Source: Candidatus Melainabacteria bacterium
Lineage (GTDB): Bacteria; Cyanobacteriota; Vampirovibrionia; Gastranaerophilales; Gastranaerophilaceae
Length of the DNA stretch: 64,000 nucleotides
Assembly (NCBI GenBank): GCA_003258735.1
Contig: QHME01000006.1
Location: 22,518 to 86,517 of the forward strand
Direction of reading: 5' to 3'
Shown: positions 1 through 64,000 of the stretch, one piece after another
How positions within the stretch are numbered: position 1 is the stretch's first letter
Layout of the letters: the number at the start of each line of letters is the position of its first letter
The notes under the pieces: model-generated
What the model saw: only the letters and a program-made list of their open reading frames with translations
The model's database searches: none
Told to the model about the DNA's origin: nothing
Program-made: the position numbers and the translations under genes

Positions 1-2
1 CA

Positions 3-323
3 GAAGGAAGAGGCGATATTCTAAATTACCTCAAACCGCTCAATCTGGACAAAGATGAATTACTCAAAATCGCTCAACTTGTAGAAGGGTTGGAAAAATC
101 TGCAGTTGATAGATATTTGAAAAAATCCGAATACGAGAAATCATTGAATGACGAGAACACACTGGCAAAGAGTAAATTGACGGCTTATGCACAAAATTCT
201 GCTCCGGAGACCGGCTTTAACAGGGTTTATACTCGTGAGGAAATCGGCAATATGAGTGGTGAGGAATTTACGAAAAATGAAAAAGCAATTATGGAGCAGG
301 TAAAACTGGGACTAATTAAGTAA
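3..323 (+). CDS. C-terminal fragment of an ORF that begins upstream of the window; unknown phage-region protein
   Basis: Reading frame is open from nt 3 with no stop until 323, so the start lies outside the window. No recognisable motifs. Confidence 0.3.
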   Translation, partial: EGRGDILNYLKPLNLDKDELLKIAQLVEGLEKSAVDRYLKKSEYEKSLNDENTLAKSKLTAYAQNSAPETGFNRVYTREEIGNMSGEEFTKNEKAIMEQVKLGLIK

Positions 324-400
324 TGTCGTAAATTTCAAGAAATTTGGGCAGAAAGATATTTGATTTTTCTGCCTGAATTTTCAAAATTATAGGAGAACTT

Positions 401-1039
401 ATGAATTTTTTAGAACTTATAAATAAATGTTTGTTAGAACTTAACTATAGGCAAGTTAATGCATTTTCCGAGTTGACAAAAAATGACCACAAACGAATAA
501 TTACAATTTTGAATATTATAAATAAAGAAATTTGTGCAACAGAGTTTTGGAACTTTTTATTAAGACGAACTCAAGTGAATTTTAATGCCAACTCCACAGA
601 AATTCAAAATCCAATAAATGGCAGAATTTTATATTTGTTTATTGAAGGGAAACGCTATGAGTTTGATGAAAATATTGCATATTTTTTATCAGGTAATCCA
701 AAATCTCAAACTTATTCAATATTTGATAATAAACTATTATTTCCAAAATTCGACAAGGATAAAAAGTTGGATATAATTTATTACACAAAAGATTGTGTAC
801 AAAATGAACAGGGCAAAGAAAAATCTGATTTTGAAACTTCAACAGATAAATCTTTAATTCCAATGCCGTTTGTTGAGCAATTACTGGTTTATGGTACGTG
901 CATGCGATTGAAAGCTAATCCGCAATACTTCAAGTTTTCGTATTGGATGAGCATGTATAAAGAAGCAATGGCTAACTTAAAATCCAAGTCCACAATTGCG
1001 ACTTCAAATACTCCAACAATCAAGTTATCACGGATATAA
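401..1039 (+). CDS. hypothetical protein (phage-associated region)
   Basis: 212-aa ORF; RBS-like AGGAGAA about 7 nt upstream of the ATG. No motif recognised. Confidence 0.45.
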   Translation: MNFLELINKCLLELNYRQVNAFSELTKNDHKRIITILNIINKEICATEFWNFLLRRTQVNFNANSTEIQNPINGRILYLFIEGKRYEFDENIAYFLSGNPKSQTYSIFDNKLLFPKFDKDKKLDIIYYTKDCVQNEQGKEKSDFETSTDKSLIPMPFVEQLLVYGTCMRLKANPQYFKFSYWMSMYKEAMANLKSKSTIATSNTPTIKLSRI

Positions 1040-1167
1040 GGGCAAAAAAAACAGGAAGTCCTTTTCATTCCCCCCTGTTAAGATTTACACTAGCCGAAAT
1101 ATAAATAGCATGTATATTATACAAATTTTTCGGCAAAAATACAAATTATGATAAGAAATGTAAAGAC

Positions 1168-1608
1168 ATGAAACACCAACTGACACAACAACAAAAACGG
1201 TTTGTAAGTGAGTATATCAAAAGTCTTGATAGTGAAATGGCAGCTAAAAAAGCCGGTTACAAAAATAAAGATTTGAAAAATTTTGCGACAGAATTACTGA
1301 AAAAAGAGTATATAATTCGTGAAATTAAATCTCAAATAAATCTGCAAATCAACACCCTCAGTGTGCAAAGAGGATATGTAATTCAAAAACTTTTACAAAT
1401 TGCAGAGTTTTCGTTGACGGAAGAAGATATTACAGACAAAGATGGAAATTTTACTGGCAAACGCAAACTTAGAGATTCGACTGCAGGTCTAAAAGCGCTG
1501 GAATCTTTGTGCAAATATCTTGGATTTTCTTCTGTATCAAATGATGAAAACAGCTATCAGGAAGCTAAGATTATCACAATTTCAAACTTAGATGATGAAA
1601 AAATTTAA
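1168..1608 (+). CDS. phage terminase small subunit (Terminase_2-like)
   Basis: 146 aa. N-terminal segment QQKRFVSEYIKSLDSEMAAKKAGY resembles the DNA-binding N-terminus of Terminase_2 small subunits (pattern F..eY....na.qAA..AGYS). It lies upstream of a large terminase. Confidence 0.55.
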   Translation: MKHQLTQQQKRFVSEYIKSLDSEMAAKKAGYKNKDLKNFATELLKKEYIIREIKSQINLQINTLSVQRGYVIQKLLQIAEFSLTEEDITDKDGNFTGKRKLRDSTAGLKALESLCKYLGFSSVSNDENSYQEAKIITISNLDDEKI

Positions 1609-1625
1609 TATTTGAAAGGTAAAAA

Positions 1626-1976
1626 ATGAAAGAACACAATGAAATAGAACAAATTTTGTTAAATGATTCAGAATATGAAAAAATTACAAAAGCAAAATTA
1701 GAACAAGATTTTAGAAAAGAATTAAATAAAAAATCTTGCCAAAATTCAAAAAATATTACAGATATAAAATTAGTCCCAAAGGACAAAATATTTTCAAAAT
1801 TCACAATATTTGAAGTTTTGAATAAGGTTAGCAAAACTTCTTCCAAAATAAACGGACTTCAAGCTGATGGATATTTGGGCAAGCAAAATTCTGACAGGAT
1901 AAAATTGCAATCAGGAGAAATAGACTCTTTTGTCTGCGGTGATAAATTTGTGAAATTTTTAAAATACAATGGATAG
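1626..1976 (+). CDS. hypothetical protein
   Basis: 116-aa ORF; RBS GAAAGG upstream. Lys/Glu-rich with no motif. Confidence 0.4.
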   Translation: MKEHNEIEQILLNDSEYEKITKAKLEQDFRKELNKKSCQNSKNITDIKLVPKDKIFSKFTIFEVLNKVSKTSSKINGLQADGYLGKQNSDRIKLQSGEIDSFVCGDKFVKFLKYNG

Positions 1977-1981
1977 CTTTT

Positions 1982-2497
1982 ATGTGCAAATTTAAAAAAG
2001 TTGATTCAAAAGTAATTCTCCTAACACCTCAAGAGCTTTCTTTTATAAATAATTGTATAAAAAATTATTCAAAATATTTTCAAGATGATTTTGCTTTTAT
2101 TCCTAAAAATATTTTTGAAATTCCAAAAATTTTACCAAATAACTTTTGGTTGATTTTGAATTTTTATAACAAGCCGATGGGTTTTGTCTATTTAGATAAT
2201 TTTATCGGTAAAGAAACTCGCTTATATAGTGCAGAATTGACAACATGTTTTGCTAAATGTGCTTGGGGTGATTTTACTAAATACAGTGCAAAAATCTTTT
2301 TGAAAAAATGTTTTGATGAATTTGGGCTAGAAAAAATCAAAGCCCAAGTTTATCCTGACAATTTTAGAGTGAAAAATTTGCTCAAAATTTGCGGATTTAC
2401 TCACGAATCAACATTACAAAAAGAAACTCTACGCAATGGTAAGCCTCAAAATATTGAAGTTTACGGATTGTACAGAAATTATTACTACAAAAAATGA
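1982..2497 (+). CDS. GNAT-family N-acetyltransferase-like protein
   Basis: 171 aa. The C-terminal half (AQVYPDNFRVKNLLKICGFTHESTLQKETLRNGKPQNIEVYGLYR) matches the GNAT beta-strand/helix pattern (v.p.N.rs..l..k.GF..eg.l......g...d...y.l). Confidence 0.4.
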   Translation: MCKFKKVDSKVILLTPQELSFINNCIKNYSKYFQDDFAFIPKNIFEIPKILPNNFWLILNFYNKPMGFVYLDNFIGKETRLYSAELTTCFAKCAWGDFTKYSAKIFLKKCFDEFGLEKIKAQVYPDNFRVKNLLKICGFTHESTLQKETLRNGKPQNIEVYGLYRNYYYKK

Positions 2498-2504
2498 GGT
2501 AAAT

Positions 2505-4178
2505 ATGAAAAATGATAACAACAATTTGTCCTATGCGGATGAACAATATTTGCTTGGTCAAATAACTGAAAAATACGATTATTATGAGGATGCTCGCAAT
2601 TCACAAATTGCAGACAATTTACTGGTAAAATATGCAATTTATGATTCTGTTATTCCAAAAGTTAATGCTTGGGATTGTAAAATTCAACTTCCAGATATTT
2701 ATGAACTTGCCCAAACTTTAAAATCGCACATTGTACAAAATTTGTATTCTCATCCTGATAGCATGTTTGATGTTGAAGGTATTGATTATGAAACTCAAAA
2801 ATATGCCAACAAACAAAAAGCAATGCTTGTTAATACATTTGAATCAATGAAAATCGAAGATGAGATGGAAAAAATTATTGATTCTGTTGTTGAAACAGGA
2901 GAAGTAACTCTTTTTGTCGGATGGGAAACAAAAACAAGAAGGACTCGCAGAGCCGTAACACTGGATGAGCAAATTACAAAAGGAATTAAGGAATCTTTTA
3001 TTGTAGAAGATAATGTGATTTATGACAACGCACGAGTAAAATTCATCAATTATGAGGATTTTGTATTTGATAGAGCAGAGAAAGAAAACTGGGATTCTTG
3101 TGGCAAAATTTATCGCACATATTTGTCGTTAGATGAAATTAAGTCAAATAAATCTAACAACTTTTTAAATCCCGAAAAGCTTGAAATATTGAAAGGAGTG
3201 GTGGCAAAAAAAATAGCAAAAAATACGCATTTAACATCTTCTCACAATGGGAAAATTGAGGTATTAGAATACTGGGGAGATATTGAACTTCAAAATGGAA
3301 CTGTTTTGAAAAATAAATTAATTGTGCTTGCTGGCAGGAGTGTGATTATTAGATTTGAAGATAATCCTTTTGTAATAAATCCATTTATTCATGCAAATAT
3401 TATAGAAAATCCGACAACAGGAAGAGGTATTTCGCCATTGCGTGTGGCTTTGATACTAAACAATATAGCCTCAACGATTTTAAATAAACAACTTGATGCG
3501 CTTGCTCTTATGATGAATCCACCATATCTTGCACCAAAAGGCTGTTTTAAAGGAGAACAAGATGTGCGTCCTGGAAAAATTATTGAATATGATGCAACTC
3601 TTATGACGTCAACTCCAACACCAATTTCTTTTGACAAAGCTATGCAAGGTTGGGATTTTTTAAACTATTTCAAATCAACAATAGAAAGTGCAACAGGAAT
3701 TTTCAAAAATATGGCAGGAAATATCCAAGAATCACAGCGTACTGCTACGGAGCTGAATTATTCTGTTGGAGGTCAAGAGGCTCGATTAAATATGATTTTG
3801 GAATCTATAAATCGCAAGGTCATAGTACCAATGGTTGAAAAAACAGCTGAATTAATTTCAAATTTTAAGCTGGGTAAAGAAACTGTATTGGCAAATGATC
3901 GTGGGCATTTGTATCTTGTAGAAATTGATGATAAAATTCGCAATTCAAATTATGTTTACCGCTATGGAGACAGAAAAGCTTCTTTTGAGCGCAAAGCCAA
4001 GTTAAAAGAGTTGTTTGAAGTTCTTCAATCTTTTTTGAAAATAGAGACTGTTGCAAATCGTATTGATTGGCTTGAGTGTTTCAAATTTGCAATGGAACAA
4101 TATGGAATTGAAAACGCGAATAACTTTTTGACAGAAGAGAAATCGATAGATGAAACATCGGATACAAAAGTTCAGTAA
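2505..4178 (+). CDS. phage structural protein, portal-like (uncertain)
   Basis: 557 aa from the internal ATG at 2505, which has RBS GAGG upstream; the longer 2436 start would overlap the previous gene by 60 nt. Size and position between terS and terL suggest a portal or head-morphogenesis protein. No diagnostic motif could be verified by eye. Confidence 0.35.
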   Translation: MKNDNNNLSYADEQYLLGQITEKYDYYEDARNSQIADNLLVKYAIYDSVIPKVNAWDCKIQLPDIYELAQTLKSHIVQNLYSHPDSMFDVEGIDYETQKYANKQKAMLVNTFESMKIEDEMEKIIDSVVETGEVTLFVGWETKTRRTRRAVTLDEQITKGIKESFIVEDNVIYDNARVKFINYEDFVFDRAEKENWDSCGKIYRTYLSLDEIKSNKSNNFLNPEKLEILKGVVAKKIAKNTHLTSSHNGKIEVLEYWGDIELQNGTVLKNKLIVLAGRSVIIRFEDNPFVINPFIHANIIENPTTGRGISPLRVALILNNIASTILNKQLDALALMMNPPYLAPKGCFKGEQDVRPGKIIEYDATLMTSTPTPISFDKAMQGWDFLNYFKSTIESATGIFKNMAGNIQESQRTATELNYSVGGQEARLNMILESINRKVIVPMVEKTAELISNFKLGKETVLANDRGHLYLVEIDDKIRNSNYVYRYGDRKASFERKAKLKELFEVLQSFLKIETVANRIDWLECFKFAMEQYGIENANNFLTEEKSIDETSDTKVQ

Positions 4179-4194
4179 ATTATGAGGTGATATT

Positions 4195-5484
4195 GTGAAA
4201 TATAAACTGCTGGATGCTCAAAGAAGATTTTTAGAAATTCCGCACGATTATTCTTTGGATGTCGCAGTTTATCAAGGTGGTTACGGTTCCGGCAAGACTT
4301 TTGCCGGAGCTCTCCTTGGTATTCTACTTGCGATAAAATTTCCAGGAATCATTGGGCTTGTGGGTGCTCAAACATATACACTTGTTCGTGACACAACACT
4401 AAAAACTTATTTTGAACACTTTGACAATATTGGATTTGTAGACAAAATTGATTATAAATGGGTGAGTGCGGAGCAAAAATTGGTTTTTCGTAACGGTTCA
4501 GAAATCTTATTCAGGCATTTTGATGAACCCAACAAATTAAAGTCGTTAAATCTTGGTTTTGTGGAAATTGAAGAAATGTCGGATGTTCCTTATGAGACCT
4601 TCAAAATGTTGCTTGCCAGAATGAGACAGCGAGTAAAACCGCATTGGAAAAACTTCACCTATAGAATTTTTGGACATACAAACCCTGAAACCCAAAAAGG
4701 ATGGCTCTACAAAACTTTTTACGATAATCCTCCGCCGAATTATCGACTGATTTGTGCACCTACGACCCAAAATATTTATCTGCCGAAAGGTTTTTGTGAC
4801 GAACTCAAAAATTTATATGATGAAAGTTACTATCAGATTTTTGTTATGGGCAAAACCGGTGATTACAGTTCAAATCTAGTGGTAAAAGATTTTACGGATG
4901 AAAATGTTAAAAATATAGCATATCAACAGGATTTGGATGTACATATAAGTTGCGACTTCAACGTCGACCCTATGGCTTGGGTTTTGGCACACAAAACCGA
5001 AAACAAAGTTTTCTATTTTGATGAACTGGTTTTAGAAAATACGACAACATCTAAAACTTGCGAGGAATTTCACTCAAGATATCCAAACCATAAAGGCAAA
5101 ATTATCGTCAACGGTGATGCCTCAGGTGACAACAGAAGTTGTACGAGTGAATATACAAATTACGTAATAATTAAGCGCAAATTGGAATCATTTGGCTACG
5201 AAGTAGAAATAAAGATAAAAGGATTTAATCCGCCAATCAAAAACAGAGTTGCTGCCTTCAATGCAAAAGTCAAAAACGCAAATGGAGAAATCGGTTTGTA
5301 TATTTCGCCCAAATGCGAAAAACTTTTGTATAACATTTACAATTTGAGATATATAGAAGGAAGTTCCAAAATAGATATTCCGACTTATTCTCAAATCAAA
5401 CAGGCAAAAGAATTAAAGTTTTTGTCACATCCGTTTGATGCCGCATCATATTTGGTAGATTTTTATTGGCCGATTGTACTTTAA
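4195..5484 (+). CDS. phage terminase large subunit, PBSX-like family
   Basis: 429 aa with a GTG start after RBS GAGGTGA. Walker A GGYGSGKT near the N-terminus and Walker B-like LGFVEIEEM, as in PBSX/XtmB-type TerL. The C-terminal half has acidic nuclease-like residues. Confidence 0.7.
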   Translation: MKYKLLDAQRRFLEIPHDYSLDVAVYQGGYGSGKTFAGALLGILLAIKFPGIIGLVGAQTYTLVRDTTLKTYFEHFDNIGFVDKIDYKWVSAEQKLVFRNGSEILFRHFDEPNKLKSLNLGFVEIEEMSDVPYETFKMLLARMRQRVKPHWKNFTYRIFGHTNPETQKGWLYKTFYDNPPPNYRLICAPTTQNIYLPKGFCDELKNLYDESYYQIFVMGKTGDYSSNLVVKDFTDENVKNIAYQQDLDVHISCDFNVDPMAWVLAHKTENKVFYFDELVLENTTTSKTCEEFHSRYPNHKGKIIVNGDASGDNRSCTSEYTNYVIIKRKLESFGYEVEIKIKGFNPPIKNRVAAFNAKVKNANGEIGLYISPKCEKLLYNIYNLRYIEGSSKIDIPTYSQIKQAKELKFLSHPFDAASYLVDFYWPIVL

Positions 5485-5502
5485 CTTTGGAAAGGAAAAA
5501 TT

Positions 5503-5724
5503 ATGGAACAATTTATATATTATGCACCGGTGATAGTTGTTGTGCTTGTGTTTTTGATACATGAGCGCATTGTTGTCACACCTGAACAATTGGAAAAGAA
5601 ACACCGAGAGATTATCAAAGATGTTGAAAAACGCTATGCGACCCTAAATAGCCTAGAAGACCTCAAAGAACAATTTTGTGACATGAAAGACAAAATCGAC
5701 AAAATTTACGATTGTTTGATGTAA
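5503..5724 (+). CDS. small membrane protein, unknown
   Basis: 73 aa; one N-terminal TM helix (YYAPVIVVVLVFLI) followed by a charged coiled segment. RBS GGAAAGGAAA upstream. Confidence 0.35.
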   Translation: MEQFIYYAPVIVVVLVFLIHERIVVTPEQLEKKHREIIKDVEKRYATLNSLEDLKEQFCDMKDKIDKIYDCLM

Positions 5725-5800
5725 AAAGAAAGGAGCTTTAGTTGGCAGTATCTCTAACTTACCTCCAAATCAAGATTTTCAGAAAATTGTACAAACAAAA

Positions 5801-6205
5801 GTGAAACAACAACTTGGGCAAAAAGATTCTATGGGGGTCATTTTTAAATCCGATAGCAATATATCAAAAGAAATTGCCATTTCCCCTGAGATAAAACAAC
5901 ATTTTCTTGAGAATAAAGATATACTCCTAAACCAAAAAGTAGTAAAAAATAGAAGTACATATTTTCAATCTAATAAGAATTTAGGAAAAGCAATAGGACA
6001 CTGCGATATCGTTTATTCATACTTAGATAATGATAAAAACATGATTTCAGTTTTACTTGATACCTATGATATGAATCAAAATGACCCTAGTAGACTGGTT
6101 CAATTAGCTCGCAAAGCTCAGGATAATGGAACATTTAGAACTTATTATTCAATATTTGTAACCAAAACAAACCATCGAATCTTACAAAAATGGCTAAAAA
6201 ATTAA
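5801..6205 (+). CDS. hypothetical protein
   Basis: 134-aa ORF with a GTG start; no motifs. Confidence 0.3.
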   Translation: MKQQLGQKDSMGVIFKSDSNISKEIAISPEIKQHFLENKDILLNQKVVKNRSTYFQSNKNLGKAIGHCDIVYSYLDNDKNMISVLLDTYDMNQNDPSRLVQLARKAQDNGTFRTYYSIFVTKTNHRILQKWLKN

Positions 6206-6538
6206 TGACCTAAAGAACAAAAGCAAACAGGCTAAAGCCACAATCATTGGGATATAATTCAATGACAAAATAACAAGTAATTGTGATTTTTGGTTATGAA
6301 AAAGTTTCCACGTAGAATACTCGGCAAGTAATGCTACTACATTTAAAACAATATTAGCAATTATTAAATATAAATAATCAATACTTAATTGTTTTGCTAA
6401 ATCCAATGTGAAATTCGCTATTAATTTCGGTAAAAATAAACTTATTAATACCGAAATTGCAATAAAAATATTACATAATTGATGAAATATTATAATTATT
6501 GCTAAATATATTTTTAATAAAGATTTTTTCATAACCAC
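6194..6538 (-). CDS. small polytopic membrane protein, unknown
   Basis: 114 aa with 3-4 predicted TM helices. First of three consecutive minus-strand small membrane ORFs. Confidence 0.4.
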   Translation of the reverse strand: MVMKKSLLKIYLAIIIIFHQLCNIFIAISVLISLFLPKLIANFTLDLAKQLSIDYLYLIIANIVLNVVALLAEYSTWKLFHNQKSQLLVILSLNYIPMIVALACLLLFFRSLIF

Positions 6539-6547
6539 TCCTTTCTT

Positions 6548-6910
6548 TTAACTTGGATTTGGAATAGGACTCATTTCTCCTAAAAAAATTAACATCCAAG
6601 TTCCAAAATACATTAATACTGCGATAGGAATATATATTCCTATCGCTAAAATTTTAAATTTATTTATTTGATTTTCTTTTATAAAACAATGTAAAAAATT
6701 CAAAACTGCAATACTGTATACATTAAAAACAATACAACTTAATATTGATTGTACTCCTGTTGGAATTGAAAATAAAAATGTTGTGCCACTGAATGGTACG
6801 AAAGACACTGAAAAAAGTGCACCAAGCATTAATAGCAAAAATACACAATTATAAAATAATATAGCAAAAATGATTATTATAAAATACAATGTTAATAATT
6901 TTTCTTTCAT
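6548..6910 (-). CDS. small polytopic membrane protein, paralog 1
   Basis: 120 aa. Clear paralog of 6922..7272 (MKEKLLTLYFIIIIFAILFYNCVF versus MKNILLKLYFGIIIFAMLIYNTALF) with a shared C-terminal region. Confidence 0.45.
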   Translation of the reverse strand: MKEKLLTLYFIIIIFAILFYNCVFLLLMLGALFSVSFVPFSGTTFLFSIPTGVQSILSCIVFNVYSIAVLNFLHCFIKENQINKFKILAIGIYIPIAVLMYFGTWMLIFLGEMSPIPNPS

Positions 6911-6921
6911 AACCCCTCTAC

Positions 6922-7272
6922 TTAGTCCACCAACGGAACTACCTCTTTAAATAATAATGCCATTATCCCCAAAGTCAAAATTACAATAAATGGAATATAT
7001 GCAAAAATCACCAAAATTTTGAATAAGTTTGATTTCTTACCTTTGATAACGTCATATAAAAATTTAAAAGCAATAACGCTATAAAAATTAAATATAGAAA
7101 AACCTAATATAAACTGCACTATCGCCGGAATTGCAGAAATTAAAGTTTCGGGTTTGAATGGCGAAAAACACACTTGAATAAACTCACACATTACAGAAAA
7201 TAATGCAGTATTATAAATTAGCATAGCAAAAATGATTATTCCAAAATATAATTTTAATAATATGTTTTTCAT
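6922..7272 (-). CDS. small polytopic membrane protein, paralog 2
   Basis: 116 aa; tandem paralog of 6548..6910. Confidence 0.45.
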   Translation of the reverse strand: MKNILLKLYFGIIIFAMLIYNTALFSVMCEFIQVCFSPFKPETLISAIPAIVQFILGFSIFNFYSVIAFKFLYDVIKGKKSNLFKILVIFAYIPFIVILTLGIMALLFKEVVPLVD

Positions 7273-7469
7273 TTAAAATTTTTCCTAATTCCCTTTAGAA
7301 TAAAACCACCAGACTTATTCTTAATAATTTTATTATGTGACAATAGTAGCATTTATTGCAACAAAATGCAATATGCAAAATCTTTTGAACCTTTATTTTA
7401 CTTATCTCTTGCTTTTTTTTATTATAGATATTATAATTAAAACAGTAAATTTAAAGGAAAAATAAAAGG

Positions 7470-8819
7470 ATGAGTGAGTCGAGTCTGGGAATCATAATTT
7501 CCAATTGGTTGATAGTTTTTGTATTGTTACTAGTTAATGGCTTTTTTGTATCCGCAGAATTTGCAATTGTGCGTGCAAGGCGTGCTAAAATAGAACAGCT
7601 TACCAAAGATGGTAATGTAGATGCAAAATTAGCCCTAAAAGCGTTGGAAGATATGAATTTCTTCATTGCTGCCGTTCAAGTCGGTGTAACTATCGCCAGT
7701 ATCGGTATTGGTTGGTTTGGTTCTCCAACTATCGAAAAAATGATGGATCCGATTTTGTCGAACTTGCCATCATCTTATGTATATTTAACTCATACAATCA
7801 CTGCGGTTGTGGCATTTTTGGTTGTAACATTTTTGCATGTGGTTATTGGTGAGCAAGTTCCAAAATGTATTGCACTCCAATATCCTGAAAAAATTTCTCT
7901 GTATGTTGCAAAACCGATGGATATTTTTATGACGATTTCAAAACCGTTTGTATGGGTTTTGAATGTTGCATGTAATGCAATTTTGCGCTTGTTTAGAATC
8001 CCTGTTAGCACAGCTCGCGTTGTGCATACAATTGAAGACTTAGATTTGATGGTTAATACCAGCTATGACGAAGGGGTTCTAAATGAAACAGAGAAAGATA
8101 TGATACACAATGTATTCAAATTCTCTGACTTGACCGCAAGAGAAGTAATGATTCCAAGAACTGATATGGTTTGCGTTCCTATAGGGATGTCTATTGAGGA
8201 ATTAAACAAAGTTGCAACAGAAAATCAATATACAAGATATCCGGTATATGATGGCGATATCGACCATATTACAGGTTTGATTCACGTAAAAGATTTATAT
8301 TCTCTTTCAATCAAGGACGAAGTTTGCCCAATTGAAAAAATCCAAAGAAAAGTTTTGCTTGTACCTGAGACAATTACAATGGATAATCTTGTGCGCGAAT
8401 TCAAGAAAAATAAAAGTCAAATGGCTGTCGTCGTTGATGAATTTGGTGGAACTTCAGGTATTATTACATTGGAAGATGTTTTGGAAGAAATCTTTGGAGA
8501 TGTACAAGACGAATTTGATGAAGAAACAGAATTTGATATAAAAGAAATTAAACCAAATCATTATTTGGCAAACGGAATGATGCGACTTGATGAATTGGCT
8601 AATTATTTTGATTTGCCTGATGACAAATTGGAAGATGATGATGTTGATACAATTGCAGGATTGGTTGTCAAGGAACTAGGCAGACTTGCTCAGCTTGATG
8701 ATGTTGTTAAGTATCACGAATTTACATTCACCGTAAAAGAAGTTGATGGTGCAAGAATTACTAAATTGTTGGTTGTTAGAGATGAGTCTCAAGAAACCAC
8801 TGAACAACAAGAAGGGTAA
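7470..8819 (+). CDS. HlyC/CorC family transporter (CNNM/DUF21 TM domain, CBS pair, CorC_HlyC C-terminal domain)
   Basis: 449 aa. N-terminal 4-TM DUF21-like segment (LLLVNGFFVSAEFAIVRARR), a central CBS-pair region and the C-terminal transporter-associated domain. RBS AAAGGA upstream of the ATG. Confidence 0.85.
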   Translation: MSESSLGIIISNWLIVFVLLLVNGFFVSAEFAIVRARRAKIEQLTKDGNVDAKLALKALEDMNFFIAAVQVGVTIASIGIGWFGSPTIEKMMDPILSNLPSSYVYLTHTITAVVAFLVVTFLHVVIGEQVPKCIALQYPEKISLYVAKPMDIFMTISKPFVWVLNVACNAILRLFRIPVSTARVVHTIEDLDLMVNTSYDEGVLNETEKDMIHNVFKFSDLTAREVMIPRTDMVCVPIGMSIEELNKVATENQYTRYPVYDGDIDHITGLIHVKDLYSLSIKDEVCPIEKIQRKVLLVPETITMDNLVREFKKNKSQMAVVVDEFGGTSGIITLEDVLEEIFGDVQDEFDEETEFDIKEIKPNHYLANGMMRLDELANYFDLPDDKLEDDDVDTIAGLVVKELGRLAQLDDVVKYHEFTFTVKEVDGARITKLLVVRDESQETTEQQEG

Positions 8820-8878
8820 TTAAAGCACTCCCTTGCGGCTATCTATAAAGCAGGTTTGTTTTACTATGTTGACGATAT

Positions 8879-9445
8879 TTATGCAATATCGTCGCAGTCA
8901 GCAATATGAACTCGTTTAAAAGAATTTTTTAATACATCTTGGTCGCAGAGTTTTCGTTTTAGTGCTCTATCAATATGAGCATTACTTACCAAAAATTCAT
9001 CTGTATCTTTCAAATATGCGACGCTTGTTGGGCTTTTTCCATTTTGGAGTTCTGAAAATTTTATCTCTAACTGGTTTAGTAAATTGGAAAATTTGTTATA
9101 TATATCAAGGCTTTTCTTTGTATCTTTTGAACCAACAAGTAGTCCTTGTAAGTTCTCATTTTTTAGGTCAATATGGTTTCTCAAAAACATTAGGACATTA
9201 TTAAAACAGTGGTTTGAGCTGTCTTCAGGGTTTAAGTGCATAAGTATGGAATTATTTCCATCGGTAATAATGCAAGATGTGCAATCACAGATTCTATTTG
9301 TATAAACATCTTTGCCGACAACGCTTGATTCTATGTTCCAAGGAAAAGCCGCAAAATTTTTTTTCGGAATTTTTGTCCCTACATAGTCCGAAAACGATTT
9401 TATATTTATCGGCTTTATAGAAGATGTAAAACTAATATTATTCAT
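8879..9445 (-). CDS. hypothetical protein
   Basis: 188-aa ORF; no signal peptide or motif recognised. Confidence 0.4.
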   Translation of the reverse strand: MNNISFTSSIKPINIKSFSDYVGTKIPKKNFAAFPWNIESSVVGKDVYTNRICDCTSCIITDGNNSILMHLNPEDSSNHCFNNVLMFLRNHIDLKNENLQGLLVGSKDTKKSLDIYNKFSNLLNQLEIKFSELQNGKSPTSVAYLKDTDEFLVSNAHIDRALKRKLCDQDVLKNSFKRVHIADCDDIA

Positions 9446-10023
9446 TTTAGAATCACCTTTTGTATTCTTAAAAATCCCTCAAAATAAAATTTGCTATTAA
9501 AAAAGAACTTTTGCAAAAATAAAAGACCTTTTTAAAAGGTCTTTGACAAATAATTCCTATTCTAATTCTTTAAATGATTTTCTTTCCTATATGTTCCTAT
9601 ATTCCAACGATTTCAATATCTTTTTAAGCGATAAAGTTAGTTCCAAATCTGTTTGCACCGTGGAAAAAAGACTGTTTCATCATTTGTGTTAAAGTCTTTT
9701 TTACAACTTTTTTATCGTTTAAAGTAACTTCTTTCAAAGCTTTTGATGTATCTTTATATGCGCTTGTAACTGCATCAGAAAATAATAGCACTGTAGCCAT
9801 AATTTTATCCTCTCTTAATTTTGAATCTTATTTAAACTAATTTTCTTTTTCTTTATTTATCTCTTACATATATATAAAAACTTTGTTTAAAAATTTATTG
9901 ACTTTTTATATTCATTTTATATAAATTTCGTTACAATTCTTCATATATTACCTAAATGATTAAAGAATACAGGTACAAATGCCGAAATACATAATATAAG
10001 TTATGAAAGGATTGTATTAGATT

Positions 10024-11346
10024 ATGGGAATATCAGCCTCTCAAGCAAGATTATTAACAATAACCGCAAGGCTTACATCTAATGAGTATGAATCTCAACA
10101 GATTTCTAATGCAAAAATGAGATTGGCTACTCAATCACAAGAAGCAAGTAGTGAATATATTGCTGCCTTGAATACAACTCAATTGCAATTTATGACCTAT
10201 GATTCTAAAGGTTCTGCCATAACTACAGATTTGACTGCAAATTCTTTATATCAATATGCTGATATGAAAAATCAATATGCACTTGTTAATGCAAGTGGAC
10301 AAATGATTGTATCTTCCGGTGATGCGAAAAAATTCCAAAATGCCTCAAACTTGAATGAATTTTTGGAGTCTTATGGAATTACTAAAGTTTACAAGTCTGA
10401 TGCAATTGCAGAAAATGTGAAAAAACTTGAATCAAATAGTTCTGAAGGCGGTGTAAAAGATTATTATGATGCTTGGGAAGCAGCAGTGAACGAGCAAAAG
10501 AAAAATTACACTGATGATGATTATGCTAATGAAAAAGCTCTTACTAATAAAAAATATACAGATGCATTGAAAACTTACGAAGACGCTGTGAACAAAGTTA
10601 ATTCAGGGCTTGAATTGGATACCTCTGGACTTTTGGAAAATCTTACAGCTGCAAAAGTTGCATATTCAAACTGTATCACTTATGACAATTGGATTAAATC
10701 AAAAGCTGCATATACAACAGATGATGCTGGCAATAAAGTTGAAACAGAAGAATATACAAATGTTCAAAAATATTATGAACTTTTGGAAGAAACCTTGGCA
10801 GAGGCAGAAGATTTGGGTTGTACAACAATTGAAGATACCTATACGTATTCAGATGAATCTAAAGCGCAATGGTATACAAATCTTTGGTATAGGTTGAATG
10901 GTGAATCTTCAGATAAGTCTACTGCCGGTGAAAATGGTTCAAATTATGCAATCATGAATAGCAAATTAGGCTCAAGTAGTGATTGGTTAAAAGATGCATT
11001 GACTCAAGGTCTTGTAACTCTTGAAGTTGCATCAAATAAAGATGCAACAAACGATATCCCTGATATGAATAATCCATTGTCAGTAAATTTAAGAGGTATA
11101 AGTTGGACTACAACAATTTATTCATCTGTTTCTGATATTACTCAACAAGATGACAATGCCGCAATTGCAAAGGCTGAGGCTGAATATAACAAAAAGAATA
11201 ACGAAATCAGTGCAAAAGATAAAAAATATGAAAACAAAATTAAAACATTAGATACTGAACATACATCACTACAAACAGAATATGAATCAGTTCAATCTGC
11301 AATGAATAAAAACATTGACAGGTCATATAAAACTTTTAGCGGTTAA
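10024..11346 (+). CDS. hypothetical coiled-coil protein
   Basis: 440 aa with an ATG start. The N-terminus (ISASQARLLTITARLTSNEYESQQISNAKMRL) and C-terminus are predicted coiled-coil. No signal peptide. No flagellin or FlgL signature confirmed. Confidence 0.4.
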   Translation: MGISASQARLLTITARLTSNEYESQQISNAKMRLATQSQEASSEYIAALNTTQLQFMTYDSKGSAITTDLTANSLYQYADMKNQYALVNASGQMIVSSGDAKKFQNASNLNEFLESYGITKVYKSDAIAENVKKLESNSSEGGVKDYYDAWEAAVNEQKKNYTDDDYANEKALTNKKYTDALKTYEDAVNKVNSGLELDTSGLLENLTAAKVAYSNCITYDNWIKSKAAYTTDDAGNKVETEEYTNVQKYYELLEETLAEAEDLGCTTIEDTYTYSDESKAQWYTNLWYRLNGESSDKSTAGENGSNYAIMNSKLGSSSDWLKDALTQGLVTLEVASNKDATNDIPDMNNPLSVNLRGISWTTTIYSSVSDITQQDDNAAIAKAEAEYNKKNNEISAKDKKYENKIKTLDTEHTSLQTEYESVQSAMNKNIDRSYKTFSG

Positions 11347-11454
11347 TAAATTTAAAAACACTACTATTTTATATTTTATAATTAATTTTTCCCCTACAAT
11401 TTTTACAACCCCTCCACTTTATAGTATAATTTACTAAAAATGGAGGTTTTTATT

Positions 11455-12453
11455 ATGCATACGATAACATTGGTTAATGGTGATGGAATTGGTCCTGAAA
11501 TTTCAGCAAGTGTAATGGAAATAATTCAGGCTGCAGGGTTGAAAATAGATTGGGACATCCAAACTGCAGGTGCCGATGTTATTGAACAAGAGGGGGTTCC
11601 ATTACCGAAACGTGTTTTAGATTCGATAAGAAAAAATAAAGTAGCATTGAAAGCTCCTGTTACAACTCCAATCGGAAAAGGTTTCCGCTCTGTTAATGTT
11701 CAATTGCGTAAAGATTTGGATTTATATGCAAATTTAAGACCTTGTAAGAATCTTCCTGGAGTTGAAACCAGATTTAAAGATGTAGATTTGGTTGTGGTTA
11801 GAGAGAATACGGAAGATTTGTATGCCGGAGTGGAAGAACAAATTGATAAAAATACTGCACATAGTATAAAAATTATTACCAGAAAAGCTTCAGAAAGAAT
11901 TTGCAAGTTTGCATTTGAGTATGCTGTTAAGAACAATAGGCATGAAGTGTGTGCTGTTACTAAGGCAAATATTATGAAGTTGTCTGATGGTTTGTTTTTG
12001 GAAAGTTTCAGGCATGTGGCTCAAGATTATCCAAATATAAAAACTCGAGAAATTCTTGTTGATAATTTATGTATGCAGCTTGTTCAAGACCCAACACGCT
12101 TTGATGTACTTGTTTTGCCGAATTTATATGGTGATATCGTTTCTGATTTGACTGCAGGCTTGATTGGTGGGCTTGGGGTTGCTCAAGGTGCGAATATTGG
12201 GGAAGATTGTGCGGTTTTTGAACCGGTTCATGGTTCTGCACCTGATATCAAAGGGCAAAATAAAGCCAATCCGACAGCGCTGTTGTTATCTGCAATAGAA
12301 ATGCTTAAATATATAGGAGAGCGAGTTTATGCAGATAAAATTGAGAAGGCATTGTTTAAAACTTTGGCTCAAGGGTGCAAAACTGTTGATATTGGCGGAA
12401 ATCTGTCAACAAATGAATTTACCGCTGCTGTGATTTCAAACCTTGGCAAATAA
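11455..12453 (+). CDS. isocitrate/isopropylmalate dehydrogenase family enzyme, NAD-dependent IDH-like
   Basis: Starts at the internal ATG 11455, with GGAGG 7 nt upstream. MHTITLVNGDGIGPEI... and the LRPCKNLPG/VVVRENTEDLYAG/NLYGDIVSD motifs are typical of the beta-decarboxylating dehydrogenase family. The length of about 330 aa fits NAD-IDH/IPMDH-type enzymes. Confidence 0.8.
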   Translation: MHTITLVNGDGIGPEISASVMEIIQAAGLKIDWDIQTAGADVIEQEGVPLPKRVLDSIRKNKVALKAPVTTPIGKGFRSVNVQLRKDLDLYANLRPCKNLPGVETRFKDVDLVVVRENTEDLYAGVEEQIDKNTAHSIKIITRKASERICKFAFEYAVKNNRHEVCAVTKANIMKLSDGLFLESFRHVAQDYPNIKTREILVDNLCMQLVQDPTRFDVLVLPNLYGDIVSDLTAGLIGGLGVAQGANIGEDCAVFEPVHGSAPDIKGQNKANPTALLLSAIEMLKYIGERVYADKIEKALFKTLAQGCKTVDIGGNLSTNEFTAAVISNLGK

Positions 12454-12652
12454 GGAAAAATTGTAAATGATATAGGGGTAGTGTGACTCTTTAAGCTTTA
12501 GCGGAGTCCCATAATTTTTTACTCTTGCAAAAGCTTTCTAATTCATGTAATTATCCTAATAATAAATCAATATAATAGAGCGTTTTATCTAAAAAAATGG
12601 TGTTCTAGATTATAGAACACCTCAAATACCTCTTCTTTATATAAATATATCC

Positions 12653-14320
12653 TTATAATTCAAACAAGCTGTGAAGTCTTGCCTGAATGTCATCTTCTTC
12701 TAATTCATCTGTTAATCTGTTTAAGTCAATTGCCATTTGATAGTAGTGCGCTGCGTCATTGGTAAAACCCATTTCCTGACTGGCACGTCCGGCATTAAAG
12801 TATGCTAAAGTATAATTAGGATTTAGCGCAATTGCCTCTTCAAAATATTCCAAAGCCTCTTCTGCATCCATCAATCCGTCAAGATAAAGAATACCTAAAT
12901 TGTTTTGTGCATATTCGTTGTCAGGTTTTAATTCAACAGCTTTGTGATATGCAACAAGCGCTTCTTCAAGATAATCTTTTTCCCACAATGCAATTCCGAC
13001 TTTAGAGTATGCTCTAAAATCTTCTGGGTCCAGTGTAATAGCATCACAATATGCTCGAATTGCCTTGTCTAAATCATAATCTGCCATATAAATATCACCT
13101 AATGCGATATATAAATCATAGTTTTTAGGGTCAAGAATTATACCGGCTTGGTATGTCGATACGGCAGCTTCGATATTTCCTTTGTTTTCAGCATAAATTG
13201 AACCAAGAGCCTGACAAACAATTGAAGTCCATTCCGCATCAGGATTGATTGAAATTGCTTTTTGGTAATGTTCGATTGCATCATCATACAATTCAGCTTT
13301 TGCATAGGCATAGCCTAGAGAGTTGTTGAAAAACGGATTCTCAGGTTCTCGTTCTACAGCCAATTTGAATGCACTTACAGAATTTAATTTATCTTCTTTT
13401 GCCATGTATAAGTGCCCTAATTCATAGTAAATTTGCGCAGTATCAATATCAAATTCTAACAATTTTTCATAACAATCAATTGCTTCCTCCGTATTTTCAG
13501 GGAAGTATGTTTGCATAATTGTTGCCAATTTGACCAAAATTTCACGGTTCATCGGATTAGCTTCAAGAACTTTTCTATAGCAATTTACGGTTGTATCAAT
13601 ATCTTTATTTTTTAGTGCAATATCGCCGATTTTGTTGTAGAAATATTCGCTGTGTGTAGTGTTTTCAACAGCTTTTTTGTACAATTTTTCAGCTGAATCA
13701 TACATTTTAAAATGCTCAAAGAATTTTCCAACAGTGTTGTATGAAAAAACTGAAACATCATCTGCCATGTTTTTGCTAATCATTTTCATTGTCGGTCTGT
13801 CCCATGCCAACATTACACTACCGGTCAAGAAATAATAAACAAAACCAAGATAATCTTTGTACGTTCCATTTTGCGAATTAATCTTTTGCAATAATGATTG
13901 GGAAAGAATCATTCTCGGACGACCTGAACTCAGCGGATTCATTTTTATAGCAGATTTAAATTCTTTTTCTGCAGATTGAAAATCCTGAGCCAATTGCATG
14001 AAATAACCTGTATAAAGGTGGGCGTCCTTATTATTTGGAGATAATGAAATTGCAGTTTTGCACTGTTCAATAGCTGAATTTACACTAATTTGACCTTGCT
14101 CCCACATCAAAGAAGCTAAGCGATAATAAGTTTCAGGTATAGTTGGGTCGTATTTTACCGCGTCAACATAATATTCTACTGCTTCCTGCAAATCTGTATT
14201 GCGTTGACCGATTAAATATTTTTCGTGAGCAAGTCTAGCTTTTTCTAATGCATTTTTTGCTCTTTCTTTGTTTTCTATGCTACCTGTGCCTATCATCGGC
14301 ATTAAAACTTGTTCTGACAT
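12653..14320 (-). CDS. TPR-repeat protein
   Basis: 555 aa. Many 34-residue repeats with the W/LG/Y/A/F/A/P consensus (for example AIDCYEKLLEFDIDTAQIYYELGHLY). ATG with GGAG RBS. Confidence 0.7.
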   Translation of the reverse strand: MSEQVLMPMIGTGSIENKERAKNALEKARLAHEKYLIGQRNTDLQEAVEYYVDAVKYDPTIPETYYRLASLMWEQGQISVNSAIEQCKTAISLSPNNKDAHLYTGYFMQLAQDFQSAEKEFKSAIKMNPLSSGRPRMILSQSLLQKINSQNGTYKDYLGFVYYFLTGSVMLAWDRPTMKMISKNMADDVSVFSYNTVGKFFEHFKMYDSAEKLYKKAVENTTHSEYFYNKIGDIALKNKDIDTTVNCYRKVLEANPMNREILVKLATIMQTYFPENTEEAIDCYEKLLEFDIDTAQIYYELGHLYMAKEDKLNSVSAFKLAVEREPENPFFNNSLGYAYAKAELYDDAIEHYQKAISINPDAEWTSIVCQALGSIYAENKGNIEAAVSTYQAGIILDPKNYDLYIALGDIYMADYDLDKAIRAYCDAITLDPEDFRAYSKVGIALWEKDYLEEALVAYHKAVELKPDNEYAQNNLGILYLDGLMDAEEALEYFEEAIALNPNYTLAYFNAGRASQEMGFTNDAAHYYQMAIDLNRLTDELEEDDIQARLHSLFEL

Positions 14321-14484
14321 TTTGAAGCTCCAATATAATATATAGATTTACATGTCATGTCGTGTGTGAATTTTATATCTTTAAAACATGGAACAAAATC
14401 TCCTCCATTTGTACTAGATGAATAGGCAAAATAAAGGGACTGTTTTTAAAACAGTCCCTTTGGTAAGTTATATGTTTTGTTAAA

Positions 14485-15231
14485 TTAGTTGTTTCTGCTT
14501 TGAAGTTTTGCAAGTAGTTTAAGCAATTCTATATACATCCAAACAATTGTAACCATCAAAGAAAATCCAAAAAACCATTCATAATCTTTGCTTGCTTGAC
14601 CTTGGAAACGCTCAATTGAGTCAAAATCGACAATCAGGTTAAATGATGCTACAGCAACACACACAAGACTAAAACCTATGCCAATCAAGCTGTTTGAGAA
14701 AATTTGCGGAATTGAATGGTTAAAGAAACTCAAAACAACTTGTAATAAATAAATCCCTGCAATTGCAAGTGTTGAGTTAAAAATTACCATTCTAAATTTG
14801 TCAGTGCATTTTACAAGTTTTGTCTTATATAAAATAAACATGCCAAATAATGCTAGCATTGTACCCATTGCGGCTTGTGGAGCAATTCCTGGATATGCCA
14901 TATTGAACATTGCAGAAATCCACCCAAGGAATAATCCTTCACACATTGCATATAATGGAGTTGTTATAATTAGAAATTTGTTTTTAGGTGCAAAACAAAT
15001 AATTATCGCAAGAATAAATCCTACAATTGAACCGCCTTGACCTAGCATGATTGCTTTATCCGCAAATCCTGTTAATGTCAGATACCATGTGTAGGCAAAA
15101 GTTACTGCCATCAATGCTCCTAGAACACATGTTTTTAAAATAGTACCATTTATTGTCATGGCATGTTCACTATCTAATGAATTAAATGAAGAAGATTTTA
15201 AAATTCCTTCTCTTAAAACCGGATTAGCCAT
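14485..15231 (-). CDS. Bax-inhibitor-1/YccA (TMBIM) family membrane protein
   Basis: About 248 aa from the ATG at 15231 (RBS GGAGTGA). Seven predicted TM helices and a charged C-terminus, typical of the BI-1/YccA family. Confidence 0.6.
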   Translation of the reverse strand: MANPVLREGILKSSSFNSLDSEHAMTINGTILKTCVLGALMAVTFAYTWYLTLTGFADKAIMLGQGGSIVGFILAIIICFAPKNKFLIITTPLYAMCEGLFLGWISAMFNMAYPGIAPQAAMGTMLALFGMFILYKTKLVKCTDKFRMVIFNSTLAIAGIYLLQVVLSFFNHSIPQIFSNSLIGIGFSLVCVAVASFNLIVDFDSIERFQGQASKDYEWFFGFSLMVTIVWMYIELLKLLAKLQSRNN

Positions 15232-15364
15232 ATATATCACTCCTTTCAATATCACCTAATTCATTGATATAATAGCATATAAAACGAAAATCTCAATTGT
15301 CTGAGAAAAATTTTTAAAAAAGGGCTTTACAATATATTTTTTTTGTTATACACTAATTACATAA

Positions 15365-15436
15365 TCCTCAGTAGCTCAATGGCGGAGCATTCGACTGTTA
15401 ATCGAAGGGTTGCTGGTTCGAGTCCAGCCTGGGGAG
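15365..15436 (+). tRNA. tRNA-Asn (anticodon GTT)
   Basis: Cloverleaf: acceptor TCCTCAG/CTGGGGA, D-arm GCTC-AATGGCG-GAGC, anticodon stem TTCGA/TCGAA with loop CTGTTAA, T-arm GCTGG-TTCGAGT-CCAGC, discriminator G. CCA is not encoded. Confidence 0.9.
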
Positions 15437-15898
15437 TTTTTTCTATTATTAGGGCAAGAATTAGTTTCAAGCCCTTTTTTAGTGCCTGTTTCAAGAGTTC
15501 GATTGTTGGCATTTTTTTGTTCCAAATTGTACTGATTTTCTATTATTGTTTGGAATATCGGCTTTAGTTTTATATCAAAGTTTTTATCTTTATATGTGAT
15601 TAGTACGCTTTAACATTTCTAACCAAAATAATTTTCCGTTAGTTTTCTTTAAAAAATGAACTTATTTGTCCTTTTAATGTCTAAAAACAACTTATTCCAA
15701 AACAGAACTTCGGCAATTACTATTTGTTTTTAAAACAAAAATTTATGCCGAAGGGAAAACAAAGCTAACGAAGTTTAATCTAACTTTCTGGCAATTTTGT
15801 GGCAAAATACCGGCATTAATGAGAAACCTTGCTAACAGCTTTGAATCTCGTCCCAATAAAATCTTTACCTGCTAATATAACAAAACATTCGCAGAGAT

Positions 15899-15994
15899 GT
15901 CACTGACGCGAGTTTGCAGGTAAGTTCAAGCGTATTAGCATAAACTTTCTACAATTAAAACTCTAATTCTCTTAAAACTCGCGTGAACAGTGAC
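15899..15994 (+). repeat. about 95-nt hairpin-forming intergenic repeat, copy A (candidate sRNA/MITE)
   Basis: 5' arm GTCACTGACGCGAGTTT pairs with 3' arm AAACTCGCGTGAACAGTGAC. A conserved roughly 60-nt loop contains TTCTACAATTAAAACTCTAATTCTCTTAAAA. A second copy lies at 23204..23296. Confidence 0.6.
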
Positions 15995-16045
15995 AAAACA
16001 AATTTTTATAATAAATACTACACTAGAATCGGATATTTACATTGG

Positions 16046-16720
16046 CTACTTCATAAAATATACCATGCAAGGGCGCCCGCCGGTATCGTAATTTATTTGT
16101 TCTATAACTTCACTGTTTTTTGTTAAATAGTGCATGTATTTTCGAACCGTAACTTTTGAAATATCCAAAAATGCGGCAATCTGTTCTGATGTATGTCCGC
16201 TATTTGTATCTTCTCTTAAGTATTCGCGGATTTTGTCTAATGTCTTTTCTTGAATACCTTTTGGAAGTTCAAAATTATTATTCCCAAAATGTTCGCTATT
16301 CATAATTTCGTCAATTTTTTTCTGATCCAGAACGCAAACATTATTTTTTTGAACTCTACACTCAACGAATTTGTCCAGTGCTTGTTGAAATCGTTCTTGT
16401 ACAAAAGGTTTGACAAGGTAATCAATGACCCCAAAGTTTAAAACCGTATCAAGGGTATTTTTATCATTTGATGCCGTAACCATAATTATATCAGTATTAA
16501 TTTCTTCCGTTCTGATTTTTTTTAGCAAAGATAAACCATCTAACACTGGCATATAAACATCAAGGATAGCCAAATCCACTTGATTTTCTGACAAATATTT
16601 GAACGCATCATTCCCGTTCCTGAAAGATTGAACAACATAAAAACGGGAATCTTGCTCAACATAATGAGTATTTATCATTGCAACCATAGGGTCATCTTCT
16701 ACGATTAAAACCTTATACAT
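16046..16720 (-). CDS. two-component response regulator, CitB/DcuR family (receiver + C-terminal HTH)
   Basis: 224 aa. The receiver domain (VLIVEDDPMVAMI...LDVYMPVLDG...VTASNDK) has the conserved Asp. The C-terminal HTH segment (IAAFLDISKVTVRKYMHYL) is typical of the DcuR/CitB family. Confidence 0.8.
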   Translation of the reverse strand: MYKVLIVEDDPMVAMINTHYVEQDSRFYVVQSFRNGNDAFKYLSENQVDLAILDVYMPVLDGLSLLKKIRTEEINTDIIMVTASNDKNTLDTVLNFGVIDYLVKPFVQERFQQALDKFVECRVQKNNVCVLDQKKIDEIMNSEHFGNNNFELPKGIQEKTLDKIREYLREDTNSGHTSEQIAAFLDISKVTVRKYMHYLTKNSEVIEQINYDTGGRPCMVYFMK

Positions 16721-16730
16721 TTATTACCTC

Positions 16731-17534
16731 TTATTCATAATATTCAGGTGCTAATTTCATTGTTTGGAAAAATTCCCAATCGTGAGCAGGAAAGACTTTT
16801 GCATTATATTTTTTAGCCAAATTTCTTACTTTTTCGATTGATTTTAAGAAACTTACACTATCATACATAAAACCACTCATTTTGGCAGGTGGTCCAAAAA
16901 TTTCTGATGTATAAACGCAATCTTGAGGAAGAATTATAGTTTGTCCTTCAAGATGAACAACAAGCCCTAAGAGATTTGGAGTATGACCGGCAAGACAAAC
17001 TACTTCAACCCCTTTTGCAAGTTCAAAATCCTCATCAACCAAATGATATTGTTTTACGGGTGCTTCCAAATCTCCTTTTATATAACCGCCATGAGTTTCT
17101 CTATCAGGGTTCATGTGAACTTTTGCAAGTCCATATTTGTAATCTTCCCCAGGAACATAAACATCAGCGTGAGGGAATAAATTGATATTTCCTGCGTGGT
17201 CTAAGTGCATGTGAGAAAGTACAACAGTTTTAATATCTTCCGGTTTAACACCGCAAAGTTTAAGTTGATTTTCCAATCTTTCTTCATCTTTTTGATAAAG
17301 CGGATAAACTTCTTGCATAGTTTTGGGCCAATAACCGTTCATAGCTTCAGGGTTTGAGCCTGTATCATATAAAATATAACCATCATCTGTTTCAATCAAA
17401 TAAGCCATTACAGGCAGTTTAATCCATTCATTTTGAACATGCGGATTAGAGCGTGTTCCAAGTGTTGCACATGCAACAACGGTATTTTTATCGGTTTCTA
17501 AATACCCTGTATTTAGTGCGTAAAGTTTCATCAT
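16731..17534 (-). CDS. MBL-fold metallo-hydrolase, AiiA-like (N-acyl-homoserine-lactonase-like)
   Basis: 267 aa. The HxHxDH motif (LSHMHLDHAGN) closely resembles the AiiA-type SHLHFDHAGG motif. Downstream His/Asp ligands are present. Confidence 0.7.
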   Translation of the reverse strand: MMKLYALNTGYLETDKNTVVACATLGTRSNPHVQNEWIKLPVMAYLIETDDGYILYDTGSNPEAMNGYWPKTMQEVYPLYQKDEERLENQLKLCGVKPEDIKTVVLSHMHLDHAGNINLFPHADVYVPGEDYKYGLAKVHMNPDRETHGGYIKGDLEAPVKQYHLVDEDFELAKGVEVVCLAGHTPNLLGLVVHLEGQTIILPQDCVYTSEIFGPPAKMSGFMYDSVSFLKSIEKVRNLAKKYNAKVFPAHDWEFFQTMKLAPEYYE

Positions 17535-18517
17535 TTCCCTTCTTTCTTAAATTTAACGGTGAATTTTGTTTCTATTTCCATTTCTGACGTAACTGAAATT
17601 TTACCGTTATAAGTTTCAATCAATGATTTAACAACAAAAAGTCCCGTTCCTCTTGAATTACTTTTTGTTGAAAATCCGTCTTTGAATATCTTTTTCAAAT
17701 TAGATTTTTTTATTCCGTTGCCATTATCGCTTACGACAATTTTTATTTCTTTTGGCGTTGATAAAATAGATACATATATTTTTTTGTTGGAAACATCTGT
17801 TGAATTTAGTGAATCCATCGCATTTTCGATTAAATTTCCAAGCACTGTTATAAAAACATCTGACGGAATTCTTGTATCGTTTTCTTCCAGTGAACTTGAT
17901 GAATCCAATGCAAAATGGATGCCAAGTTCTGATGCTCTAGCAAATTTCCCAATCAAAAGAGCGGCAATTGATGGAATTTTAATTTGTTTAATAATGGTGC
18001 TTATTATTTCTTTTTGTACCATACTGACATTCATAATGTATTCAACTGCTTCATCGTATTTTTTCATTTGGATTAAGCCTAAGATTACATGTAATTTATT
18101 AACAAAATCGTGATTATTTGCTCTCATTGATTCGACAAGATGTTTAACCCCGGTCAAATTTTCTGCAAGTTGTACGACCTCAGTTCTGTTTCTAAAAACA
18201 GCAAATGCTCCAACGATTTCACCATTATCATAAATTGGCATTCTATCAGAAATTACGTAATCATTTTTTAATGATTTCATCTGCACATTGAATTCTTTTT
18301 TGCCTGTCGTTAAGAGTTCACCTAATCTTGATGCAGGATAAATCTCATTCAAATCTTTACCGATAGGTTCACTTTCTGTTATATGCAGCATTGGAATTGC
18401 TGATTTGTTTATAAATATAACTTTTTTGTTTTTATCAATTGCTAAGATGCCTTCCTCTAATGCCATAAGGATATCTTCACGCAATTTAAACATTTCAAGT
18501 AATTTATTTTCATCCAT
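17531..18517 (-). CDS. cytoplasmic sensor histidine kinase, CitA/DcuS-like (PAS + SpoOB-type phosphoacceptor + HATPase_c)
   Basis: 328 aa with no TM segments. N-terminal PAS-like region; H-box region NHDFVNKLHVILGLI; C-terminal GHKL ATPase motifs (DNGNGI, GFSTK...GTGLF). Overlaps the MBL gene by 4 nt. Confidence 0.75.
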   Translation of the reverse strand: MDENKLLEMFKLREDILMALEEGILAIDKNKKVIFINKSAIPMLHITESEPIGKDLNEIYPASRLGELLTTGKKEFNVQMKSLKNDYVISDRMPIYDNGEIVGAFAVFRNRTEVVQLAENLTGVKHLVESMRANNHDFVNKLHVILGLIQMKKYDEAVEYIMNVSMVQKEIISTIIKQIKIPSIAALLIGKFARASELGIHFALDSSSSLEENDTRIPSDVFITVLGNLIENAMDSLNSTDVSNKKIYVSILSTPKEIKIVVSDNGNGIKKSNLKKIFKDGFSTKSNSRGTGLFVVKSLIETYNGKISVTSEMEIETKFTVKFKKEGK

Positions 18518-18551
18518 AATTTTATTTTACCTTGAAATTACAACTTTGCTA

Positions 18552-20066
18552 TTAAATATTAGGAAATTTATACGCATCTTCAATATCAACAGGCATTTCC
18601 TTGTACTCACAAGTGTTTATAGCCTTATCAAGATAATCGTACAATTCCTGTTTAAATTTCGGATGTGCACAATTTTCGATAATTGTTTTGGCTCTTTCTA
18701 TAGGGTCTAAACCTCTCAAATCTGCAACCCCTTGTTCTGTAATAAGTGCGTGGATTTCATGGATTGTATGGTCAACGTGACTAACAAGTGGAACAATACA
18801 AGAGATTTCTCCATTTTTTGCAGTAGATTTTGTGATAAAAATTGATAGTCCAGCATTTTCGCAATAATCGCCAGAACCGCCGACACCATTCATCAAACGA
18901 CAACCGTTAATGTATGAAGAATTAGTGTTACCATAAATATCTGCCTCAATAACTGTGTTAATCGCAATTATACCAAGTCTTCTGATAACTTCGGGGTGGT
19001 TACTGATTTCTTGCGGTCTTAGTACAATTTTATCTTTATATTTTTCAAAGTTTTTAAAGAACTCATCAATCTTATCCCAAGAGATTGTCAAGGACGTACC
19101 CGATGCACATTTAACTTTTCCTGCCTCAATAAGGTCGAAAATTGAATTTTGCAAAACTTCTGAATATACTGTTAAATCTTCAAAATCAGAATCTTTCAAA
19201 CATTCTAAAACTGCATTTGAAACACTGCCGACACCTGCCTGAATGGGAGGAAGCGGATTACACAATCTTTTATGTTCAACTTCATTTTTCAAAAAGTTAA
19301 CCAAATTTTTAGCCATAGCATCAAATTCCGCATCAGATGGTACAACTTTCCTTCCATTATCCGGAATTGTGCTGTGAACAACAGCAACAACTTTATCAAA
19401 ATCACATTTTATATAAGGTGTTCCAATTCTATCGTCAACTTTTGTAATTGGAATAGGTTTTGTATATGGAGGATTTTCAGGAGAATAAACATCATGAACC
19501 CCTTCTAAAGACGCTGGAACATAAGTGTTTACTTCAATTATAATTTTGTCCGCACATTCTGCATATATGTTAGAAGTACCAACAGAAGTTGTCGGAATAA
19601 TATTTCCGTTTTCATCAATCGCAGTTGCTTCAATTATTGCAACATCAACATGGTTTAAGAAATTTCTTTTTACCCATACAGGCATCAAACCAAGCGGAAC
19701 ATCATGATAGCCGACTTTCCCGTCATTAATCGCATTTCTCAAATCTTTATTGGTTTGGTAAGGAATACGTTTTTTTAAAGCTCCTTTTCTTGCAAGTTCA
19801 CCATCAAACTCATCTCCGAGAGAAGCTCCTGAATAAACTGTTAAATCAAGCTTTTCACCGTTATCTGCACGTTTGGCAAGCTCTCCTGCAATAACTTTAG
19901 GATACCCTGCAATCGTAAAACCACTGACACCAAGTGTCATATTAGGGTTTATAAACTTTGCAGCCTCAGCCGGTTCCATAACTTTAGTTAAATATCTTTT
20001 ATCTCTAATCCTTTTTTCAAATTCTTTGTCCACAGTCTTTACCTCACTTACTCTTTCATTTACCAA
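18552..20066 (-). CDS. cat1: acetyl-CoA hydrolase/transferase family enzyme, Cat1-like succinyl-CoA:acetate CoA-transferase
   Basis: 504 aa with an apparent TTG start. Extensive similarity as remembered to the Clostridium kluyveri Cat1 family across the protein: EKRIR...GVSGFT..GYPK, KRIPYQTN, DVAIIEATAIDENGNIIPTTSVGTS, LRPQEISNHPEVIRRLGIIAINT..E.DIYGN.NSS, NGVGGSGD, and VPLVSHVDHTEHE..ALITEQGVADLRGL. Confidence 0.8.
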   Translation of the reverse strand: MVNERVSEVKTVDKEFEKRIRDKRYLTKVMEPAEAAKFINPNMTLGVSGFTIAGYPKVIAGELAKRADNGEKLDLTVYSGASLGDEFDGELARKGALKKRIPYQTNKDLRNAINDGKVGYHDVPLGLMPVWVKRNFLNHVDVAIIEATAIDENGNIIPTTSVGTSNIYAECADKIIIEVNTYVPASLEGVHDVYSPENPPYTKPIPITKVDDRIGTPYIKCDFDKVVAVVHSTIPDNGRKVVPSDAEFDAMAKNLVNFLKNEVEHKRLCNPLPPIQAGVGSVSNAVLECLKDSDFEDLTVYSEVLQNSIFDLIEAGKVKCASGTSLTISWDKIDEFFKNFEKYKDKIVLRPQEISNHPEVIRRLGIIAINTVIEADIYGNTNSSYINGCRLMNGVGGSGDYCENAGLSIFITKSTAKNGEISCIVPLVSHVDHTIHEIHALITEQGVADLRGLDPIERAKTIIENCAHPKFKQELYDYLDKAINTCEYKEMPVDIEDAYKFPNI

Positions 20067-20244
20067 TAATTTATCATATTGATAAAATTTGTATGTACTA
20101 ACGAAATTAAAAAAAGAGTTTGGAAAGTAAAGAAAGTTTTAAATAACGCAAAAAAATTTTTATACTTACAAAAGAATGTACAAAATTGAATTACAAAACT
20201 AACATATTGCTATAGGTTGAAATTGTAAGAAAGGAAATATAAAA

Positions 20245-21630
20245 ATGGAAAACGAAATTAGTGCAGAAGAATTGATTAATTCGTTAGTTGAAAAAGCTCA
20301 TAAAGCTCAACAAGAATTTGAATCATTTTCTCAAGAACAAACAGATGCTATTGTTAAAGAAATTGGTAAAGTCGTTTATGATAGAGCTGAAGAATTAGCC
20401 AGAATGACAGTTGATGAAACTAAAATGGGTGTTTATGAAGACAAAGTTGCAAAATGCCACGGTAAATCAAAATGTATTTGGAACAGTTTGAAAGGCAAAA
20501 AATCAGTAGGGATTATTGAAGAAAATAAAGAAACAGGAATTATTAAAGTTGCAAAAGCAAAAGGTGTAGTTGGTGCAGTAACCCCTGTAACAAATCCTGT
20601 TGTAACTCCAATGTGTAATATTATGTTTGCTATTAAAGGTCAAAACGCAATTATTATTGCTCCGCACCCAAGAGCAGAACATGTAAACAAATACGTTGTA
20701 GATCTGTTTAGAGAAATTTTGAAAAAACACAACGCTCCTGTTGATTTAATTCAAACAATCGAAAAATCATCAATTGATGCTACAAATGAATTAATGAAAA
20801 AAGTTGATGTAGTTGTAGCAACAGGCGGTGGCGGTATGGTTAAAGCTGCTTATTCATCAGGTCACCCTGCATTAGGTGTTGGTCCTGGTAACGTTCAAGT
20901 TATTATGGATAGAGGAATTGACTACGAAGATGCCGTTAAGAAAATTATCATCGGCAGAACTTTTGATAATGGTATCATTTGTTCAGGTGAACAAGCCGTA
21001 TTCATTCCAAAAGAAGATTTTAATAAAGTTCTTGACTTGTTTAGAAAAAACGGCGTATTTGTTGTTGAAGATGAAGCATCAATTAAGAAATTTGCTGATA
21101 CAATCTTCCCTGAAAACGGTCCAATCAATAGAAAAATTGTTGGTCAATCTGTTCAAACAATTGCAAAACTTGCTGATGTTGAAGTTCCGGAAGGTACAAG
21201 AATGATTTTGATTAAGGCAAGGGCAATCGGTAAAGGCAACGGCGAACCTTTATGTCGTGAAAAAATGTGTCCTGTAATGATTACTGCTCCTTACGATACA
21301 TTTGAAGATGCTATTAAACTTGCTCAATCAGATTTGGAATACGAAGGAAAAGGTCATACAGCATCAATTCATTCAAATGATATGGAACATGTTCGTTATG
21401 CAGGTGAAAATTTGACTGTAAGTCGTTTAATTGTTAACCAATCCTCATCAACAGGTGCAGGCGGCAGTTTGTATAATGGCTTTGCTCCAACTACAACATT
21501 AGGTTGTGGATCTTGGGGTAACAACAGTATTTCAGAAAACTTGAATTACACTCACTTAATTAACGTTTCTCAAATCGGACTTTATAATAAGGATAAAAAA
21601 GTTCCGACAGATGAAGAAATTTGGGCTTAA
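20245..21630 (+). CDS. sucD: CoA-acylating aldehyde dehydrogenase (SucD/EutE/PduP-like; putative succinate-semialdehyde dehydrogenase, acylating)
   Basis: 461 aa. Aldehyde dehydrogenase fold with the catalytic-Cys motif FDNGIICSGEQAVFIP, characteristic of acylating ALDHs. Adjacent to cat1-like and 4hbD-like genes. RBS AAAGGAAA. Confidence 0.7.
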   Translation: MENEISAEELINSLVEKAHKAQQEFESFSQEQTDAIVKEIGKVVYDRAEELARMTVDETKMGVYEDKVAKCHGKSKCIWNSLKGKKSVGIIEENKETGIIKVAKAKGVVGAVTPVTNPVVTPMCNIMFAIKGQNAIIIAPHPRAEHVNKYVVDLFREILKKHNAPVDLIQTIEKSSIDATNELMKKVDVVVATGGGGMVKAAYSSGHPALGVGPGNVQVIMDRGIDYEDAVKKIIIGRTFDNGIICSGEQAVFIPKEDFNKVLDLFRKNGVFVVEDEASIKKFADTIFPENGPINRKIVGQSVQTIAKLADVEVPEGTRMILIKARAIGKGNGEPLCREKMCPVMITAPYDTFEDAIKLAQSDLEYEGKGHTASIHSNDMEHVRYAGENLTVSRLIVNQSSSTGAGGSLYNGFAPTTTLGCGSWGNNSISENLNYTHLINVSQIGLYNKDKKVPTDEEIWA

Positions 21631-21702
21631 ATTTGTTGTTATAATAAATTCCGGATTGCATAATGTAGTCCGGAATTCTCCTAAAAGAAAGGATTTTTAA
21701 TC

Positions 21703-22818
21703 ATGAAACAGTTAATATTAAAACCGGAATTGCATAAATTCCAAACTTGCAAAGAATTTGCAAAAGAATTTGAATTGGGGGAAGATGATTTAATTCTTAC
21801 AAATGAATATATTTTTAATCCATATTTCAAAGAATTAAATTTGCCTGTAAAAACAATTTTCCAAGAAAAATTCGGTGCAGGTGAACCAACAGACATTATG
21901 GTTGATGCAATTATTAATGAAGCCGCAAAATATACTTTCAAAAGAATAATTGCAATTGGCGGTGGTACAATCATTGATATAGCAAAAGTTTTGGCAGTAA
22001 CAAACGGAGAATCTGTCGATAAATTATACGACAAAAAAAATGAATTAAAGAAACATTATGAACTAATTATTATCCCTACAACTTGTGGTACAGGCAGTGA
22101 AGTTACAAATATTTCAATCATCAACAGAACAAGATTGGGTGTAAAAATGGGATTGACTTCGCCTGAAATGTTTGCACAAAAAGCTGTTTTAATTCCTGAA
22201 CTTTTGAAATCATTACCGTTTAAAGTTTTTGCAACAAGTTCAATTGACGCTTTGGTACATTCTGTTGAATCAAGTTTATCCCCAAAAGCAACCGATTATT
22301 CCAAATTATTTGGTTATAAAGCTATTGAAATGATTATCACAAGCTATCAAAGACTTGTTAAAGAAGGTAAAGAAATTTTGCCTGATTTGATGGATACATT
22401 CTTGACGGCAAGCAACTTTGCTGGTATTGCGTTTGAAACAGCAGGTTGTGCAGCGGTTCACGCATTGAGTTATCCATTGGGTGCAAAATATCACGTTCCA
22501 CATGGAGAAAGCAATTATGCCGTATTTACTGGTGTTTTGAAAAATTATATGGAAATTAAACAAGATGGCGAAATCGCAACTATGAATGAATTTTTAGCAA
22601 ACCTTCTTCATTGCGATGTAAAAGTAGTTTATGAAGAACTAGAAAACTTGTTGAATTCTGTATTGCAAAAGAAACCTTTGCACGAATACGGTGTAACTGA
22701 AAAGGATGCAGAAGATTTCGCTGAAAGCGTAATGAAAACTCAAGGGCGTTTGATGGCAAATAATTTTGTTGTATTAGATTATGATAGAGTATTAAAAATT
22801 TATAAGGAGTTGCTATGA
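21703..22818 (+). CDS. 4hbD: iron-containing alcohol dehydrogenase, 4-hydroxybutyrate dehydrogenase-like
   Basis: 371 aa. Fe-ADH signature IAIGGGTIIDIAK and metal-binding His cluster (VHALSYPLG...HVPHGESN). Its size and neighbourhood match 4HbD of the succinate-reduction pathway. Confidence 0.7.
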   Translation: MKQLILKPELHKFQTCKEFAKEFELGEDDLILTNEYIFNPYFKELNLPVKTIFQEKFGAGEPTDIMVDAIINEAAKYTFKRIIAIGGGTIIDIAKVLAVTNGESVDKLYDKKNELKKHYELIIIPTTCGTGSEVTNISIINRTRLGVKMGLTSPEMFAQKAVLIPELLKSLPFKVFATSSIDALVHSVESSLSPKATDYSKLFGYKAIEMIITSYQRLVKEGKEILPDLMDTFLTASNFAGIAFETAGCAAVHALSYPLGAKYHVPHGESNYAVFTGVLKNYMEIKQDGEIATMNEFLANLLHCDVKVVYEELENLLNSVLQKKPLHEYGVTEKDAEDFAESVMKTQGRLMANNFVVLDYDRVLKIYKELL

Positions 22819-23123
22819 GCTTATTAGAAGCCGGTATGATGGCAAGCTTTGGATTAAGTTGGCCGATTGCAGCATACAAAACTTATAAATGTAAATGCGT
22901 ACATGGAAAAAGCCTTACTTTTTCATATTTAATTCTATTTGGATATATTTGTGGAATTTTAAATAAACTTTTGCATAGTAATGACTATGTAATTTGGATA
23001 TATTACGCAAATGCAGCGTTTCTGTTGCTAGATATGTTTTTGTATTACAGATATAAAAATAATCCGGCCCAAAAAACTGCCGAACTTCCGATAGAAATAA
23101 ACGAAGAGGTGGAAATTGATTAA
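22815..23123 (+). CDS. small 3-TM membrane protein, PQ-loop/SemiSWEET-like
   Basis: 102 aa; start overlaps the 4hbD stop (ATGA coupling). The pattern FGLSWPIAAYKTYKCK...GKSLTFSYLILFGYICGIL resembles the SemiSWEET/PQ-loop half-transporter motif (FlGLlsPlPQi.ki.ktKst.gis...). Confidence 0.35.
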   Translation: MSLLEAGMMASFGLSWPIAAYKTYKCKCVHGKSLTFSYLILFGYICGILNKLLHSNDYVIWIYYANAAFLLLDMFLYYRYKNNPAQKTAELPIEINEEVEID

Positions 23124-23127
23124 CAAA

Positions 23128-23158
23128 AAACAGCATACTTTAAGTGTGCTGTTTTTAT
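23128..23158 (+). terminator. rho-independent terminator after the sucD-4hbD operon
   Basis: Hairpin AACAGCATACTT-TAA-GTGTGCTGTT followed by TTTTATTG. Confidence 0.6.
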
Positions 23159-23203
23159 TGTATTAAATTTTTATTTTGTTGATATAGCAAAATATTCACA
23201 GGA

Positions 23204-23296
23204 AGCCACTGACACGAATTTGCAGGTGTGCTTCAGTGTATTTGAATAGTTTCTTACAATTAGAACTCTAATTCTCTTAAAATTCGCGTGAATAGG
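23204..23296 (+). repeat. about 95-nt hairpin-forming intergenic repeat, copy B
   Basis: CACTGACACGAATTTGCAGGT...TTCTTACAATTAGAACTCTAATTCTCTTAAAATTCGCGTGAATAG. About 80% identical to copy A (15899..15994). The stem changes GAGTTT/AAACTC to GAATTT/AAATTC are compensatory. Confidence 0.6.
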
Positions 23297-23518
23297 GGCT
23301 AAAAGAGATTTATCATTACTCCCACAAATTATTAATCGGGATTGTAAACATTCCATTTGACCAAGTCATTGTTCGTTCCCTAGTATAAGCCTGCAAATTT
23401 GTATAAAATAAGTAAGCGATTTTGTATAATATATTTAAACTGGCAAAAACGTTATGTATTGTATCTTTCCATAAAAAATATTTGTTTTGTATGTTTTTTT
23501 TATTATAATGTTATCGGA

Positions 23519-26500
23519 ATGAGGAAGCTAAAATCTAGACGAAGAAAAAATATATTATTATATTCAACTATTCTATCGTTAATTGTTGGAAGTAATAGTT
23601 TTGCTATAGCAAAAGATGTTACTGTTTCTTCTGGTGATGAATTAAAAAAAGTAATACAAGAAATAACTGCTGAACCTACGAATACCAATATATACTTTGC
23701 AAATGACATTGATATTTCAGGGAAGGATATTACTGTTGGAACTAATGTTATTGAAATTGACGGTGGTGGAAAGAGCTTAATAAATGAAAAGGATTCCAGA
23801 TTTAAATTTGTTGACAATAGAAAATCAAGCTTAACTCTAAAAAACTTAAAATATGTTGGGAAAAACTCAAGTATAAATGTAAATAATGCAAATACAACGA
23901 TATCATTGGAAAATGTTGATATTAGTGGTAGAACAACATCTGCTGTCAAAGATGGACCTGTTTTGTTTTTAAAAGATTGTGATACAACCTTGAATAAGGT
24001 TAGTGTTTCTTCAAGCATAGTAAATATACAAAACGACAGTATTTATGGTGGAATTATAAATATTCAGTCGTCAAAATCCAAAGGAGTTATAACAGATTTA
24101 ATAGATAATCAAATAACATCAGCCGGGAATGTTTTAGGTGGATTAATTTATAACAGACGAACTCTAACTCCTGTTGGTGGCTTGAATTTGGACGGTAACG
24201 TAAATGAAAATAAAGTTACTGCGAAAGTTAATATTTTCGGTGGAATTTTAAATAATGAGGGTAGCAGTATTCAATCCATAAATTGGAATGAAGTAAAAGG
24301 TAATACTATAACAGCTACTAATAATGCGGTTACAGGTGGGTTTATACAAAACAAACTTGGAACGATAGATAACTTGTATATTAAGTCTTTTTCTGACAAT
24401 ACAATTATTTCTAATTCAAAAATTGATGGAGGCTTGATATACAATGAAGGTGGAACAATTAATGGGACCTTGAAAATTGAAGAAATAACTGGAAATACTC
24501 TAAAGGCAAAAACTGATTTCAACGGGTTAATTACAAATGTTGCTGGGAACATTAATTCAATTTCAATAGATTCTGTTTCAAATAACAAATTTGAGATGAA
24601 TTTTTTACGTGGAGGAGTAATAAATCTTCAGGGTGCAAAAGTCAATGACATAAATATTGGGGAAATTAATAATAACAATATTATTGGAATTAATGATAGC
24701 ACTATTATTGGTCGTGAAAATTCTACTTCTACCGGTTTTGTACTGTATTTAAGAGAATTGCCAACAGATGCCAAAATTTCATCTAGTATCGGAAATGTTA
24801 CAGTAGGTCAAATTAAAGATAATACTATTGAATCGACAAATATAACTTCTCTGTTGCTGCGAACTGCACTAGTTCCAGTGGAAGATGCTATTGTTATATC
24901 AAAAAACGGTAATATAACTGTTGATGATATTAGTAATAATAATTTGGTTGCTATTGATTGTGATGATAATGCTCGTGGCGGAATTATTTATAATTTTCTT
25001 TATGGTGGCGTGAAAACAATAAATACTACGGTTAGTCTTGGAGATATAAATTTAAAACAGGTTTCTAATAACCGTTTAGAAAGCACAATTTCAACATCAA
25101 CTTCTGGCGAAACTAAGGCTTTGGGTGGCAGGCATGCTTCCGGAGGAATTATTGCAAATTCAATCCAATCTTGTCAGGGAAATGCTATTATTAAAAGTAT
25201 TAATGGTGAATATATCGGCAATTCACTTGTTTCAAAGTCAAAAATAATGGATGCAAGTGGTGGTGTAATTTCCAATTCTATTAATGGACAAGGAAATGCC
25301 TTTGTCGGAATTGGTTATACACTTGATGAAAATAATAAAATAATTCCTGTCGCAGATGCGATTTTGGGAACTTACAAAAATAACTCTGTGCAAGCAACAG
25401 AGCTTTCCTCAAACGGCGGTGTTATAGCAAACCATGTTGAAAAAAGTCTGGAGCATAATGATATTGCTCAAATAGGGAATATCAAAGCTTATTTTAGCGG
25501 AAACTATGCTTTATCCACTAAAAATAGTGCTTACGGTGGAGCAATAGCAAATTTTTACGCAAAATCAGAAGAAGATTATAAAAATGCTATTATTGATTCA
25601 ATAAATAGCATTTTTGAAAATAACTATGCAAAAACAGAATCTGCAGATGCTTCAAAAGGTGCGTATGGTGGTGCAATTGTTAATACTGCAACTATTAAAG
25701 CAATAAATAATTCTATTTTTAAAAACAATTATGCAAGCTCTATTAATGGAAGTAGTGCGCATGGTGGTGCAATATACACAAGACAAGATTTGGTTATTAA
25801 TGCGAATAATAATGGATTGTCTGAATTTACAGGCAACTATGTTTCAACTGACGGTGGAGCGACAAAAAATTATGAAGCAATTAATGTTGGGGCATCAGGA
25901 AAAACTCTTACATTAAATGCAACTACAAACGGTACAATATTATTAAATGATTATATTAATGGTGTAAGTGGTTATAATGTTTTATTGACCGGTGATTCTA
26001 CAGGAACAATTAAACTTTTTGATAACGCAGATATTAAAGGTGGGGCGAATGTTACTGTTGATGGAGATGTTGTTATTGATACGGCAGATGGGGTAATTCA
26101 AAATTTTTCAGAATTTAATTCATTAAATTCAAGTGAAAGTGCTAGATATAACATTGATATAGATTTGTCAAAAGCAAATGGTAATAAGTTAGATTACGCA
26201 GTAGGTGACAAAATTTCTGATGGATTTACAACAAAATCGACTTCAAATGGTGGTTCTGTTACTTTGGATAGGTTGAATTTTGTAAATGCTTCATTAAATG
26301 AAGATATCTTAAATAAAAATTTGAAAGTTCAAATAATTCAAAATAATGATAATACAAATAATTTACAACTTGCGTTGAGTGAAAAATTAACACCATTTGT
26401 TTCCTCTGCCGGAATAATATCACAGATTGTAAAAACAGAAACGAAGGATTTGACACCAACGGTCAATTATAAGGACATTTTTGGTGAAATTATAACAACA

Positions 26501-29056
26501 AAAGATATTTATGGAACATTAGGGCTTGGCACGACTAATACAACCAACGATAGTCTTAATATAACTGTTACCAAAGTTGAGTCCAATACCGTTGCAACAA
26601 AGGCTGATGCTTTGGTTGCATTGACTAATACAGAACTAAAGGGTGCTGATGGAAGTATTTTAGACAAGACACTAAATCTCTTTGATGAAGATACTCTTGG
26701 GAATAAAACTCCTGCGAAATACAAGATATCAGATAATCTGGGAACTACTTATAAAAAGTTAAATATTGTTGGTGCAACAAAAATGGATTCCTCAGGAAAA
26801 CTTATTTTATCGGAATTAGATTTGAATGGTAAATCAGGTTTTGTGGTGAATGCGGATTCTACATTAACGCTTTCTGATATAAATTTGAAAGGCAATGAAT
26901 CCGTTATTAATAACGATAGTGGCTTTTTAATTTTTGCAAATAATAATATTGTTGACGGAAAAGTTACAGGGGCGCAAGCGACAAATACTGGGGTTTTGAA
27001 TATTGATGCTGATAATTTAGATGTTGCATTAACAAATGATGGAATTTTGAATTTGGGAATGGGTTCTGTAACAAAAGAAATTACAGGTACCGGAACAACA
27101 AATATTTTAGGCAATGTAAAAAATAATGTTTCAATATCACAAGGGGTAAATGTTAGTTCAACTGGAAATTTGACTGTTGGTGCAAATATTTGGGATTTAG
27201 TAAATAATGGAACAGTCAATGCAAATTCTAGTAATCTATATGGTACAATAAACAATTCCGGAACATTGAACTTGTCAGGAACATTAGATAAAGTTATTGC
27301 CGGAAATGGGATAACTAAAGTTTTAGGAAGTAGTTTAACTTTAGTTGATGGTGCTGAGATTAAAGGTTCTTTAGAGGCAAATAATCAAACTCTAAATGTT
27401 TTGGCAACAAATACTTATAGTATGTTTAACAAAGTGAAGGTGAATTCAGGAACAATTAATCTAATTAACAATAACATTAACGACATGTTTGCTAATTCAT
27501 TGAGTATAAACGGAAATGTTAATTTGTTATTAGATGCCGATTTGGCAAATTCTTCAATGGATAGACTTCCTTCAAAAACGGTTGCTAATTCTTTTATTAC
27601 AGTTAGAGGTATAAATTTATTATCAGATTCTAAAACCGAAAGAACATATATTCCATTTGCTTATGATAGCTTTAAAGATAAAGTCCAAACAAATATAACA
27701 GAGGTTGGAAAGGGAGTTGAAAACCCATATCAAACGACTACATTTGCCCCAATTTATAAGTATAATGTAAGTTATAATCCGAGTAACGGTTATTTCTTAT
27801 TTTCTCGAGGTGGAGGGCAAAGCTCTGCTGATTTCAATCCTGCGGTATTATCTAGTGCTGTGAATTCTCAAGTTGGAGCATATTCTGCAGTAAACGAAAC
27901 TTTTAATTACGCATTTAGACATTCGGATTATTCATTTATGCCGTTGCCAAAGAGAATTAGAACTTTATCTAATCAATATGCAATAACTGATTCTCAATCA
28001 ATTCGGTATGAAAGAGAATATTCAAAAGCTGGTGGTATTTGGTATCAACCATACGCAAATTTTGAAAATGTTGGATTATCTAACGGACCAAGAGTTGATG
28101 TTCAATCTTACGGTTCATTGGTAGGTGGGGATAGTGCTTACAAACAACTTAAAAAAGGTTGGGGAACCGTAACAACCCCTTATATTGGATACAATGGAAC
28201 GTCTCAACATTACTCTGGAGTTTCAACCGTTACAAATGGTGGAATATTAGGTTTAACTCAAACTTTTTATCGCGGAGATTTCTTTACAGCATTAACGGTA
28301 AATGCCGGTGCAAGTGTCGGTGAATCAAATACAATGTATGGAAAAGAAAATTATACAGCATTAATGGCTGGTGTTGGTAGTAAAACCGGATATAATTTTG
28401 AGTTTAATAATGGTAAATTTATTATTCAACCTTCTATGCTGATGGCATATACTTACGTAAATACTTTTGATTATACAAATGCTTCTGGTGTAAAAATATC
28501 TTCAGACCCACTACATTCAATCCAAATACATCCAACTATTAAATTTATGGGTAATGTTGGTAAAGGTTGGCAGCCGTATGCAAGTGTTGGTATGGTTTGG
28601 AATATTTTAAATGATACCAGAGTTACAGCGAATGATGTTCGCTTACCGGAAATGAGTATAAAACCTTATGTTGAATATGGTGTGGGGTTACAAAAAAGCT
28701 GGCATGAAAAATTCACAGGATTTATTCAAGCAATGCTGAGAAATGGTGGGAGAAATGGTGTTGCATTGACATTTGGTTTTAAATGGTCTTTAGGTAATGA
28801 GAGTAAACCTGTTGAAAAAGTTCAGAATAATTTTAAAAATGTCGTAAAAACATCTATTGTCCCAGTTCAAAAGGTTGAAGAATCTTCCCAAAGTTTTGTG
28901 CAATTACCAATAAAAACAATTCAAAGAGTTAATACTGATTCCCAAAACCTAATTCAACCTTCAAATAACAGCAGGTTAAATATTTTAACACCACAACAAG
29001 TGGCGCAGAGGGCAAATATTGTTGCTATAAACAACACAACCAAAGCTAAATTTTGA
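23519..29056 (+). CDS. giant type Va autotransporter/adhesin-like protein (beta-helical passenger + C-terminal beta-barrel with an extra C-terminal tail)
   Basis: About 1845 aa from the ATG at 23519, giving the signal peptide MRKLKSRRRKNILLYSTILSLIVGSNSFAIA. The ORF-track start 23399 adds a non-secretory leader. The passenger is Gly/Asn/Thr-rich with repeated GG[VI]I.N motifs. The region around residues 1500-1800 has alternating-hydrophobic beta-strands ending ...ALTFGFKW. This is followed by a polar tail of about 85 aa whose final residue is F. Confidence 0.7.
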   Translation: MRKLKSRRRKNILLYSTILSLIVGSNSFAIAKDVTVSSGDELKKVIQEITAEPTNTNIYFANDIDISGKDITVGTNVIEIDGGGKSLINEKDSRFKFVDNRKSSLTLKNLKYVGKNSSINVNNANTTISLENVDISGRTTSAVKDGPVLFLKDCDTTLNKVSVSSSIVNIQNDSIYGGIINIQSSKSKGVITDLIDNQITSAGNVLGGLIYNRRTLTPVGGLNLDGNVNENKVTAKVNIFGGILNNEGSSIQSINWNEVKGNTITATNNAVTGGFIQNKLGTIDNLYIKSFSDNTIISNSKIDGGLIYNEGGTINGTLKIEEITGNTLKAKTDFNGLITNVAGNINSISIDSVSNNKFEMNFLRGGVINLQGAKVNDINIGEINNNNIIGINDSTIIGRENSTSTGFVLYLRELPTDAKISSSIGNVTVGQIKDNTIESTNITSLLLRTALVPVEDAIVISKNGNITVDDISNNNLVAIDCDDNARGGIIYNFLYGGVKTINTTVSLGDINLKQVSNNRLESTISTSTSGETKALGGRHASGGIIANSIQSCQGNAIIKSINGEYIGNSLVSKSKIMDASGGVISNSINGQGNAFVGIGYTLDENNKIIPVADAILGTYKNNSVQATELSSNGGVIANHVEKSLEHNDIAQIGNIKAYFSGNYALSTKNSAYGGAIANFYAKSEEDYKNAIIDSINSIFENNYAKTESADASKGAYGGAIVNTATIKAINNSIFKNNYASSINGSSAHGGAIYTRQDLVINANNNGLSEFTGNYVSTDGGATKNYEAINVGASGKTLTLNATTNGTILLNDYINGVSGYNVLLTGDSTGTIKLFDNADIKGGANVTVDGDVVIDTADGVIQNFSEFNSLNSSESARYNIDIDLSKANGNKLDYAVGDKISDGFTTKSTSNGGSVTLDRLNFVNASLNEDILNKNLKVQIIQNNDNTNNLQLALSEKLTPFVSSAGIISQIVKTETKDLTPTVNYKDIFGEIITTKDIYGTLGLGTTNTTNDSLNITVTKVESNTVATKADALVALTNTELKGADGSILDKTLNLFDEDTLGNKTPAKYKISDNLGTTYKKLNIVGATKMDSSGKLILSELDLNGKSGFVVNADSTLTLSDINLKGNESVINNDSGFLIFANNNIVDGKVTGAQATNTGVLNIDADNLDVALTNDGILNLGMGSVTKEITGTGTTNILGNVKNNVSISQGVNVSSTGNLTVGANIWDLVNNGTVNANSSNLYGTINNSGTLNLSGTLDKVIAGNGITKVLGSSLTLVDGAEIKGSLEANNQTLNVLATNTYSMFNKVKVNSGTINLINNNINDMFANSLSINGNVNLLLDADLANSSMDRLPSKTVANSFITVRGINLLSDSKTERTYIPFAYDSFKDKVQTNITEVGKGVENPYQTTTFAPIYKYNVSYNPSNGYFLFSRGGGQSSADFNPAVLSSAVNSQVGAYSAVNETFNYAFRHSDYSFMPLPKRIRTLSNQYAITDSQSIRYEREYSKAGGIWYQPYANFENVGLSNGPRVDVQSYGSLVGGDSAYKQLKKGWGTVTTPYIGYNGTSQHYSGVSTVTNGGILGLTQTFYRGDFFTALTVNAGASVGESNTMYGKENYTALMAGVGSKTGYNFEFNNGKFIIQPSMLMAYTYVNTFDYTNASGVKISSDPLHSIQIHPTIKFMGNVGKGWQPYASVGMVWNILNDTRVTANDVRLPEMSIKPYVEYGVGLQKSWHEKFTGFIQAMLRNGGRNGVALTFGFKWSLGNESKPVEKVQNNFKNVVKTSIVPVQKVEESSQSFVQLPIKTIQRVNTDSQNLIQPSNNSRLNILTPQQVAQRANIVAINNTTKAKF

Positions 29057-29094
29057 TTAGCATTTGGTTTTTGTCACCGAAATTTTATTTAGCT

Positions 29095-29505
29095 TTATAA
29101 AATCCGTTTGCCATTGGCAAACATTTTTACAATTTTTCCTTCTAGATTCCTGATGGTTTCATTGATGTAGTTGTTTGCAGGTTTGGTTTTGGATTCAAAA
29201 ACTTCAGTTATATGGTACAATGAGTCTTTGATTTCTTTGGTGATAGTCCTTGTGTACTCCTGCGATTTGTTTTTATAATGCTCAATCATTTTGTTTGGTA
29301 GGTATGTGTATTCCTGAATCGCTACGCGGTTTCCGCAATTGTCAAAAGTTTCGACTTTTAAAAATTTATCTGTTTTTGCGTCTTTTTCTATATATTTTAA
29401 TAATTTGTTATCGTCAGAAAATTCTTTAGAATACGTGATGGAGTCAGTTTGTCCTGTTTCTATTCGATTACCAAATGTGGTATTATTTATGCAAAAAATT
29501 TTCAT
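29095..29505 (-). CDS. hypothetical protein
   Basis: 136-aa ORF. A convergent hairpin terminator (GTTTGCC-ATTG-GCAAAC) at 29103..29126 is shared with the autotransporter gene. Confidence 0.35.
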   Translation of the reverse strand: MKIFCINNTTFGNRIETGQTDSITYSKEFSDDNKLLKYIEKDAKTDKFLKVETFDNCGNRVAIQEYTYLPNKMIEHYKNKSQEYTRTITKEIKDSLYHITEVFESKTKPANNYINETIRNLEGKIVKMFANGKRIL

Positions 29506-29653
29506 ACTTATTATAAATCTTTAACAAGCTATTTTTTGCTATTATGCAAATGCTAACAAATGTAACAAAAACTGGGTCTTTTGAAATTTCAGTTGTAAAA
29601 TCTTTTTTATAAATATATCAGTTAAAAATACTGACTTTTGTTCATTTTGAATG

Positions 29654-29682
29654 GAAAGGGGCGAAGAGCCCCTTTCATTTTG
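29654..29682 (+). terminator. orphan rho-independent terminator-like hairpin
   Basis: GAAAGGGGC-GAAGA-GCCCCTTTC (9-bp GC-rich stem) followed by ATTTTGTGTT. No plus-strand CDS lies upstream. Confidence 0.5.
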
Positions 29683-29738
29683 TGTTGAGGGGTTGTAAAT
29701 AATTTTTCAAGTGTTAGGATGGTCTTGCAAAAATATTT

Positions 29739-29809
29739 TCCCGAATCGTCTAGTGGTAGGACGAAAGATTCTGGCTCTTTTAACGGTGGTTCGAATCCAT
29801 CTTCGGGAG
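29739..29809 (+). tRNA. tRNA-Gln (anticodon CTG)
   Basis: Acceptor TCCCGAA/TTCGGGA (U1-A72) with discriminator G73; 3-bp D-stem GTC/GAC; anticodon stem AAAGA/TCTTT with loop TTCTGGC; T-arm GGTGG-TTCGAAT-CCATC. U1-A72, G73 and G10 are Gln identity elements. Confidence 0.8.
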
Positions 29810-29957
29810 AATTTTTATTGAGATATGCGAGTATCTAATGTTTATTCGAAGAGTCTTCGAACCACAGATATTTTTTCGTGAGTCTCAAAAATATCGTGGT
29901 TTTACCTATAAGGTACCCTCATCTGCTCGGCTCGTGTCTCTCGCCGGCATCTGAGCT

Positions 29958-29975
29958 GAAATCCATCTTCGGGAG
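29958..29975 (+). repeat. direct repeat of the tRNA-Gln 3' end (att-like scar)
   Basis: AAATCCATCTTCGGGAG repeats the last 17-18 nt of tRNA-Gln (GAATCCATCTTCGGGAG at 29792..29809). It lies 148 bp downstream of the tRNA. Confidence 0.6.
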
Positions 29976-30164
29976 TATTTCTATTAATTTTATACATCTT
30001 TGATTAATTCATTTATTCCTCGTAATGACGTAATTTTATGTCATGTTGTTTCGGAATCTCAATTCTCACTTTGTTTAGCTAGAGATTTAAATAGAATAAA
30101 ATCTACTTCACGAATACTATACGAGGTCAGAGTAACGCGTTCTTCTGTCTTATGCAAACCTTTC

Positions 30165-30809
30165 TTATTCCTGAGTTGGAATTGGCTCTTCTGAATCTAT
30201 TGCTTGTGATTGGTCATTTGTTTGAATATTCTGTGTATCTTGTATTGTTTGCGGTTGTGTCTCAGATGGTATTGTTTGTACATCTCTGCTATATCCGTCA
30301 ATTGTTCTATTTATTCTGATGTTGCTGTCAGTTGGAAGGTTTTCGGATTTTTGGATTTCGTCCAAAATGTTATTTAATTCTGTCTTATATGATTGTGTTT
30401 TATTACACGTTTTGTAGTTGTCAAGCATAGAGACCAATCCGCGAACATTTCCGGCAGCTACACTTCTTTTAGATTCATCAAGCTCCATTCTGCGACTCGT
30501 TAGGCGGTACAACTCAATTGCGTTATGCTGAGCGTAATCAAGATAAACACAAGATGCATTTTTTATTGGGATGTTTTTGTTTTGGTTTAATTTTTGGTTC
30601 AAAAAATCTGCAAAAGATAAGTATTTGTAATATTTGTCAGTAGAAGACATTTGGTTGTTATCGTCAATCAATTCAAAGTCAATTTTGTCTCCCAAATTTT
30701 TGAGTTCTAAGTAGCTTGAAATGGAATACACACCAAGAGCTCCACCTATTACCAAAAACATAATTCCAAGCATTAGTAAATCATTATTATTTGAACGATT
30801 GTCGTACAT
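30165..30809 (-). CDS. membrane-anchored protein with Gln/Thr-rich C-terminal tail
   Basis: Start taken as the internal ATG at 30809 (MYDNRSNNNDLLMLGIMFLVIGGALGVY), giving one N-terminal TM helix. The low-complexity C-terminus is QTIQDTQNIQTNDQSQ. Confidence 0.4.
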   Translation of the reverse strand: MYDNRSNNNDLLMLGIMFLVIGGALGVYSISSYLELKNLGDKIDFELIDDNNQMSSTDKYYKYLSFADFLNQKLNQNKNIPIKNASCVYLDYAQHNAIELYRLTSRRMELDESKRSVAAGNVRGLVSMLDNYKTCNKTQSYKTELNNILDEIQKSENLPTDSNIRINRTIDGYSRDVQTIPSETQPQTIQDTQNIQTNDQSQAIDSEEPIPTQE

Positions 30810-30933
30810 CTCTCTATCTTCCTCTAAAATTCCTTTCAGATTATAACATATTTCAAAGTAAAAGACCATTCATTCGAATTATATATATTTTAATGAAAAT
30901 ATGCTATAATTCAAAGAAGAAAGTTGGAAATTT

Positions 30934-31566
30934 ATGAAAAAATTGTTTTTGATGTTATCAATTGTAGCTGTGGCTATTCTTGTGAGTAGCAAAGGTTTTG
31001 CAGATGTTGTAACAAAAAGACCTGTAAATAGACCGAGTACAGCAACTCAGCACAGACCGAATTACAATAACACAACTCAAACTCAGCGAAAATCTACCGG
31101 AAATAAGTTGGCAGATAATGTCATGATGTGCAAACCATACAGTGAAAGTTTAAACTCTAATGTTGGTGGTATGAATTTTAATTTCAATGTGAGAATTGAA
31201 GGTTGGGTCAATAACAAATGTCGTTTGAATTTTGTTGCTCGTTCTACAGGTATAAATGAAATATTTAAGTCTTTATATGGTGTAGATGCATCTCAAGCTT
31301 CAATTTATACATTTGAACCAAAAATAAGATGTGATTTTACAAAACAGCAATTGATTACTGTTGGGGATTCGATTTTGCAAGAACAAGAACGCAACAATGG
31401 TGCAACAAACAATATGCTCAAAAATCCGCAGGATATCGTTATTCCAACAAGTTTGTCCGCATCTGATGCAAGTTTGATGAATGTGATTTTGAATGAGAGA
31501 GCGTGTACAATTTTAAATGCAGGGGATTCAAATGGTATGTTTGAATCACTGTTTAACAGTTTTTAG
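30934..31566 (+). CDS. secreted Cys-containing protein, paralog family member 1
   Basis: 210 aa with signal peptide MKKLFLMLSIVAVAILVSSKGFA. Shares GWVNNKC.L, K.RCDFTK.Q and ACTI.N motifs with 31592..32329. Confidence 0.45.
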   Translation: MKKLFLMLSIVAVAILVSSKGFADVVTKRPVNRPSTATQHRPNYNNTTQTQRKSTGNKLADNVMMCKPYSESLNSNVGGMNFNFNVRIEGWVNNKCRLNFVARSTGINEIFKSLYGVDASQASIYTFEPKIRCDFTKQQLITVGDSILQEQERNNGATNNMLKNPQDIVIPTSLSASDASLMNVILNERACTILNAGDSNGMFESLFNSF

Positions 31567-31591
31567 GAATTTATTATTATAGGAGAAAAGA

Positions 31592-32329
31592 ATGAAAAAG
31601 ATTAAAATATTAGCATTAGCTGTAGTGATGTTTTTGGGTGTTCAATCGGCATCTAATGCTATTCAGACAACAAATTTGAATGAACAAAAGGCAATTAACA
31701 AAAATGTTGCAATTCAGGCAAGAGAAACTGGGGCAACAAACCCTTATGAGGCTTTTGCGGTAGAAAAACTTGATACTTTAGTTAGTCGTTATTACAACAA
31801 TCTCAGAGAGTGTGAACCTCTACATATTAGTGAATATATAGATATTTTCGGATTGAAAGTAGGATTCAAAATAGATATGAACGGATGGGTGGATAACAAG
31901 TGTTCTCTTGAAATGACAGGCAAAATCTCAGGTATTGGTAAAGATATTCGAGATGTGTTTGAAGTGAAGATTTCAGATGATGCAATTGCAAAAATTGAAC
32001 CTCTTGTAAAATGTAATTTTACAAAAGACCAAATGAATATAATTGTTGATGCAATTATTGCAAGAAATCAAAAAAATGAAACTCAAATTCGTCAAATGTT
32101 TGAAAAGCCGACAAAGAAATACAAAGATGAGCCAACTAAATTAACTAAAGAAGAAGAGGCTTTAGTTGCAATGCTTATGAGTGGTGGTGCTTGTACAATT
32201 CCTAATCAGGAAGAGTTGATGAAAAATCTCACAGAGATTATGATGCCAACAACAACTCCACCTGCGAAAAATCCAAATCCGATAAATATTGATAACAAAA
32301 TAAATATGCCACAAGCACCGACAAAATAA
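31592..32329 (+). CDS. secreted Cys-containing protein, paralog family member 2
   Basis: 245 aa with signal peptide MKKIKILALAVVMFLGVQSASNA. Conserved GWVDNKCSLEM, VKCNFTKDQ and GGACTIPN motifs; Pro-rich C-terminus. Confidence 0.45.
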   Translation: MKKIKILALAVVMFLGVQSASNAIQTTNLNEQKAINKNVAIQARETGATNPYEAFAVEKLDTLVSRYYNNLRECEPLHISEYIDIFGLKVGFKIDMNGWVDNKCSLEMTGKISGIGKDIRDVFEVKISDDAIAKIEPLVKCNFTKDQMNIIVDAIIARNQKNETQIRQMFEKPTKKYKDEPTKLTKEEEALVAMLMSGGACTIPNQEELMKNLTEIMMPTTTPPAKNPNPINIDNKINMPQAPTK

Positions 32330-32330
32330 G

Positions 32331-33050
32331 ATGAAAGAGGTTTTTCTAAAATCTATAGATAATACAAAAATTGCACTGAATCACTATAATCACAATAGTG
32401 ATTCAGTCGTTATTTTATGCCCCGGATGGTTTATGACAAAAGATTCTGCGGTTTTTAAAAATATTGCAAAAGATTTTGCTAAACATTTTGATGTAATTGC
32501 GATGGATTTTCGCGGCCATGGTAAAAGTGGGGGATTTTACACATTTACGAGCAATGAAGAAAAGGATTTGGCATGTGTTGTAGAATATGCGCAACAGTTT
32601 TATAAAAAGATTTATCTTTGCGGATTTTCTCTTGGTGGAGCTTTGGTTATTTTGCATGGCGCAAAATATAACAATGTTAATAAAATTGTTGCAATTTCAG
32701 CTCCATCAGATTTTATGAAAATCGAAAATCGTATGTATTCGCCTGATGCGTGGATTCCGACATTGTTTGACAAGTTTGAACCTTTGCGATGGTTTACAAT
32801 TCGTGCAGGTTTTCCGTTGTTAAAGAAAGACAGACCGATTGATTTTGTTGATAAAATCAATGTTCCGACAATGTTTATAGCAGGAGAAAAGGATCCAACT
32901 GTATTTCCTTGGCATACTGAAAACTTGTATAACAATGCAGTTTGCAAAAAAGAATATAAATTGTTCAAAAAAACGCGACATGCGGAAGACTTATACATAG
33001 ATTATCCGCAAGAATTTATAAAAACCTGTGTTGATTGGTTTAGTGACTAG
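32331..33050 (+). CDS. alpha/beta-hydrolase fold serine hydrolase
   Basis: 239 aa. Nucleophile elbow G-F-S-L-G-G, an upstream HGxxK oxyanion region, and C-terminal Asp/His residues. No signal peptide. Confidence 0.65.
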   Translation: MKEVFLKSIDNTKIALNHYNHNSDSVVILCPGWFMTKDSAVFKNIAKDFAKHFDVIAMDFRGHGKSGGFYTFTSNEEKDLACVVEYAQQFYKKIYLCGFSLGGALVILHGAKYNNVNKIVAISAPSDFMKIENRMYSPDAWIPTLFDKFEPLRWFTIRAGFPLLKKDRPIDFVDKINVPTMFIAGEKDPTVFPWHTENLYNNAVCKKEYKLFKKTRHAEDLYIDYPQEFIKTCVDWFSD

Positions 33051-33759
33051 TCCTTTTATCTCCTGTACCGGAGCGATATCCGCAAAATGCATAAATAAAT
33101 GGCAAAGCTCGTTCAATTTTAATCTTTTTCGCAAAAGGAATTTTTGCAAGAACCATAATAGCGACAAAGTCATCAATATTGGCAATCATGTCAATTAATT
33201 TTAATTCACGTTTTGGCTTTTTGGCTTCTTTATCATTTCGCAATTTGTTTGAAATTGCAATTGCTGTATTAGAACCAATTGCAACCCCAAATGCAGAAAC
33301 TATAATTTTGACAAAGTTATTATTGATTTTTGCAGATTTGCATTTTTCAACAAGTTTGATACTGCCATCAACAAGTAACAATGGTAAAGTTGTCAATGAC
33401 ATTTGGAAAGCTCCCTCTTTCCATTTTTTCTTTTGGTCTTTTTTAGATTCACCGATGGAACTTAACAAAATTCCACCAATATTACCTGCTGCAGCCATAC
33501 CAATCATTTTGTAGGCATTATATTCAAGTTTGAACATATTATTCACTTTTTGGTGCTTCATAAAAGCGAGAACAGGTATCGCAACACCCAAAGATGAACC
33601 TACACCAGCCAAAATTCTATCTTTTTTAGACAAGCTGTATTCAGAATCTTTAGACTTTTCCAAGTTTATGTAACCGTAAGAAATATTCTTACGATTAGCC
33701 ATAAAACTTTTCATATTGTGCCTTTGAGACACATTTGTTGTGATTGATTCAATTGCCAT
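33040..33759 (-). CDS. membrane protein, unknown
   Basis: 239 aa with several Gly/Ala-rich TM helices (AGVGSSLGVAIPVLAF, IGMAAAGNIGGILL, VSAFGVAIGSNTAIAI). Confidence 0.35.
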   Translation of the reverse strand: MAIESITTNVSQRHNMKSFMANRKNISYGYINLEKSKDSEYSLSKKDRILAGVGSSLGVAIPVLAFMKHQKVNNMFKLEYNAYKMIGMAAAGNIGGILLSSIGESKKDQKKKWKEGAFQMSLTTLPLLLVDGSIKLVEKCKSAKINNNFVKIIVSAFGVAIGSNTAIAISNKLRNDKEAKKPKRELKLIDMIANIDDFVAIMVLAKIPFAKKIKIERALPFIYAFCGYRSGTGDKRTSH

Positions 33760-33822
33760 AATTGTGAATCCTGCCCCAAGTGTGTATACTACACTAAATC
33801 AAAATTTATGTAAAGTAGTATT

Positions 33823-34857
33823 TTAATTTCTTATTGCAAAAGGCAGAGACAGATTATTTTCTTTTTTTATTGGCAAAATGTCCCAGCTTGCCATATTTAA
33901 ACAATCTTCAACATGAATTTTTGATAATTGGTCGTTATCATATTCAGCCGTATATTTTCTAATCAGCACATGGTTTTCATCATAGTGTAATTCTTGGATT
34001 TCGCGACCATTATCATCATAGGTAAATTCGACATCAATATATAAATCAGGAAGTTTTTTGTTTTGGTATTTGAATTTGTCAGGAGTGATTTGGAAGAATT
34101 CAACAATTTCGCCTTTATCATTATAAATATAGTGCTTGCCGTTTGAATAATAATATTCTTCTATTTTATTGTCGTTTGAATCGTATTTGATGTATTTCAA
34201 AACTTTGTCATTGATATTTTCATCAAAACTTGTCACTGCAGATTTCCTTACAAGTTCTTCTGTATATAACAAATCCTCGGTATCACTGTTAAAGGTTTGA
34301 CAACTCATCAAATAGCCAAATTCATCAAACTTACAATCTTTGAGGATGTTCACTTGTTCTTCTTCTGATGGTGTTACCATTTTAATATTTTTAGTGTCAA
34401 AATATTCACCATCTTTAATCAAAACTTCGGAAATCGCGTGTTCATTTGGTTGTGATATGAAATTAGGGGTATCGTTTACTATAAGTCTTTCATTATATAT
34501 ATAATTTATGATATCAGGTTGCACCTTTTGGGTGCAAAAGTTAGGATTGTCTTTGGTGAAACAATTTTGTGGTTTTTCAGGATAATTAAATCTGACAAAT
34601 TCAAGTGAATCCAATTCATTTTTAGCTAAATAAATGAAAGATTTCATTGTTGTCGGTTTAAAATATTCACTTGGCCAAAGTTTTGAAAATTCAACTCCGT
34701 CATTGTCTGCAATGGCTTGAATTTTATTTACTACATTTAGTTTTTGGAAGTTTTCAATATTTTGAAAACCTTTAAATGTAACGTTATAATTGTCGGCTGC
34801 AAAAGCAACAGAACCTGCCAAAATTATGCTTAATCCTGCTAATATTTTCTTATACAT
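33823..34857 (-). CDS. secreted protein, unknown
   Basis: 344 aa; signal peptide MYKKILAGLSIILAGSVAFA; Tyr/Asp/Asn-rich. Confidence 0.45.
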   Translation of the reverse strand: MYKKILAGLSIILAGSVAFAADNYNVTFKGFQNIENFQKLNVVNKIQAIADNDGVEFSKLWPSEYFKPTTMKSFIYLAKNELDSLEFVRFNYPEKPQNCFTKDNPNFCTQKVQPDIINYIYNERLIVNDTPNFISQPNEHAISEVLIKDGEYFDTKNIKMVTPSEEEQVNILKDCKFDEFGYLMSCQTFNSDTEDLLYTEELVRKSAVTSFDENINDKVLKYIKYDSNDNKIEEYYYSNGKHYIYNDKGEIVEFFQITPDKFKYQNKKLPDLYIDVEFTYDDNGREIQELHYDENHVLIRKYTAEYDNDQLSKIHVEDCLNMASWDILPIKKENNLSLPFAIRN

Positions 34858-34970
34858 AATCTCTCCAACTTTATTCTAATAATCTTAGTGTACAAAACTC
34901 AACAAAAACTCACATCATCTGATAATATTAGAATATTCGTGCTAGAATGATTTTACTTGGTGAACTTATT

Positions 34971-36245
34971 ATGAAAAAGATTTTTTTAATAATTTCAATT
35001 TTAACAATAATTACTCCAACAATAGCGTTTGCTGATGTTGTTCATATTCCGCTTGATGAAGCTGTTAATTTGGCATTAGAAAATAATCTTGATTTAAAAT
35101 CAAAAAGAAAACAGGCAGAAGAACTTAAACAAGAAATTAAAATGGCTAATGCTCTAAAAAATCCGCAATTCCAATCTAACTTTCTGATGGGGAAAGTTAC
35201 AAGAGGAAATTCTAGCCAATTTGGTGCAGCTTTGCCGATTGAAATAGGTAAACGTGGAGTTAGAAAAAAAGTTGCCCAAGTTAATTTAAAAATAACCCAA
35301 GATGAAATAAGAGCCTCTGAACATGATCTCAAAATCAAGGTTATGCGCTCATATTTTAATATCTTATATATGAAATCTATTGTGATAATTTTGCAAGAAC
35401 GTGAAAAACTTTTCCACAGTATGAAAGATATTGCGGAGAAAAAATCAAAAACTTCACCAAATTACGATATTGATGTTTTGCAAAATGATATGAAATACAA
35501 AAAACAACTTGTATTTCTAAATCAAGCAAAAGCAAATCTTCTCGGAGCTCAATTTGCCCTGAACGATGCTATGAATATCAAAGATTCAAAAATAATGTAT
35601 GATACAAAAGAATCTTCATTATTTGAAAAGGATTTGGATATTTTAAATCTGAATTTGCTACCATATCAAACCATTGAAGATACTGCGATGAAGTATAGTT
35701 ACGCACTATCTATTGCAAAATCAAATATAGATAAAAGCAAAGAAGAAATTACTTTGGCTAAACATAAGCGCATACCTGATATAACAGTAGCTGGTGGTTA
35801 TGCTTACCAAACAAAACACCAAACTGGAACAGAGGCATATCCTGGAGCTTATGTTGGTGCATTTGTTGATGTCCCGATTTTATATACTTACGCGCCTGAA
35901 ATTAAACGAGCAGAAATCAGATTGGAGCGTTCAGAATTGGACAAAGCATCTTTTGAAAATCATTTGAAGTTTGCACTAAAAGAAGATTATAACGACTTTA
36001 AATATGCAAAAGATAATATGAGTCACTATAATGTTATTTTAAAAGAATCAAATACTGTTTTTGAAAGTTATAAAAAAAGATATGAAAAAGGGCAAGCAAG
36101 TTTACTTAACTTGATTCAGGTTGAAAATGCTTATCAAGAGACTTTGCGTGAATATATCAGTGCAGTTCAAGTGTTTTATGATGCATACCTAAACTTGATG
36201 CAAAATGTCGGACACGATATTTTGTTAAATTCAAAAGATTTGTAA
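34971..36245 (+). CDS. TolC-like outer-membrane efflux protein (OEP family)
   Basis: Start at the ATG at 34971 (MKKIFLIISILTIITPTIAFA signal peptide). N-terminal LDEAVNLALENNLDLKSKRKQ is typical of the OEP/TolC family, with two coiled-coil/beta repeat halves. Confidence 0.6.
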   Translation: MKKIFLIISILTIITPTIAFADVVHIPLDEAVNLALENNLDLKSKRKQAEELKQEIKMANALKNPQFQSNFLMGKVTRGNSSQFGAALPIEIGKRGVRKKVAQVNLKITQDEIRASEHDLKIKVMRSYFNILYMKSIVIILQEREKLFHSMKDIAEKKSKTSPNYDIDVLQNDMKYKKQLVFLNQAKANLLGAQFALNDAMNIKDSKIMYDTKESSLFEKDLDILNLNLLPYQTIEDTAMKYSYALSIAKSNIDKSKEEITLAKHKRIPDITVAGGYAYQTKHQTGTEAYPGAYVGAFVDVPILYTYAPEIKRAEIRLERSELDKASFENHLKFALKEDYNDFKYAKDNMSHYNVILKESNTVFESYKKRYEKGQASLLNLIQVENAYQETLREYISAVQVFYDAYLNLMQNVGHDILLNSKDL

Positions 36246-36313
36246 GAATGATTTATATATAAAAATTGGCGCGATGGATTTTCCATCGCGCCAATTAATT
36301 CTAGCTTTTTATC

Positions 36314-37438
36314 CTATACAGCAGCAGCTGATTTTGATTTTTCGATACATTCCATCAATGTTTTTGCAACTGTATCTTGTTCTTCATGAGTTAATTCAGG
36401 GAACATTGGAAGTGAAATAACCACTTCAGTGTTCTTTTCTGTGATAGGAAGAGAACCTTTGCCCATTCCTAACCACGCATTAACTTTTTGGAAGTGAAGA
36501 GGGATTGGGTAGTACAACATAGCGCCAATACCTTTTTCTCCAAGCATTTTGTGAACTTCATCTCTGTTAGGGATTTTAACTGTATATTGGTGGTAAACAC
36601 AATATGTGTTATCCAATTCTTTTGGAGTTTGAATATCAGCACAACCTGCAAACAATTTATTGTAGTATGCTGCATGTTCTCTTCTTTGAGAGTTCCATTC
36701 GTCAATGTGTTTAGCTTTTACTCTCAAGATAGCTGCTTGAATTTCATCAAGTCTGCTATTTACACCAAGTTCATCGTTGTGATAACGAACCATTGAACCG
36801 TGGTTTCTCAATGCGATTAATCTGTCTTTTAGTTTTTCATCATTAACTGTGCAAAGACCGCCATCACCCATTGTACCTAAGTTTTTAGTTGGATAGAAAC
36901 TGTAACATCCGATATCACCGAATGTTCCAACTTTTTGACCTTTGAAAGTTGAACCGATAGCTTGGCAACAATCTTCAACAACTCTCAAATTATGTTTTTT
37001 AGCAATAGCCATAATTGATTCCATATCACATGGTTGACCATATAGGTGAACAGGAATGATAGCTTTTGTTTTAGGAGTAATAGCTGCTTCTATTTTTGCA
37101 GGGTCAATATTGAATGTATCAGGGTCAATATCAACAAATACTGGTTTAGCTCCAACCATGCCAATAGCTTCAGCTGTGGCAACAAATGTAAATGCAGTTG
37201 TGATAACTTCATCACCAGCTCCGATATCCAAAGCTCTCAATGCAATATGTAATGCATCAGTACCAGAGTTCAATGCAACTGTATATTTGCATCCGATATA
37301 TTCTGCAAGTTCGCTTTCTAATGCTTTTACGTTTGGTCCAAGAATATAGCAACCTGACCTCATAACTTCACATACAGCTTTTTCAGCTTCTGCGCCAATT
37401 TGTGCATATTGACGTTTTGAATCAAAAATAGGAATCAT
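36314..37438 (-). CDS. DegT/DnrJ/EryC1/StrS family PLP-dependent sugar aminotransferase
   Basis: 374 aa. MIPIFDSKRQYAQIGAEAEKAV...GCYILGPNVKALESELAEYIGCKYTVALNSGTDALHIAL matches the family's N-terminus; a conserved Lys region (FYPTKNLG) is present. Confidence 0.8.
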   Translation of the reverse strand: MIPIFDSKRQYAQIGAEAEKAVCEVMRSGCYILGPNVKALESELAEYIGCKYTVALNSGTDALHIALRALDIGAGDEVITTAFTFVATAEAIGMVGAKPVFVDIDPDTFNIDPAKIEAAITPKTKAIIPVHLYGQPCDMESIMAIAKKHNLRVVEDCCQAIGSTFKGQKVGTFGDIGCYSFYPTKNLGTMGDGGLCTVNDEKLKDRLIALRNHGSMVRYHNDELGVNSRLDEIQAAILRVKAKHIDEWNSQRREHAAYYNKLFAGCADIQTPKELDNTYCVYHQYTVKIPNRDEVHKMLGEKGIGAMLYYPIPLHFQKVNAWLGMGKGSLPITEKNTEVVISLPMFPELTHEEQDTVAKTLMECIEKSKSAAAV

Positions 37439-37544
37439 GTTTCTCTCCTTTGTTTATCTGTCAAATTTTTACCTATGAAATGATTATACCATAGGTTTTT
37501 GGGTATTAATATAAAATTTATATTAATAATATTTTGTTTGTTTA

Positions 37545-38228
37545 CTATTTCTTTCTAAAAATTATTGCCCCAGGAACAATAAATGCCATATCAATTGATT
37601 TTTCTAAGGCTTGAATGTGTGGTGGTAATTGGTTGAAAAATGGACGATAATTTACTTGATTTCGGTTTTCGGAAACTCTCAAAATTTTCATTCTATCCAT
37701 TGCATAATCCCAAAATACTTGAGCATCAAGAACTTTTGGCGGATAATTTGGATAAGCTCCAAGTGCTCCGCATTCAAGGTCTTCAATTATATAAAATCCA
37801 CCTGAATTTACCATCGGAAATAGCATTTCAAATGTGCGTCTTTGGTCGCCCCATGCATGAGAGCAATCATCAATGATGCACATAATGTTTTCATTAAATT
37901 TGCTCAATTTTTGAGGAAGGTCATCTGCGACAGCATCAGAACAGACAAAAGAAATTCGTTCTTCTTCCAGTCTTGCTAATTTTTCATCTAAATCAACACC
38001 TATTATGTGTGCTTTTGCATAATATTCTTTCCACATCTTTAAAGATGCTCCGGTATAACAGCCAAGTTCAATGATTGTAAATGTTTCATCAAGTAAAGTA
38101 GATAAAAACAATTCATAATGTCTTAAATAATCGTGACCTTTTGTCAGATTGCCACGTCTCGTGTACTGAGATGCCTTATCTGTGTTGTATTTTTGACCTA
38201 ACTTGTCCAAAACTCCAAACTTGACCAT
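37545..38228 (-). CDS. class I SAM-dependent methyltransferase, TylF/MycF (macrocin-O-methyltransferase)-like
   Basis: Start at the internal ATG 38228 with a strong AAGGAG RBS 7 nt upstream. ELGCYTGASLKMW...GVDLD and later DDCSHAWGDQ motifs resemble TylF-family sugar O-methyltransferases. Confidence 0.55.
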   Translation of the reverse strand: MVKFGVLDKLGQKYNTDKASQYTRRGNLTKGHDYLRHYELFLSTLLDETFTIIELGCYTGASLKMWKEYYAKAHIIGVDLDEKLARLEEERISFVCSDAVADDLPQKLSKFNENIMCIIDDCSHAWGDQRRTFEMLFPMVNSGGFYIIEDLECGALGAYPNYPPKVLDAQVFWDYAMDRMKILRVSENRNQVNYRPFFNQLPPHIQALEKSIDMAFIVPGAIIFRKK

Positions 38229-38317
38229 TTTATTTCTCCTTAATTTTCCTATGTAAAAATTATATGACAAAACCCTTATGCATAGCAAATTTATTTTTTA
38301 GGATTTTTATAAAGGCT

Positions 38318-39466
38318 ATGAGTGAGAAGTATTTTTTAATTTCTAAACTGACAAGAGTTCCTTTTGTCAAATATAAAGGCAATGCTGTTGTGCTTTCAGA
38401 AAAGCTCCCAACGACTTATGATGAGGTTGTAGTTGGTTTAAAAGACAACAAACAAAATATTCGTACAATTACGACTTTTAGAGATGAAACAGGGCAAATT
38501 GTTGAACGCTCATTTGATTATTATGGTAAACAATTGAGGCATCGGATTTATTCAATGCGAGATTCTGTGATTGGGGAAAAAGAATGGGTTGATTCTAAAA
38601 AAATTCAAGAATTAACTATTGCAAAAAGAACTCTGAAAACTATCTATTTAGAAATAAAAGATAAACTTAGAGAGATGCATTTGCTGACATATCTATGGGA
38701 TGAAAAAAATACGCGAGTAAATCACCTTGCAAAAGATTTACAAACCGGCAGAAAAATATTATCAAGTGTATTTATTAACCATGTTAAAAATGAACATAAA
38801 TTCATTGAATATCCTTCTGTATCAGGTAAGTACAAGCCAAAAGTGTTATCATTCAAGGTTAATAAAAATACTTTAGAGGTTAAAAAAGGCTCAATCACTG
38901 CTCAAAATATAAAAGCTCCAATCGGTGACGAGTATCTTGGTGTCAGAGCTTATGATATGGAAGATGCAAGAGTTCCAATTGCAAAATATTTTATTCATAA
39001 GCGTAAGCTTGATGATGCTGAATTGGTCTTGAACAATAATTATGTGCCTAGTGCGAAAGAAAAAGATATTATTGCATTTTATTCGGATGAAAATGGGTCA
39101 ATAAATTTCAACAGAGAATATAAACATAAATCTAAAAAGGATATCATAAATACATGTGCGCATGAAGTTGAGCATGCTTGGCAATGGTATTTGCATGCGA
39201 TACAAACCGGTGGAGAGACTGCTTATACTCATAGAATATACTTGAAAAACGATTATTTGAAAGATGGTGAAATGATTCTTGAGGCAAGCCGTTATACTGA
39301 TGCAATAGATAAATATGTAACATGTATGGAAAATGTTGAAGAATATAGAAAGAGTTTGTTAGAGGTTAAAGCAAGACATAAAGGAAAGTTGGAAGAAGAA
39401 AATTATAAACGTCAAGGACATTATCTTCGCAGTGCCTTTCGTCATATTCCTCAAGAATTTTTGTAG
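38318..39466 (+). CDS. cytoplasmic HExxH motif protein (putative zinc metallopeptidase-like), unknown
   Basis: Start at the ATG 38318 (RBS AAAGG). No signal peptide. HEVEH motif (CAHEVEHAWQWY) near residue 280, with a downstream Glu/Tyr-rich region. Confidence 0.4.
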   Translation: MSEKYFLISKLTRVPFVKYKGNAVVLSEKLPTTYDEVVVGLKDNKQNIRTITTFRDETGQIVERSFDYYGKQLRHRIYSMRDSVIGEKEWVDSKKIQELTIAKRTLKTIYLEIKDKLREMHLLTYLWDEKNTRVNHLAKDLQTGRKILSSVFINHVKNEHKFIEYPSVSGKYKPKVLSFKVNKNTLEVKKGSITAQNIKAPIGDEYLGVRAYDMEDARVPIAKYFIHKRKLDDAELVLNNNYVPSAKEKDIIAFYSDENGSINFNREYKHKSKKDIINTCAHEVEHAWQWYLHAIQTGGETAYTHRIYLKNDYLKDGEMILEASRYTDAIDKYVTCMENVEEYRKSLLEVKARHKGKLEEENYKRQGHYLRSAFRHIPQEFL

Positions 39467-39534
39467 ATAGTTTTGTTTCTGTAAAACATTTTTATAGTTT
39501 GTCGTAATATTAAAGTTTTTAAGCATAAAAAAAA

Positions 39535-39562
39535 CCACTCAACAAGTGAGTGGGTCGTTTTC
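39535..39562 (+). terminator. rho-independent terminator
   Basis: CCACTCA-ACAAG-TGAGTGG followed by GTCGTTTTCTG. Confidence 0.55.
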
Positions 39563-39812
39563 TGCATCCTAATGGTCTCTTTTAGTGTTTATTATTTAGG
39601 AGTTTATATGTTTTTGGGGTTAATGAACTATTTATATTTAGTGTTTCGACTACACTTAAATCTTATGTAATTATTATGGCACAAGATAATTTTTATGTCA
39701 ACACAATCTTTTTATAATTAATTTCATATTCCGAAAATGCAGATATAGTGTATATTTTACACTTTACAAAACTTAATAATTGAATATTTAAAGGGTGAAT
39801 TTGAAAGTTTTT

Positions 39813-40034
39813 TTAGAATTTGCAGTTTAAAATTTCTTCAATTTTAACATTTAAAGCCTTCGCTATTGAATATAAAGTTTTGATTTTTACATTATTTAAT
39901 CCGCGCTCCAATGTACTGATTGAATTTAGGTTCAAATTTGCACGAAAAGCCAACTCTTCTTGCGAAATTCCTTCTTTTTGGCGTAGATATCTGACACTTT
40001 GCCCTATTTTGAATAGTAATTCATCCTTCATCAC
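39813..40034 (-). CDS. XRE-family (Cro/C1-type) HTH transcriptional regulator
   Basis: 73 aa. VRYLRQKEGISQEELAFRANLNLNSISTLERGLNNVKIKTLYSIAKAL is a canonical HTH_3 motif. Confidence 0.7.
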   Translation of the reverse strand: MMKDELLFKIGQSVRYLRQKEGISQEELAFRANLNLNSISTLERGLNNVKIKTLYSIAKALNVKIEEILNCKF

Positions 40035-40132
40035 TCAATTGTATATTCTTGACATTATCAAATCTAACTATTATAGTATTAATATTCATAGCAAACTATT
40101 AAAAATATATCTAAAATAGTAAGGATAAAATA

Positions 40133-40837
40133 ATGTCAAAATTAAAATCAGGTTTTACTTTAGCAGAAGTATTAATTACCCTTGGAATTATAGGAGTCGT
40201 TGCAGCAATGACTATCCCAACTATTATGCAAAAGATAACGAAAAGAAAGTTAGAAACTCAAATAAAAGCTGCATATTCAACAATTGCACAAACTATGCGT
40301 TCAGTTGAAGCTGATGATTCTGGTTTTGATATGAAAATTGCGACAGACGAAGGTCAAGATTCTACAAACAATTGGTTTAAGTCATACATTTTGCCGTATC
40401 TTAAAACTGAAAATGTTTGTTATAATAAACCTGGTTGTTGGCACAAAAAGGGTACAGTAAAGGATTTGCAAGGTAATCCGTCACCTTGGGACTATGACGC
40501 AGGTTTAGGTAATTACATTGTTACATTTATCACAGCGAAGGGTACATATTTTAATATAGATGGGATGAGCGTTTATCGTATGAATACTTTGTTTGGAATA
40601 AAAACAGATAGTATTGGATTGGTGTTTTATTTTGATGCTAATGGGGATAGAAAACCAAATGTCATAGGTAAAGATGTTTATGTAATGGCATATACTGATA
40701 AAGGCTTAGTTCCAGCAGGTGCAGATAAAACTCCTGAAGAAGTAGAACAAAATTGTTTTAACGGTAATGGTTACTGGTGTTTGGCTTATTTGAAAAACAA
40801 CGGTTGGGAAATTTCTGATAAAGTTTGGAAAAGATAA
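40133..40837 (+). CDS. prepilin-type N-terminal cleavage/methylation domain protein (type IV pilin/pseudopilin-like)
   Basis: 234 aa. N-terminal class III signal MSKLKSGFTLAEVLITLGIIGVVAAMTIP (G|FTLAE). The C-terminal motif GNGYWCLAYLKNNGWEISDKVW is shared with 45612..46367. Confidence 0.7.
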   Translation: MSKLKSGFTLAEVLITLGIIGVVAAMTIPTIMQKITKRKLETQIKAAYSTIAQTMRSVEADDSGFDMKIATDEGQDSTNNWFKSYILPYLKTENVCYNKPGCWHKKGTVKDLQGNPSPWDYDAGLGNYIVTFITAKGTYFNIDGMSVYRMNTLFGIKTDSIGLVFYFDANGDRKPNVIGKDVYVMAYTDKGLVPAGADKTPEEVEQNCFNGNGYWCLAYLKNNGWEISDKVWKR

Positions 40838-40936
40838 TTTATGTTAAATTATGTAACGAAACTTTTTTGATAAAACGCAATTATTTATTGTTTATATCCT
40901 TTATATATATAAGAGCAGAGCATAAAGGATTATTCT

Positions 40937-41284
40937 ATGAGCGGTTATGAAAGTCAAAATACATTAGCAGTAAACAATATTGGTGCATCTAGTGGTACTT
41001 ATCAAAAAATTGATTTGGGTATTAAACCTACAGATGAAGAAAAACGTAATCTTGTTAGTGATACTTTTGGGTATATAAAGAATTCTGCTGATGCCATTTG
41101 GGCAGGAATAGGTTTAGCTTTCAGTGTTACAAAAAATTGTCAGATGTTGGAAAACGATCCAAATTCGTCATTTATTATAGATAACAAAAAATATGTTCCG
41201 CATACACCTGTAGGGAATTTGCATCCATATAACGAGGATGGATGTCCTTCAAGTGGATGTTATACAATGCACACATTAGCTTAA
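40937..41284 (+). CDS. hypothetical protein
   Basis: 115-aa ORF; no motif. Confidence 0.3.
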   Translation: MSGYESQNTLAVNNIGASSGTYQKIDLGIKPTDEEKRNLVSDTFGYIKNSADAIWAGIGLAFSVTKNCQMLENDPNSSFIIDNKKYVPHTPVGNLHPYNEDGCPSSGCYTMHTLA

Positions 41285-41311
41285 ATTTTACAGAGGAGAT
41301 AATTTCAGACA

Positions 41312-41584
41312 ATGCAACAAATCGGTGGTATACAACTTAATCCAAAACCAGGAACGGACTTTAATAGTCAATATAATGTCCCTGATACCGGTTTGACTAA
41401 CAATACTACATTGTCAAATAATCCTTTATATAATCTTTTGCAAGTTATTTTTCAGAATACAAAAACTGATGAAATTGCTCATCAAGTTGCAAACTGCGAA
41501 GTCGTTGGCTCAAATGGTTTGAAGGTTAATGCAGATAGTCTAAAAACTCAAAATGCAGGAAACAAACTTATTACACAGGCGTAG
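41312..41584 (+). CDS. hypothetical protein
   Basis: 90-aa ORF; no motif. Confidence 0.3.
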   Translation: MQQIGGIQLNPKPGTDFNSQYNVPDTGLTNNTTLSNNPLYNLLQVIFQNTKTDEIAHQVANCEVVGSNGLKVNADSLKTQNAGNKLITQA

Positions 41585-41757
41585 CAAGTGTCCACTTTCA
41601 GGTTTTTAAAATATTATAAATTTTGTACAAAGTTAATATGTTCAATTAGAGATTCTGAAACTCCGCAGTTGCATAAAATGTAACTCCATTTCGTTTCGCA
41701 CTCTGCTCCTGCTGTTCAGGGTGACCTAAAAATCTTGTTCTTCCACCTTCAATCCAA

Positions 41758-42510
41758 TTACACCAAGGATAAATTGTGCTCAGTTTTGTTCAATTTGCGT
41801 AGTGTTTCAACTCTTTTTAAAATTTTGTTTGCTTGTTCGCCATCAGGTTTTGCAGATAAATATTTTCTGTAATACCGTTTTGCTTCGGTCTTTTTGCCTA
41901 ATTTGTCAAAACAAAGTCCTATATCTGAATAAATTTTTGTATAATTAGGGTTGATTTTTAATACGTCTAAATACAAGCCCAGCGCAGGTTTGTACATTTC
42001 CATTTTTGTTAGCAAATAAGATTTTCGCAAATATGCATTAATGTATGTTGGAGAATTTTCAATAAGTTTTTGATAAATCATCAAAGCCATATCCGATTCT
42101 TCGCATTGTTCATGTGCTAAGCCCAACTGATAAATCGCATCAGGATTATCTGGTTCCAGTTGAATTGCTTGAATAAAGCATTTGATTGCTTTGCAAGGGG
42201 TTTCATCTTTTAGATGGCATAGCCCAAGTTCGTAAAAAATATCAAATTTTTCAGGGTCGAGTAAAGCTGCTTTTTCAAGATTTTCGATAGCTTTTTCAAG
42301 TTTGCCTAAATTTTTGTAGCAAACTCCCAGTCCAAGATAGGTATCAGCATTATTTCTATCCAGTAAAACCGAATTTAAGTAACTACCGACAGCTTCTTTG
42401 AACGAATCTTTTAGTCTGAGCATGTCTGCTTTTTCTCTAAATTTGTCAGGCAAATTTTTTGCAGAAACAGGTGTGCTCATATAACACGATTTGGTTTTTT
42501 CGCCACTCAA
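41758..42510 (-). CDS. TPR-repeat protein
   Basis: 250 aa with six or more TPR-like 34-mers (AIENLEKAALLDPEKFDIFYELGLCH...). Confidence 0.65.
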   Translation of the reverse strand: MSGEKTKSCYMSTPVSAKNLPDKFREKADMLRLKDSFKEAVGSYLNSVLLDRNNADTYLGLGVCYKNLGKLEKAIENLEKAALLDPEKFDIFYELGLCHLKDETPCKAIKCFIQAIQLEPDNPDAIYQLGLAHEQCEESDMALMIYQKLIENSPTYINAYLRKSYLLTKMEMYKPALGLYLDVLKINPNYTKIYSDIGLCFDKLGKKTEAKRYYRKYLSAKPDGEQANKILKRVETLRKLNKTEHNLSLV

Positions 42511-42629
42511 CTCTTTATTTCCTCTTCTTCATACATTCTAGATTTTTTTTCATGTTTGATGAACCATCATTAGATTTAAAGATTAATCAATCATTGGATT
42601 TATTCTGACTATTGTGCTATAAATTTAGT

Positions 42630-43457
42630 ATGAATAAGTTGTTAATTTTATTAGGGATAATAAGTTTTTGCGCAATGCCTGCAATGGCTGTTGATGGTGA
42701 AGAAGTTCATCTTGGAACAGTTGAACAGGCAAAAATCGAATTGCCAAAAGTTGATTATAAGGGTAAAGATTCTCTTGTAATAAGTGAGCAAGAAATCATG
42801 GACGAAATTATTAAACTTCAAAAAGAAAAAGATATTGAGGATATTGATAATTTGTGGAAAGGAACTGTCGAAAATAATCAAGTTATTGGTTTTGCACTAA
42901 AAAAATTAGCAACTCCGGAAAGCCAAAGGCGAATCCATTCATCTTTGATGGCAAAGACCTTGTCAGCAATTGTTTCTGGTGCATCTCTTGCTCCGGCTTT
43001 GGTTGGGGCTGATTATATGGTTCAATCAGGCTCTTATGCTGCAGGGCGTATTGCGCAAAACCTGTTGAATAAAAAAAATATTCCGCAAGAAGTTCCGCTA
43101 ACTGATACTGAATTGATTGAGCTTGCAGGACTTGTTGAGAATTTGCAAGATAAAATTATTAATGCATATTACAACTACAAGGGAGCGTTAGGACAACTAA
43201 AGGAAGTTCGTTCTCGAGAGCTTTTGTATAGCAAAAACTATGGCAAAGCTATGGATGATGAGGATTTCTTAGAAATTGCAATATCATCTTCTTTGTATAA
43301 AGATATGCAGCTTGAAGAATATAAATATACTCAAATGGCGAAAAAATACCACCTAGAATTACAAAGGCTAGCAGGAAAAAAAGTTGTGGACAGCTTGAAT
43401 TTGTATCAATATAATTATGATTCAGCGTTGATTGGAGGTAACAATGCTAAAAACTAA
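42630..43457 (+). CDS. secreted protein, paralog family (with 43444..44964)
   Basis: Start at the ATG 42630 (signal peptide MNKLLILLGIISFCAMPAMA). The region LWKGTVENNQVIGFALKKLA...SAIVSGASLAPALVGADYMVQSGSYAAGRI parallels the next gene. Confidence 0.45.
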   Translation: MNKLLILLGIISFCAMPAMAVDGEEVHLGTVEQAKIELPKVDYKGKDSLVISEQEIMDEIIKLQKEKDIEDIDNLWKGTVENNQVIGFALKKLATPESQRRIHSSLMAKTLSAIVSGASLAPALVGADYMVQSGSYAAGRIAQNLLNKKNIPQEVPLTDTELIELAGLVENLQDKIINAYYNYKGALGQLKEVRSRELLYSKNYGKAMDDEDFLEIAISSSLYKDMQLEEYKYTQMAKKYHLELQRLAGKKVVDSLNLYQYNYDSALIGGNNAKN

Positions 43458-44964
43458 AATATTACTTACGTCTGTAATATTGGGATGTTCAATTGTTTCT
43501 GCGTGTGCTGTTGAAACTATTGACAGTTTAGAATTTCCAAAACCTCCGGCATATCGTGTCGGAATTTCTGAACTCCCTGAAACTCAATATGTTCAAGCAA
43601 CTCAAGATAGAAATAAAATTGAGAAAAAATATGCAAAGATTGACGAAGTTCCTGATGCAGGTATTGCGGATATGACTTATGCGGATTTGAGCATAAAAAG
43701 ATTATCAAAAGAAATTGCACAAGATTTGGAATTTGAAGAGCAAGATATGGTTTCAGATTTGTCTTTGTTGTGGCAAGGTGCTGCTATGCAAAGCGATACT
43801 ATAAATTTTGCGTTATATAAACTTGCAAATCCGGATGCGGACAAACCTGACGAAAAATCTATCAAAAAAGTTTTGTCGACAATTGCAAGTATGTCAACTT
43901 TAGTTGGTGCTAGTATGGGTAGCCCTGTGTTGGCAGGTTCTTCACTTATTGGTGGAAATATCTTGGGGATTATGTCACAAGATACAAAGGCTCTTAACTA
44001 TAAATACACAAGGGTAACCGATGCTGATATGATTATTTTAATCAGAAAAGTTGAGGATTTACAGCAAAGGGCTGTAGATTTGTATTATGACTATATGAGC
44101 GCAAAACGCCAATTAGAATTTACAAATGAATTGGTTGCAGAACGTCAACGAAAGTTTGAACTTGCACAAAAGAATAATGCACAACGCGAATTGATTGTTA
44201 TAACGGATGCTTATTACCGTACTGCTTTGGACAAACAAAGAACAGCAAAATCTGAATTCTTTTCAAAACGTGCAGCTTTAGAACAATTTGTCGGCAATGA
44301 AACTTTTGTTCAATTTGAAGCAGAATTAGCCGCAAGAGATAGAGGCGAGACAACTAAGACAGCAAAATCTGAAGAAACTACATCAAACTCTACAGAACAA
44401 GATTCAGAATATAATAATACTATTCAAAATGTCGAACAGTATACAAATAAATTGCAACAAGCGCAAACTGTAGATTTTGAATCAAATGACGCTACTTCTA
44501 ATAATCAAAACGAATCAGAAGAAACTGCGCCGTTTTCATTTGTTCAAGAGGATGAGGAATCAGTTACAACAGGTTCCTCTTCAAATATAGAAAATGAAGA
44601 TAAGCCAAAACATAAGCTTTTCAATAAATCAAAAAAAGATAAAAAAGGTGAGGAAAACACTACAAAAACTGTAGCTCCAGAAAAGAAATATCCGAAAAAT
44701 TCTACAAAAGATTTGATATTTTTGCATGGACAGGACAAGCATTCTGTACAGTCCCCATTATTAAAAAAGACACAAACTTCAACAACAACTGATAATAATC
44801 AGGTTCAGATTTCTCAACCTGCAAATTCTTTAAGACCACAAACAGTTGATACAACAGGCTTACCTCCACTTGATGAAATCAGGATTCCGGATTTGACTCC
44901 GAACGGTTATTCAATTTATTCTGAATATTATGGAGAAACAAATGACAGTTTACCTCCCTTATAG
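43444..44964 (+). CDS. putative lipoprotein, paralog of 42630..43457, with long acidic/Ser-Thr-rich C-terminal tail
   Basis: Start at the ATG 43444 (RBS GGAGG). Signal peptide with lipobox MLKTKILLTSVILGCSIVSAC. Shares LLWQGAAMQSDTINFALYKLA...STIASMSTLVGASMGSPVLAGSS. C-terminal residues about 300-505 are low-complexity. Confidence 0.45.
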   Translation: MLKTKILLTSVILGCSIVSACAVETIDSLEFPKPPAYRVGISELPETQYVQATQDRNKIEKKYAKIDEVPDAGIADMTYADLSIKRLSKEIAQDLEFEEQDMVSDLSLLWQGAAMQSDTINFALYKLANPDADKPDEKSIKKVLSTIASMSTLVGASMGSPVLAGSSLIGGNILGIMSQDTKALNYKYTRVTDADMIILIRKVEDLQQRAVDLYYDYMSAKRQLEFTNELVAERQRKFELAQKNNAQRELIVITDAYYRTALDKQRTAKSEFFSKRAALEQFVGNETFVQFEAELAARDRGETTKTAKSEETTSNSTEQDSEYNNTIQNVEQYTNKLQQAQTVDFESNDATSNNQNESEETAPFSFVQEDEESVTTGSSSNIENEDKPKHKLFNKSKKDKKGEENTTKTVAPEKKYPKNSTKDLIFLHGQDKHSVQSPLLKKTQTSTTTDNNQVQISQPANSLRPQTVDTTGLPPLDEIRIPDLTPNGYSIYSEYYGETNDSLPPL

Positions 44965-45592
44965 AGTCAATTCCGGTCAAGTGAATATGGATAAGGATGC
45001 TCAGATACTTAATTCTGCGATTGAGTCTGGGGCTGATGAGCCTGTCTTTAGGTTGTATGGTTGGAATCCTCCTTGTATTTCTCTTGGTCGAAACCAAAGA
45101 GATGATTTTTTAGATATGGATTTTCTAAAAAATCATAATATCGATGTTGTGCGTAGATTGACAGGTGGGCGTGCATTGCTTCACGACAACGAAATTACAT
45201 ATAGCTTTGTCTGTCCTGAAACATATCTTGAAAATGGTCAGCATGTAGTTTCTTCTTATAAAGAAATTTCACAAATTTTGATAGATAAATTTAGGCTATT
45301 GGGAATAGAACTTGACTTTGGAACAGCAAAAGCTGTAAAAACAGGGTTTGATTATTGTATGCTTATTTCAACAGGTGCTGATTTGTGTTACAAAAATAAA
45401 AAACTCATTGGTTCTGCACAGTGCCGAAAAAATGGCTATATCCTGCAGCATGGTTCAATCCTTTATGATTATGATAGAACTTTATTAGAACAAATTTTTA
45501 AAGAAGATATTGATTGTGGGGATATTACGACAATTAAAGAAATTAATTCAAAATTGACAAAAGAAGAAATTATTGAGATACTAAGTACATAA
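44942..45592 (+). CDS. lipoate-protein ligase / octanoyltransferase family (BPL_LplA_LipB catalytic domain)
   Basis: Start at the ATG 44942 (GGAG 6 nt upstream). ...RLYGWNPPCISLGRNQ...RRLTGGRALLHDNEITYSF...KLIGSAQCRKNGYILQHGSILYD matches the LplA/LipM catalytic domain, including the Lys in KLIGSAQ. Confidence 0.65.
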   Translation: MTVYLPYRVNSGQVNMDKDAQILNSAIESGADEPVFRLYGWNPPCISLGRNQRDDFLDMDFLKNHNIDVVRRLTGGRALLHDNEITYSFVCPETYLENGQHVVSSYKEISQILIDKFRLLGIELDFGTAKAVKTGFDYCMLISTGADLCYKNKKLIGSAQCRKNGYILQHGSILYDYDRTLLEQIFKEDIDCGDITTIKEINSKLTKEEIIEILST

Positions 45593-45611
45593 ATTAATAT
45601 AGGGGTCTTAG

Positions 45612-46367
45612 ATGAAAAAACGAAATGGTGTAACACAAACACAGACTTTGTTAATCATGGGCATTGTTTTTTTATTTTTGTTTGCTTGTCTAGCTGTGCC
45701 TTTTTACAATTCTTATAAACAGAAAAAGGCTTTGTCTCACTTGATGAAAGTTTATGCAACCCTGATTCAGGCAAATAGAAATTATGCCTATGTCACTGGC
45801 TCTAATTTGGATGAATATGATACGACATTGCCGATTAACACGTTTGCGGAAACCTATTTTACGCCATATTTTGAAATTCAATCTTACTGCAAAGGTAGTC
45901 AAAGTGACTGTTGGGATTCCCCTCAATATACGGATTTGAAGAAAAATAAATTTTTTAATAAATCTTTGTATAGTATTATTTTGCCTGACAAAACAGTTAT
46001 TGGTTTTAGTAAAAATAAACAGCATTTAGTTACTGCAATTATTGATGTAGATGGCCCTGTAGGTGAAAATAAACTAGGTAAAGATGTTTTTGTAATGTAT
46101 TTTTATAACAATTTACAAAGACCGGATATTTGTGATAAAGAAGTTTATGAAAAATACAAAATCAAAAATGGTATACATTTAGGGGGATTTGATAAATGCG
46201 GAATTCCACAAGATGTGTATGATTACAATCAATTAAGCAGTAAAAATTTTGAAGATGGGTGTAATAAATCTTCTTCCAAAAATGTATATGGAAATGGTGT
46301 TGGTTCTGCTTGTCTAGCCTTTATAAAAGCATCCAATTGGACTATTGATAAAAAATACCCTTGGTAG
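45612..46367 (+). CDS. prepilin-type N-terminal domain protein, paralog of 40133..40837
   Basis: 251 aa. N-terminal hydrophobic prepilin-like segment TQTLLIMGIVFLFLFACLAV. The C-terminal GNGVGSACLAFIKASNWTIDKKYPW is shared with the other pilin-like gene. Confidence 0.6.
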   Translation: MKKRNGVTQTQTLLIMGIVFLFLFACLAVPFYNSYKQKKALSHLMKVYATLIQANRNYAYVTGSNLDEYDTTLPINTFAETYFTPYFEIQSYCKGSQSDCWDSPQYTDLKKNKFFNKSLYSIILPDKTVIGFSKNKQHLVTAIIDVDGPVGENKLGKDVFVMYFYNNLQRPDICDKEVYEKYKIKNGIHLGGFDKCGIPQDVYDYNQLSSKNFEDGCNKSSSKNVYGNGVGSACLAFIKASNWTIDKKYPW

Positions 46368-46407
46368 TATAATTGGCTTATTAAGACAGATTAGGGATTT
46401 TAGTAAG

Positions 46408-47406
46408 ATGAAAAAAAGTTTAAAAGCAATGGTAATGGCAGCTGGAATGGGGTCTCGATTAGAACCTTTGACCTTATCTGTACCAAAACCGCTTATTCCT
46501 GTAATGAATCAACCGTTGATGGATATTATTCTTACTCAGTTGAGTGAACTTGGGGTGAAAGATGTAATTTCTAACACTTATTATCTTGCTGATAAAATTA
46601 TTGAAAGATACCAAAAGAATAATCTAGGTGTTAATTTTAATTATATCAAAGAGACTGCTCTGTCAGGTACTGCCGGTGGAGTGAAGAAATGTCAAGATTT
46701 CTTTAATAAAGGGGAAGATTTCATTGTTATGTCAGGTGATATTTTGACAAACGCTGAAATTGAAGAAGGTATAAAAATTCATAAAGAATCCGGTGCAATT
46801 GCAACAATAGGTGTAAAACAAGTTCCACATGAACTGGTTTCTCACTTTGGAGTTGTTGTAACTGATGGAAATGGTTATATCAAAGAATTTCAAGAAAAAC
46901 CATCGCTTGCAGAGGCAAAAAGCAATTTAATTAATACAGGAATTTATATATTTAATTACAAAATTTTTGACTATATTCCTGAAAATACATTTTATGATTT
47001 TGCAAAAAATGTTTTCCCTCAATTGTTAAAAGATGGTCAGATTAATACTTTCGAGGTGAACGGTTATTGGAATGATATTGGAACAATAGAACAATACAAA
47101 CAATCTATGCAGGATATTTTTAATGGCAAATGCAAAATCAAGATGTCAAAAATTATTGAAACAAATTTAGGTTCTTATATAAAAGGAGATTCTAAAATTC
47201 CTTCAACTGTTAGATTTATGGGCAATTCTGTTATCGGTAACAATTGTAAGCTTGGTGAATATATTATGCTAGATAATTGCATTGTCTTAGATAATGCCGA
47301 AGTTCCAATGGGGACAGAGCTTTGCAATTGTATAATTATGCCAGCATCAATAGAGCTACAAAATCATCGTGCAAAAGTTCAAGATAAGAACATTATTACA
47401 GTATAA
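46408..47406 (+). CDS. sugar-1-phosphate nucleotidyltransferase with C-terminal left-handed beta-helix
   Basis: Start at the ATG 46408. MKKSLKAMVMAAGMGSRLEPLT matches the NTP_transferase G-x-G-T-R-L motif; the C-terminal third has hexapeptide repeats (NSVIGNNCKLGEYIMLDNCIVLDNAEV). Confidence 0.7.
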   Translation: MKKSLKAMVMAAGMGSRLEPLTLSVPKPLIPVMNQPLMDIILTQLSELGVKDVISNTYYLADKIIERYQKNNLGVNFNYIKETALSGTAGGVKKCQDFFNKGEDFIVMSGDILTNAEIEEGIKIHKESGAIATIGVKQVPHELVSHFGVVVTDGNGYIKEFQEKPSLAEAKSNLINTGIYIFNYKIFDYIPENTFYDFAKNVFPQLLKDGQINTFEVNGYWNDIGTIEQYKQSMQDIFNGKCKIKMSKIIETNLGSYIKGDSKIPSTVRFMGNSVIGNNCKLGEYIMLDNCIVLDNAEVPMGTELCNCIIMPASIELQNHRAKVQDKNIITV

Positions 47407-47467
47407 TTAAAAACTTGATTTTTTGAAATTTTGATGATAAATTTATTAAAGAAGTTATACCGTTGTT

Positions 47468-47539
<72 letters not shown>

Positions 47540-47546
47540 TTAAAAT

Positions 47547-47574
47547 AACCTCCAGTAATGGAGGTTATTTTTTT
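47547..47574 (+). terminator. rho-independent terminator of tRNA-Met
   Basis: AACCTCCA-GTAA-TGGAGGTT followed by ATTTTTTTTA. Confidence 0.8.
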
Positions 47575-47797
47575 ATTCAAAATCTGTCAATTTATTAAAT
47601 CCAACATCTAATGCATCAGCAATTGCAAATAATTTTTTAAGACTAATATTTTTCTGCCCATTTTCGACTCTTGTTATATATTCTCTTGATAAATCAACCA
47701 TTTCAGCGAGTTTCTCTTGAGAAATATTTTTAGACTTTCGATAATATGAAATGTTTTTACCTAATAATTTTAGTCTTGGTATGTGACCTATTTTGCC
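47574..47797 (-). pseudogene. N-terminally truncated XRE-family HTH regulator gene (integration scar next to tRNA-Met)
   Basis: Reverse-strand frame encodes ...GKNISYYRKSKNISQEKLAEMVDLSREYITRVENGQKNISLKKLFAIADALDVGFNKLTDFE*, a complete HTH_3 motif. The frame is bounded upstream by TAG at 47798..47800, with no ATG/GTG/TTG start before the HTH (the first ATG is internal, at 47701). Confidence 0.5.
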
Positions 47798-48074
47798 CTA
47801 AAGTTATAACCATGTCAGTGACCTATTTGTCCGAGTGGTAAATTTATATATTTTTGTTCATGATGGTTGGAATTTGGCAAAAGATTATCCTTGGTAGGAT
47901 TTTTAAGATTTTATAATGGCTGGGTGAATCTCTAAAATTTTAATAATGTAAAAAATACATTTATGTAGAGGCAAAATCAAATAACTTAGAATATTTTTGA
48001 TTTTGTGATGTTGAATTGTGCTAAGATATGAATGGGGAAATTTTTTTACTTTTTTATTAGAATGAGATTGCAAA

Positions 48075-49010
48075 ATGATAATCAATACAGGTTCAAGGAC
48101 AGATACAGTTCAATATTATTCAGATTGGCTTTTGAAAAGGTTTGAAGATGGTTTTGTTTATTCAAGAAATCCGATGTTTCCTAATAAGGTTACAAGGTAT
48201 GAATTAGACCCAAAAGTCCTTGATTGTGTTGTATTTTGTTCCAAAAATTATGAACCGATTTTAGATAGATTAACAGAAATTACGGATAAATTTAATACAT
48301 ATTTTCACTATACAATTACAGCCTATGGCAAGGATATAGAACCCAATGTCCCAACTATAGATGAAAGTATTGAAACACTAATCAAATTATCTAAAATTGT
48401 CGGCAAACAAAGGATTGCTTGGCGATATGACCCAATTCTTTTGACAGAAAAATATACTAAAAATGTACATTATGAAACTTTTGAGTATATAGCAGAAAGA
48501 CTTTCGCCTTACATTGATAGATGTATTTTTAGTTTCGTTGACATGTACAAAAAACTAAAAACAAATATGCCGGAAATTATTTTGTTGACTGACGCTGATA
48601 AAAATGAAATAGCAAAAAATATTGGAGTGATAGCGAAGAAACACAATATGATAATTCAAACTTGTGCAACAGTTGAAAATCTTGAACAATATGGGGTTTT
48701 GCAATCGGGTTGCATGACATCTGATATTTTGGGAAAGGCAAATGATATTACTTTTAAAAATTTAAGACATTCCGGCAACAGGCAAGGTTGTCGTTGTATG
48801 GAGAATCGGAATATTGGAGATTATGACACTTGTCCAAATGGTTGTAAGTATTGTTATGCCAATCAAAACCCACAAATAGCACAAGAAAACTATAAAAAAC
48901 ATAATCCAAATGATTTGATGATTTTAGGAAACCTTAAACCTACAGATGAAATCCAACAAAGCAACCAAAAATCTTTTTTAGAAAATAATGTGCAACAGAA
49001 ATTATTTTAA
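48075..49010 (+). CDS. DUF1848-like protein with C-terminal Cys cluster (C-x-C ... C-x3-C-x-Y-C-Y-A); possible Fe-S / radical-SAM-related enzyme
   Basis: 311 aa. C-terminal GNRQGCRCMENRNIGDYDTCPNGCKYCYANQNP resembles, as remembered, the DUF1848 / SPL-like CxxxCxYCY motif. No classical CxxxCxxC. Confidence 0.45.
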   Translation: MIINTGSRTDTVQYYSDWLLKRFEDGFVYSRNPMFPNKVTRYELDPKVLDCVVFCSKNYEPILDRLTEITDKFNTYFHYTITAYGKDIEPNVPTIDESIETLIKLSKIVGKQRIAWRYDPILLTEKYTKNVHYETFEYIAERLSPYIDRCIFSFVDMYKKLKTNMPEIILLTDADKNEIAKNIGVIAKKHNMIIQTCATVENLEQYGVLQSGCMTSDILGKANDITFKNLRHSGNRQGCRCMENRNIGDYDTCPNGCKYCYANQNPQIAQENYKKHNPNDLMILGNLKPTDEIQQSNQKSFLENNVQQKLF

Positions 49011-49132
49011 ACTTTATATCATTTTTTTGTTCGCTTTTTTTAACTTCATAAAATTGTTACAAGTTGCATATCCTTGCGTTTAAGTTTTAAATTTTTCATT
49101 ACCCACACATTACACACAAAAAATTTGCACTA

Positions 49133-49158
49133 AAAAAGAGACTTTTAAAAGTCTCTTT
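49133..49158. terminator. bidirectional terminator (perfect palindrome) between convergent genes
   Basis: AAAGAGACTTTT|AAAAGTCTCTTT palindrome flanked by A/T runs, between 48075..49010 (+) and 49262..50074 (-). Confidence 0.6.
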
Positions 49159-49261
49159 AAATGGTGGGGTTGAAGACGCAAGGTTCGAACTTTTTAAGAA
49201 GTATTGCGAACACTTGAATTATACCCCAGTTGCCCTAAAGATATGTAGGCTTATATCTTCA

Positions 49262-50074
49262 CTAGATATGGTAGCCCAAATATAAGATTTGCCTTAAACT
49301 TTCAACCATGTCATCAAGTATGTTTAATGTTTCAGAATTTGGCTGAACCAGAAGTTTATTGATATTTTCTTCAAAGTTATTAGGTAAAATCTGGCAATTA
49401 TCCTTTGCATATTTAACAAGCCTTTTTTCGCCCGGATGCAATAATTCATTTACTGCAAAGATAATATCAAAATAACTAGCCATAAAAGCAGAAATTCTAT
49501 GGTTAATACTGACAATATCGTTTCTGTTTATTGCTTTTTCTATTTGTTCATAATATGAAGCAAAAGGTTTATCTTTAAGCAACATCATATTTCTTTTTAT
49601 TATATTTTGTTTAAGTGCATTTGGATATTTTGTTTGTATTGAATCTTGTATAGTTTTAAGCCAATTATCCTCATCATAAATAATTTGAAAATTATTTAAA
49701 GTAAATAAAAATGCGGTTGTATAACCATTTGATGGATAATATTTAAACCAAGTATTCTCGACAATACTTTCAAACCAATTAACATTCCAGTACATAACAT
49801 CTAATTGACTATTTAATTTATCCACAAAAAATTCATCGCCTGAGCCAAAATACTCTCCACCAACTTCATATTTTGAGGAGTGTTGTTTTACGAGTTTTTC
49901 CCTGTTTTTAACTGCTATATCTTTTTCTACAAAAACGTAAACATCTATATCTGATAAATTATCAGAAGTATTGTTTGCTCCTGAGCCACCTAAAGCAACA
50001 GCTTTGACTTCAGGGAAATTTTTATATTCATCAATAATTTTATTAAAACATTCATTCATAACATCATTATACAT
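49262..50074 (-). CDS. Pol-beta superfamily nucleotidyltransferase (aminoglycoside/antibiotic adenylyltransferase-like or minimal NTase-like), unknown substrate
   Basis: 270 aa. N-terminal motif AVALGGSGANNTSDNLSDIDVYVFV fits the hG[GS]x(9-13)D.D NTase signature, with a C-terminal helical domain. Confidence 0.5.
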   Translation of the reverse strand: MYNDVMNECFNKIIDEYKNFPEVKAVALGGSGANNTSDNLSDIDVYVFVEKDIAVKNREKLVKQHSSKYEVGGEYFGSGDEFFVDKLNSQLDVMYWNVNWFESIVENTWFKYYPSNGYTTAFLFTLNNFQIIYDEDNWLKTIQDSIQTKYPNALKQNIIKRNMMLLKDKPFASYYEQIEKAINRNDIVSINHRISAFMASYFDIIFAVNELLHPGEKRLVKYAKDNCQILPNNFEENINKLLVQPNSETLNILDDMVESLRQILYLGYHI

Positions 50075-50557
50075 AAAAATCCTTAGATAGAACTAACAAA
50101 ATGTAAAAGTAGTCCCATAACAAGATATAATTAACTATGAGATGGAGATGAGTTATTCTATTAAAATTTAGTTTTAGCTATTCATATTTTTAATTTGTCG
50201 GATTTTGAACTCACTTTTATCAAGTTGTCTCATTTTCTCTTCTAAGTCCACAGTGAATATTAATGTAAACGAACACATGAAATGATTTCTTGTAACACTT
50301 GGTTTGATTATTTAGGGCAAAATTAATAAAAAAATATCAAATTTTAGAGAATAAATAAAAAGAAAAATTTATATTTTGCTTTTTATTTTATAATTATTTG
50401 TATTTTGAATAATTATATAATTTCCTAAAATTGTATTATGATTGATACACGACAAGTGTTTGTATAAGAAGACAAAAAGTAACACACAATCCTTAAAAAT
50501 TTACAATAACAAAAATTTAATATTATCATGTTAAAATGTATTGTAAGGAGTGATTAG

Positions 50558-53500
50558 GTGATTAATACAAAAGATCCAACTTCATTTATTCGCAATTTCT
50601 TAGTTAGTAGTGACATAGACTTTTTTCTTGGCTCTGGTGCATCTTTATTAGCGGGTATTCCGAGCGGACAAAATCTAGTTTGGCAATTTAAAAAAGAAAT
50701 TTATTGTTCTGAAAATAATGTTTCCAGAGAACTATTTAAAGATCTGCAATCTGAACGAAATAGAACTAAATTACAGGATTACTTTGACTCTTTAGATGGA
50801 TTCCCCAAAAGGGGTTCAAAAGAAGAATATTCGTTTTATTTTGAAAAATGTTATGATAATACTTCTGCAAGAAATGCATATATTCAAAAGCTCGTTGCAA
50901 ATGTTGAGCCCATAAGAGGACATCTTTGTCTTGCTAATTTGTTTATTAATAATCAAGTCAAAAACATCTGGACAACAAACTTTGATGAGTTAATTGAGGT
51001 AGGCATTAAAACATTATCACCTCAATATTCATTTAATGTTGTGTCTTCAATACAGAAAGAGAGTATCTCTCAAATAGCCAATAACAATTTTCAAAATGTC
51101 ATAAAATTGCATGGTGATTATAGATATGATTCCCTACAAAATACAGAACAGGAATTACAGAATTTAGAAAGCCAATTATCAGATTTATTTTGCAAGAATT
51201 TAATGAATAAAGGACTCATTGTTATAGGTTATGCAGGAAATGATGACTCTGTAATGAAAGTTCTTGAGGATAATATAGATAATAAAGATTTTTTGAGTAA
51301 AGGAATATATTGGTGCAAGCCACAAAATACAACATTATCTGAACGGGCAAATGCTTTTATGGAAATGGCTTGTCAAAACAATGAGCTGTCTTGTGTAATT
51401 GATATTGATGGTTTTGATGAATTTTTAAATTTGATATACCGAAATTATGAGCATAAAAATCCTATAATTGATGAAAGATGGAAGGATTTTGATAATAGAA
51501 AAAAAGAAATTAATTTTTCTTCAGATAAAATAGCTCAAAGTTCATTAAAAATGAACACCTTTGTCTCAACAGAATTACCTTCTTGCAATGTATTTGAAAC
51601 AGATATAAAAAATTGGAAAGAACTACGAACAATAATAGGTGGAAACAACGATATAATCGCAGGATTATTTAATGGAAAAGTATATTCTTTTTCTAATAGT
51701 GATAAACTAAAAGAAATATTTAAAGGGCATATAAACTCAGAAATCACAACAGTATTTCCTGAAACCGAATTATTAAATAAAGAGAATTTCATATATTTAG
51801 GACTGCTTTATGAATTAATAAAAATCTCATTATTGCAAAATTCAAATATAAAATCTTTTGGAAGAAATAAATACTACTTTGTAGATTCTATATTAGACCA
51901 TCAGAATAAAGCTCGTTTCACATACAAAAGATACTCTGCTTTTGAAGTTCAGTTGTCGTATTTAAATGAAAAAATTTACCTATCTATAATACCAACTATT
52001 TATTTAACTAATAAAAATGGTAGTGAAGTCAATAAATTATACAAACAAGTTGAAATAAATAGCATAATGTCAAGCATATATAATGCTGATTATGGTAAGA
52101 TTCTAAAAGATTTAAATGCATTTCTTTGGATAAAAGGTAGTAATGAAATTATATTCACAAATAGTGATTTTTCTATAAAATTTAATTTTGTATGTTTTTC
52201 ATACAAATTATTATCAGGTTCAAAATATCCACAGATATCTTCTTTTAAATTTGACGAACCTGAAATGTTATTTGATGTTAATGATATAAATCATACAAGC
52301 ATAAATCAGTTAAAAGGTTTGCAAAGGTATGCACCTATTGATTATTCTTTTGAAACTGCCGAAAAATCGCCTATTAGAATTGCTATTTTGTCTCCAAATC
52401 AACAAATAGATAATATTATAGGACATTTAAATAATCTTAATGTAAAACATTCTGCTAATACTAAAGAAATGTTTTTGCCGAATTATGAAGGATTTTATGA
52501 AATCTATAAAAGAGCTATAAATATACCTGATAAAAACAATACGCAATTATGCAGAATGTACGATGAAACTGCAACTTCCAAAGCAAACACAGCATCTTTT
52601 GTCGATAGCATAAAATCTCAAATAGATTATTTTCAAACTCAATTATCAGATTTTGATGTTTTAGTTGTATATATACCAAAATCATTTGCAAAATTCAGAG
52701 AAGATAGTGGATATGATCCCGATTTTAATTTGCACGATGCTATAAAACTATATGGAACCAATAAAGGTGTAAAAATTCAATTTATAGAGGAACGCTCTCT
52801 AACTGCTTATGATAAATGCAAAGTAATGTGGGATTTATCCACCAGTTTATATGCAAAAGCATCTGGTGTTTTGTGGCATCCCGTCGTTTTGGATGATGAG
52901 ACTGCTTTTGTTGGAATTAGTTATGCAAAATCTAACACAAAAGGTATATGTATAGGTTGTAGCCAATTATTTGATTCAACAGGAACCGGAATAAGATTAA
53001 TATTGAAAAAATTAGACGATCCTCAATACATTGGTAAAAACCCATATATGAAGCAAGACGAAGCAAGAATAACAATAAGCAAATTAAGAGAAGAGTACTA
53101 TAAATGCGATCCTGTTGGGAAGTTAAGAAGAATTGTTATACACAAAACTACTCCATTTACAGATCAAGAAATTGCCGGTTTTACCGAAGCCTTAGAAGGG
53201 ATTGAAGATATAGAATTATTACAAATTCAAGGATATTCCCCATATAGAGCCATAAAATATTTTATACAGGATGGAAAACCATACCCCAACAGTTTCCCTA
53301 TTGAGAGAGGCACTACAATAAAATTATCTAACGATAGCTTCTTACTTTGGACACATGGTTGTGTTACTGGTAACGACATAGGGAGGAATTGCAAATACAA
53401 TTCATACTATAAGGGCAGTAGAGGTATACCAATCCCTGTTTTAGTTAAAAGGTTTTATGGCAAAGCATCAGGAGATATTCTAGTAAAAGAAATTCTAATG

Positions 53501-53644
53501 CTAACTAAAATGAATTGGAATAGTGGCGATAATCTGTATAAAAATATGCCCGTAACACTAGACTTTGCAAAGACACTTTCGAGGATGTCTAAACAAAAAG
53601 AAGCACTATATAATAAATCGTACGACTTTAGATATTTTATGTAA
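50558..53644 (+). CDS. fused SIR2-APAZ-MID-PIWI protein: short prokaryotic Argonaute with N-terminal SIR2 (NADase) effector, SPARSA-like single-chain system
   Basis: 1028 aa; GTG start with an AAGGAG RBS 6 nt upstream. N-terminal SIR2_2 motifs: FFLGSGASLLAGIPSG, IWTTNFDELIE, VIKLHGDYRYD, IVIGYAGNDD. C-terminal PIWI-like blocks: DVLVVYIPK, NLHDAIKLYGTNKGVKIQFI, VMWDLSTSLYAKASGVLWH, FVGISYAK, RIVIHKTTPF, GTTIKLSNDSFLLWTHGC, GIPIPVLVKRFYGKASGDILVKEILMLTKMNWNS, PVTLDFAKTL. Catalytic Asp positions are replaced (GISYAK, IVIHKT), so the PIWI is inactive, as in short pAgos. The intervening ~400 aa (about residues 300-700) were not examined for domain content. Confidence 0.8.
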   Translation: MINTKDPTSFIRNFLVSSDIDFFLGSGASLLAGIPSGQNLVWQFKKEIYCSENNVSRELFKDLQSERNRTKLQDYFDSLDGFPKRGSKEEYSFYFEKCYDNTSARNAYIQKLVANVEPIRGHLCLANLFINNQVKNIWTTNFDELIEVGIKTLSPQYSFNVVSSIQKESISQIANNNFQNVIKLHGDYRYDSLQNTEQELQNLESQLSDLFCKNLMNKGLIVIGYAGNDDSVMKVLEDNIDNKDFLSKGIYWCKPQNTTLSERANAFMEMACQNNELSCVIDIDGFDEFLNLIYRNYEHKNPIIDERWKDFDNRKKEINFSSDKIAQSSLKMNTFVSTELPSCNVFETDIKNWKELRTIIGGNNDIIAGLFNGKVYSFSNSDKLKEIFKGHINSEITTVFPETELLNKENFIYLGLLYELIKISLLQNSNIKSFGRNKYYFVDSILDHQNKARFTYKRYSAFEVQLSYLNEKIYLSIIPTIYLTNKNGSEVNKLYKQVEINSIMSSIYNADYGKILKDLNAFLWIKGSNEIIFTNSDFSIKFNFVCFSYKLLSGSKYPQISSFKFDEPEMLFDVNDINHTSINQLKGLQRYAPIDYSFETAEKSPIRIAILSPNQQIDNIIGHLNNLNVKHSANTKEMFLPNYEGFYEIYKRAINIPDKNNTQLCRMYDETATSKANTASFVDSIKSQIDYFQTQLSDFDVLVVYIPKSFAKFREDSGYDPDFNLHDAIKLYGTNKGVKIQFIEERSLTAYDKCKVMWDLSTSLYAKASGVLWHPVVLDDETAFVGISYAKSNTKGICIGCSQLFDSTGTGIRLILKKLDDPQYIGKNPYMKQDEARITISKLREEYYKCDPVGKLRRIVIHKTTPFTDQEIAGFTEALEGIEDIELLQIQGYSPYRAIKYFIQDGKPYPNSFPIERGTTIKLSNDSFLLWTHGCVTGNDIGRNCKYNSYYKGSRGIPIPVLVKRFYGKASGDILVKEILMLTKMNWNSGDNLYKNMPVTLDFAKTLSRMSKQKEALYNKSYDFRYFM

Positions 53645-53756
53645 ATATCTTCCTCTGCTTTGTCATACATATGTGCAATAATCAAATTATATCAGGTTTG
53701 TTACACAACGATATATTACGTATTTTCATGCTAATATAGAAGGAAAAGGGATTAAA

Positions 53757-55484
53757 ATGAGTTTAAGTGCAAATGTAAATGAAAAAGCCAATTTGATTTG
53801 GGCAATAGCGGACAAATTAACAGGGGTCTATAAGCCTCACGAATATGGAAAAGTTATTTTACCTTTAACTGTAATAAGAAGATTTGACTGCATTTTAGCA
53901 GATACAAAACAAGCAGTATTAGATAAGCATAATTCTATGGCTGAAGATTTTCCGATGCGCGAACAATTTTTAAAGAAAACATCAGGTTATGAGTTTTATA
54001 ATACAAGCAAATACACATTTGAAAGTTTATTAGATGATGCAAACAATATAGAAGCAAACTTCAAAAATTATTTAAACGGTTTTTCTGCAAATGTTAGACA
54101 AATTATAGATAAATTTGAGTTCAATAATGAAATAACAAAACTTGCAGATAAAAACTTACTTTACATAGTTATTCAAGAATTTACGACTCCAAAGGCAGAT
54201 TTACACCCGAATAAAATTTCTAATCTCGAAATGGGTTATATCTTTGAAGAAATTATTCGTAGATTTTCAGAAGCACATAATGAAGATGCCGGACAGCACT
54301 ATACTCCAAGAGAAGTTATTGAACTCATGGTAAATATCTTGTTTACTAATGATAATGACATTTTGACAAATAATGTAGCTAAAACCATTTATGACCCTGC
54401 TTGTGGTACTGGTGGTATGTTATCTGTTGCAGAAGATTATTTGAAAAAGTTAAACAGTTCTGCAACGTTGTTACCGTTCGGACAGGAAATTAATGACGAA
54501 ACCTTTGCTATTTGTAAAGCAGATATGCTTATTAAAGGAAATGATGCAGACAAAATCAGAAACGGCAATACTTTATCAGATGATAATTTTAAAGGTGAAA
54601 CTTTTGATTATATCCTTTCAAATCCGCCATTTGGCAGAGAATGGAAGAACGATAAAAAAGCTGTTGAAGATGAAGCTAAATTAGGAGCGGGTGGCAGATT
54701 TGGTGCAGGGCTTCCGGCAGTTGGTGACGGTCAAATGCTATTCCTGCAAACTGCTATTGCAAAGATGAAAGACAGTTCACAAGGTGGAAGTAAAATTGCT
54801 ATTATTCATAATGGCTCACCATTATTTACAGGTGATGCAGGCTCAGGTCCGTCTGAAATAAGAAAGTATATTCTTGAACACGATATGCTTGAAGCAATTA
54901 TTGCTCTACCCAATGATATTTTCTACAATACGGGTATTGCAACATATATTTGGGTATTATCAAACAAGAAAGAAAAACGCAGAAAAGGTAAGGTTCAACT
55001 GATTAACGCAAACGGTATGTTTGAAAAACGTAGAAAATCACTTGGGAACAAGAGAAATGACATACCAAAACATTATATTGATGAGATTACTCAAATTTAT
55101 GCTGATTTTACAGAGAATGAAGTAAGTAAAATCTTTGATAATGAAGATTTTGGGTATTCTAAGATTGTTGTCGAAAGACCTGAAAAAGACGAAAACGGTA
55201 ATCCTGTATTAAAAGGCGGTAAGCCTGTCCCTAATACAAACTTGCGTGATACTGAAAATGTACCGCTTAAAGAAGATATTGGCGAATATTTTAAAAGGGA
55301 AGTTTTACCATATGCACCAGATGCATGGATAGAAGAAAAGAAAACAAAAGTTGGTTATGAAATACCTTTTACAAGGTATTTTTATAAATATGTACCGCCA
55401 AAACCGTCAGAAGATATTATGAATGAAATAAAAGAACTTGAAAAATCTCTTGACGGAGTATTAGAGGGAATATTTAATGACTGA
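53757..55484 (+). CDS. hsdM: type I restriction-modification system methyltransferase subunit HsdM
   Basis: 575 aa. N-terminal HsdM_N (LWAIADKLTGVYKPHEYGKVILPLTVIRRFD), motif I DPACGTGGML and motif IV NPPFG. Confidence 0.9.
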   Translation: MSLSANVNEKANLIWAIADKLTGVYKPHEYGKVILPLTVIRRFDCILADTKQAVLDKHNSMAEDFPMREQFLKKTSGYEFYNTSKYTFESLLDDANNIEANFKNYLNGFSANVRQIIDKFEFNNEITKLADKNLLYIVIQEFTTPKADLHPNKISNLEMGYIFEEIIRRFSEAHNEDAGQHYTPREVIELMVNILFTNDNDILTNNVAKTIYDPACGTGGMLSVAEDYLKKLNSSATLLPFGQEINDETFAICKADMLIKGNDADKIRNGNTLSDDNFKGETFDYILSNPPFGREWKNDKKAVEDEAKLGAGGRFGAGLPAVGDGQMLFLQTAIAKMKDSSQGGSKIAIIHNGSPLFTGDAGSGPSEIRKYILEHDMLEAIIALPNDIFYNTGIATYIWVLSNKKEKRRKGKVQLINANGMFEKRRKSLGNKRNDIPKHYIDEITQIYADFTENEVSKIFDNEDFGYSKIVVERPEKDENGNPVLKGGKPVPNTNLRDTENVPLKEDIGEYFKREVLPYAPDAWIEEKKTKVGYEIPFTRYFYKYVPPKPSEDIMNEIKELEKSLDGVLEGIFND

Positions 55485-56481
55485 TAAAGGCAACAAAGGT
55501 GAAATTGTTATATATAAAAATGAGAATGGAAACATTTCATTTGAAGCGAAGTTAGAAGATGAAACAATTTGGCTAACTCAGGATATGATGGCTAAATTGT
55601 TTGAAACTACTTCTCAAAATATTACTATGCACATAAAAAATATTTATGAGGAAGAGGAGTTAGAACAAATTTCAACTTGTAAGGATTTCTTACAAGTTCG
55701 AAAAGAAGGTAAGAGAGCGGTTTCCCGTAAACTTGCTTTCTATAATCTTGATATGATACTTTCTGTCGGTTATAGAATTAAATCTAAAACGGCTACACAG
55801 TTTCGTAAATGGGCGACAACTGTTTTAAAAGAATATATGACAAAAGGTTATGCAATAAATGAACATAAACTAAAACAGGAACAAGACAAGGTTAAAACTC
55901 TGCAAGATACGATAAAACTTCTTTCAAGGAGTTTAGAATATCAGGTTCAATCCTTAGACGAAGCAAAAGATGTTGCAAAACTTATGGATAATTTTGCAGG
56001 TGGACTTGATTTATTGGATAATTACGACCACAAAAAACTTGATTCTAAAGGAGTTACAACAAAAGAAGCAGTAAAAATTGAAGAACAGGAGTTTTTGACT
56101 GTTATTGATAAAATGAAATCCGAGTTTGCATCAGACGTTTTCGCAACTCCAAAGGATGAGAGTTTTTCAAGTTCGGTTAATCAGATTTATCAAACCTTTG
56201 ACGGAAAAGAGCTTTATCCGACATTAGAAGAAAAAGCCGCAACGCTTTTATATCTGATAGTAAAAAATCACAGTTTCGCAGACGGTAACAAACGTATCGG
56301 TGCAAGTTGTTTCTTGTATTTCTTGAATAGAAACAATATGCTCTACAGAAACGATAAACCGATAATAGATAATTCAACCTTGTTTGCTCTGACACTCTTG
56401 ATAGCAACATCAAAACCTGAAGAAATGGAAACAGTAAAACAGATTGTTTTGAGTATTCTGAATAGAGGAGGGGAACGGTAA
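55477..56481 (+). CDS. RhuM-family / Doc-Fic (death-on-curing-like) fusion protein embedded in the hsd operon
   Basis: 334 aa; start overlaps the hsdM stop (ATGACTGA). The N-terminal region resembles RhuM proteins commonly found between hsdM and hsdS. The C-terminal HSFADGNKRIGAS matches the Doc/Fic H-x-F-x-D-G-N-K-R motif. Confidence 0.65.
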   Translation: MTDKGNKGEIVIYKNENGNISFEAKLEDETIWLTQDMMAKLFETTSQNITMHIKNIYEEEELEQISTCKDFLQVRKEGKRAVSRKLAFYNLDMILSVGYRIKSKTATQFRKWATTVLKEYMTKGYAINEHKLKQEQDKVKTLQDTIKLLSRSLEYQVQSLDEAKDVAKLMDNFAGGLDLLDNYDHKKLDSKGVTTKEAVKIEEQEFLTVIDKMKSEFASDVFATPKDESFSSSVNQIYQTFDGKELYPTLEEKAATLLYLIVKNHSFADGNKRIGASCFLYFLNRNNMLYRNDKPIIDNSTLFALTLLIATSKPEEMETVKQIVLSILNRGGER

Positions 56482-57807
56482 ATGTTTACAATAGAAGATC
56501 TAATAGAAAAAATATATGAACCAAAAACAAAAGAATTATTTAGAGATGTTTATACGTCTTATACTCAAGGACAGTATAGAGCCACTGTTGTTATGCTTTG
56601 GACAGTTGTAATTTGTGATTTTATATATAAACTGCAATATTTAAAAGACATTTATAATGATGCAACAGCAATCGACATATTAGAAAAAATAGCGGATAAA
56701 CAGAAAAAAAATCCTAAAAACCCAGAATGGGAGAATTTCCTTATTGATACAATTTTTGAAAGAACAAATTTTATAGATGAAATAGAAAAAGAAAATTTAA
56801 ACTATTTACAAAAACAGCGTAATTTATGTGCACACCCGATTATTACAAATGAAAATATTTTATTTAAACCGACAAAAGAACTAACACGCTCCCTAATAAG
56901 AATAGCATTGGATTCGGTACTGTTAAAATCAACATTATTATCAAAAAGGTATGTTGATACTATATTAGAAGATTTGGAAAAAAGAATTGATGACTTTTTC
57001 CCTTGGGATGATAATTTTGAGAGGTATTGTCAAAATAGGTATTTGAATCATTTAAATAAAAATCAAATCTTGAAGCTATTTAAATTATTATGGAGGATGA
57101 CTTTCTCTCCACATAATGATAGAGAAGAACAAAACTCATTTACAAATTTACAACTATTAAAATTTATATTCAAAAAATATAAATCACAATGTATTGATTA
57201 TATGAGACAAGATATTGAAGCGTACTCATATGATAAATCTAATAACAAGGCAAAGGAATATTTTAATGGCTTTATAATCGAAAATTATAACATGTATTCA
57301 CATTTATCTGAACAAACAAAAGCATTATTTGAATCTGAAATTAGACAATTCCCTAGTGACATGCCATATTTCTTTATTTCGCAAAAAACTTTTGAAGAAT
57401 ACTTAAGAGGGTTAAATGAAGAATTTAACAATCGTTTAGAAACTATCGGAAAACATTCAATTTGGCTTCCCGCAATTAATTTACGTAATCAAGCAAAAGA
57501 GAGAGAATTAGAAAATATGCTTTATAGCATGTATATTAATTGGTATGCAAGTAGTATTAACTATAATGAGGCAGATATATTATTTGATGAGTTAATAAAG
57601 AACAACCTTAAAGAATTTTCATTGGAACAAATTATAGAACTCATAAAATTTTCTTCAAAAAATAGTCAGACATATAATAGGGGGAAGGCAACACAAGACC
57701 ATAAATATATTATCCAAAGATATCTTAAATTAGATGGTGATTATGATAATATTCATAATACCCCATTTGAAGATTTATATATTGAATTAGGGGGGTGTCC
57801 ATTTTAA
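56482..57807 (+). CDS. HEPN-like (R-x4-H motif) Abi-like protein embedded in the hsd operon, uncharacterised
   Basis: 441 aa. The ATG immediately follows the upstream TAA, and its own stop overlaps the hsdS ATG (TAATG). R-x4-H motif in QRNLCAHP around residue 115; no P-loop; predicted alpha-helical. Confidence 0.4.
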   Translation: MFTIEDLIEKIYEPKTKELFRDVYTSYTQGQYRATVVMLWTVVICDFIYKLQYLKDIYNDATAIDILEKIADKQKKNPKNPEWENFLIDTIFERTNFIDEIEKENLNYLQKQRNLCAHPIITNENILFKPTKELTRSLIRIALDSVLLKSTLLSKRYVDTILEDLEKRIDDFFPWDDNFERYCQNRYLNHLNKNQILKLFKLLWRMTFSPHNDREEQNSFTNLQLLKFIFKKYKSQCIDYMRQDIEAYSYDKSNNKAKEYFNGFIIENYNMYSHLSEQTKALFESEIRQFPSDMPYFFISQKTFEEYLRGLNEEFNNRLETIGKHSIWLPAINLRNQAKERELENMLYSMYINWYASSINYNEADILFDELIKNNLKEFSLEQIIELIKFSSKNSQTYNRGKATQDHKYIIQRYLKLDGDYDNIHNTPFEDLYIELGGCPF

Positions 57808-59120
57808 TGCTACAAAGTGAAACTGTTAAAAAATACGATACATATAAAGATAGTGGGATTGAGTGGATTGGTGAAATCCCGCAAGAATGGACAGTTGGTA
57901 ATTTAAAAAGGTTAACCGATTTTATAAAGAACGGTACCTCCGCTACACAAGTTGAGAATGAAACAGAATATAAAGTTAGCCGAATTGAAACCATATCAAC
58001 TGGAGAAATAAATTATTCTAAGACTGGATATGTACAGTATTTTGATAATATTGATGATTATAAACTGAATAGCAATGACATATTGTTCTCTAATATAAAT
58101 AGTCTCGAGATGGTAGGAAATGTTGCAATTTATGATAATAAAGAATCATTGTATAGTGGAATGAATTTATTGAGAATCTCTGTAAATAAAAACTGTTGTC
58201 CAAAATGGTTATTTTATGTTCTCAAAAATTCATATTTTAAAGAACAAGTGAAAGCAAATGCAAAGCACGCAATTAATCAAGTAAGTATTAGTGTTGGTAG
58301 GTTATCTCAAATACCTATTATTATTCCGATAAAAGACGAACAACAGCAGATTGCGGATTATTTGGATAAAAAGTGTGGGGAGATTGATAAGGTTGTTGAA
58401 ACGGAAAAGTCGGTTATTGAAAAGTTAAAAGAGTATAAGCAATCAATAATTACCGAAGCCGTAACAAAAGGTTTAGACAAATCCGTTCCATTAAAAGATA
58501 GCGGTATAGAATGGATAGGCAAAATCCCTCAACATTGGGATGTTTGTAAATTGTTAAAATTATACAAAGAAAGAAAATGTAAAAATAAAGGGAATATAGA
58601 AACAAATGTATTGTCGTTAAGTTATGGTAATATTAAAAAACGTAATGTTAAAAATAATATGGGCTTGTTGCCAGAAAGCTTTGAAACATATAACATTATT
58701 ATTCCAAATAATATTGTTTTACGACTTACGGATTTACAAAATGATCATAAGAGTTTAAGATGTGGTCTTGTAAAAGAACAAGGTATTATTACTTCTGCAT
58801 ATGTAACATTAGAAAAAAAGATTGATAGAATATCATCTAATTACTATTACAGACTGCTTTATACTTTTGACATAATGAAAGGCTTTTACGGAATGGGAGA
58901 TGGAGTAAGACAAAATTTGAAGTATGACGGAGAACTTTGTAATTTACTAGTTGTTAAACCTCCTTTTGAAGAACAACAGCAAATTGCGAAATATCTTGAT
59001 AATAAATGTTCTGAAATAGACAAAGCGATAGCAGATAAGGAACAAGTTATAGAAAAATTCACCGAATACAAAAAATCCCTAATCTACGAATGCGTAACAG
59101 GCAAAAGAAAGGTAGTTTAA
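57807..59120 (+). CDS. hsdS: type I restriction-modification specificity subunit HsdS (two target-recognition domains)
   Basis: The two halves share conserved repeats (EQQQIADYLDKKCGEIDKVVETEKSVIEKLKEYKQSIITEAVTKG and EQQQIAKYLDNKCSEIDKAIADKEQVIEKFTEYKKSLIYECVTGK), and each TRD starts with SGIEWIG.IPQ.W. Start taken at the ATG 57807 (coupled); GTG 57795 is the alternative. Confidence 0.85.
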   Translation: MLQSETVKKYDTYKDSGIEWIGEIPQEWTVGNLKRLTDFIKNGTSATQVENETEYKVSRIETISTGEINYSKTGYVQYFDNIDDYKLNSNDILFSNINSLEMVGNVAIYDNKESLYSGMNLLRISVNKNCCPKWLFYVLKNSYFKEQVKANAKHAINQVSISVGRLSQIPIIIPIKDEQQQIADYLDKKCGEIDKVVETEKSVIEKLKEYKQSIITEAVTKGLDKSVPLKDSGIEWIGKIPQHWDVCKLLKLYKERKCKNKGNIETNVLSLSYGNIKKRNVKNNMGLLPESFETYNIIIPNNIVLRLTDLQNDHKSLRCGLVKEQGIITSAYVTLEKKIDRISSNYYYRLLYTFDIMKGFYGMGDGVRQNLKYDGELCNLLVVKPPFEEQQQIAKYLDNKCSEIDKAIADKEQVIEKFTEYKKSLIYECVTGKRKVV

Positions 59121-59122
59121 TT

Positions 59123-59566
59123 ATGAATATTATTGAATTTATGAAAAATTTAGATGCAAAAATATTGTGTGCAATAATTGCATTAATAAGTTCTATTATT
59201 GGTACTATCTTGGGAGCTTTTCTAACATTTATTTTTAACATATTAAATGAAATTATCAAAAGAAATAGAGACCATATTGTACACATAAAAGATGTAAAGG
59301 AAAATATTTATCAAAAATGCTGTGAATTGCTAGATAAAGTTACCCTACTCGACAAAAACAATGTTATAAATAATACTGAGTACTATGAAAGAATGGTTGA
59401 TAATTTTATTTCAATATCTGTTCAAATGAAACTGTTTACCCCAAGACATATATTTGAAAAATTTGCGGAATTAGTAAAAGAATTTAGTGATAATAAAGAT
59501 ATTTCAAAAGAAAAAGAAAAAGATTTTATTAATATATTAAGAAAAGATTTAAAAATAGAGGAATAA
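59123..59566 (+). CDS. small membrane-anchored protein embedded between hsdS and hsdR, unknown
   Basis: About 147 aa from the ATG 59123. One N-terminal TM helix (ILCAIIALISSIIGTILGAFLTFIF), then a charged helical domain. Its stop abuts the hsdR ATG. Confidence 0.4.
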   Translation: MNIIEFMKNLDAKILCAIIALISSIIGTILGAFLTFIFNILNEIIKRNRDHIVHIKDVKENIYQKCCELLDKVTLLDKNNVINNTEYYERMVDNFISISVQMKLFTPRHIFEKFAELVKEFSDNKDISKEKEKDFINILRKDLKIEE

Positions 59567-59569
59567 ACA

Positions 59570-62500
59570 ATGCAAGACACTTTATTAAAAGAAAAAAATT
59601 TTGAAGAAGCGATTGAGAATTATTTAATAACAGAAGGTGGTTATGAAAAAGGGATTCCCGAACATCTAAACAGAGCTTCTGCATTAGATGAAGATACCTT
59701 TATCAATTTTATAAAAACTACTCAACCAACCGAATGGGAAAAACATACACGAAATTATCCTAACAATCCCGAACAGGCTCTTTTAAGAAGATTTCAAGAA
59801 GAAGTATCCGCTACAAATTTGTTGCAAGTTTTAAGACATGGTTTTAAAGATAGAGGTGTAAAGTTCTATCCATGTTATTTTAAACCCGAAACAACAATGA
59901 ATCCCGAACATAACAAAAAATATTCTCAAAACATTCTGCATTGCACTCGTCAGATGAAATTTTCTTTGTTAGATGAAAGAAGTATTGATATTGTTCTTTT
60001 GCTTAATGGTATTCCTGTCGTATCTATGGAACTCAAAAATCAATTCACCGGACAAGATGTTTCAAACGCAATAAGTCAATATAAATTCGATAGAGCCACA
60101 AAAGACAAAATGTTTGAATTTAAGCAAAGAGTTTTAGTACATTTTGCAGTTGATTTGTATGACGTTTATATGACTACAAGATTACAGGGAACAAGCACAT
60201 ATTTCTTGCCATTCAATCAAGGTTCAAACGGTGCTGGAAATGTAGGTGGTAAAGGGAACCCACAGATAGAAGATGATTATTTAACCTCATACCTTTGGAA
60301 AAGAGTTTTGAAAAAAGATTCATTAATGGAAATCTTGCAAAAATATATGCACCTTAAAGTTGAAGATATAAAAGACAAAGACGGCAAGATAACAGGCAAA
60401 AAAGAAACTATGATATTCCCTCGTTATCACCAATTAGATGTCGTAACTAAATTATTGGAAGATGTAAAAGAAAACGGTAGTGGCAAAAACTACTTAATTC
60501 AACATAGTGCCGGTAGTGGAAAATCAAACTCTATAGCTTGGCTTGCACATAGATTACAAAGTTTACACGATAAAAATGACGAAGTTATCTTCAATTCTGT
60601 TATCGTTGTTACTGATAGAAAAATTCTTGATAGCCAATTACAAGATACAATTTATCAGTTCGACCATATTGACGGAGTTGTAAGACCAATAACAAAAGGC
60701 TCTGAAAGTTTAAAGACTGCTCTTAATGACGGTGCAAAAATTATTATTACAACTTTGCAGAAATTCCCATACATCTATCAAGATGTTCAAGCAACAGGAA
60801 AAAGATACGCAGTAATTGTAGATGAGGCACATTCTTCTCAATCGGGTACGGCTGCTAAAAAATTAAAAGTTGCATTAGGTGATACGGAAGAAGTGCTAGA
60901 ACAATACGCAAGAGAGGAAGCCGAAGAAGAAAGCAAAATGGAAGATTACGAAGATAATTTGGTAAAAGAATTGTCAACTCATGGTATGCACAAAAATATA
61001 TCTTTCTTTGCTTTTACTGCTACACCTAAAAATAAGACATTACAATTATTTGGTGAAAAACAAGAAAACGGAACATATAGACCGTTTCATATTTATTCAA
61101 TGCGACAGGCTATTGAAGAAGGGTTTATTTTAGATGTTCTTCAAAATTATACGACATATAGACAATATTATAAAATAGCAAAGAAAATTGAAGGCGATCC
61201 GGAATATGATAAAGCGAAAGGTGCAAGAGCAGTTTCAAGATTTGAAAGTTTACACCCTCATAATATTGCTCAAAAAACTGCGATTATAATTGAACACTTT
61301 AGAGAAGTTACCAAAAATAAAATAGACGGCAAAGCAAAGGCTATGGTAGTTACTGCATCAAGATTACACGCCGTAAGATATTTATTTGAGTTTAGAAGAT
61401 ACATACAAGAACATAACTATACTGATTTGGATGTATTAGTAGCATTTTCGGGAAGTATTGAAGATGAAGGACAAGAGTGGACTGAAGAAAAAATCAATAA
61501 AACAAAAGACGGTGAAGTTATTAAAGAAAACCAACTCAAAAAATACTTCCATGATGAGTTTGATATGCTTATTGTTGCAGAAAAATATCAAACCGGATTT
61601 GATGAGCCACTACTTCATACAATGTTTGTTGATAAAAAATTAAATAGTGTAAAAGCAGTTCAAACATTATCAAGACTTAATAGAACAACAAGAGGCAAAG
61701 AAGATACTTTTGTTCTTGACTTTGCTAACACACAGGAAGAAATACAAAGAGCATTTCAACCGTTCTATGAGGCAACTGTTCTTGAAGATGAAACTGATCC
61801 AAACTTGATTTATACACTTAAACGACAATTAGACGATTTTCATGTATATCAAGAAAGAGAAGTTGAAGAATTTGCAAAGAAATTCTATCAAAAAACGATT
61901 CCTACATTAAGCATACTTTCACCAATATTAAAGCCTGCGGTTGAAAGATATGAGGCATTAGAAGATAAACAAAAAGACGAATTTAAGTCATTGATACATG
62001 GGTTTAACAGGTCTTATTCTTTCATCACGCAAATATGCAGAATGTTTGATAAAGACATGCAAAAACTATATGTCTTTACCAAATACTTGACTAAATTATT
62101 ACCTATAGATAATTCTGAAAAAATTAATTTAGAAGATGCGTTATTGCTTGAATATTACAAACTTCAAAAAACAGCTGAAGGTAATATAACATTAGAAAAA
62201 ACTGAAGGTGTTGTTCCTGGAATAAAAGGTGGTGCCAGATCGGGTAGTAAAGAAAAAGAAAAAGGAAGTCTGTCTGAAATACTTGATAAATTCAACAAGA
62301 AATTCGGTACAACATTTACTGAACAAGATAAAGTTCTTGCACAATTAAAAGCTGATATGATGAAAAATGAGCAAATGGCTAATTCTGCCAAATCAGGTGA
62401 TAAAACTGCATTTAAAACACTTTATGATAAACAATTTAACGATATTGCTATTAATCGTTATGAAGAAAACGACAGCTTCTTTAAAGGGTTATTTGAAAAC

Positions 62501-62575
62501 GCAGACAAACTTAAATTTATAAAAGAATTGTTATTGGCAGATGTTTATAACGAATTAAGAAACAAGGGAATATAA
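59570..62575 (+). CDS. hsdR: type I restriction enzyme R subunit HsdR
   Basis: 1001 aa. N-terminal HsdR_N nuclease region; SF2 helicase motif I QHSAGSGKSNSIAW and motif II VIVDEAHSSQ; C-terminal helical domain. Confidence 0.9.
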   Translation: MQDTLLKEKNFEEAIENYLITEGGYEKGIPEHLNRASALDEDTFINFIKTTQPTEWEKHTRNYPNNPEQALLRRFQEEVSATNLLQVLRHGFKDRGVKFYPCYFKPETTMNPEHNKKYSQNILHCTRQMKFSLLDERSIDIVLLLNGIPVVSMELKNQFTGQDVSNAISQYKFDRATKDKMFEFKQRVLVHFAVDLYDVYMTTRLQGTSTYFLPFNQGSNGAGNVGGKGNPQIEDDYLTSYLWKRVLKKDSLMEILQKYMHLKVEDIKDKDGKITGKKETMIFPRYHQLDVVTKLLEDVKENGSGKNYLIQHSAGSGKSNSIAWLAHRLQSLHDKNDEVIFNSVIVVTDRKILDSQLQDTIYQFDHIDGVVRPITKGSESLKTALNDGAKIIITTLQKFPYIYQDVQATGKRYAVIVDEAHSSQSGTAAKKLKVALGDTEEVLEQYAREEAEEESKMEDYEDNLVKELSTHGMHKNISFFAFTATPKNKTLQLFGEKQENGTYRPFHIYSMRQAIEEGFILDVLQNYTTYRQYYKIAKKIEGDPEYDKAKGARAVSRFESLHPHNIAQKTAIIIEHFREVTKNKIDGKAKAMVVTASRLHAVRYLFEFRRYIQEHNYTDLDVLVAFSGSIEDEGQEWTEEKINKTKDGEVIKENQLKKYFHDEFDMLIVAEKYQTGFDEPLLHTMFVDKKLNSVKAVQTLSRLNRTTRGKEDTFVLDFANTQEEIQRAFQPFYEATVLEDETDPNLIYTLKRQLDDFHVYQEREVEEFAKKFYQKTIPTLSILSPILKPAVERYEALEDKQKDEFKSLIHGFNRSYSFITQICRMFDKDMQKLYVFTKYLTKLLPIDNSEKINLEDALLLEYYKLQKTAEGNITLEKTEGVVPGIKGGARSGSKEKEKGSLSEILDKFNKKFGTTFTEQDKVLAQLKADMMKNEQMANSAKSGDKTAFKTLYDKQFNDIAINRYEENDSFFKGLFENADKLKFIKELLLADVYNELRNKGI

Positions 62576-62576
62576 A

Positions 62577-63530
62577 AATGTATAAACCACCATTTGAAAT
62601 TACATCAAAAATAATTGAACTTATTTCCAATATTTCGGGAAAAATTGGAGAAATTAATTATCTTCAAAATAACCCCTATCATATGCAATAGCGAAAAGAA
62701 AACTGAATTAAAACTATTCATTCTTCGCTTGCTATTGAAAACAACAGTTTGAGCCTAAAGCAAATTACAGCAATAAGTGAAGGTAAACACGTACTTGGAA
62801 ATCCTAATGAGATTAAGGAAGTAAAGAATTCTATTAGGGCTTATGATTTGCTTTTATCACTTAAGCCATATAATGAAAAAGACTTACTAAAAGCTCACAA
62901 ACTTATGATGCAAGATTTAGTTGATAGAAATGGCAAATACAGAACATACGGAGTTGGAATATTTGACGGAGAAAAAGTTGTTCATCTTGCACCTTCTGCG
63001 GATAGAGTTCCGGAACTATGTTTAATTTGTTCAAATGGCAAAAAGAAAGCGATGCACATCCGCTTATTAAAAGCTGTGTTTCTCATTACGAATTTGAAAT
63101 TATTCACCCATTTCAAGACGAAAATGGCAGAATGGGGCGTTTGTGGCAGACTGTAATTTTAAAAGAATGGAAAGAAATATTTGCTTGGCTTTCTGTTGAA
63201 ACATTAATTAAAGAAAATCAGAAAGAATATTATAATGTTCTTGGGGCAAGTGACAGTGATGCAAATAGCACCAAATTTATAGAATTTATGCTTTCTTTAA
63301 TCTTGAATACAATAGAAGAAATTATTGAAACAGAAAAAAGGTTTACTGTAAATCAACAAAAAATTATTGATGCAATAAAAGACAATCCGTATGTTACACA
63401 AGAAGAACTTGCTGATATTGTTGGAATTGCAAGAAAAAATATAATTGCAAATATGAAAAAACTCCAAACAAACGGATTAATAAAACGTGTTGGTGCCGAT
63501 AAAAATGGTCATTGGCTTGTTGAAGACTAA
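62577..63530 (+). pseudogene. Fic-family (FIC domain, HPFx[DE]GNGR) gene, degraded
   Basis: The N-terminal frame MYKPPFEITSKIIELISNISGKIGEINYLQNNPYHMQ contains in-frame TAG and TGA stops within the conserved LRKEN.IKTIHSSLAIENNSL region. A frameshift splits ORFs 62749..63156 and 63018..63530. The Fic motif EIIHPFQDENGRMGRLW is present in the last frame. Confidence 0.65.
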
Positions 63531-63553
63531 TTTCTTTAAGTTATGATTATACC

Positions 63554-64000
63554 TTAAGCAATTAGATTATTTTTTAAATCATCATAAAGATAGTCAAAGT
63601 CTTTTTCTCTTCTCCAGATATACTCAGCAAGGCGATAGTACATAAAATTCTGATTAATATTGTGACTTTCAATTCTTGAAAGATAACAATACATTCTTTT
63701 AAATTCTCTAATTTCATCTTTGTTGTAATTCTTTTCTAATGAGGCTCTGAGTAATTTTTCACTTACAAAAACTTGATTATTGTAAATATAGAAAAATGCG
63801 AACTTATTGTAAAATGTCCTATATCTGCCGATTTGTGGTTCTTCCATAAACAAATTTATTAAATTCTTAAATTGGCGATTATAAATGTTTTTTCTAAAAA
63901 GACAGTAATAATCACAAACGCATTGATATTGTATGTTCAAGAATTTACATAATTTTTGTGGGGGTATTTCCAAACAAAAACCTTTTAAAAGAATATCCAT
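63554..64000 (-). CDS. hypothetical protein (may continue beyond window end)
   Basis: 148-aa ORF abutting the window edge; Cys/Tyr-rich N-terminal part; no motif assigned. Confidence 0.3.
   Translation of the reverse strand: MDILLKGFCLEIPPQKLCKFLNIQYQCVCDYYCLFRKNIYNRQFKNLINLFMEEPQIGRYRTFYNKFAFFYIYNNQVFVSEKLLRASLEKNYNKDEIREFKRMYCYLSRIESHNINQNFMYYRLAEYIWRREKDFDYLYDDLKNNLIA

Follow-up and report, generated by a model that had tools for sequence, protein, structure and literature searches.

The window, as we call the whole 64,000-nucleotide stretch of Candidatus Melainabacteria DNA analysed here, contains two related intergenic sequences, copy A and copy B, with a seven-gene cluster between them. 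Copy A lies between a tRNA-Asn gene and the stop codon of a response-regulator gene (16046, opposite strand). Copy B follows the terminator of a PQ-loop gene by 48 nt and precedes the start codon (ATG) of a 1845-aa open reading frame (ORF) by 219 nt. The features of the locus, in window coordinates, are:

15365-15436, + strand: tRNA-Asn (ARAGORN and Rfam), 463 nt upstream of copy A
15600-15879, no strand assigned: conserved non-coding block of ~280 nt, found by homology beside copy A, and not copy B, in most loci
15870-15881, + strand: putative extended -10-like box of copy A, TGcTAATAT (15870-15878) or alternatively TATAAC (15876-15881), read from the sequence
15886-15998, + strand (predicted): copy A module (alignment, folding and diversity; covariance model)
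16046-23123, no strand assigned: 7.3-kb cluster of seven genes (Pfam)
23126-23156, + strand: intrinsic terminator of the PQ-loop gene (terminator scan), just upstream of copy B
23178-23188, + strand: promoter-like box of copy B, TGtTGATAT / TATAGC, aligned in register with the A box and a poorer -10 match
23195-23304, + strand (predicted): copy B module (alignment and blastn; covariance model)

Blastn aligned copy A (15880-16010) with copy B (23188-23311) at 78.7% identity over 127 nt on the same strand, and a MAFFT alignment of the two gave one common block with both limits of similarity visible. An earlier, sequence-only reading of this DNA had described two intergenic copies, about 80% identical and in the same orientation, with copy A about 460 bp downstream of tRNA-Asn, and our measurements agree on each point. 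It had also placed copy B within the 5' region of a giant autotransporter gene. Copy B is near the 5' side of the 1845-aa ORF (23519-29056) but outside it, and the autotransporter label is at best putative: neither residues 1-1000 nor residues 1001-1845 matched a Pfam domain. The core sequence ACAATTARAACTCTAATTCTCTTAAAA occurs exactly twice in the 64-kb window, versus zero occurrences expected from 100 shuffles. No third copy was found in the window by blastn, a repeat finder or a covariance model, which scored copy A at 149 bits and copy B at 125.5 bits.

Occurrence in gut Melainabacteria

One genome per species was scanned for a 19-mer, which gave 26 loci: 20 were chance 19-mer matches, and six carry the whole element. 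The six genomes belong to Candidatus Gastranaerophilales HUM_12, two Candidatus Melainabacteria, and three uncultured gut bacteria or metagenome-assembled genomes (MAGs; UMGS1585, MGYG-HGUT-00408, and SRR1747056_bin.5). A gapped-pattern scan added 19 further loci in metagenome contigs, several labelled human gut. Our alignment comprises 27 distinct full alleles from 25 other loci, which we refer to by L numbers. In 290 kb of related DNA, the covariance model, which was built from these alleles, found one copy per locus, plus a syntenic copy B in some, and no extra copies; the element is therefore low-copy. Counted across relatives, as the sequence-only reading had proposed, it amounts to one or two copies per locus and one locus per species genome.

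Searches outside this group returned little. Loci at orthologs of the AAA-ATPase gene that adjoins copy A in some strains (57-66% amino acid identity) were without the element, as were loci at response-regulator orthologs (78-92%), save for a B-like remnant in L051 (12.7 bits). A pattern scan of viral contigs and blastn against phage and plasmid sequences found no similar sequence. Rfam 15, run over the whole window at gathering thresholds, reported three tRNAs only and nothing on the module. Permissive Rfam scans of 15700-16100, 23100-23560, and 15437-16045 gave a single match on the module, of chance level (20 nt, GNAS-AS1_3, 10.3 bits, E 9.7). The Rfam/Infernal comparison suggested earlier thus matched no described RNA family at either threshold, and a full-text literature search found no description of a non-coding RNA of non-photosynthetic gut Melainabacteria. 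Judged by these comparisons, the repeat is an undescribed, lineage-specific non-coding element restricted to a narrow group of gut Melainabacteria. Because the clade is narrow and neighbouring genes are 91-99% identical across it, conservation alone is weak evidence of function.

Structure and constraint of the module

The unit common to all contexts is ~110 nt long and runs from about ATTCGCAGAG to GTGACAAAA. Its parts follow in a fixed order: a leader, the 5' arms of two stems (P1 and P2), a near-invariant GCAGGT, a variable loop, the core CTACAATTAGAACTCTAATTCTCTTAAAA, and the P2 and P1 3' arms. In the window, these parts are:

15886-15898: copy A leader
15899-15905: copy A P1 5' arm, GTCACTG
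15906-15915: copy A P2 5' arm, ACGCGAGTTT
15916-15921: copy A GCAGGT
15922-15948: copy A variable loop
15949-15977: copy A near-invariant core
15975-15984: copy A P2 3' arm, AAACTCGCGT
15988-15994: copy A P1 3' arm, CAGTGAC
15995-15998: copy A AAAA tail
23205-23211: copy B P1 5' arm, GCCACTG
23213-23221: copy B P2 5' arm, CACGAATTT
23222-23227: copy B GCAGGT
23253-23282: copy B core
23280-23288: copy B P2 3' arm, AAATTCGCG
23293-23299: copy B P1 3' arm, TAGGGGC

The long-range stems described in the sequence-only reading are present in both copies (ACGCGAGTTT with AAACTCGCGT in A, CACGAATTT with AAATTCGCG in B). We found a further outer stem that it had not listed, GTCACTG with CAGTGAC in A and GCCACTG with TAGGGGC in B. 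In copy A, the long-range stem is the minimum-energy fold (z -3.1 on the + strand and -4.1 on the - strand). The minimum-energy fold of copy B differs from the long-range stem and is no better than shuffles (z -0.9). Across alleles, RNAalifold recovered the closing stem with 17 pairs, and 98.3% of stem cells are paired on this structure, many of them as G-U pairs. When the partners were slid by 1-3 columns, pairing fell to 21-53%.

Does covariation point to selection on this structure, as had been claimed? The G-to-A and C-to-T difference between the copies is a true compensatory pair (alignment columns 35:104), and to this extent the claim stands. It is, however, a single event common to the B lineage, and changes on both sides are limited to two pairs: 35:104, from G-C to A-U in three B alleles, and 28:114, to A-U in L025. 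The covariation score was reached by 3 of 500 shuffles, on a measure that the tool flags as unreliable for related sequences, and the two measures that the tool regards as robust were unremarkable (119 of 500). An all-against-all comparison of covarying columns was swamped by lineage effects. Covariation lends the stem weak support, because related sequences can give such scores without any structure. In the L001/L030 variant, pairing with the standard 3' arm survives the replacement of the 5' arm (CACGCCAGTTT with AAACTCGCGTG), which would fit selection for the stem. Stem changes tolerated only through G-U pairing number seven sites on the + strand versus four on the - strand, a difference that is not decisive. 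Small ORFs in the module and the upstream block are short on both strands and show no conservation: a 13-aa ORF in copy A stops early, and an MPVFCH-type ORF shifts frame across indels.

We computed nucleotide diversity (pi) by segment for 24 A-type alleles, and separately for eight alleles unlinked to the conserved gene cluster, since the very uniform adjoining cluster could mimic constraint on the 3' half of the module. The values are:

Leader: 0.185 (24 A-type alleles), 0.27 (8 unlinked alleles)
5' arm: 0.104 (24 A-type alleles), 0.107 (8 unlinked alleles)
GCAGGT: 0.038 (24 A-type alleles), 0.089 (8 unlinked alleles)
Variable loop: 0.162 (24 A-type alleles), 0.27 (8 unlinked alleles)
Core: 0.049 (24 A-type alleles), 0.07, or 0.04 without L038 (8 unlinked alleles)
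3' arm: 0.067 (24 A-type alleles), 0.104 (8 unlinked alleles)

The pattern persists in the unlinked alleles. The leader and loop change about as fast as synonymous sites in the neighbouring AAA gene, in which the third codon positions of L038 and L041 show 82% identity. The arms and the 27-nt core vary far less than the leader and loop, which argues for real selective constraint. Copy A is intact at every locus except for the 5' variant of L001/L030.

A plasticity hot spot around the module

The module has been retained amid changing neighbours, with at least seven distinct settings downstream and more than eight upstream. Upstream of copy A lies tRNA-Asn in the window, L028, and L031, and a core AAA-ATPase in L025, L027, L032, L038, and L041. 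Elsewhere this position is held by a large ATPase pair (L037) and a HipBA-like pair (L036), the former called McrBC-like and both so named by sequence inspection only, by a TIR protein with a restriction enzyme (L023), by an HTH/HigA-like protein (L001), or by a Mu-type transposase (L043). The downstream genes on the opposite strand are the response regulator of the cluster, a DUF4840-like gene, an HxlR regulator, and DUF6119; those on the same strand are a D5_N primase-helicase element, which lies directly 3' of the module in L027, and the giant ORF (window and L028). In L051, a tyrosine integrase (Arm-DNA-bind_4 and Phage_integrase) starts 20 nt past the B-like remnant and is followed by an RVT_1 gene (2296-3535); this remnant keeps the promoter region, leader, and 5' arm, and its interior is different. 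L055 has a tRNA-Ser at the position held by copy B in the window, and in L054 no module separates the tRNA-Asn from the response-regulator gene directly beside it. The site and its junctions are thus of the kind seen at tRNA and small-RNA genes that mobile elements exploit.

Between loci with unrelated upstream genes, homology begins near 15602, at the edge of the ~280-nt block. This block had no Rfam match and may represent a second RNA or else a regulatory region. An AT-rich palindrome lies within it (15708-15753). A sigma-54-like motif, TGGCA-N6-TGGCA (~15822-15837), was considered and rejected, being deleted in L015 and L023.

Two further observations concern the wider neighbourhood. A 53-nt sequence found just 3' of tRNA-Asn (window 15433-15507) occurs twice in the same orientation in L037 (~983-1035 and 12536-12588), ~11.5 kb apart; the two copies bracket the McrBC-like genes, the module unit, and the cluster, and look like the att-type repeats of a tRNA-Asn-associated island. 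In L049 (3005-14564), which comes from a distant relative, McrBC, a UvrD/PD-(D/E)XK helicase-nuclease, and a DnaB_C and RVT_1 pair surround the AAA-ATPase ortholog; this defence-rich neighbourhood has no module.

Pfam assigned four genes of the cluster to the - strand (a response regulator, an MBL-fold protein, a PAS histidine kinase, and a CoA-transferase of the acetyl-CoA hydrolase/transferase family) and three to the + strand (an aldehyde dehydrogenase, an Fe-alcohol dehydrogenase, and a PQ-loop protein). We infer from these assignments a resemblance to a succinate-semialdehyde/4-hydroxybutyrate pathway. Identity in ten other strains is 96-99% over the cluster as a whole and 98.5-99.4% over the response-regulator gene, but only 87-98% over the adjoining A module. 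Between the window and L028, a background of ~1 difference per 100 nt rises to peaks of 24 and 9 per 100 nt at 15800-15999 and of 8 per 100 nt at 23200-23299, and diversity across the module drops from about 0.12 to 0.01.

The cluster is absent from the single-module loci L038, L041, and L022, where the module is followed directly by DUF4840 and/or HxlR; the order in L035 is copy A, cluster, copy B, DUF4840. The L038 module and L035 copy B have in common their 3' half, an unusual core variant (GTCA), a GAATAG arm, and their flank. The two kinds of locus would fit recombination either way: inside a single module, by which the cluster was gained, or between A and B, by which it was lost. In more distant relatives (L051-L055), the cluster is intact as a block in wholly different neighbourhoods. 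The edges of the shared segment lie in or close to the modules and are scattered (left, 15459-15906; right, 23172, 23237, and 23306), and no circle-type junction, joining the 5' part of B to the 3' part of A, was found among the metagenome matches. For these two reasons, we favour homologous recombination among diverged alleles over one site-specific crossover, and reject a single site-specific integration as the sole mechanism for the cluster.

Over its 5' half, copy B does not differ among the cluster-bearing strains. Its core has diverged in L028 and L035; L029, L033, and L039 have lost the interior, and in L037 the whole copy is deleted. Having diverged, decayed or disappeared elsewhere, it looks like a dispensable paralog. 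The B-type core of the window occurs in no metagenome contig, though the scan pattern would match such a core, and all eight differences between the window and L028 in 23200-23299 fall where copy B of the window equals the A consensus. Because the B copies of other strains carry a diverged core, the identity of the A and B cores in the window may be partly due to gene conversion, with the B core refreshed from A.

A candidate small RNA gene and its alternatives

Signals for transcription were sought on both sides of the module. In A-type alleles, a TGnTAnnAT / TATAAC-like box precedes the leader by ~12 nt. Boxes in the same register occur at copy B (TATAGC), in L012/L034 (TATTTA), and in L001/L030 (TATATT), where the other upstream sequence is unrelated or distantly related, so that a -10-like box keeps a constant register in four upstream contexts of an AT-rich genome. 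No good -35 element accompanies the boxes, and a consensus promoter scan made no call there on the + strand. At the other end, homology breaks off abruptly past G(R)CAAAA, as seen in at least seven downstream contexts. A terminator scan found no intrinsic terminator after copy A or copy B; canonical terminators exist elsewhere in the genome, at 23126-23156 and after tRNA-Met. Since -10-like or T-rich motifs also occur just beyond the 3' end of the module, - strand or two-strand transcription is conceivable. Pairing of the core with 54 translation-initiation regions in the window reached -13.7 kcal/mol at best, inside the tail of the background. The two best duplexes with the core, both non-significant, involve tandem small ORFs on the - strand (6548-7272; 120 and 116 aa), which have in common a 74-nt 5' repeat (6837-6910 / 7199-7272, 81% identical).

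Our preferred reading, which we hold tentatively and at slightly less than even confidence, is that the repeat is a lineage-restricted, low-copy gene for a structured small RNA (copy A) with a paralog (copy B), at a hot spot for insertion and recombination. Conservation, the pattern of constraint, pairing, low copy number, and the hot-spot context are established by observation; we infer transcription of the module, its strand, the RNA ends, and any regulatory role. An RNA of ~105-115 nt would start from a weak extended -10 promoter of its own on the + strand, and its 5' and 3' ends would pair into a bulged closing stem of ~17 bp. This stem would enclose the fast-evolving loop and a near-invariant, mostly unpaired, U/C-rich core, CUACAAUUAGAACUCUAAUUCUCUUAAAA, predicted to be the working surface for target pairing or protein binding. 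Copy A would be the maintained gene and copy B a paralog that is degenerating in other strains. The locus would act as a plasticity hot spot like tRNA and some small-RNA genes, with unrelated DNA abutting its 3' end and defence and mobile genes turning over upstream, and recombination within or between the direct copies could account for the presence or absence of the 7.3-kb cluster. The sequence-only reading had also named a small RNA as a candidate. It is the best reading remaining, given 27 alleles in unrelated neighbourhoods, constrained arms and core, and a -10-like box in the same register.

The bidirectional ryeA/ryeB (SdsR) locus of Salmonella is reportedly a chromosomal small-RNA locus that doubles as an insertion hot spot. 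Like it, the module is a short conserved non-coding locus kept while varied acquired DNA adjoins it, and the -10-like boxes on both flanks make two-strand transcription conceivable here as well. Unlike ryeA/ryeB, with which it has no sequence or Rfam kinship, the module belongs to gut Melainabacteria, its transcription is a prediction, and two diverged copies bracket a metabolic gene cluster.

An unlikely alternative, the strongest of the rivals, is that the module acts at the DNA level, as an att-type recombination site through which the cluster, defence genes, and integrative elements are exchanged. The core holds an imperfect palindrome, ACAATTAG-AACT-CTAATTCT, which could bind a site-specific recombinase, and it is better conserved than all of its surroundings. 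Flanks vary on both sides, some breakpoints lie inside the module (~15906 in L001/L030, 23237 in B copies), and the cluster enclosed by A and B is missing from single-module loci. Yet the breakpoints are scattered over hundreds of bases, which fits homologous-recombination mosaics better than a fixed crossover. The integrase gene 20 nt from the L051 remnant is the one case of a recombinase gene beside the module in ~12 contexts, and the sequence examined at the distal ends of the elements adjoining the module in L027 and L051 contained neither att repeats nor a direct repeat of the module. The B-to-A junction expected of an excised circle did not appear in the metagenome matches, nor did a copy in the viral, phage or plasmid collections.

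Comparison with known integration sites divides in the same way. tRNA and tmRNA genes are integration targets of tyrosine-integrase elements; the module, like them, is a stem-forming element with a sharp 3' boundary, adjoined by an integrase in L051 and by mobile genes in L027, but it is neither a tRNA nor a tmRNA, has no flanking att direct repeat, and its breakpoints are not fixed. Integron attC sites are imperfect palindromes of 60-140 nt that fold into hairpins and are constrained by structure. The module likewise folds, is constrained by structure, and borders exchangeable genes; unlike attC, it has no RYYYAAC/GTTRRRY boxes on either strand and no array, no IntI-type integrase was found among the scanned neighbours, and its "cassette" would consist of seven genes on both strands. 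An integron attC site was rejected on these grounds. As a long shot, the module might be a recombination substrate defined by structure, either a co-opted small-RNA gene or an attC-like site outside any integron. If so, pairs of diverged copies would serve as portable borders by which related gut Melainabacteria gain, lose, and swap the cluster and defence cargo without a linked recombinase.

Less probable than an att-type site, in our view, is that the repeat is a weakly functional or non-functional relic, such as duplicated intergenic DNA or the end of an old mobile element, that looks conserved because the clade is young and recombination or gene conversion has homogenized it. The narrow clade, the divergence, decay or deletion of copy B in several strains, the window B core that equals the A consensus and not the B of other strains (suggesting gene conversion), and the linkage of the core and 3' arm to a cluster of very low diversity in cluster-bearing loci speak for such a relic. 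The same constraint is, however, seen in the eight unlinked alleles (arms 0.10 and core 0.04-0.07 versus 0.27 in leader and loop). Moreover, copy A is intact everywhere but in L001/L030, where the variant arm still pairs, and the element is retained while the genes on both sides change.

It is improbable that the module is a structural 3'-end element or a bidirectional terminator for converging units, with no gene of its own. In three contexts, an opposite-strand gene ends 7-105 nt from the module with no hairpin between, T-rich runs lie ~8-12 nt beyond the stem on both sides, and the - strand fold of copy A is the most stable. But a ~17-bp stem with a 60-nt loop and a U-run 8-12 nt away is non-canonical, and the terminator scan called none. 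Copy B of the window has no converging gene, and a 27-nt near-invariant unpaired core would be needless for a mere terminator.

Three remaining ideas, a miniature mobile element (MITE), a cis-regulatory leader or riboswitch of the giant ORF, and an invertible promoter switch, are very improbable even when taken together; they draw on the inverted repeat around ~60 bp and on the position of copy B upstream of a giant putative surface protein. The Correia/NEMIS, ERIC, RUP, and BOX repeats occur in tens to hundreds of copies, usually with target-site duplications. The module resembles such repeats in its size class (~100-150 nt), imperfect terminal inverted repeat, intergenic position, and possible carried promoter. 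Unlike them, it has one or two copies and no target-site duplication: the flanks of A read …AGAGAT|GTCACTG … CAGTGAC|AAAACA, and those of B likewise have no duplicated bases. For these reasons, we reject the miniature mobile element that the sequence-only reading had offered beside a small RNA; similarity also runs 10-45 nt upstream past the inverted repeat. Against a leader, the genes downstream show no relation to one another and lie mostly on the other strand, and between copy B and the giant ORF there is a separate promoter-like site. Against an inverton, the interior has one orientation in 27 of 27 alleles, 60 bp is very short for inversion, and no recombinase or invertase was found in the window neighbourhood. 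The template and variable repeats (TR/VR) of a diversity-generating retroelement (DGR) and a retron msr-msd were also considered and rejected, as neither the nine ORFs scanned beside A or B (14485-23356) nor the giant ORF encode a reverse transcriptase. DGR hypervariability was rejected because no reverse transcriptase lies nearby and the differences between A and B, mostly transitions of all kinds, are not adenine-specific.

A new mechanism would be at hand only if the module were a recombination site. Read as a small RNA gene, it is a reasonable first candidate for a lineage-specific regulatory RNA in uncultured gut Melainabacteria. It marks a hot spot beside tRNA-Asn at which defence systems, integrative elements, and a 4-hydroxybutyrate-type cluster come and go, and may be of use in annotating these MAGs and in studies of strain variation.

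Follow-up and report, generated by a model that had tools for sequence, protein, structure and literature searches.

The window analyzed here is a 64,000-nucleotide stretch of a gut Melainabacteria (Gastranaerophilales) genome, and on its forward strand lies a complete gene whose product joins SIR2, APAZ, MID, and PIWI regions in one chain (Table 1). A preliminary description of this DNA had reported the open reading frame (ORF) and its SIR2_2 motif set. Both the exact coordinates and all the motifs that it quoted were recovered, namely, GSGAS (residues 25 to 29), GIPS (33 to 36), TTNFDELIE (139 to 147), KLHGD (183 to 187), and GYAGNDD (224 to 230), along with GISYAK (786 to 791) and IVIHKT (859 to 864) from the PIWI region. 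The GTG start is credible: a Shine-Dalgarno sequence, AAGGAG, is found 7 nt 5' of it, an ATG occupies the same alignment column in two relatives (L002 and L004), and in the PDB search residue 9 aligns with residue 8 of GsSir2, a subunit of the Sir2/Ago system of Geobacter sulfurreducens. The reading frame is uninterrupted, dN/dS values of 0.08 to 0.12 against seven relatives indicate purifying selection, and an identical protein (P0001) is present in public data.

TABLE 1 Features of the single-chain gene and its surroundings, in window coordinates
Feature	Residues	Position	Strand	Remarks
tRNA-Met		47467-47540		3 kb from the gene
Upstream DNA travelling with the gene in relatives		50474..50557	+	GTAACAC box; TTTACA 50500-50505; TGtTAAAAT 50529-50537 (extended -10-like); AAGGAG 50545-50550
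Single-chain SIR2-APAZ-MID-PIWI gene, complete	1028 aa	50558..53644	+	GTG start; TAA stop 53642-53644
SIR2 (SIR2_2) NADase domain	~1-300	50558..51457	+	PF13289 and GsSir2 match; activity inferred from homologues
APAZ region (like N/L1/L2 of long Argonautes)	~325-545	51530..52192	+	Boundaries approximate
Junction, joining point of proteins separate in split systems	~546-565	52193..52252	+	Lower-confidence linker in model
MID domain, HK-type 5'-phosphate pocket	~566-775	52253..52882	+	GsAgo alignment; MID/PIWI boundary approximate
PIWI domain, catalytically inactive (predicted)	~776-1028	52883..53641	+	GsAgo/short-pAgo match

Upstream of the gene, a gap of 483 bp (50075 to 50557; 22% GC), free of ORFs of at least 40 aa, separates two divergently oriented genes. 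The gap had been described as a long, AT-rich untranslated leader of about 480 bp; its length and composition are as described, but a leader of that extent is not supported. Comparison of relatives by blastn and by a MAFFT alignment of ten upstream regions showed that only about 85 to 100 bp upstream of the gene are shared, the near-identical locus L054 excepted, with blastn homology beginning at 50464 to 50474 in L001, L002, L003, L035, and L042 and at 50544 in L004, L005, and L007. We also discarded the idea of a leader acting as an RNA element, as an Rfam search at an E-value of ≤1 over 47000 to 54000 returned the tRNA and subthreshold noise overlapping it and nothing in the gap. The shared segment holds a putative promoter and the ribosome-binding site. 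The top-listed promoter-like match (50500 to 50529) is one of four scoring 10/12, and no more than about 30 nt separate the site from the start codon. The upstream genes encode a DUF1848 protein and a nucleotidyltransferase-DUF4037 protein; these were rejected as partners, being found beside 0 of 77 related loci.

Downstream lies a type I restriction-modification (R-M) operon, whose genes start 113 bp past the stop codon, with 112 bp between that codon and hsdM, and with embedded genes identified as PD-T7-3 and RhuM-Fic (also given as PDC-S23 and PD-T7-3). The gene therefore sits in a defense island beside a type I R-M system, as the preliminary description had proposed. Its suggested association with tRNA-Met, however, comes down to proximity. 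The tRNA 3' end is not repeated in the window (up to 3 mismatches allowed), the search for long direct or inverted repeats between 47400 and 64000 gave nothing convincing, and none of the scanned ORFs encodes an integrase; hence, we rejected an integrative island at this tRNA.

Could the protein and the R-M operon form one co-transcribed and functionally coupled unit? No terminator-like hairpin was found in the short stretch between the stop codon and hsdM, and R-M genes follow directly 3' both in the window and in L002, L003, L005, L007, and L054. We nevertheless regard such coupling as very improbable. The gene downstream is again an R-M or defense gene in the relatives, but its identity varies among type I R-M, an N6/N4 methylase, and PD-T7-3, and unrelated defense genes usually cluster in defense islands in any case. 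Moreover, blastn homology among relatives does not reach further than about 90 bp 3' of the stop codon, hsdM has a promoter-like motif of its own (53727 to 53738), and the literature on short prokaryotic Argonautes (pAgos) names no protein, beyond the APAZ partner, that is specifically associated (PMC9097488).

The N-terminal domain, of the IPR039444 type, was detected by Pfam as SIR2_2 (PF13289; residues 136 to 258; E-value, 3.4e-14), and residues 9 to 308 match residues 8 to 309 of GsSir2 (E-value, 1.6e-42). Residues G25 to G37 form the SIR2 cofactor loop. N141, H185, and D229 align with N142, H186, and D230 of GsSir2, which are required for NADase activity and defense (bioRxiv 10.1101/2021.12.14.472599), and are invariant across 37 homologues; the catalytic Asn and His singled out in the preliminary description are thus in place, together with the Asp. 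Other positions have changed. The NAD-contact residues S227 and R229 of GsSir2 correspond to A226 and N228, and Y168 and Q192 of the Sir2-Sir2 interface correspond to K167 and D191; hence, details of NAD binding and oligomerization may differ from those of GsSir2. Because the peptide-substrate site is blocked in GsSir2, deacetylase activity is unlikely in this SIR2-Ago family.

Two PADLOC profiles of the SIR2-APAZ type extend from the SIR2 domain into the APAZ region (PDLC02419, residues 18 to 458; PDLC02401, residues 40 to 442), and a full-length profile covers the remainder. In the AlphaFold (AF2) model, residues 329 to 543 adopt a beta-rich fold with a pLDDT mostly above 85, and the pLDDT drops to 73 and 61 in the blocks spanning residues 541 to 560. 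The comparison with split systems places the junction in the same area: residues 566 to 1028 align with residues 15 to 473 of GsAgo, the match to split relatives of about 470 to 490 aa begins at residues 560 to 580, and that to split SIR2-APAZ proteins of about 575 to 590 aa ends between residues ~390 and 520. By the GsAgo alignment, the part beyond the junction consists of MID and PIWI alone, and Pfam gives no PAZ match.

In the MID domain, H726 aligns with H166 of GsAgo, and H726, K730, Q741, and K767 are invariant in the 37 homologues. From their spacing and the established Argonaute MID motif, we take these four residues to be the H-K-Q-K motif, so that the 5'-phosphate pocket, which the preliminary description had marked for checking, appears to be preserved. 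MID motifs of the HK type are those found in Sir2/Ago systems (bioRxiv 10.1101/2021.12.14.472599). GsAgo reads the 5'-AU end of its guide through F158, D164, and R190; the corresponding residues here are R714, N724, and A750, of which R714 is itself invariant in the family. Because of these replacements, the guide-end preference may differ from that of GsAgo.

In the PIWI domain, the tip of the sensor-loop equivalent (residues 820 to 832) is conserved, N828 and Y830 corresponding to N272 and Y274 of GsAgo, as are the metal ligand (N988, corresponding to N434) and the C-terminal methionine (M1028, corresponding to M473). In an hhalign comparison with TtAgo, whose probability was only 20 to 34% but in which the motifs agree, D546 and D660 correspond to T864 and K1005. 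Asp and Glu are absent throughout residues 782 to 797, where the equivalent of D478 must fall, and the equivalent of the glutamate finger, E512, has no confident placement. Three of the four catalytic positions are thus nonacidic, which suffices to predict that the domain is dead as a nuclease, in line with the earlier reading of the sequence.

Matches over the whole protein agree with these assignments. The best PADLOC model is that for the fused protein (PDLC02420; residues 6 to 1028 against profile positions 5 to 1010 of 1010), with 1201 bits versus 378 bits for the top stand-alone pAgo model; another pAgo profile, PDLC02384, matches over the full length with 683 bits. Among PDB sequences, the two halves match one Gs subunit each, GsAgo with an E-value of 6.1e-62 and GsSir2-APAZ with the value given above. 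Together with the SIR2_2 and PDLC02420 scores, these E-values put the domain calls far beyond chance. The AF2 model (pLDDT, 85.5; pTM, 0.85) superposes on both Gs subunits, with TM scores of 0.86 to 0.88 against GsAgo chains and of 0.72 to 0.73, over 592 to 599 columns, against the GsSir2-APAZ chains 8jl0_A and 8jkz_A. The top Foldseek matches are short pAgos, and no solved single-chain SIR2-APAZ-pAgo structure is among the 50 PDB matches listed. Profiles, solved homologues, the model, and the residue comparisons thus bear out the proposal of a SIR2-APAZ-MID-PIWI order in one chain, with an N terminus that is SIR2_2 by PF13289 and a C terminus that is PIWI-like by its match to GsAgo.

One might still suspect a decaying or nonimmune gene, such as a SIR2 deacetylase or regulator, or two adjacent genes that an assembly or frameshift mistake has merged. 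Pfam detects SIR2_2 alone, with no Piwi or PAZ match in the protein even at an E-value of ≤1, NCBIfam gives no match to it, and public records name its relatives "SIR2 family protein" or "NAD-dependent SIR2 family protein deacetylase." This reading is close to refuted, and we give it hardly any credence. The selected, intact ORF and the invariance of all functional residues speak against decay, and the blocked peptide-substrate site of GsSir2 speaks against a deacetylase. The fusion is not an error, since clustering at 50% identity gives at least 38 clusters that contain full-length fusions of about 950 to 1160 aa in a single stretch and dozens of genomes yield a full-length match. Dozens of the matches listed are full-length homologues of about 1003 to 1031 aa, and the fusion is kept in full-length homologues down to 26 to 30% identity. 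Because Pfam detects SIR2 alone and NCBIfam nothing, the public records appear to be mislabelled.

The preliminary description had presented the single chain as a departure from the usual two proteins. One chain it is, but an unusual one it is not: a fused SIR2-APAZ-pAgo is the defining feature of clade S1A, or SPARSA-A (PMC9097488), a family named and tested in 2022 (Zaremba et al. 2022; Koopal et al. 2022). As judged by its fused architecture and PADLOC profile, the gene is an ordinary member of this clade. Two such fusions have been tested. PgSir2-Ago of Paraburkholderia graminis gives about 400- to 500-fold phage protection and showed interference with none of four plasmids (bioRxiv 10.1101/2021.12.14.472599), and JomSIR2-APAZ-pAgo of Joostella marina reduces NAD in E. 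coli (PMC9097488). The protein described here has the same domain order in a single ~1000-aa chain, conserved SIR2 residues, an HK-type MID domain, and a PIWI domain predicted to be dead; it differs in its host lineage. Since PgSir2-Ago was inactive against four plasmids, the target range cannot be transferred from the tested fusions. The nearest relatives outside the host lineage are found in gut Clostridia and Bacteroidales, with about 40 to 51% identity. Carriage of the fused gene on mobile elements was considered and rejected, as tblastn detected only split two-gene relatives (about 30% identity) in plasmids and only partial SIR2 or SIR2-APAZ matches in phages, never the whole fused protein.

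GsSir2/Ago, a SPARSA system of clade S1B, is the structurally characterized relative (PDB accession numbers 8in8, 8jkz, 8jl0, 8k87, 8k88, 8y7z, 8y80, and 8y82). Its two subunits are collinear with the two halves of the single chain, with which they share the catalytic Asn, His, and Asp, the MID histidine, the sensor residues, the metal ligand, and the C-terminal Met. It differs in consisting of two polypeptides from overlapping genes, in an identity of only about 22 to 30%, and in its 5'-AU readers and some NAD-contact and tetramer-interface residues. SPARTA (TIR-APAZ plus short pAgo; clade S2A) and SPARDA/SPARHA (nuclease-APAZ plus short pAgo) share the MID-PIWI fold (TM score, 0.73 to 0.83) and the logic by which guide-directed target binding activates an APAZ-linked effector. 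They are two-protein systems with a TIR or nuclease effector rather than SIR2, and their sequence similarity is confined to PIWI/MID (E-values of 1e-8 to 1e-25). SPARDA-type DUF4365-APAZ systems belong to clade S2B. The long-B pAgo RsAgo, with its inactive PIWI domain, superposes on APAZ, MID, and PIWI over 828 to 851 aligned columns, which fits the equivalence of APAZ with N/L1/L2; unlike RsAgo, with which it shares 12 to 13% identity, our protein lacks PAZ and begins with a SIR2 effector domain.

We consider it highly probable that the gene encodes a functional clade S1A abortive-infection protein of a gut Melainabacteria bacterium, directed at phages or plasmids, that works by a mechanism like that of GsSir2/Ago. 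The MID-PIWI half would load a short 5'-phosphorylated guide, most likely an RNA derived from transcripts. [quoted passage not shown] APAZ and MID-PIWI would clamp the duplex of the guide with complementary single-stranded DNA of an invader, which the PIWI domain would be unable to cut. The sensor loop, with N828 and Y830, would sense the formation of the duplex and trigger oligomerization, which in turn would bring H185 of the SIR2 domain into line with N141, and the resulting hydrolysis of NAD+ would stop or kill the infected cell. Of this scheme, the present analysis shows the architecture, the fold, the conserved residues named, the loss of nuclease residues, purifying selection, and the defense-island setting; the types of guide and target, oligomerization, and NAD+ depletion are inferred from homologues.

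A member of the same family could also work in a materially different way, with DNA guides, with another or no 5'-end preference, or with a different active oligomer owing to the tethering of the two halves. PgSir2-Ago behaves unlike split systems in plasmid assays (bioRxiv 10.1101/2021.12.14.472599). The replaced 5'-AU readers with the invariant R714, the changed Sir2-Sir2 interface, and the lack of a single-chain structure among the Foldseek matches point in the same direction. We find such a departure improbable: conservation extends to the pocket, the sensor-loop tip, the metal ligand, the C terminus, and the catalytic residues of SIR2, and both Gs subunits can be superposed on the model. 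Specificity differences of a few residues are normal among Argonaute orthologues. A related reading, in which the single-chain branch of gut Melainabacteria and Clostridia selects its guides differently and perhaps activates the NADase via a different oligomer, is somewhat less doubtful, though still unlikely; if true, it would represent a new mechanistic variant within SPARSA.

A GsSir2/Ago-like mechanism in clade S1A, which we favor, alters no concept and will not surprise specialists. Its main value lies in correct annotation, in that labels such as "SIR2 family" and "deacetylase" would conceal a complete Argonaute-based abortive-infection system. A text search of the literature returned no paper mentioning both Melainabacteria and Argonaute, and with this gene the hosts of clade S1A come to include a nonphotosynthetic gut relative of the cyanobacteria (Melainabacteria/Gastranaerophilales). 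The gene appears to move between the defense islands of gut bacteria as a compact cassette that comprises the ORF and a putative promoter of about 100 bp.

SIR2-Ago belongs by its architecture to clade S1A (SPARSA-A) of the short prokaryotic Argonautes (pAgos), and every defining feature of the clade that we examined is present. The preliminary description had read a single-chain SIR2-APAZ-MID-PIWI protein off the raw sequence, and this identity is correct. The PADLOC profile for the whole fused protein, PDLC02420, aligns with residues 6 to 1028 over positions 5 to 1010 of 1010 (1201 bits), and stand-alone pAgo profiles span residues 562 to 1028. In a sequence search of the PDB, residues 9 to 308 matched the Sir2-APAZ subunit (E-value, 1.6e-42) and residues 566 to 1028 the Ago subunit (E-value, 6.1e-62) of the two-subunit Geobacter sulfurreducens SPARSA complex (GsSir2/Ago), while PIWI matches to SPARTA, SPARDA, and SPARHA Argonautes were weaker. 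SIR2_2 (residues 136 to 258; E-value, 3.4e-14) was the one domain that Pfam detected, Piwi and PAZ both being absent, and an NCBIfam search returned no match. Confidence in the AlphaFold2 model, which was computed from an alignment of 37 homologues, is high (mean pLDDT, 85.5; pTM, 0.85) but lower in a linker at about residues 541 to 560. Comparison with the PDB by Foldseek (target-normalized TM values) confirmed the resemblance to GsSir2/Ago that had been proposed for checking: TM was 0.86 to 0.88 for GsAgo chains (480 to 488 aligned columns), 0.72 to 0.73 for whole GsSir2-APAZ chains (592 to 599 columns), and 0.62 to 0.63 for the long Argonaute RsAgo (828 to 851 columns). Profile, PDB, and model matches therefore give the layout SIR2 (about residues 1 to 300), APAZ (about 325 to 545), a junction, MID (about 566 to 775), and PIWI (about 776 to 1028).

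Residues were mapped by HMMER alignment onto published GsSir2/GsAgo positions. The SIR2 catalytic Asn and His, singled out earlier for inspection, are retained as N141 and H185 (GsSir2 N142 and H186), together with D229 (D230); in GsSir2, defense depends on these three residues, as does the hydrolysis or binding of NAD+. Also conserved are MID H726, metal ligand N988, the C-terminal M1028, and the sensor-loop tip N828/Y830 (GsAgo H166, N434, M473, and N272/Y274, respectively), and the H-K-Q-K 5'-phosphate pocket of MID (H726, K730, Q741, K767) is invariant across a 37-sequence alignment. Not conserved are the 5'-AU readers F158, D164, and R190 of GsAgo (R714, N724, and A750 in SIR2-Ago), the NAD contacts S227 and R229 of GsSir2 (A226 and N228), and the Sir2-Sir2 interface residues Y168 and Q192 (K167 and D191). 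To check the nuclease site, we aligned TtAgo from pTT27 (D478/E512/D546/D660 verified) to the SIR2-Ago family profile. D546 pairs with T864 (IVIHKTT) and D660 with K1005; the D478 strand corresponds to VGISYA, with no acidic residue in residues 782 to 797, and E512 received no placement from this alignment. Because of T864, K1005, and the missing acid, the PIWI domain is predicted to be inactive as a nuclease, which bears out the dead PIWI domain claimed earlier and agrees with the nuclease-inactive PIWI of all short pAgos.

The fusion had been taken as a departure from the usual two-protein form. This view does not hold, since fused SIR2-APAZ-pAgo is the definition of clade S1A, "SIR2-APAZ-pAgo fusions (SPARSA-A)" (Koopal et al. 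2022, PMC9097488), a classification repeated in a 2024 review, and is widespread. Roughly one short pAgo in two either has an associated Sir2-APAZ or is fused to one (Zaremba et al. 2022, bioRxiv 10.1101/2021.12.14.472599). A library clustered at 50% identity yielded 312 representatives at an E-value of ≤1e-30; of the best 150, at least 38 are single-stretch full-length fusions of about 950 to 1160 residues, with identities to SIR2-Ago reaching down to 26 to 30%; split pAgo (about 470 to 490 residues) and split SIR2-APAZ (about 575 to 590 residues) accompany them. Fused chains represent an old and widespread architecture, and these representatives led us to reject an assembly artifact as the origin of the fusion.

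The coordinates and all motifs quoted for the open reading frame (ORF) were confirmed. Its GTG start is well supported because of the spacing of AAGGAG (7 nt upstream), the ATG that occupies the start column of the upstream-region alignment in two relatives (L002 and L004), and the N-terminal alignment, in which residue 9 pairs with GsSir2 residue 8. An identical protein, P0001, already exists in public metagenome data, and the best 120 homologues are full-length (about 1003 to 1031 residues, one of 1101), bar a few truncated entries. Against seven relatives with 77 to 95% protein identity, dN/dS is 0.08 to 0.12.

Features of the window around the SIR2-Ago gene
Feature	Position	Strand	Remarks
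Very long ORF	23399-29056	+	1885 aa, TTG start; no Pfam match at E≤0.001
Hexapeptide-repeat nucleotidyltransferase gene	46345-47406		just 5' of tRNA-Met
tRNA-Met	47467-47540	+	
XRE/HTH_3-type ORF	about 47573-47795	-	about 73 aa, directly after tRNA-Met; Pfam HTH_3, E 5e-17
DUF1848	48075-49010	+	Pfam, E 1e-96; PADLOC RTasDUF1848 (DRT-associated), E 3e-40
Pol-beta-type nucleotidyltransferase + DUF4037	49262-50074	-	divergent from SIR2-Ago; no PADLOC or NCBIfam match
Upstream gap	50075-50557		483 bp, 22% GC
Extended -10-like TGtTAAAAT	50529-50537		
Shine-Dalgarno AAGGAG	50545-50550		
SIR2-Ago	50558-53644	+	GTG start, 1028 codons
hsdM	53757-55484	+	
RhuM + Fic/Doc	55477-56481	+	PADLOC PDC-S23, E 2e-127
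PD-T7-3 homologue	56482-57807	+	E 1e-119
hsdS	57795-59120	+	
158-aa ORF	59090-59566	+	no match in Pfam, PADLOC, or NCBIfam
hsdR	59570-62575	+	
Disrupted SoFic-like Fic adenylyltransferase gene	62749-63530	+	overlapping ORFs in different frames, 62749-63156 and 63018-63530

The closest genomic copies lie in gut metagenome-assembled genomes (MAGs) of Candidatus Melainabacteria/Gastranaerophilales (77 to 99% identity; CP091731.1, locus L054, nearest), followed at about 40 to 51% by gut and rumen Clostridia (Oscillospiraceae, Lachnospiraceae), Bacteroidales, and one Treponema. Nucleotide homology with the Gastranaerophilales relatives is limited to the ORF plus about 85 bp upstream and about 90 bp downstream (about 50474-53733); near-identical L054 alone extends it, to 50261-56494. 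This confinement to the ORF and short flanks therefore marks the gene as one that travels as a compact cassette. No whole fused SIR2-Ago was found in plasmid or phage collections, where the matches were limited to distant split systems and to parts of the protein (SIR2 or SIR2-APAZ). In CP091731.1 (a long-read MAG chromosome; 3588-8515), the SIR2-Ago ORF is broken despite 99% amino acid identity and hsdM is divided over two frames, probably through homopolymer assembly errors rather than as real pseudogenes.

A roughly 480-bp untranslated leader, as originally proposed, is unsupported: the gap lies between divergent genes, about 85 bp of it is shared (L054 excepted), and Rfam found nothing in it. 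The shared DNA contains one or two GTAACAC-like boxes, TTTACA, the extended -10-like element, and the Shine-Dalgarno sequence, and a 5' untranslated region of about 15 to 30 nt appears most likely. The top-listed match of a consensus promoter scan (50500-50529) is one of four at 10/12, and promoter-like matches overall are no commoner than in shuffled sequence. In a comparison of the window with L001 to L007 and L042, the DNA preceding hsdM (53690-53740; GTTACAC...TCATGCTAATAT, 53727-53738) resembles that preceding SIR2-Ago (50474-50540; GTAACAC box or boxes, then TCATGnTAnnAT), and these Gastranaerophilales defense genes may have a common extended -10 promoter type or operator.

The proposed defense island beside a type I restriction-modification (R-M) system is supported by the hsdM/S/R operon, which begins after 112 bp containing no terminator-like hairpin, by PDC-S23 and PD-T7-3, and by the relatives, where the 3' gene is again a defense gene: L002 and L054 have type I R-M there, L003, L005, and L007 an N6/N4 methylase, and L004 a PD-T7-3 homologue (54% identity). 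The RhuM-Fic/Doc and PD-T7-3 genes are interposed between hsdM and hsdS. As for the suggested link to tRNA-Met, the proximity stands and the association does not, as no integrase was found among the ORFs scanned and no att-like repeat within the window, which stops before any right island boundary; GC content right of tRNA-Met is slightly lower (29.7% versus 32.4%). The XRE-type ORF has no ATG, GTG, or TTG upstream of its HTH, and its sole canonical start gives a truncated 42 residues; translation may begin at a rare start codon, or the ORF may be a pseudogene. No reverse transcriptase gene adjoins DUF1848, and the DUF1848 and nucleotidyltransferase-DUF4037 genes recur in none of 77 related loci. 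In the SoFic-like gene, likely a frameshift or pseudogene, the second ORF alone matches, covering the C-terminal half of SoFic.

The architecture, fold, conserved residues, dead nuclease site, selection, and context are seen directly in SIR2-Ago, and the SPARSA mechanism of GsSir2/Ago is the best-supported reading; we infer every biochemical step from homologues. The protein would load a small 5'-phosphorylated guide RNA, which would pair with invader single-stranded DNA. Sensing of the duplex would lead to oligomerization and bring H185 of SIR2 into line with N141, and the ensuing NAD+ depletion would abort the infection. Among tested fusions, that of Joostella marina lowers NAD in E. coli (Koopal et al. 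2022, PMC9097488), and PgSir2-Ago of Paraburkholderia graminis protects about 400- to 500-fold against two phages (Zaremba et al. 2022, bioRxiv 10.1101/2021.12.14.472599). The 50 PDB structural matches listed by Foldseek include no single-chain S1A structure. By current knowledge SIR2-Ago is an ordinary find, and the host lineage is its sole, mildly new element. Given the specificity residues that differ, a modest mechanistic variant of SPARSA is conceivable.

Follow-up and report, generated by a model that had tools for sequence, protein, structure and literature searches.

Three genes nested in a type I R-M operon on a mobile island of a gut Melainabacterium

Neighbourhoods that bring together R-M, HEPN and DOC/RhuM genes have been described as a 'three-level defense strategy', and RhuM-DOC fusions were noted among them (Anantharaman et al., 2013; PMC3710099). 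That hsd loci are hotspots for embedded defence modules, as the initial annotation of the locus described here also held, is established in the literature, including that study. The TgvAB genes, nested in the type I R-M operon of V. cholerae VPI-2, act on phages that the R-M system misses, and the principle of the nested defence gene has been named 'guilt-by-embedding' (Payne et al., 2024). PD-T7-3 was shown to be a single-gene defence system (Vassallo et al., 2022), and DARNA is a HEPN anticodon tRNase with an R117x4H122 motif that forms a dodecamer, acts by abortive infection and is activated by ssDNA presented by the phage SSB (bioRxiv 10.64898/2026.02.22.705581). As for RhuM proteins, a RhuM-only PDC-S05 gene protected E. 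coli B about 1000-fold from T7 and T5; no published test of the related candidate PDC-S23 itself was found in the literature searched.

The window analysed here is a 64,000-nucleotide stretch of contig QHME01000006.1 from a Candidatus Melainabacteria bacterium, in which six ORFs at 53757-62575 on the + strand form a complete, intact type I R-M operon in which three further genes are nested, in the order hsdM, RhuM-Doc, a 441-aa ORF, hsdS, a 147-aa membrane ORF and hsdR (Table 1). A Tn7-like transposon carries the entire island, a SIR2-pAgo gene included, as its cargo. We think it quite likely that this intact operon offers two cassette slots, filled by two autonomous abortive-infection-type genes and a membrane protein, with functionally independent layers that travel together as Tn7-like cargo.

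Table 1. Features of the operon, in positions of the window
Feature	Position	Strand	Evidence or sequence
hsdM, type I methyltransferase subunit, 575 aa	53757..55484	+	Pfam, PADLOC, motifs
Junction hsdM/RhuM-Doc	55477-55484	+	ATGACTGA, 8-nt overlap
RhuM-Doc fusion, 334 aa	55477..56481	+	Pfam, PADLOC, NCBIfam, PHROG
Junction RhuM-Doc/441-aa ORF	56479-56484	+	TAAATG
DARNA / PD-T7-3 / 'Dandelion' homologue, 441 aa	56482..57807	+	PADLOC, PDB sequence search
Junction 441-aa ORF/hsdS	hsdS ATG at 57807	+	TAATG
hsdS specificity subunit, 437 aa from ATG 57807	57807..59120	+	Pfam, PADLOC
hsdS TRD1	~57890-58338
hsdS conserved central region	58338-58545
hsdS TRD2	~58545-58970
Junction hsdS/membrane ORF	ATG at 59123	+	TAATTATG
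Small membrane protein, 147 aa	59123..59566	+	hydropathy, AF2, relatives
Junction membrane ORF/hsdR	ATG at 59570	+	TAAACAATG
hsdR restriction/translocase subunit, 1001 aa	59570..62575	+	Pfam, NCBIfam, PADLOC, motifs

HsdM, identical to the NCBI entry RAI12809.1 ('restriction endonuclease subunit M'), matches Pfam N6_Mtase (7.8e-63) and HsdM_N (2.2e-26) as well as PADLOC MTase_I (1.5e-265), and has the AdoMet-binding motif DPACGTG at aa 213 and the catalytic NPPF at aa 289. HsdR (RAI12814.1, 'restriction endonuclease subunit R') carries an N-terminal PD-(D/E)xK nuclease and an SF2 motor, as type I membership requires, with the nuclease motif D..ELK at aa 135-156, a Walker A GSGKS at 315 and DEAH at 418; the Pfam domains HSDR_N, SWI2_SNF2, ResIII and T1R_D3-like and the PADLOC REase_I profile all match, and its NCBIfam hsdR match (2.1e-58) lies under the equivalog cut-off of that model. 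HsdS matches Pfam Methylase_S (7.2e-20) and, over its full length, PADLOC Specificity_I (2.1e-94, aa 11-440), and its two variable TRDs flank a conserved central block in the two-TRD HsdS architecture. HsdS identity among sister loci is 41-63%, as against 86-100% for HsdM, and the TRD regions are exchanged between loci that elsewhere are 95-97% identical; no hsdS shufflon or inverted repeats were found at 50000-64000.

The overlapping and abutting stop and start codons of a six-gene hsd operon had been pointed out in the initial annotation, and the coordinates and quoted junctions proved correct; the hsdS/membrane ORF junction can now be added to them. Neighbouring genes overlap by up to 8 nt or lie up to 3 nt apart, and the form of the junction between the 441-aa ORF and hsdS places the hsdS start at ATG 57807 and not at the upstream GTG 57795. 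All five downstream starts are preceded by purine-rich Shine-Dalgarno-like stretches (in gene order GAGGGA, GAGGAGGGG, GGGGGG, AAAGG and AGAGGA) that overlap the end of the previous gene. The + strand has no terminator-like sites from 53000 to 64000, and promoter-like matches were not enriched (62, against 58.9 +/- 8.1 in shuffled sequence); apart from the absence of + strand terminators, scans of this kind are uninformative in such AT-rich DNA. The junction geometry suggests translational coupling, and the six genes are probably read as one transcript with coupled translation, an arrangement that would provide for co-regulation and co-transfer.

The second ORF had been described as a RhuM/Doc fusion, with which the Pfam, PADLOC and NCBIfam profiles agree. 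Its product consists of an N-terminal RhuM region, a predicted helical linker (in a low-confidence model) and a C-terminal Doc-type Fic domain. Pfam Virulence_RhuM (PF13310) matches aa 66-139 (8e-28; 97.8 bits, threshold 33.7), spanning only model positions 1-74 of 252, and Pfam Fic matches aa 226-283 (4.4e-11; 43.9 bits, cut-off 24). The PADLOC candidate PDC-S23 matches at full length (1.8e-127, aa 7-330 of 327), NCBIfam DOC_P1 at 38.7 bits (cut-off 38.65) and a PHROG Doc-like toxin at 6.9e-17, and the N-terminal region has a weak match to Bro-N (E 0.035). The AF2 model is poor (pLDDT 49.8), because the usable homologues are all at least 70% identical. The Doc kinase-type motif is intact: H265-SFADGNKR-273 fits HxFx(D/N)(A/G)NKR, and 30 homologues from this very common family (at least 7999 homologous clusters) share its H, F, D, G, N, K and R without exception. 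Neither the ORF list nor a profile scan yielded a Phd-like antitoxin ORF in the operon, the Doc domain being fused to RhuM instead; a Doc-type motif without a Phd partner argues that RhuM-Doc works like Doc, and not as a Phd/Doc TA module.

The 441-aa protein is a true HEPN Rx4H protein and a full-length homologue of DARNA / PD-T7-3 / 'Dandelion', which gives substance to its earlier description as a HEPN-like Rx4H protein. The identification comes from PADLOC and PDB sequence searches only, with matches to PD-T7-3 (9.8e-120, aa 2-422 of a 432-position model), to the 'Dandelion' structure 9wxf (1.5e-68, aa 2-407) and to 'Dandelion-hepn' 9wx2 (1.1e-39). The Pfam and NCBIfam profile scans gave nothing for it, so that of the families put forward for the inserts Fic/Doc and RhuM were matched but the Pfam HEPN-type families were not; the suggested assignment to Abi_2 or DUF4145 falls away, the former having no profile match and the latter staying below its cut-off (E 0.02; 15.4 bits against 23.1), around the Rx4H motif only. 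An N-terminal HEPN RNase domain (about aa 1-155) is followed by a C-terminal helical domain, a putative ssDNA sensor. The Rx4H dyad R113-NLCA-H118 is invariant in 50 homologues and aligns with R117/H122 of the E. coli protein, to which overall identity is 32%; R98, K201 and K204, mutated as RNA-binding residues in the DARNA study, and the inter-hexamer residues F6 and E347 are conserved too. At the interfaces (E. coli F6 = F2, E347 = E340, N33 = Q29) the sequence would be compatible with a dodecamer. Of the E. coli ssDNA-site residues, F368 corresponds to Y361, so that an aromatic is retained, and W406 to N399, in a column that varies across the family; this unconserved contact means that the trigger of the homologue could differ.

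DARNA of E. coli stands alone in a P2-like prophage hotspot, a context located with the Ewingella DARNA gene as query, the gene of a Citrobacter MAG having given no match in E. coli genomes. For 74 DARNA homologues, the genes directly alongside are for the most part other than hsd; this was established by Pfam scans of the neighbours, substituted for tblastn of single hsd sequences against 80 DARNA loci, which is too insensitive across type I families.

The gene order of the window is repeated in independent metagenome contigs, with DARNA identities of 62-97%, and is therefore neither a chance arrangement nor an assembly artefact. The synteny comparison that the initial annotation had called for shows a recurrent nested order and slots with interchangeable passengers. 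There are two variable slots, hsdM-hsdS and hsdS-hsdR, and the three passengers are present independently of one another: RhuM-Doc, a 172-aa ORF and the membrane ORF occur without DARNA in L088-90, and the membrane ORF without either RhuM-Doc or DARNA in L091, while an Mrr-type nuclease takes the place of the membrane ORF in L086, several additional genes occupy both slots in L093, and DARNA lies directly behind a pAgo gene, without hsd genes, in L002. DNA homology between loci breaks at gene boundaries, which amounts to cassette-precise replacement. A broken Fic gene was considered as a possible sequencing error, which was rejected as the same fragment occurs in independent contigs.

In the explanation that we propose, RhuM-Doc and the DARNA homologue occupy the hsdM-hsdS slot and the membrane protein the hsdS-hsdR slot, and the layers would be able to function without each other. 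Given its intact motifs, the R-M enzyme would methylate host DNA and cut incoming unmethylated DNA. The DARNA homologue, if it behaves as the characterized protein does, would rest as an inactive HEPN oligomer until phage replication leads SSB to present ssDNA to its C-terminal domain, whereupon the HEPN site R113/H118 would cut the anticodon loops of host tRNAs and translation would stop. P1 Doc phosphorylates EF-Tu, and the HxFxDGNKR motif of RhuM-Doc points to a similar phosphorylation of a translation factor, for which the fused RhuM/Bro-N-like N-terminus may serve as an in-cis sensor or regulator that replaces the Phd antitoxin.

The initial annotation saw in the inserts a layered backup defence. 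Two inserts belong to known phage-defence families; 'backup' in the sense of PrrC, with an insert that depends on the R-M enzyme or guards it, is not supported. In such an arrangement one or more passengers would be kept inactive by binding to HsdMS/HsdR and freed once the enzyme is put out of action by a phage anti-restriction protein (Ocr, Stp or ArdA-like). The passengers are indeed embedded in a type I locus exactly like prrC in EcoprrI, the membrane protein is restricted to one R-M lineage, and the 8-nt hsdM/RhuM-Doc overlap, the same in almost every sister locus, could reflect a functional tie to the R-M enzyme closer than simple co-location. We nevertheless regard guarding as unlikely: in none of the three passengers did profile scans find an ABC ATPase domain of the PrrC/RloC type (the HEPN domain here being N-terminal), DARNA functions as a single gene with a defined trigger and occurs mostly away from hsd genes, the RhuM-Doc family is huge, and a RhuM-only gene protects by itself. 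The independent gain and loss of passengers in sister loci, together with the solitary DARNA of the E. coli prophage, argues for modular co-expressed cassettes and not for a PrrC-style guard. R-M systems themselves can behave selfishly, P1 Phd/Doc is an addiction module with Doc as its toxin, and the Doc and HEPN toxins inside an R-M system on a mobile island might be mainly post-segregational killers that stabilize the hsd operon or the transposon, more than phage defences. We consider this very unlikely: the operon contains no labile antitoxin gene of the Phd or MNT-like kind, there is direct evidence that the DARNA family acts against phages and that its trigger comes from the phage, and RhuM family members give phage protection.

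The membrane ORF raises a separate question, namely whether it is a non-functional spacer or leader kept only to couple hsdR translation to hsdS. Strong conservation is limited to the C-terminal RKDLKIE[DE], within whose codons lies the Shine-Dalgarno sequence of the next gene, DNA homology between the window and L081 restarts 70 nt ahead of its stop, and no Pfam, NCBIfam or PADLOC family matches it (the PHROGs gave only the Doc-like match for RhuM-Doc), nor does any fold in a Foldseek search of the PDB, where the best hits (E 1.3) are generic and designed four-helix bundles. Yet the dN/dS of 0.21 against the L088 copy marks it as a real gene, AF2 predicts with confidence (pLDDT 86.4) an all-helical protein, in which an N-terminal TM helix of about aa 14-41 (hydropathy on the Kyte-Doolittle scale peaks at 2.51, at aa 14-32) is joined to a cytoplasmic four-helix bundle, and this architecture, a length of 127-148 aa and G31, E60 and Y63 are kept down to 24% identity; NCBI annotates a gene at this place as well (the accessions RAI12809 and RAI12814 have four others between them), and in L093 and L095 the gene that follows is not hsdR. 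A mere spacer is therefore very improbable. The family is tiny and fast-evolving, with 11 relatives among 1.84 billion representatives, and lies between hsdS and hsdR of the same type I lineage wherever a contig shows both flanks; the copy in L081 is only 24% identical, where HsdM and RhuM-Doc are 100% and HsdR 99% identical. A role as antitoxin to DARNA or Doc, or as a partner of either, was rejected, as the protein is present without either in sister loci, and so was a link of its variants to TRD2, since the window and L088 share TRD1 and the membrane ORF but not TRD2. The profile, PHROG and PDB searches yielded no defence family or fold that would make it a defence layer, as had been supposed. 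One may speculate that it is a separately shuffling cassette, most plausibly a membrane-tethered accessory or sensor of the R-M lineage or a small Abi effector; that it is a hypervariable fourth R-M component, which serves as a sensor of or decoy for phage anti-restriction factors or as an abortive effector and is diversified by cassette exchange like the hsdS TRDs, is a rather doubtful extension of this idea.

The locus does not overturn current understanding, but provides a clean natural case of a type I R-M operon that carries interchangeable abortive-infection cassettes, shows the lately characterized DARNA nuclease in a genomic setting and a phylum (gut Melainabacteria) that are new for it, on a transposon that also carries a SIR2-pAgo gene, and allows a 'hypothetical' 441-aa protein to be named. 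Against DARNA itself (PD-T7-3, PDB 9wxf), homology is full length, with an N-terminal HEPN Rx4H domain, a C-terminal helical domain of similar length and the RNA-binding and inter-hexamer residues mutated in the DARNA study in common, although overall similarity is low, W406 and F368 are replaced, and the gene is part of a transposon-borne R-M operon, where that of E. coli stands alone in a prophage. RhuM-Doc shares a full-length match with PDC-S23 and the HxFxDGNKR motif with P1 Doc, from which it differs in having RhuM fused in cis and no Phd. Like EcoprrI, the operon holds within a type I hsd locus a gene that is, by homology, a HEPN anticodon nuclease; PrrC, however, carries an ABC-ATPase at its N-terminus, is kept silent by the R-M enzyme and responds to T4 Stp, whereas DARNA has no ATPase and is activated by ssDNA and phage SSB. 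With TgvAB the operon has in common independent defence genes nested between hsd genes, which are GmrSD-like DNases there and a predicted RNase and a predicted kinase toxin here. The arrangement is a further example of the R-M, HEPN and Doc/RhuM pattern first described in 2013 (PMC3710099), with which it shares the type I R-M system, a HEPN RNase, RhuM-DOC and the predicted targets DNA, RNA and protein; the HEPN proteins named for those neighbourhoods are PrrC/RloC-like ABC-ATPase fusions, in place of which this operon has an ATPase-less DARNA homologue and an additional membrane protein.

The initial annotation described six coupled genes, and that anatomy is borne out by six successive plus-strand ORFs in a listing of positions 50000-64000, by junctions that read, in gene order, ATGACTGA, TAAATG, TAATG, TAATTATG and TAAACAATG, by a purine-rich SD-like stretch that precedes every downstream start and overlaps the 3' end of the preceding gene, and by a plus strand in which no intrinsic-terminator-like site was found between 53000 and 64000. 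Matches resembling promoters are no more frequent than background for DNA of 30% GC. Given this geometry, co-transcription and translational coupling of all six genes is a reasonable reading. HsdM, HsdS and HsdR are identified unambiguously by Pfam and PADLOC, and with DPACGTG and NPPF present in HsdM, and the D..ELK nuclease motif, GSGKS and DEAH in HsdR, the type I R-M system looks intact. Exact-sequence look-up gives HsdM as RAI12809.1 and HsdR as RAI12814.1, with four proteins called in between.

Positions of the operon genes, their neighbours and features of comparison loci (L-numbers: contigs or loci with DARNA homologues or sister hsd operons)
Feature	Locus	Position	Strand	Remark
hsdM	window	53757-55484	+	
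RhuM-Doc ORF, 334 aa	window	55477-56481	+	
DARNA homologue, 441 aa	window	56482-57807	+	
hsdS	window	57807-59120	+	ATG start; in-frame GTG at 57795
Small membrane-protein ORF (TM), 147 aa	window	59123-59566	+	158 aa if read from the alternative ATG at 59090
hsdR	window	59570-62575	+	
Fused SIR2-APAZ-pAgo (short prokaryotic Argonaute), 1028 aa	window	50558-53644	+	PADLOC Aga_SIR2-PNTD1-PNTD2, 1201 bits
SoFic-like Fic/HTH gene	window	62578-63530	+	at least three frames: 62578-~62690, 62749-63156, 63018-63530
270-aa ORF	window	49262-50074	-	
Transposase genes	L081	17038-20400		
Transposase genes	L082	16389-19294		
Slot ORF(s)	L085	11417-12253		
Slot ORF(s)	L088	6991-7509		
Slot ORF(s)	L091	5038-6667		
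Slot ORF(s)	L093	5331-6768, 9465-10864		
Serine recombinase (Resolvase)	L085	17178-17786		
Serine recombinase (Resolvase)	L088	13149-13757		
Serine recombinase (Resolvase)	L093	1431-2057		
SNF2-DARNA pair	L006, L012-L017, L019, L030, L031, L035, L037	about 7200-9990 in each		

The 441-aa protein has no match in Pfam or NCBIfam, and its HEPN-like character, proposed initially, is upheld by matches of residues 2-422 to the PADLOC PD-T7-3 model (9.8e-120) and of the protein to PDB 9wxf 'Dandelion', a 12-chain entry (1.5e-68), and to the 'Dandelion-hepn' fragment (1.1e-39), with R113 and H118 invariant in 50 homologues. The suggested relationship to DUF4145 fails, at E 0.02 only, around the motif. 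When E. coli DARNA (455 aa, taken from a RefSeq genome) was aligned to the window protein, the two were 32% identical; R117, H122, R98, K201, K204, F6 and E347 of the former are conserved, F368 is replaced by Y, and W406 by N in a variable column. PD-T7-3 was recovered as a single HEPN gene from E. coli ECOR30 by functional selection (Vassallo et al. 2022). It was renamed DARNA in a 2026 preprint, which describes a dodecamer with an N-terminal HEPN domain (R117x4H122) that cleaves tRNA anticodon loops, gives an abortive-infection phenotype and is activated by ssDNA presented by phage SSB, not host SSB (bioRxiv 10.64898/2026.02.22.705581).

The proposed RhuM/Doc fusion is likewise confirmed: Virulence_RhuM (8e-28) and Fic/DOC (4.4e-11) fall on a single protein in Pfam, which aligns over its full length with the PADLOC candidate PDC-S23 (1.8e-127) and also matches the PHROG 'Doc-like toxin' and, barely at threshold, NCBIfam DOC_P1. 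Solved Doc proteins match weakly (best 6e-5), Bro-N similarity of the N-terminal part is sub-threshold (E 0.035), with precomputed Bro-N or pRha matches on some homologues, and the AF2 model is unreliable (pLDDT 49.8). The active-site loop, HSFADGNKR, has motif residues invariant across 30 homologues, and is the Doc variant HxFx(D/N)(A/G)NKR rather than the AMPylating HPFx(D/E)GNGR. It is this variant that makes P1 Doc an EF-Tu kinase. Fusions of this kind are extremely abundant, with 7999 or more clusters matched at E <= 1e-10, and already bear the NCBI name 'virulence protein RhuM/Fic/DOC family protein'. In E. coli B, the RhuM-only gene PDC-S05 gives protection against T7, T5 and T4, and genes named 'Virulence RhuM family protein' are statistically over-represented beside invertible hsdS genes.

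The 147-aa membrane protein (TM) has one strong hydrophobic segment (aa 14-41) followed by K/R-rich sequence, so that by the positive-inside rule its C-terminal ~100 aa should be cytoplasmic. Its AF2 model (pLDDT 86.4, from 11 family members) predicts a four-helix bundle made of a long helix, 12-76, and three more, for which Foldseek against the PDB returned nothing beyond generic or designed bundles, all at E > 1. The family is tiny: it has four close clusters, and a search of 1.84 billion representatives gave 11 matches at E <= 1e-3. Members are 127-148 aa long and have in common the TM helix, a C-terminal RKDLKIE[DE] and three invariant residues, G31, E60 and Y63. Against the copy in the sister operon L088, dN/dS is 0.21 for TM, 0.04 for HsdM, 0.075 for HsdR, 0.22 for RhuM-Doc and 0.28 for HsdS, and the value for TM marks its ORF as a real coding gene. 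Among the libraries searched, this family is the only undescribed part of the locus.

From position 50264, the putative element end (5'-TGTAAACGAACACATG...TTTGATTATTTAGGG), four other contigs match the window at 95-97% identity. Leftward of this point at least three insertion contexts (the window, L081 and L082/L084) have unrelated DNA, and the flank in L083 differs again. On the far side, the other contigs carry TniB and Mu-transposase-C genes, which lie outside the window, and then two to three inverted copies of the TTTGATTATTTAGGG motif. The whole island (50264-64000) is thus probably cargo of a Tn7/Tn5053-like transposon. Also within it, 112 nt 5' of hsdM, is a SIR2-APAZ-pAgo gene annotated by NCBI as hypothetical (RAI12808.1), which is two separate ORFs in L081. 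A broken SoFic-like gene begins 2 nt past the hsdR stop; the same 170-aa fragment in L083 rules out sequencing error and marks it as a genuine pseudogene. In L082/L084 a deletion starts at the equivalent of window position 63014. Just beyond the transposon end and outside the shared island is a 270-aa ORF whose GSG...DIDVYVF motif we presume to be typical of a nucleotidyltransferase.

The gene order hsdM-RhuM/Doc-DARNA-hsdS-small ORF-hsdR is kept in contigs L081-L084 (DARNA 97% identical) and L085-L087 (62-63%). Content varies among sister operons whose HsdM and HsdR are of this lineage: L085/L087 have an extra 278-aa ORF ahead of hsdS, and L086 has an Mrr-type nuclease in place of the TM gene. 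L088-L090 have RhuM-Doc, a 172-aa ORF of unknown function and TM without DARNA; L091 has two unknown ORFs and TM without RhuM-Doc; and L093 has additional genes in both slots, hsdM-hsdS and hsdS-hsdR. Protein identities to the window for L081 are 100% (HsdM), 100% (RhuM-Doc), 97% (DARNA), 47% (HsdS), 24% (TM) and 99% (HsdR), and for L088, 93, 80, absent, 63, 71 and 84% in the same order. The DNA of L081 is 95-97% similar over 50261-57891 and from 59495 on, a central hsdS block being the sole match in between, and the break points with L088, which shares TRD1 and TM with the window and not TRD2, coincide with the DARNA ORF boundaries. It follows from these break points and the varying sister loci that the operon has two cassette slots and that TM is a highly variable cassette, exchanged on its own. 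Slot ORFs of 172, 268, 276, 278, 241, 239 and 119 aa have no Pfam or PADLOC match and are, by embedding, candidate uncharacterised defence genes; a Vpar_1526-family gene also occupies a slot. In L088 a 198-aa ORF 3' of hsdR gives a weak HepT-like HEPN match. A serine recombinase gene (202-208 aa), absent from the window, flanks the operon in L085, L088 and L093, and may be linked to mobility of the sister copies or to hsdS variation.

DARNA is not hsd-specific. Detectable hsd genes lie within 10 kb in only about 10 of 80 species-representative DARNA loci, and the immediate upstream neighbour is HsdM or HsdR in about one of 74 and an SNF2-type helicase in 13-14. The E. coli gene sits alone in a P2-like prophage, between tail-fibre-assembly and tail-sheath genes, and in the Gastranaerophilaceae MAG L002, where no hsd genes were detected, DARNA is directly 3' of an 85%-identical SIR2-pAgo gene. 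About 12 nt separate the end of the SNF2-type helicase gene (~925 aa; SNF2-rel_dom, Helicase_C, ResIII) from DARNA, which suggests a conserved two-gene variant; no mention of the pair was found in the passages of the DARNA preprint that were searched.

The best-supported account of the locus is one of independent, co-expressed defence layers. Homology, intact motifs, the layout of the operon and the modular distribution of its genes are established here, and every activity in this organism is a prediction. The R-M layer would target DNA; DARNA would attack tRNA when a replicating phage exposes SSB-bound ssDNA; the Doc domain, gated by the fused RhuM domain, would modify a translation factor in the manner of Doc; and the membrane protein would be an additional operon member. 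That DARNA is a guard of the PrrC kind is unsupported; for RhuM-Doc and TM, whose association with the R-M lineage is more faithful, such a role is a minority reading. The layered defence first envisaged was largely right, but the word 'backup' and the defence reading of the membrane protein were over-reach.

That hsd loci are hotspots for defence genes, as initially noted, accords with PrrC, TgvAB and the systematic 'guilt-by-embedding' survey of genes embedded in type I loci (Payne et al. 2024). R-M operons that also encode HEPN proteins, together with DOC or RhuM(-DOC) toxins, have been described, with a three-level DNA, RNA and protein defence proposed (Anantharaman et al. 2013, PMC3710099). 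In view of these neighbourhoods and the embedded-gene precedents, the locus is a fresh instance of an arrangement already described, its HEPN layer here being DARNA, in Melainabacteria and on a probable transposon.
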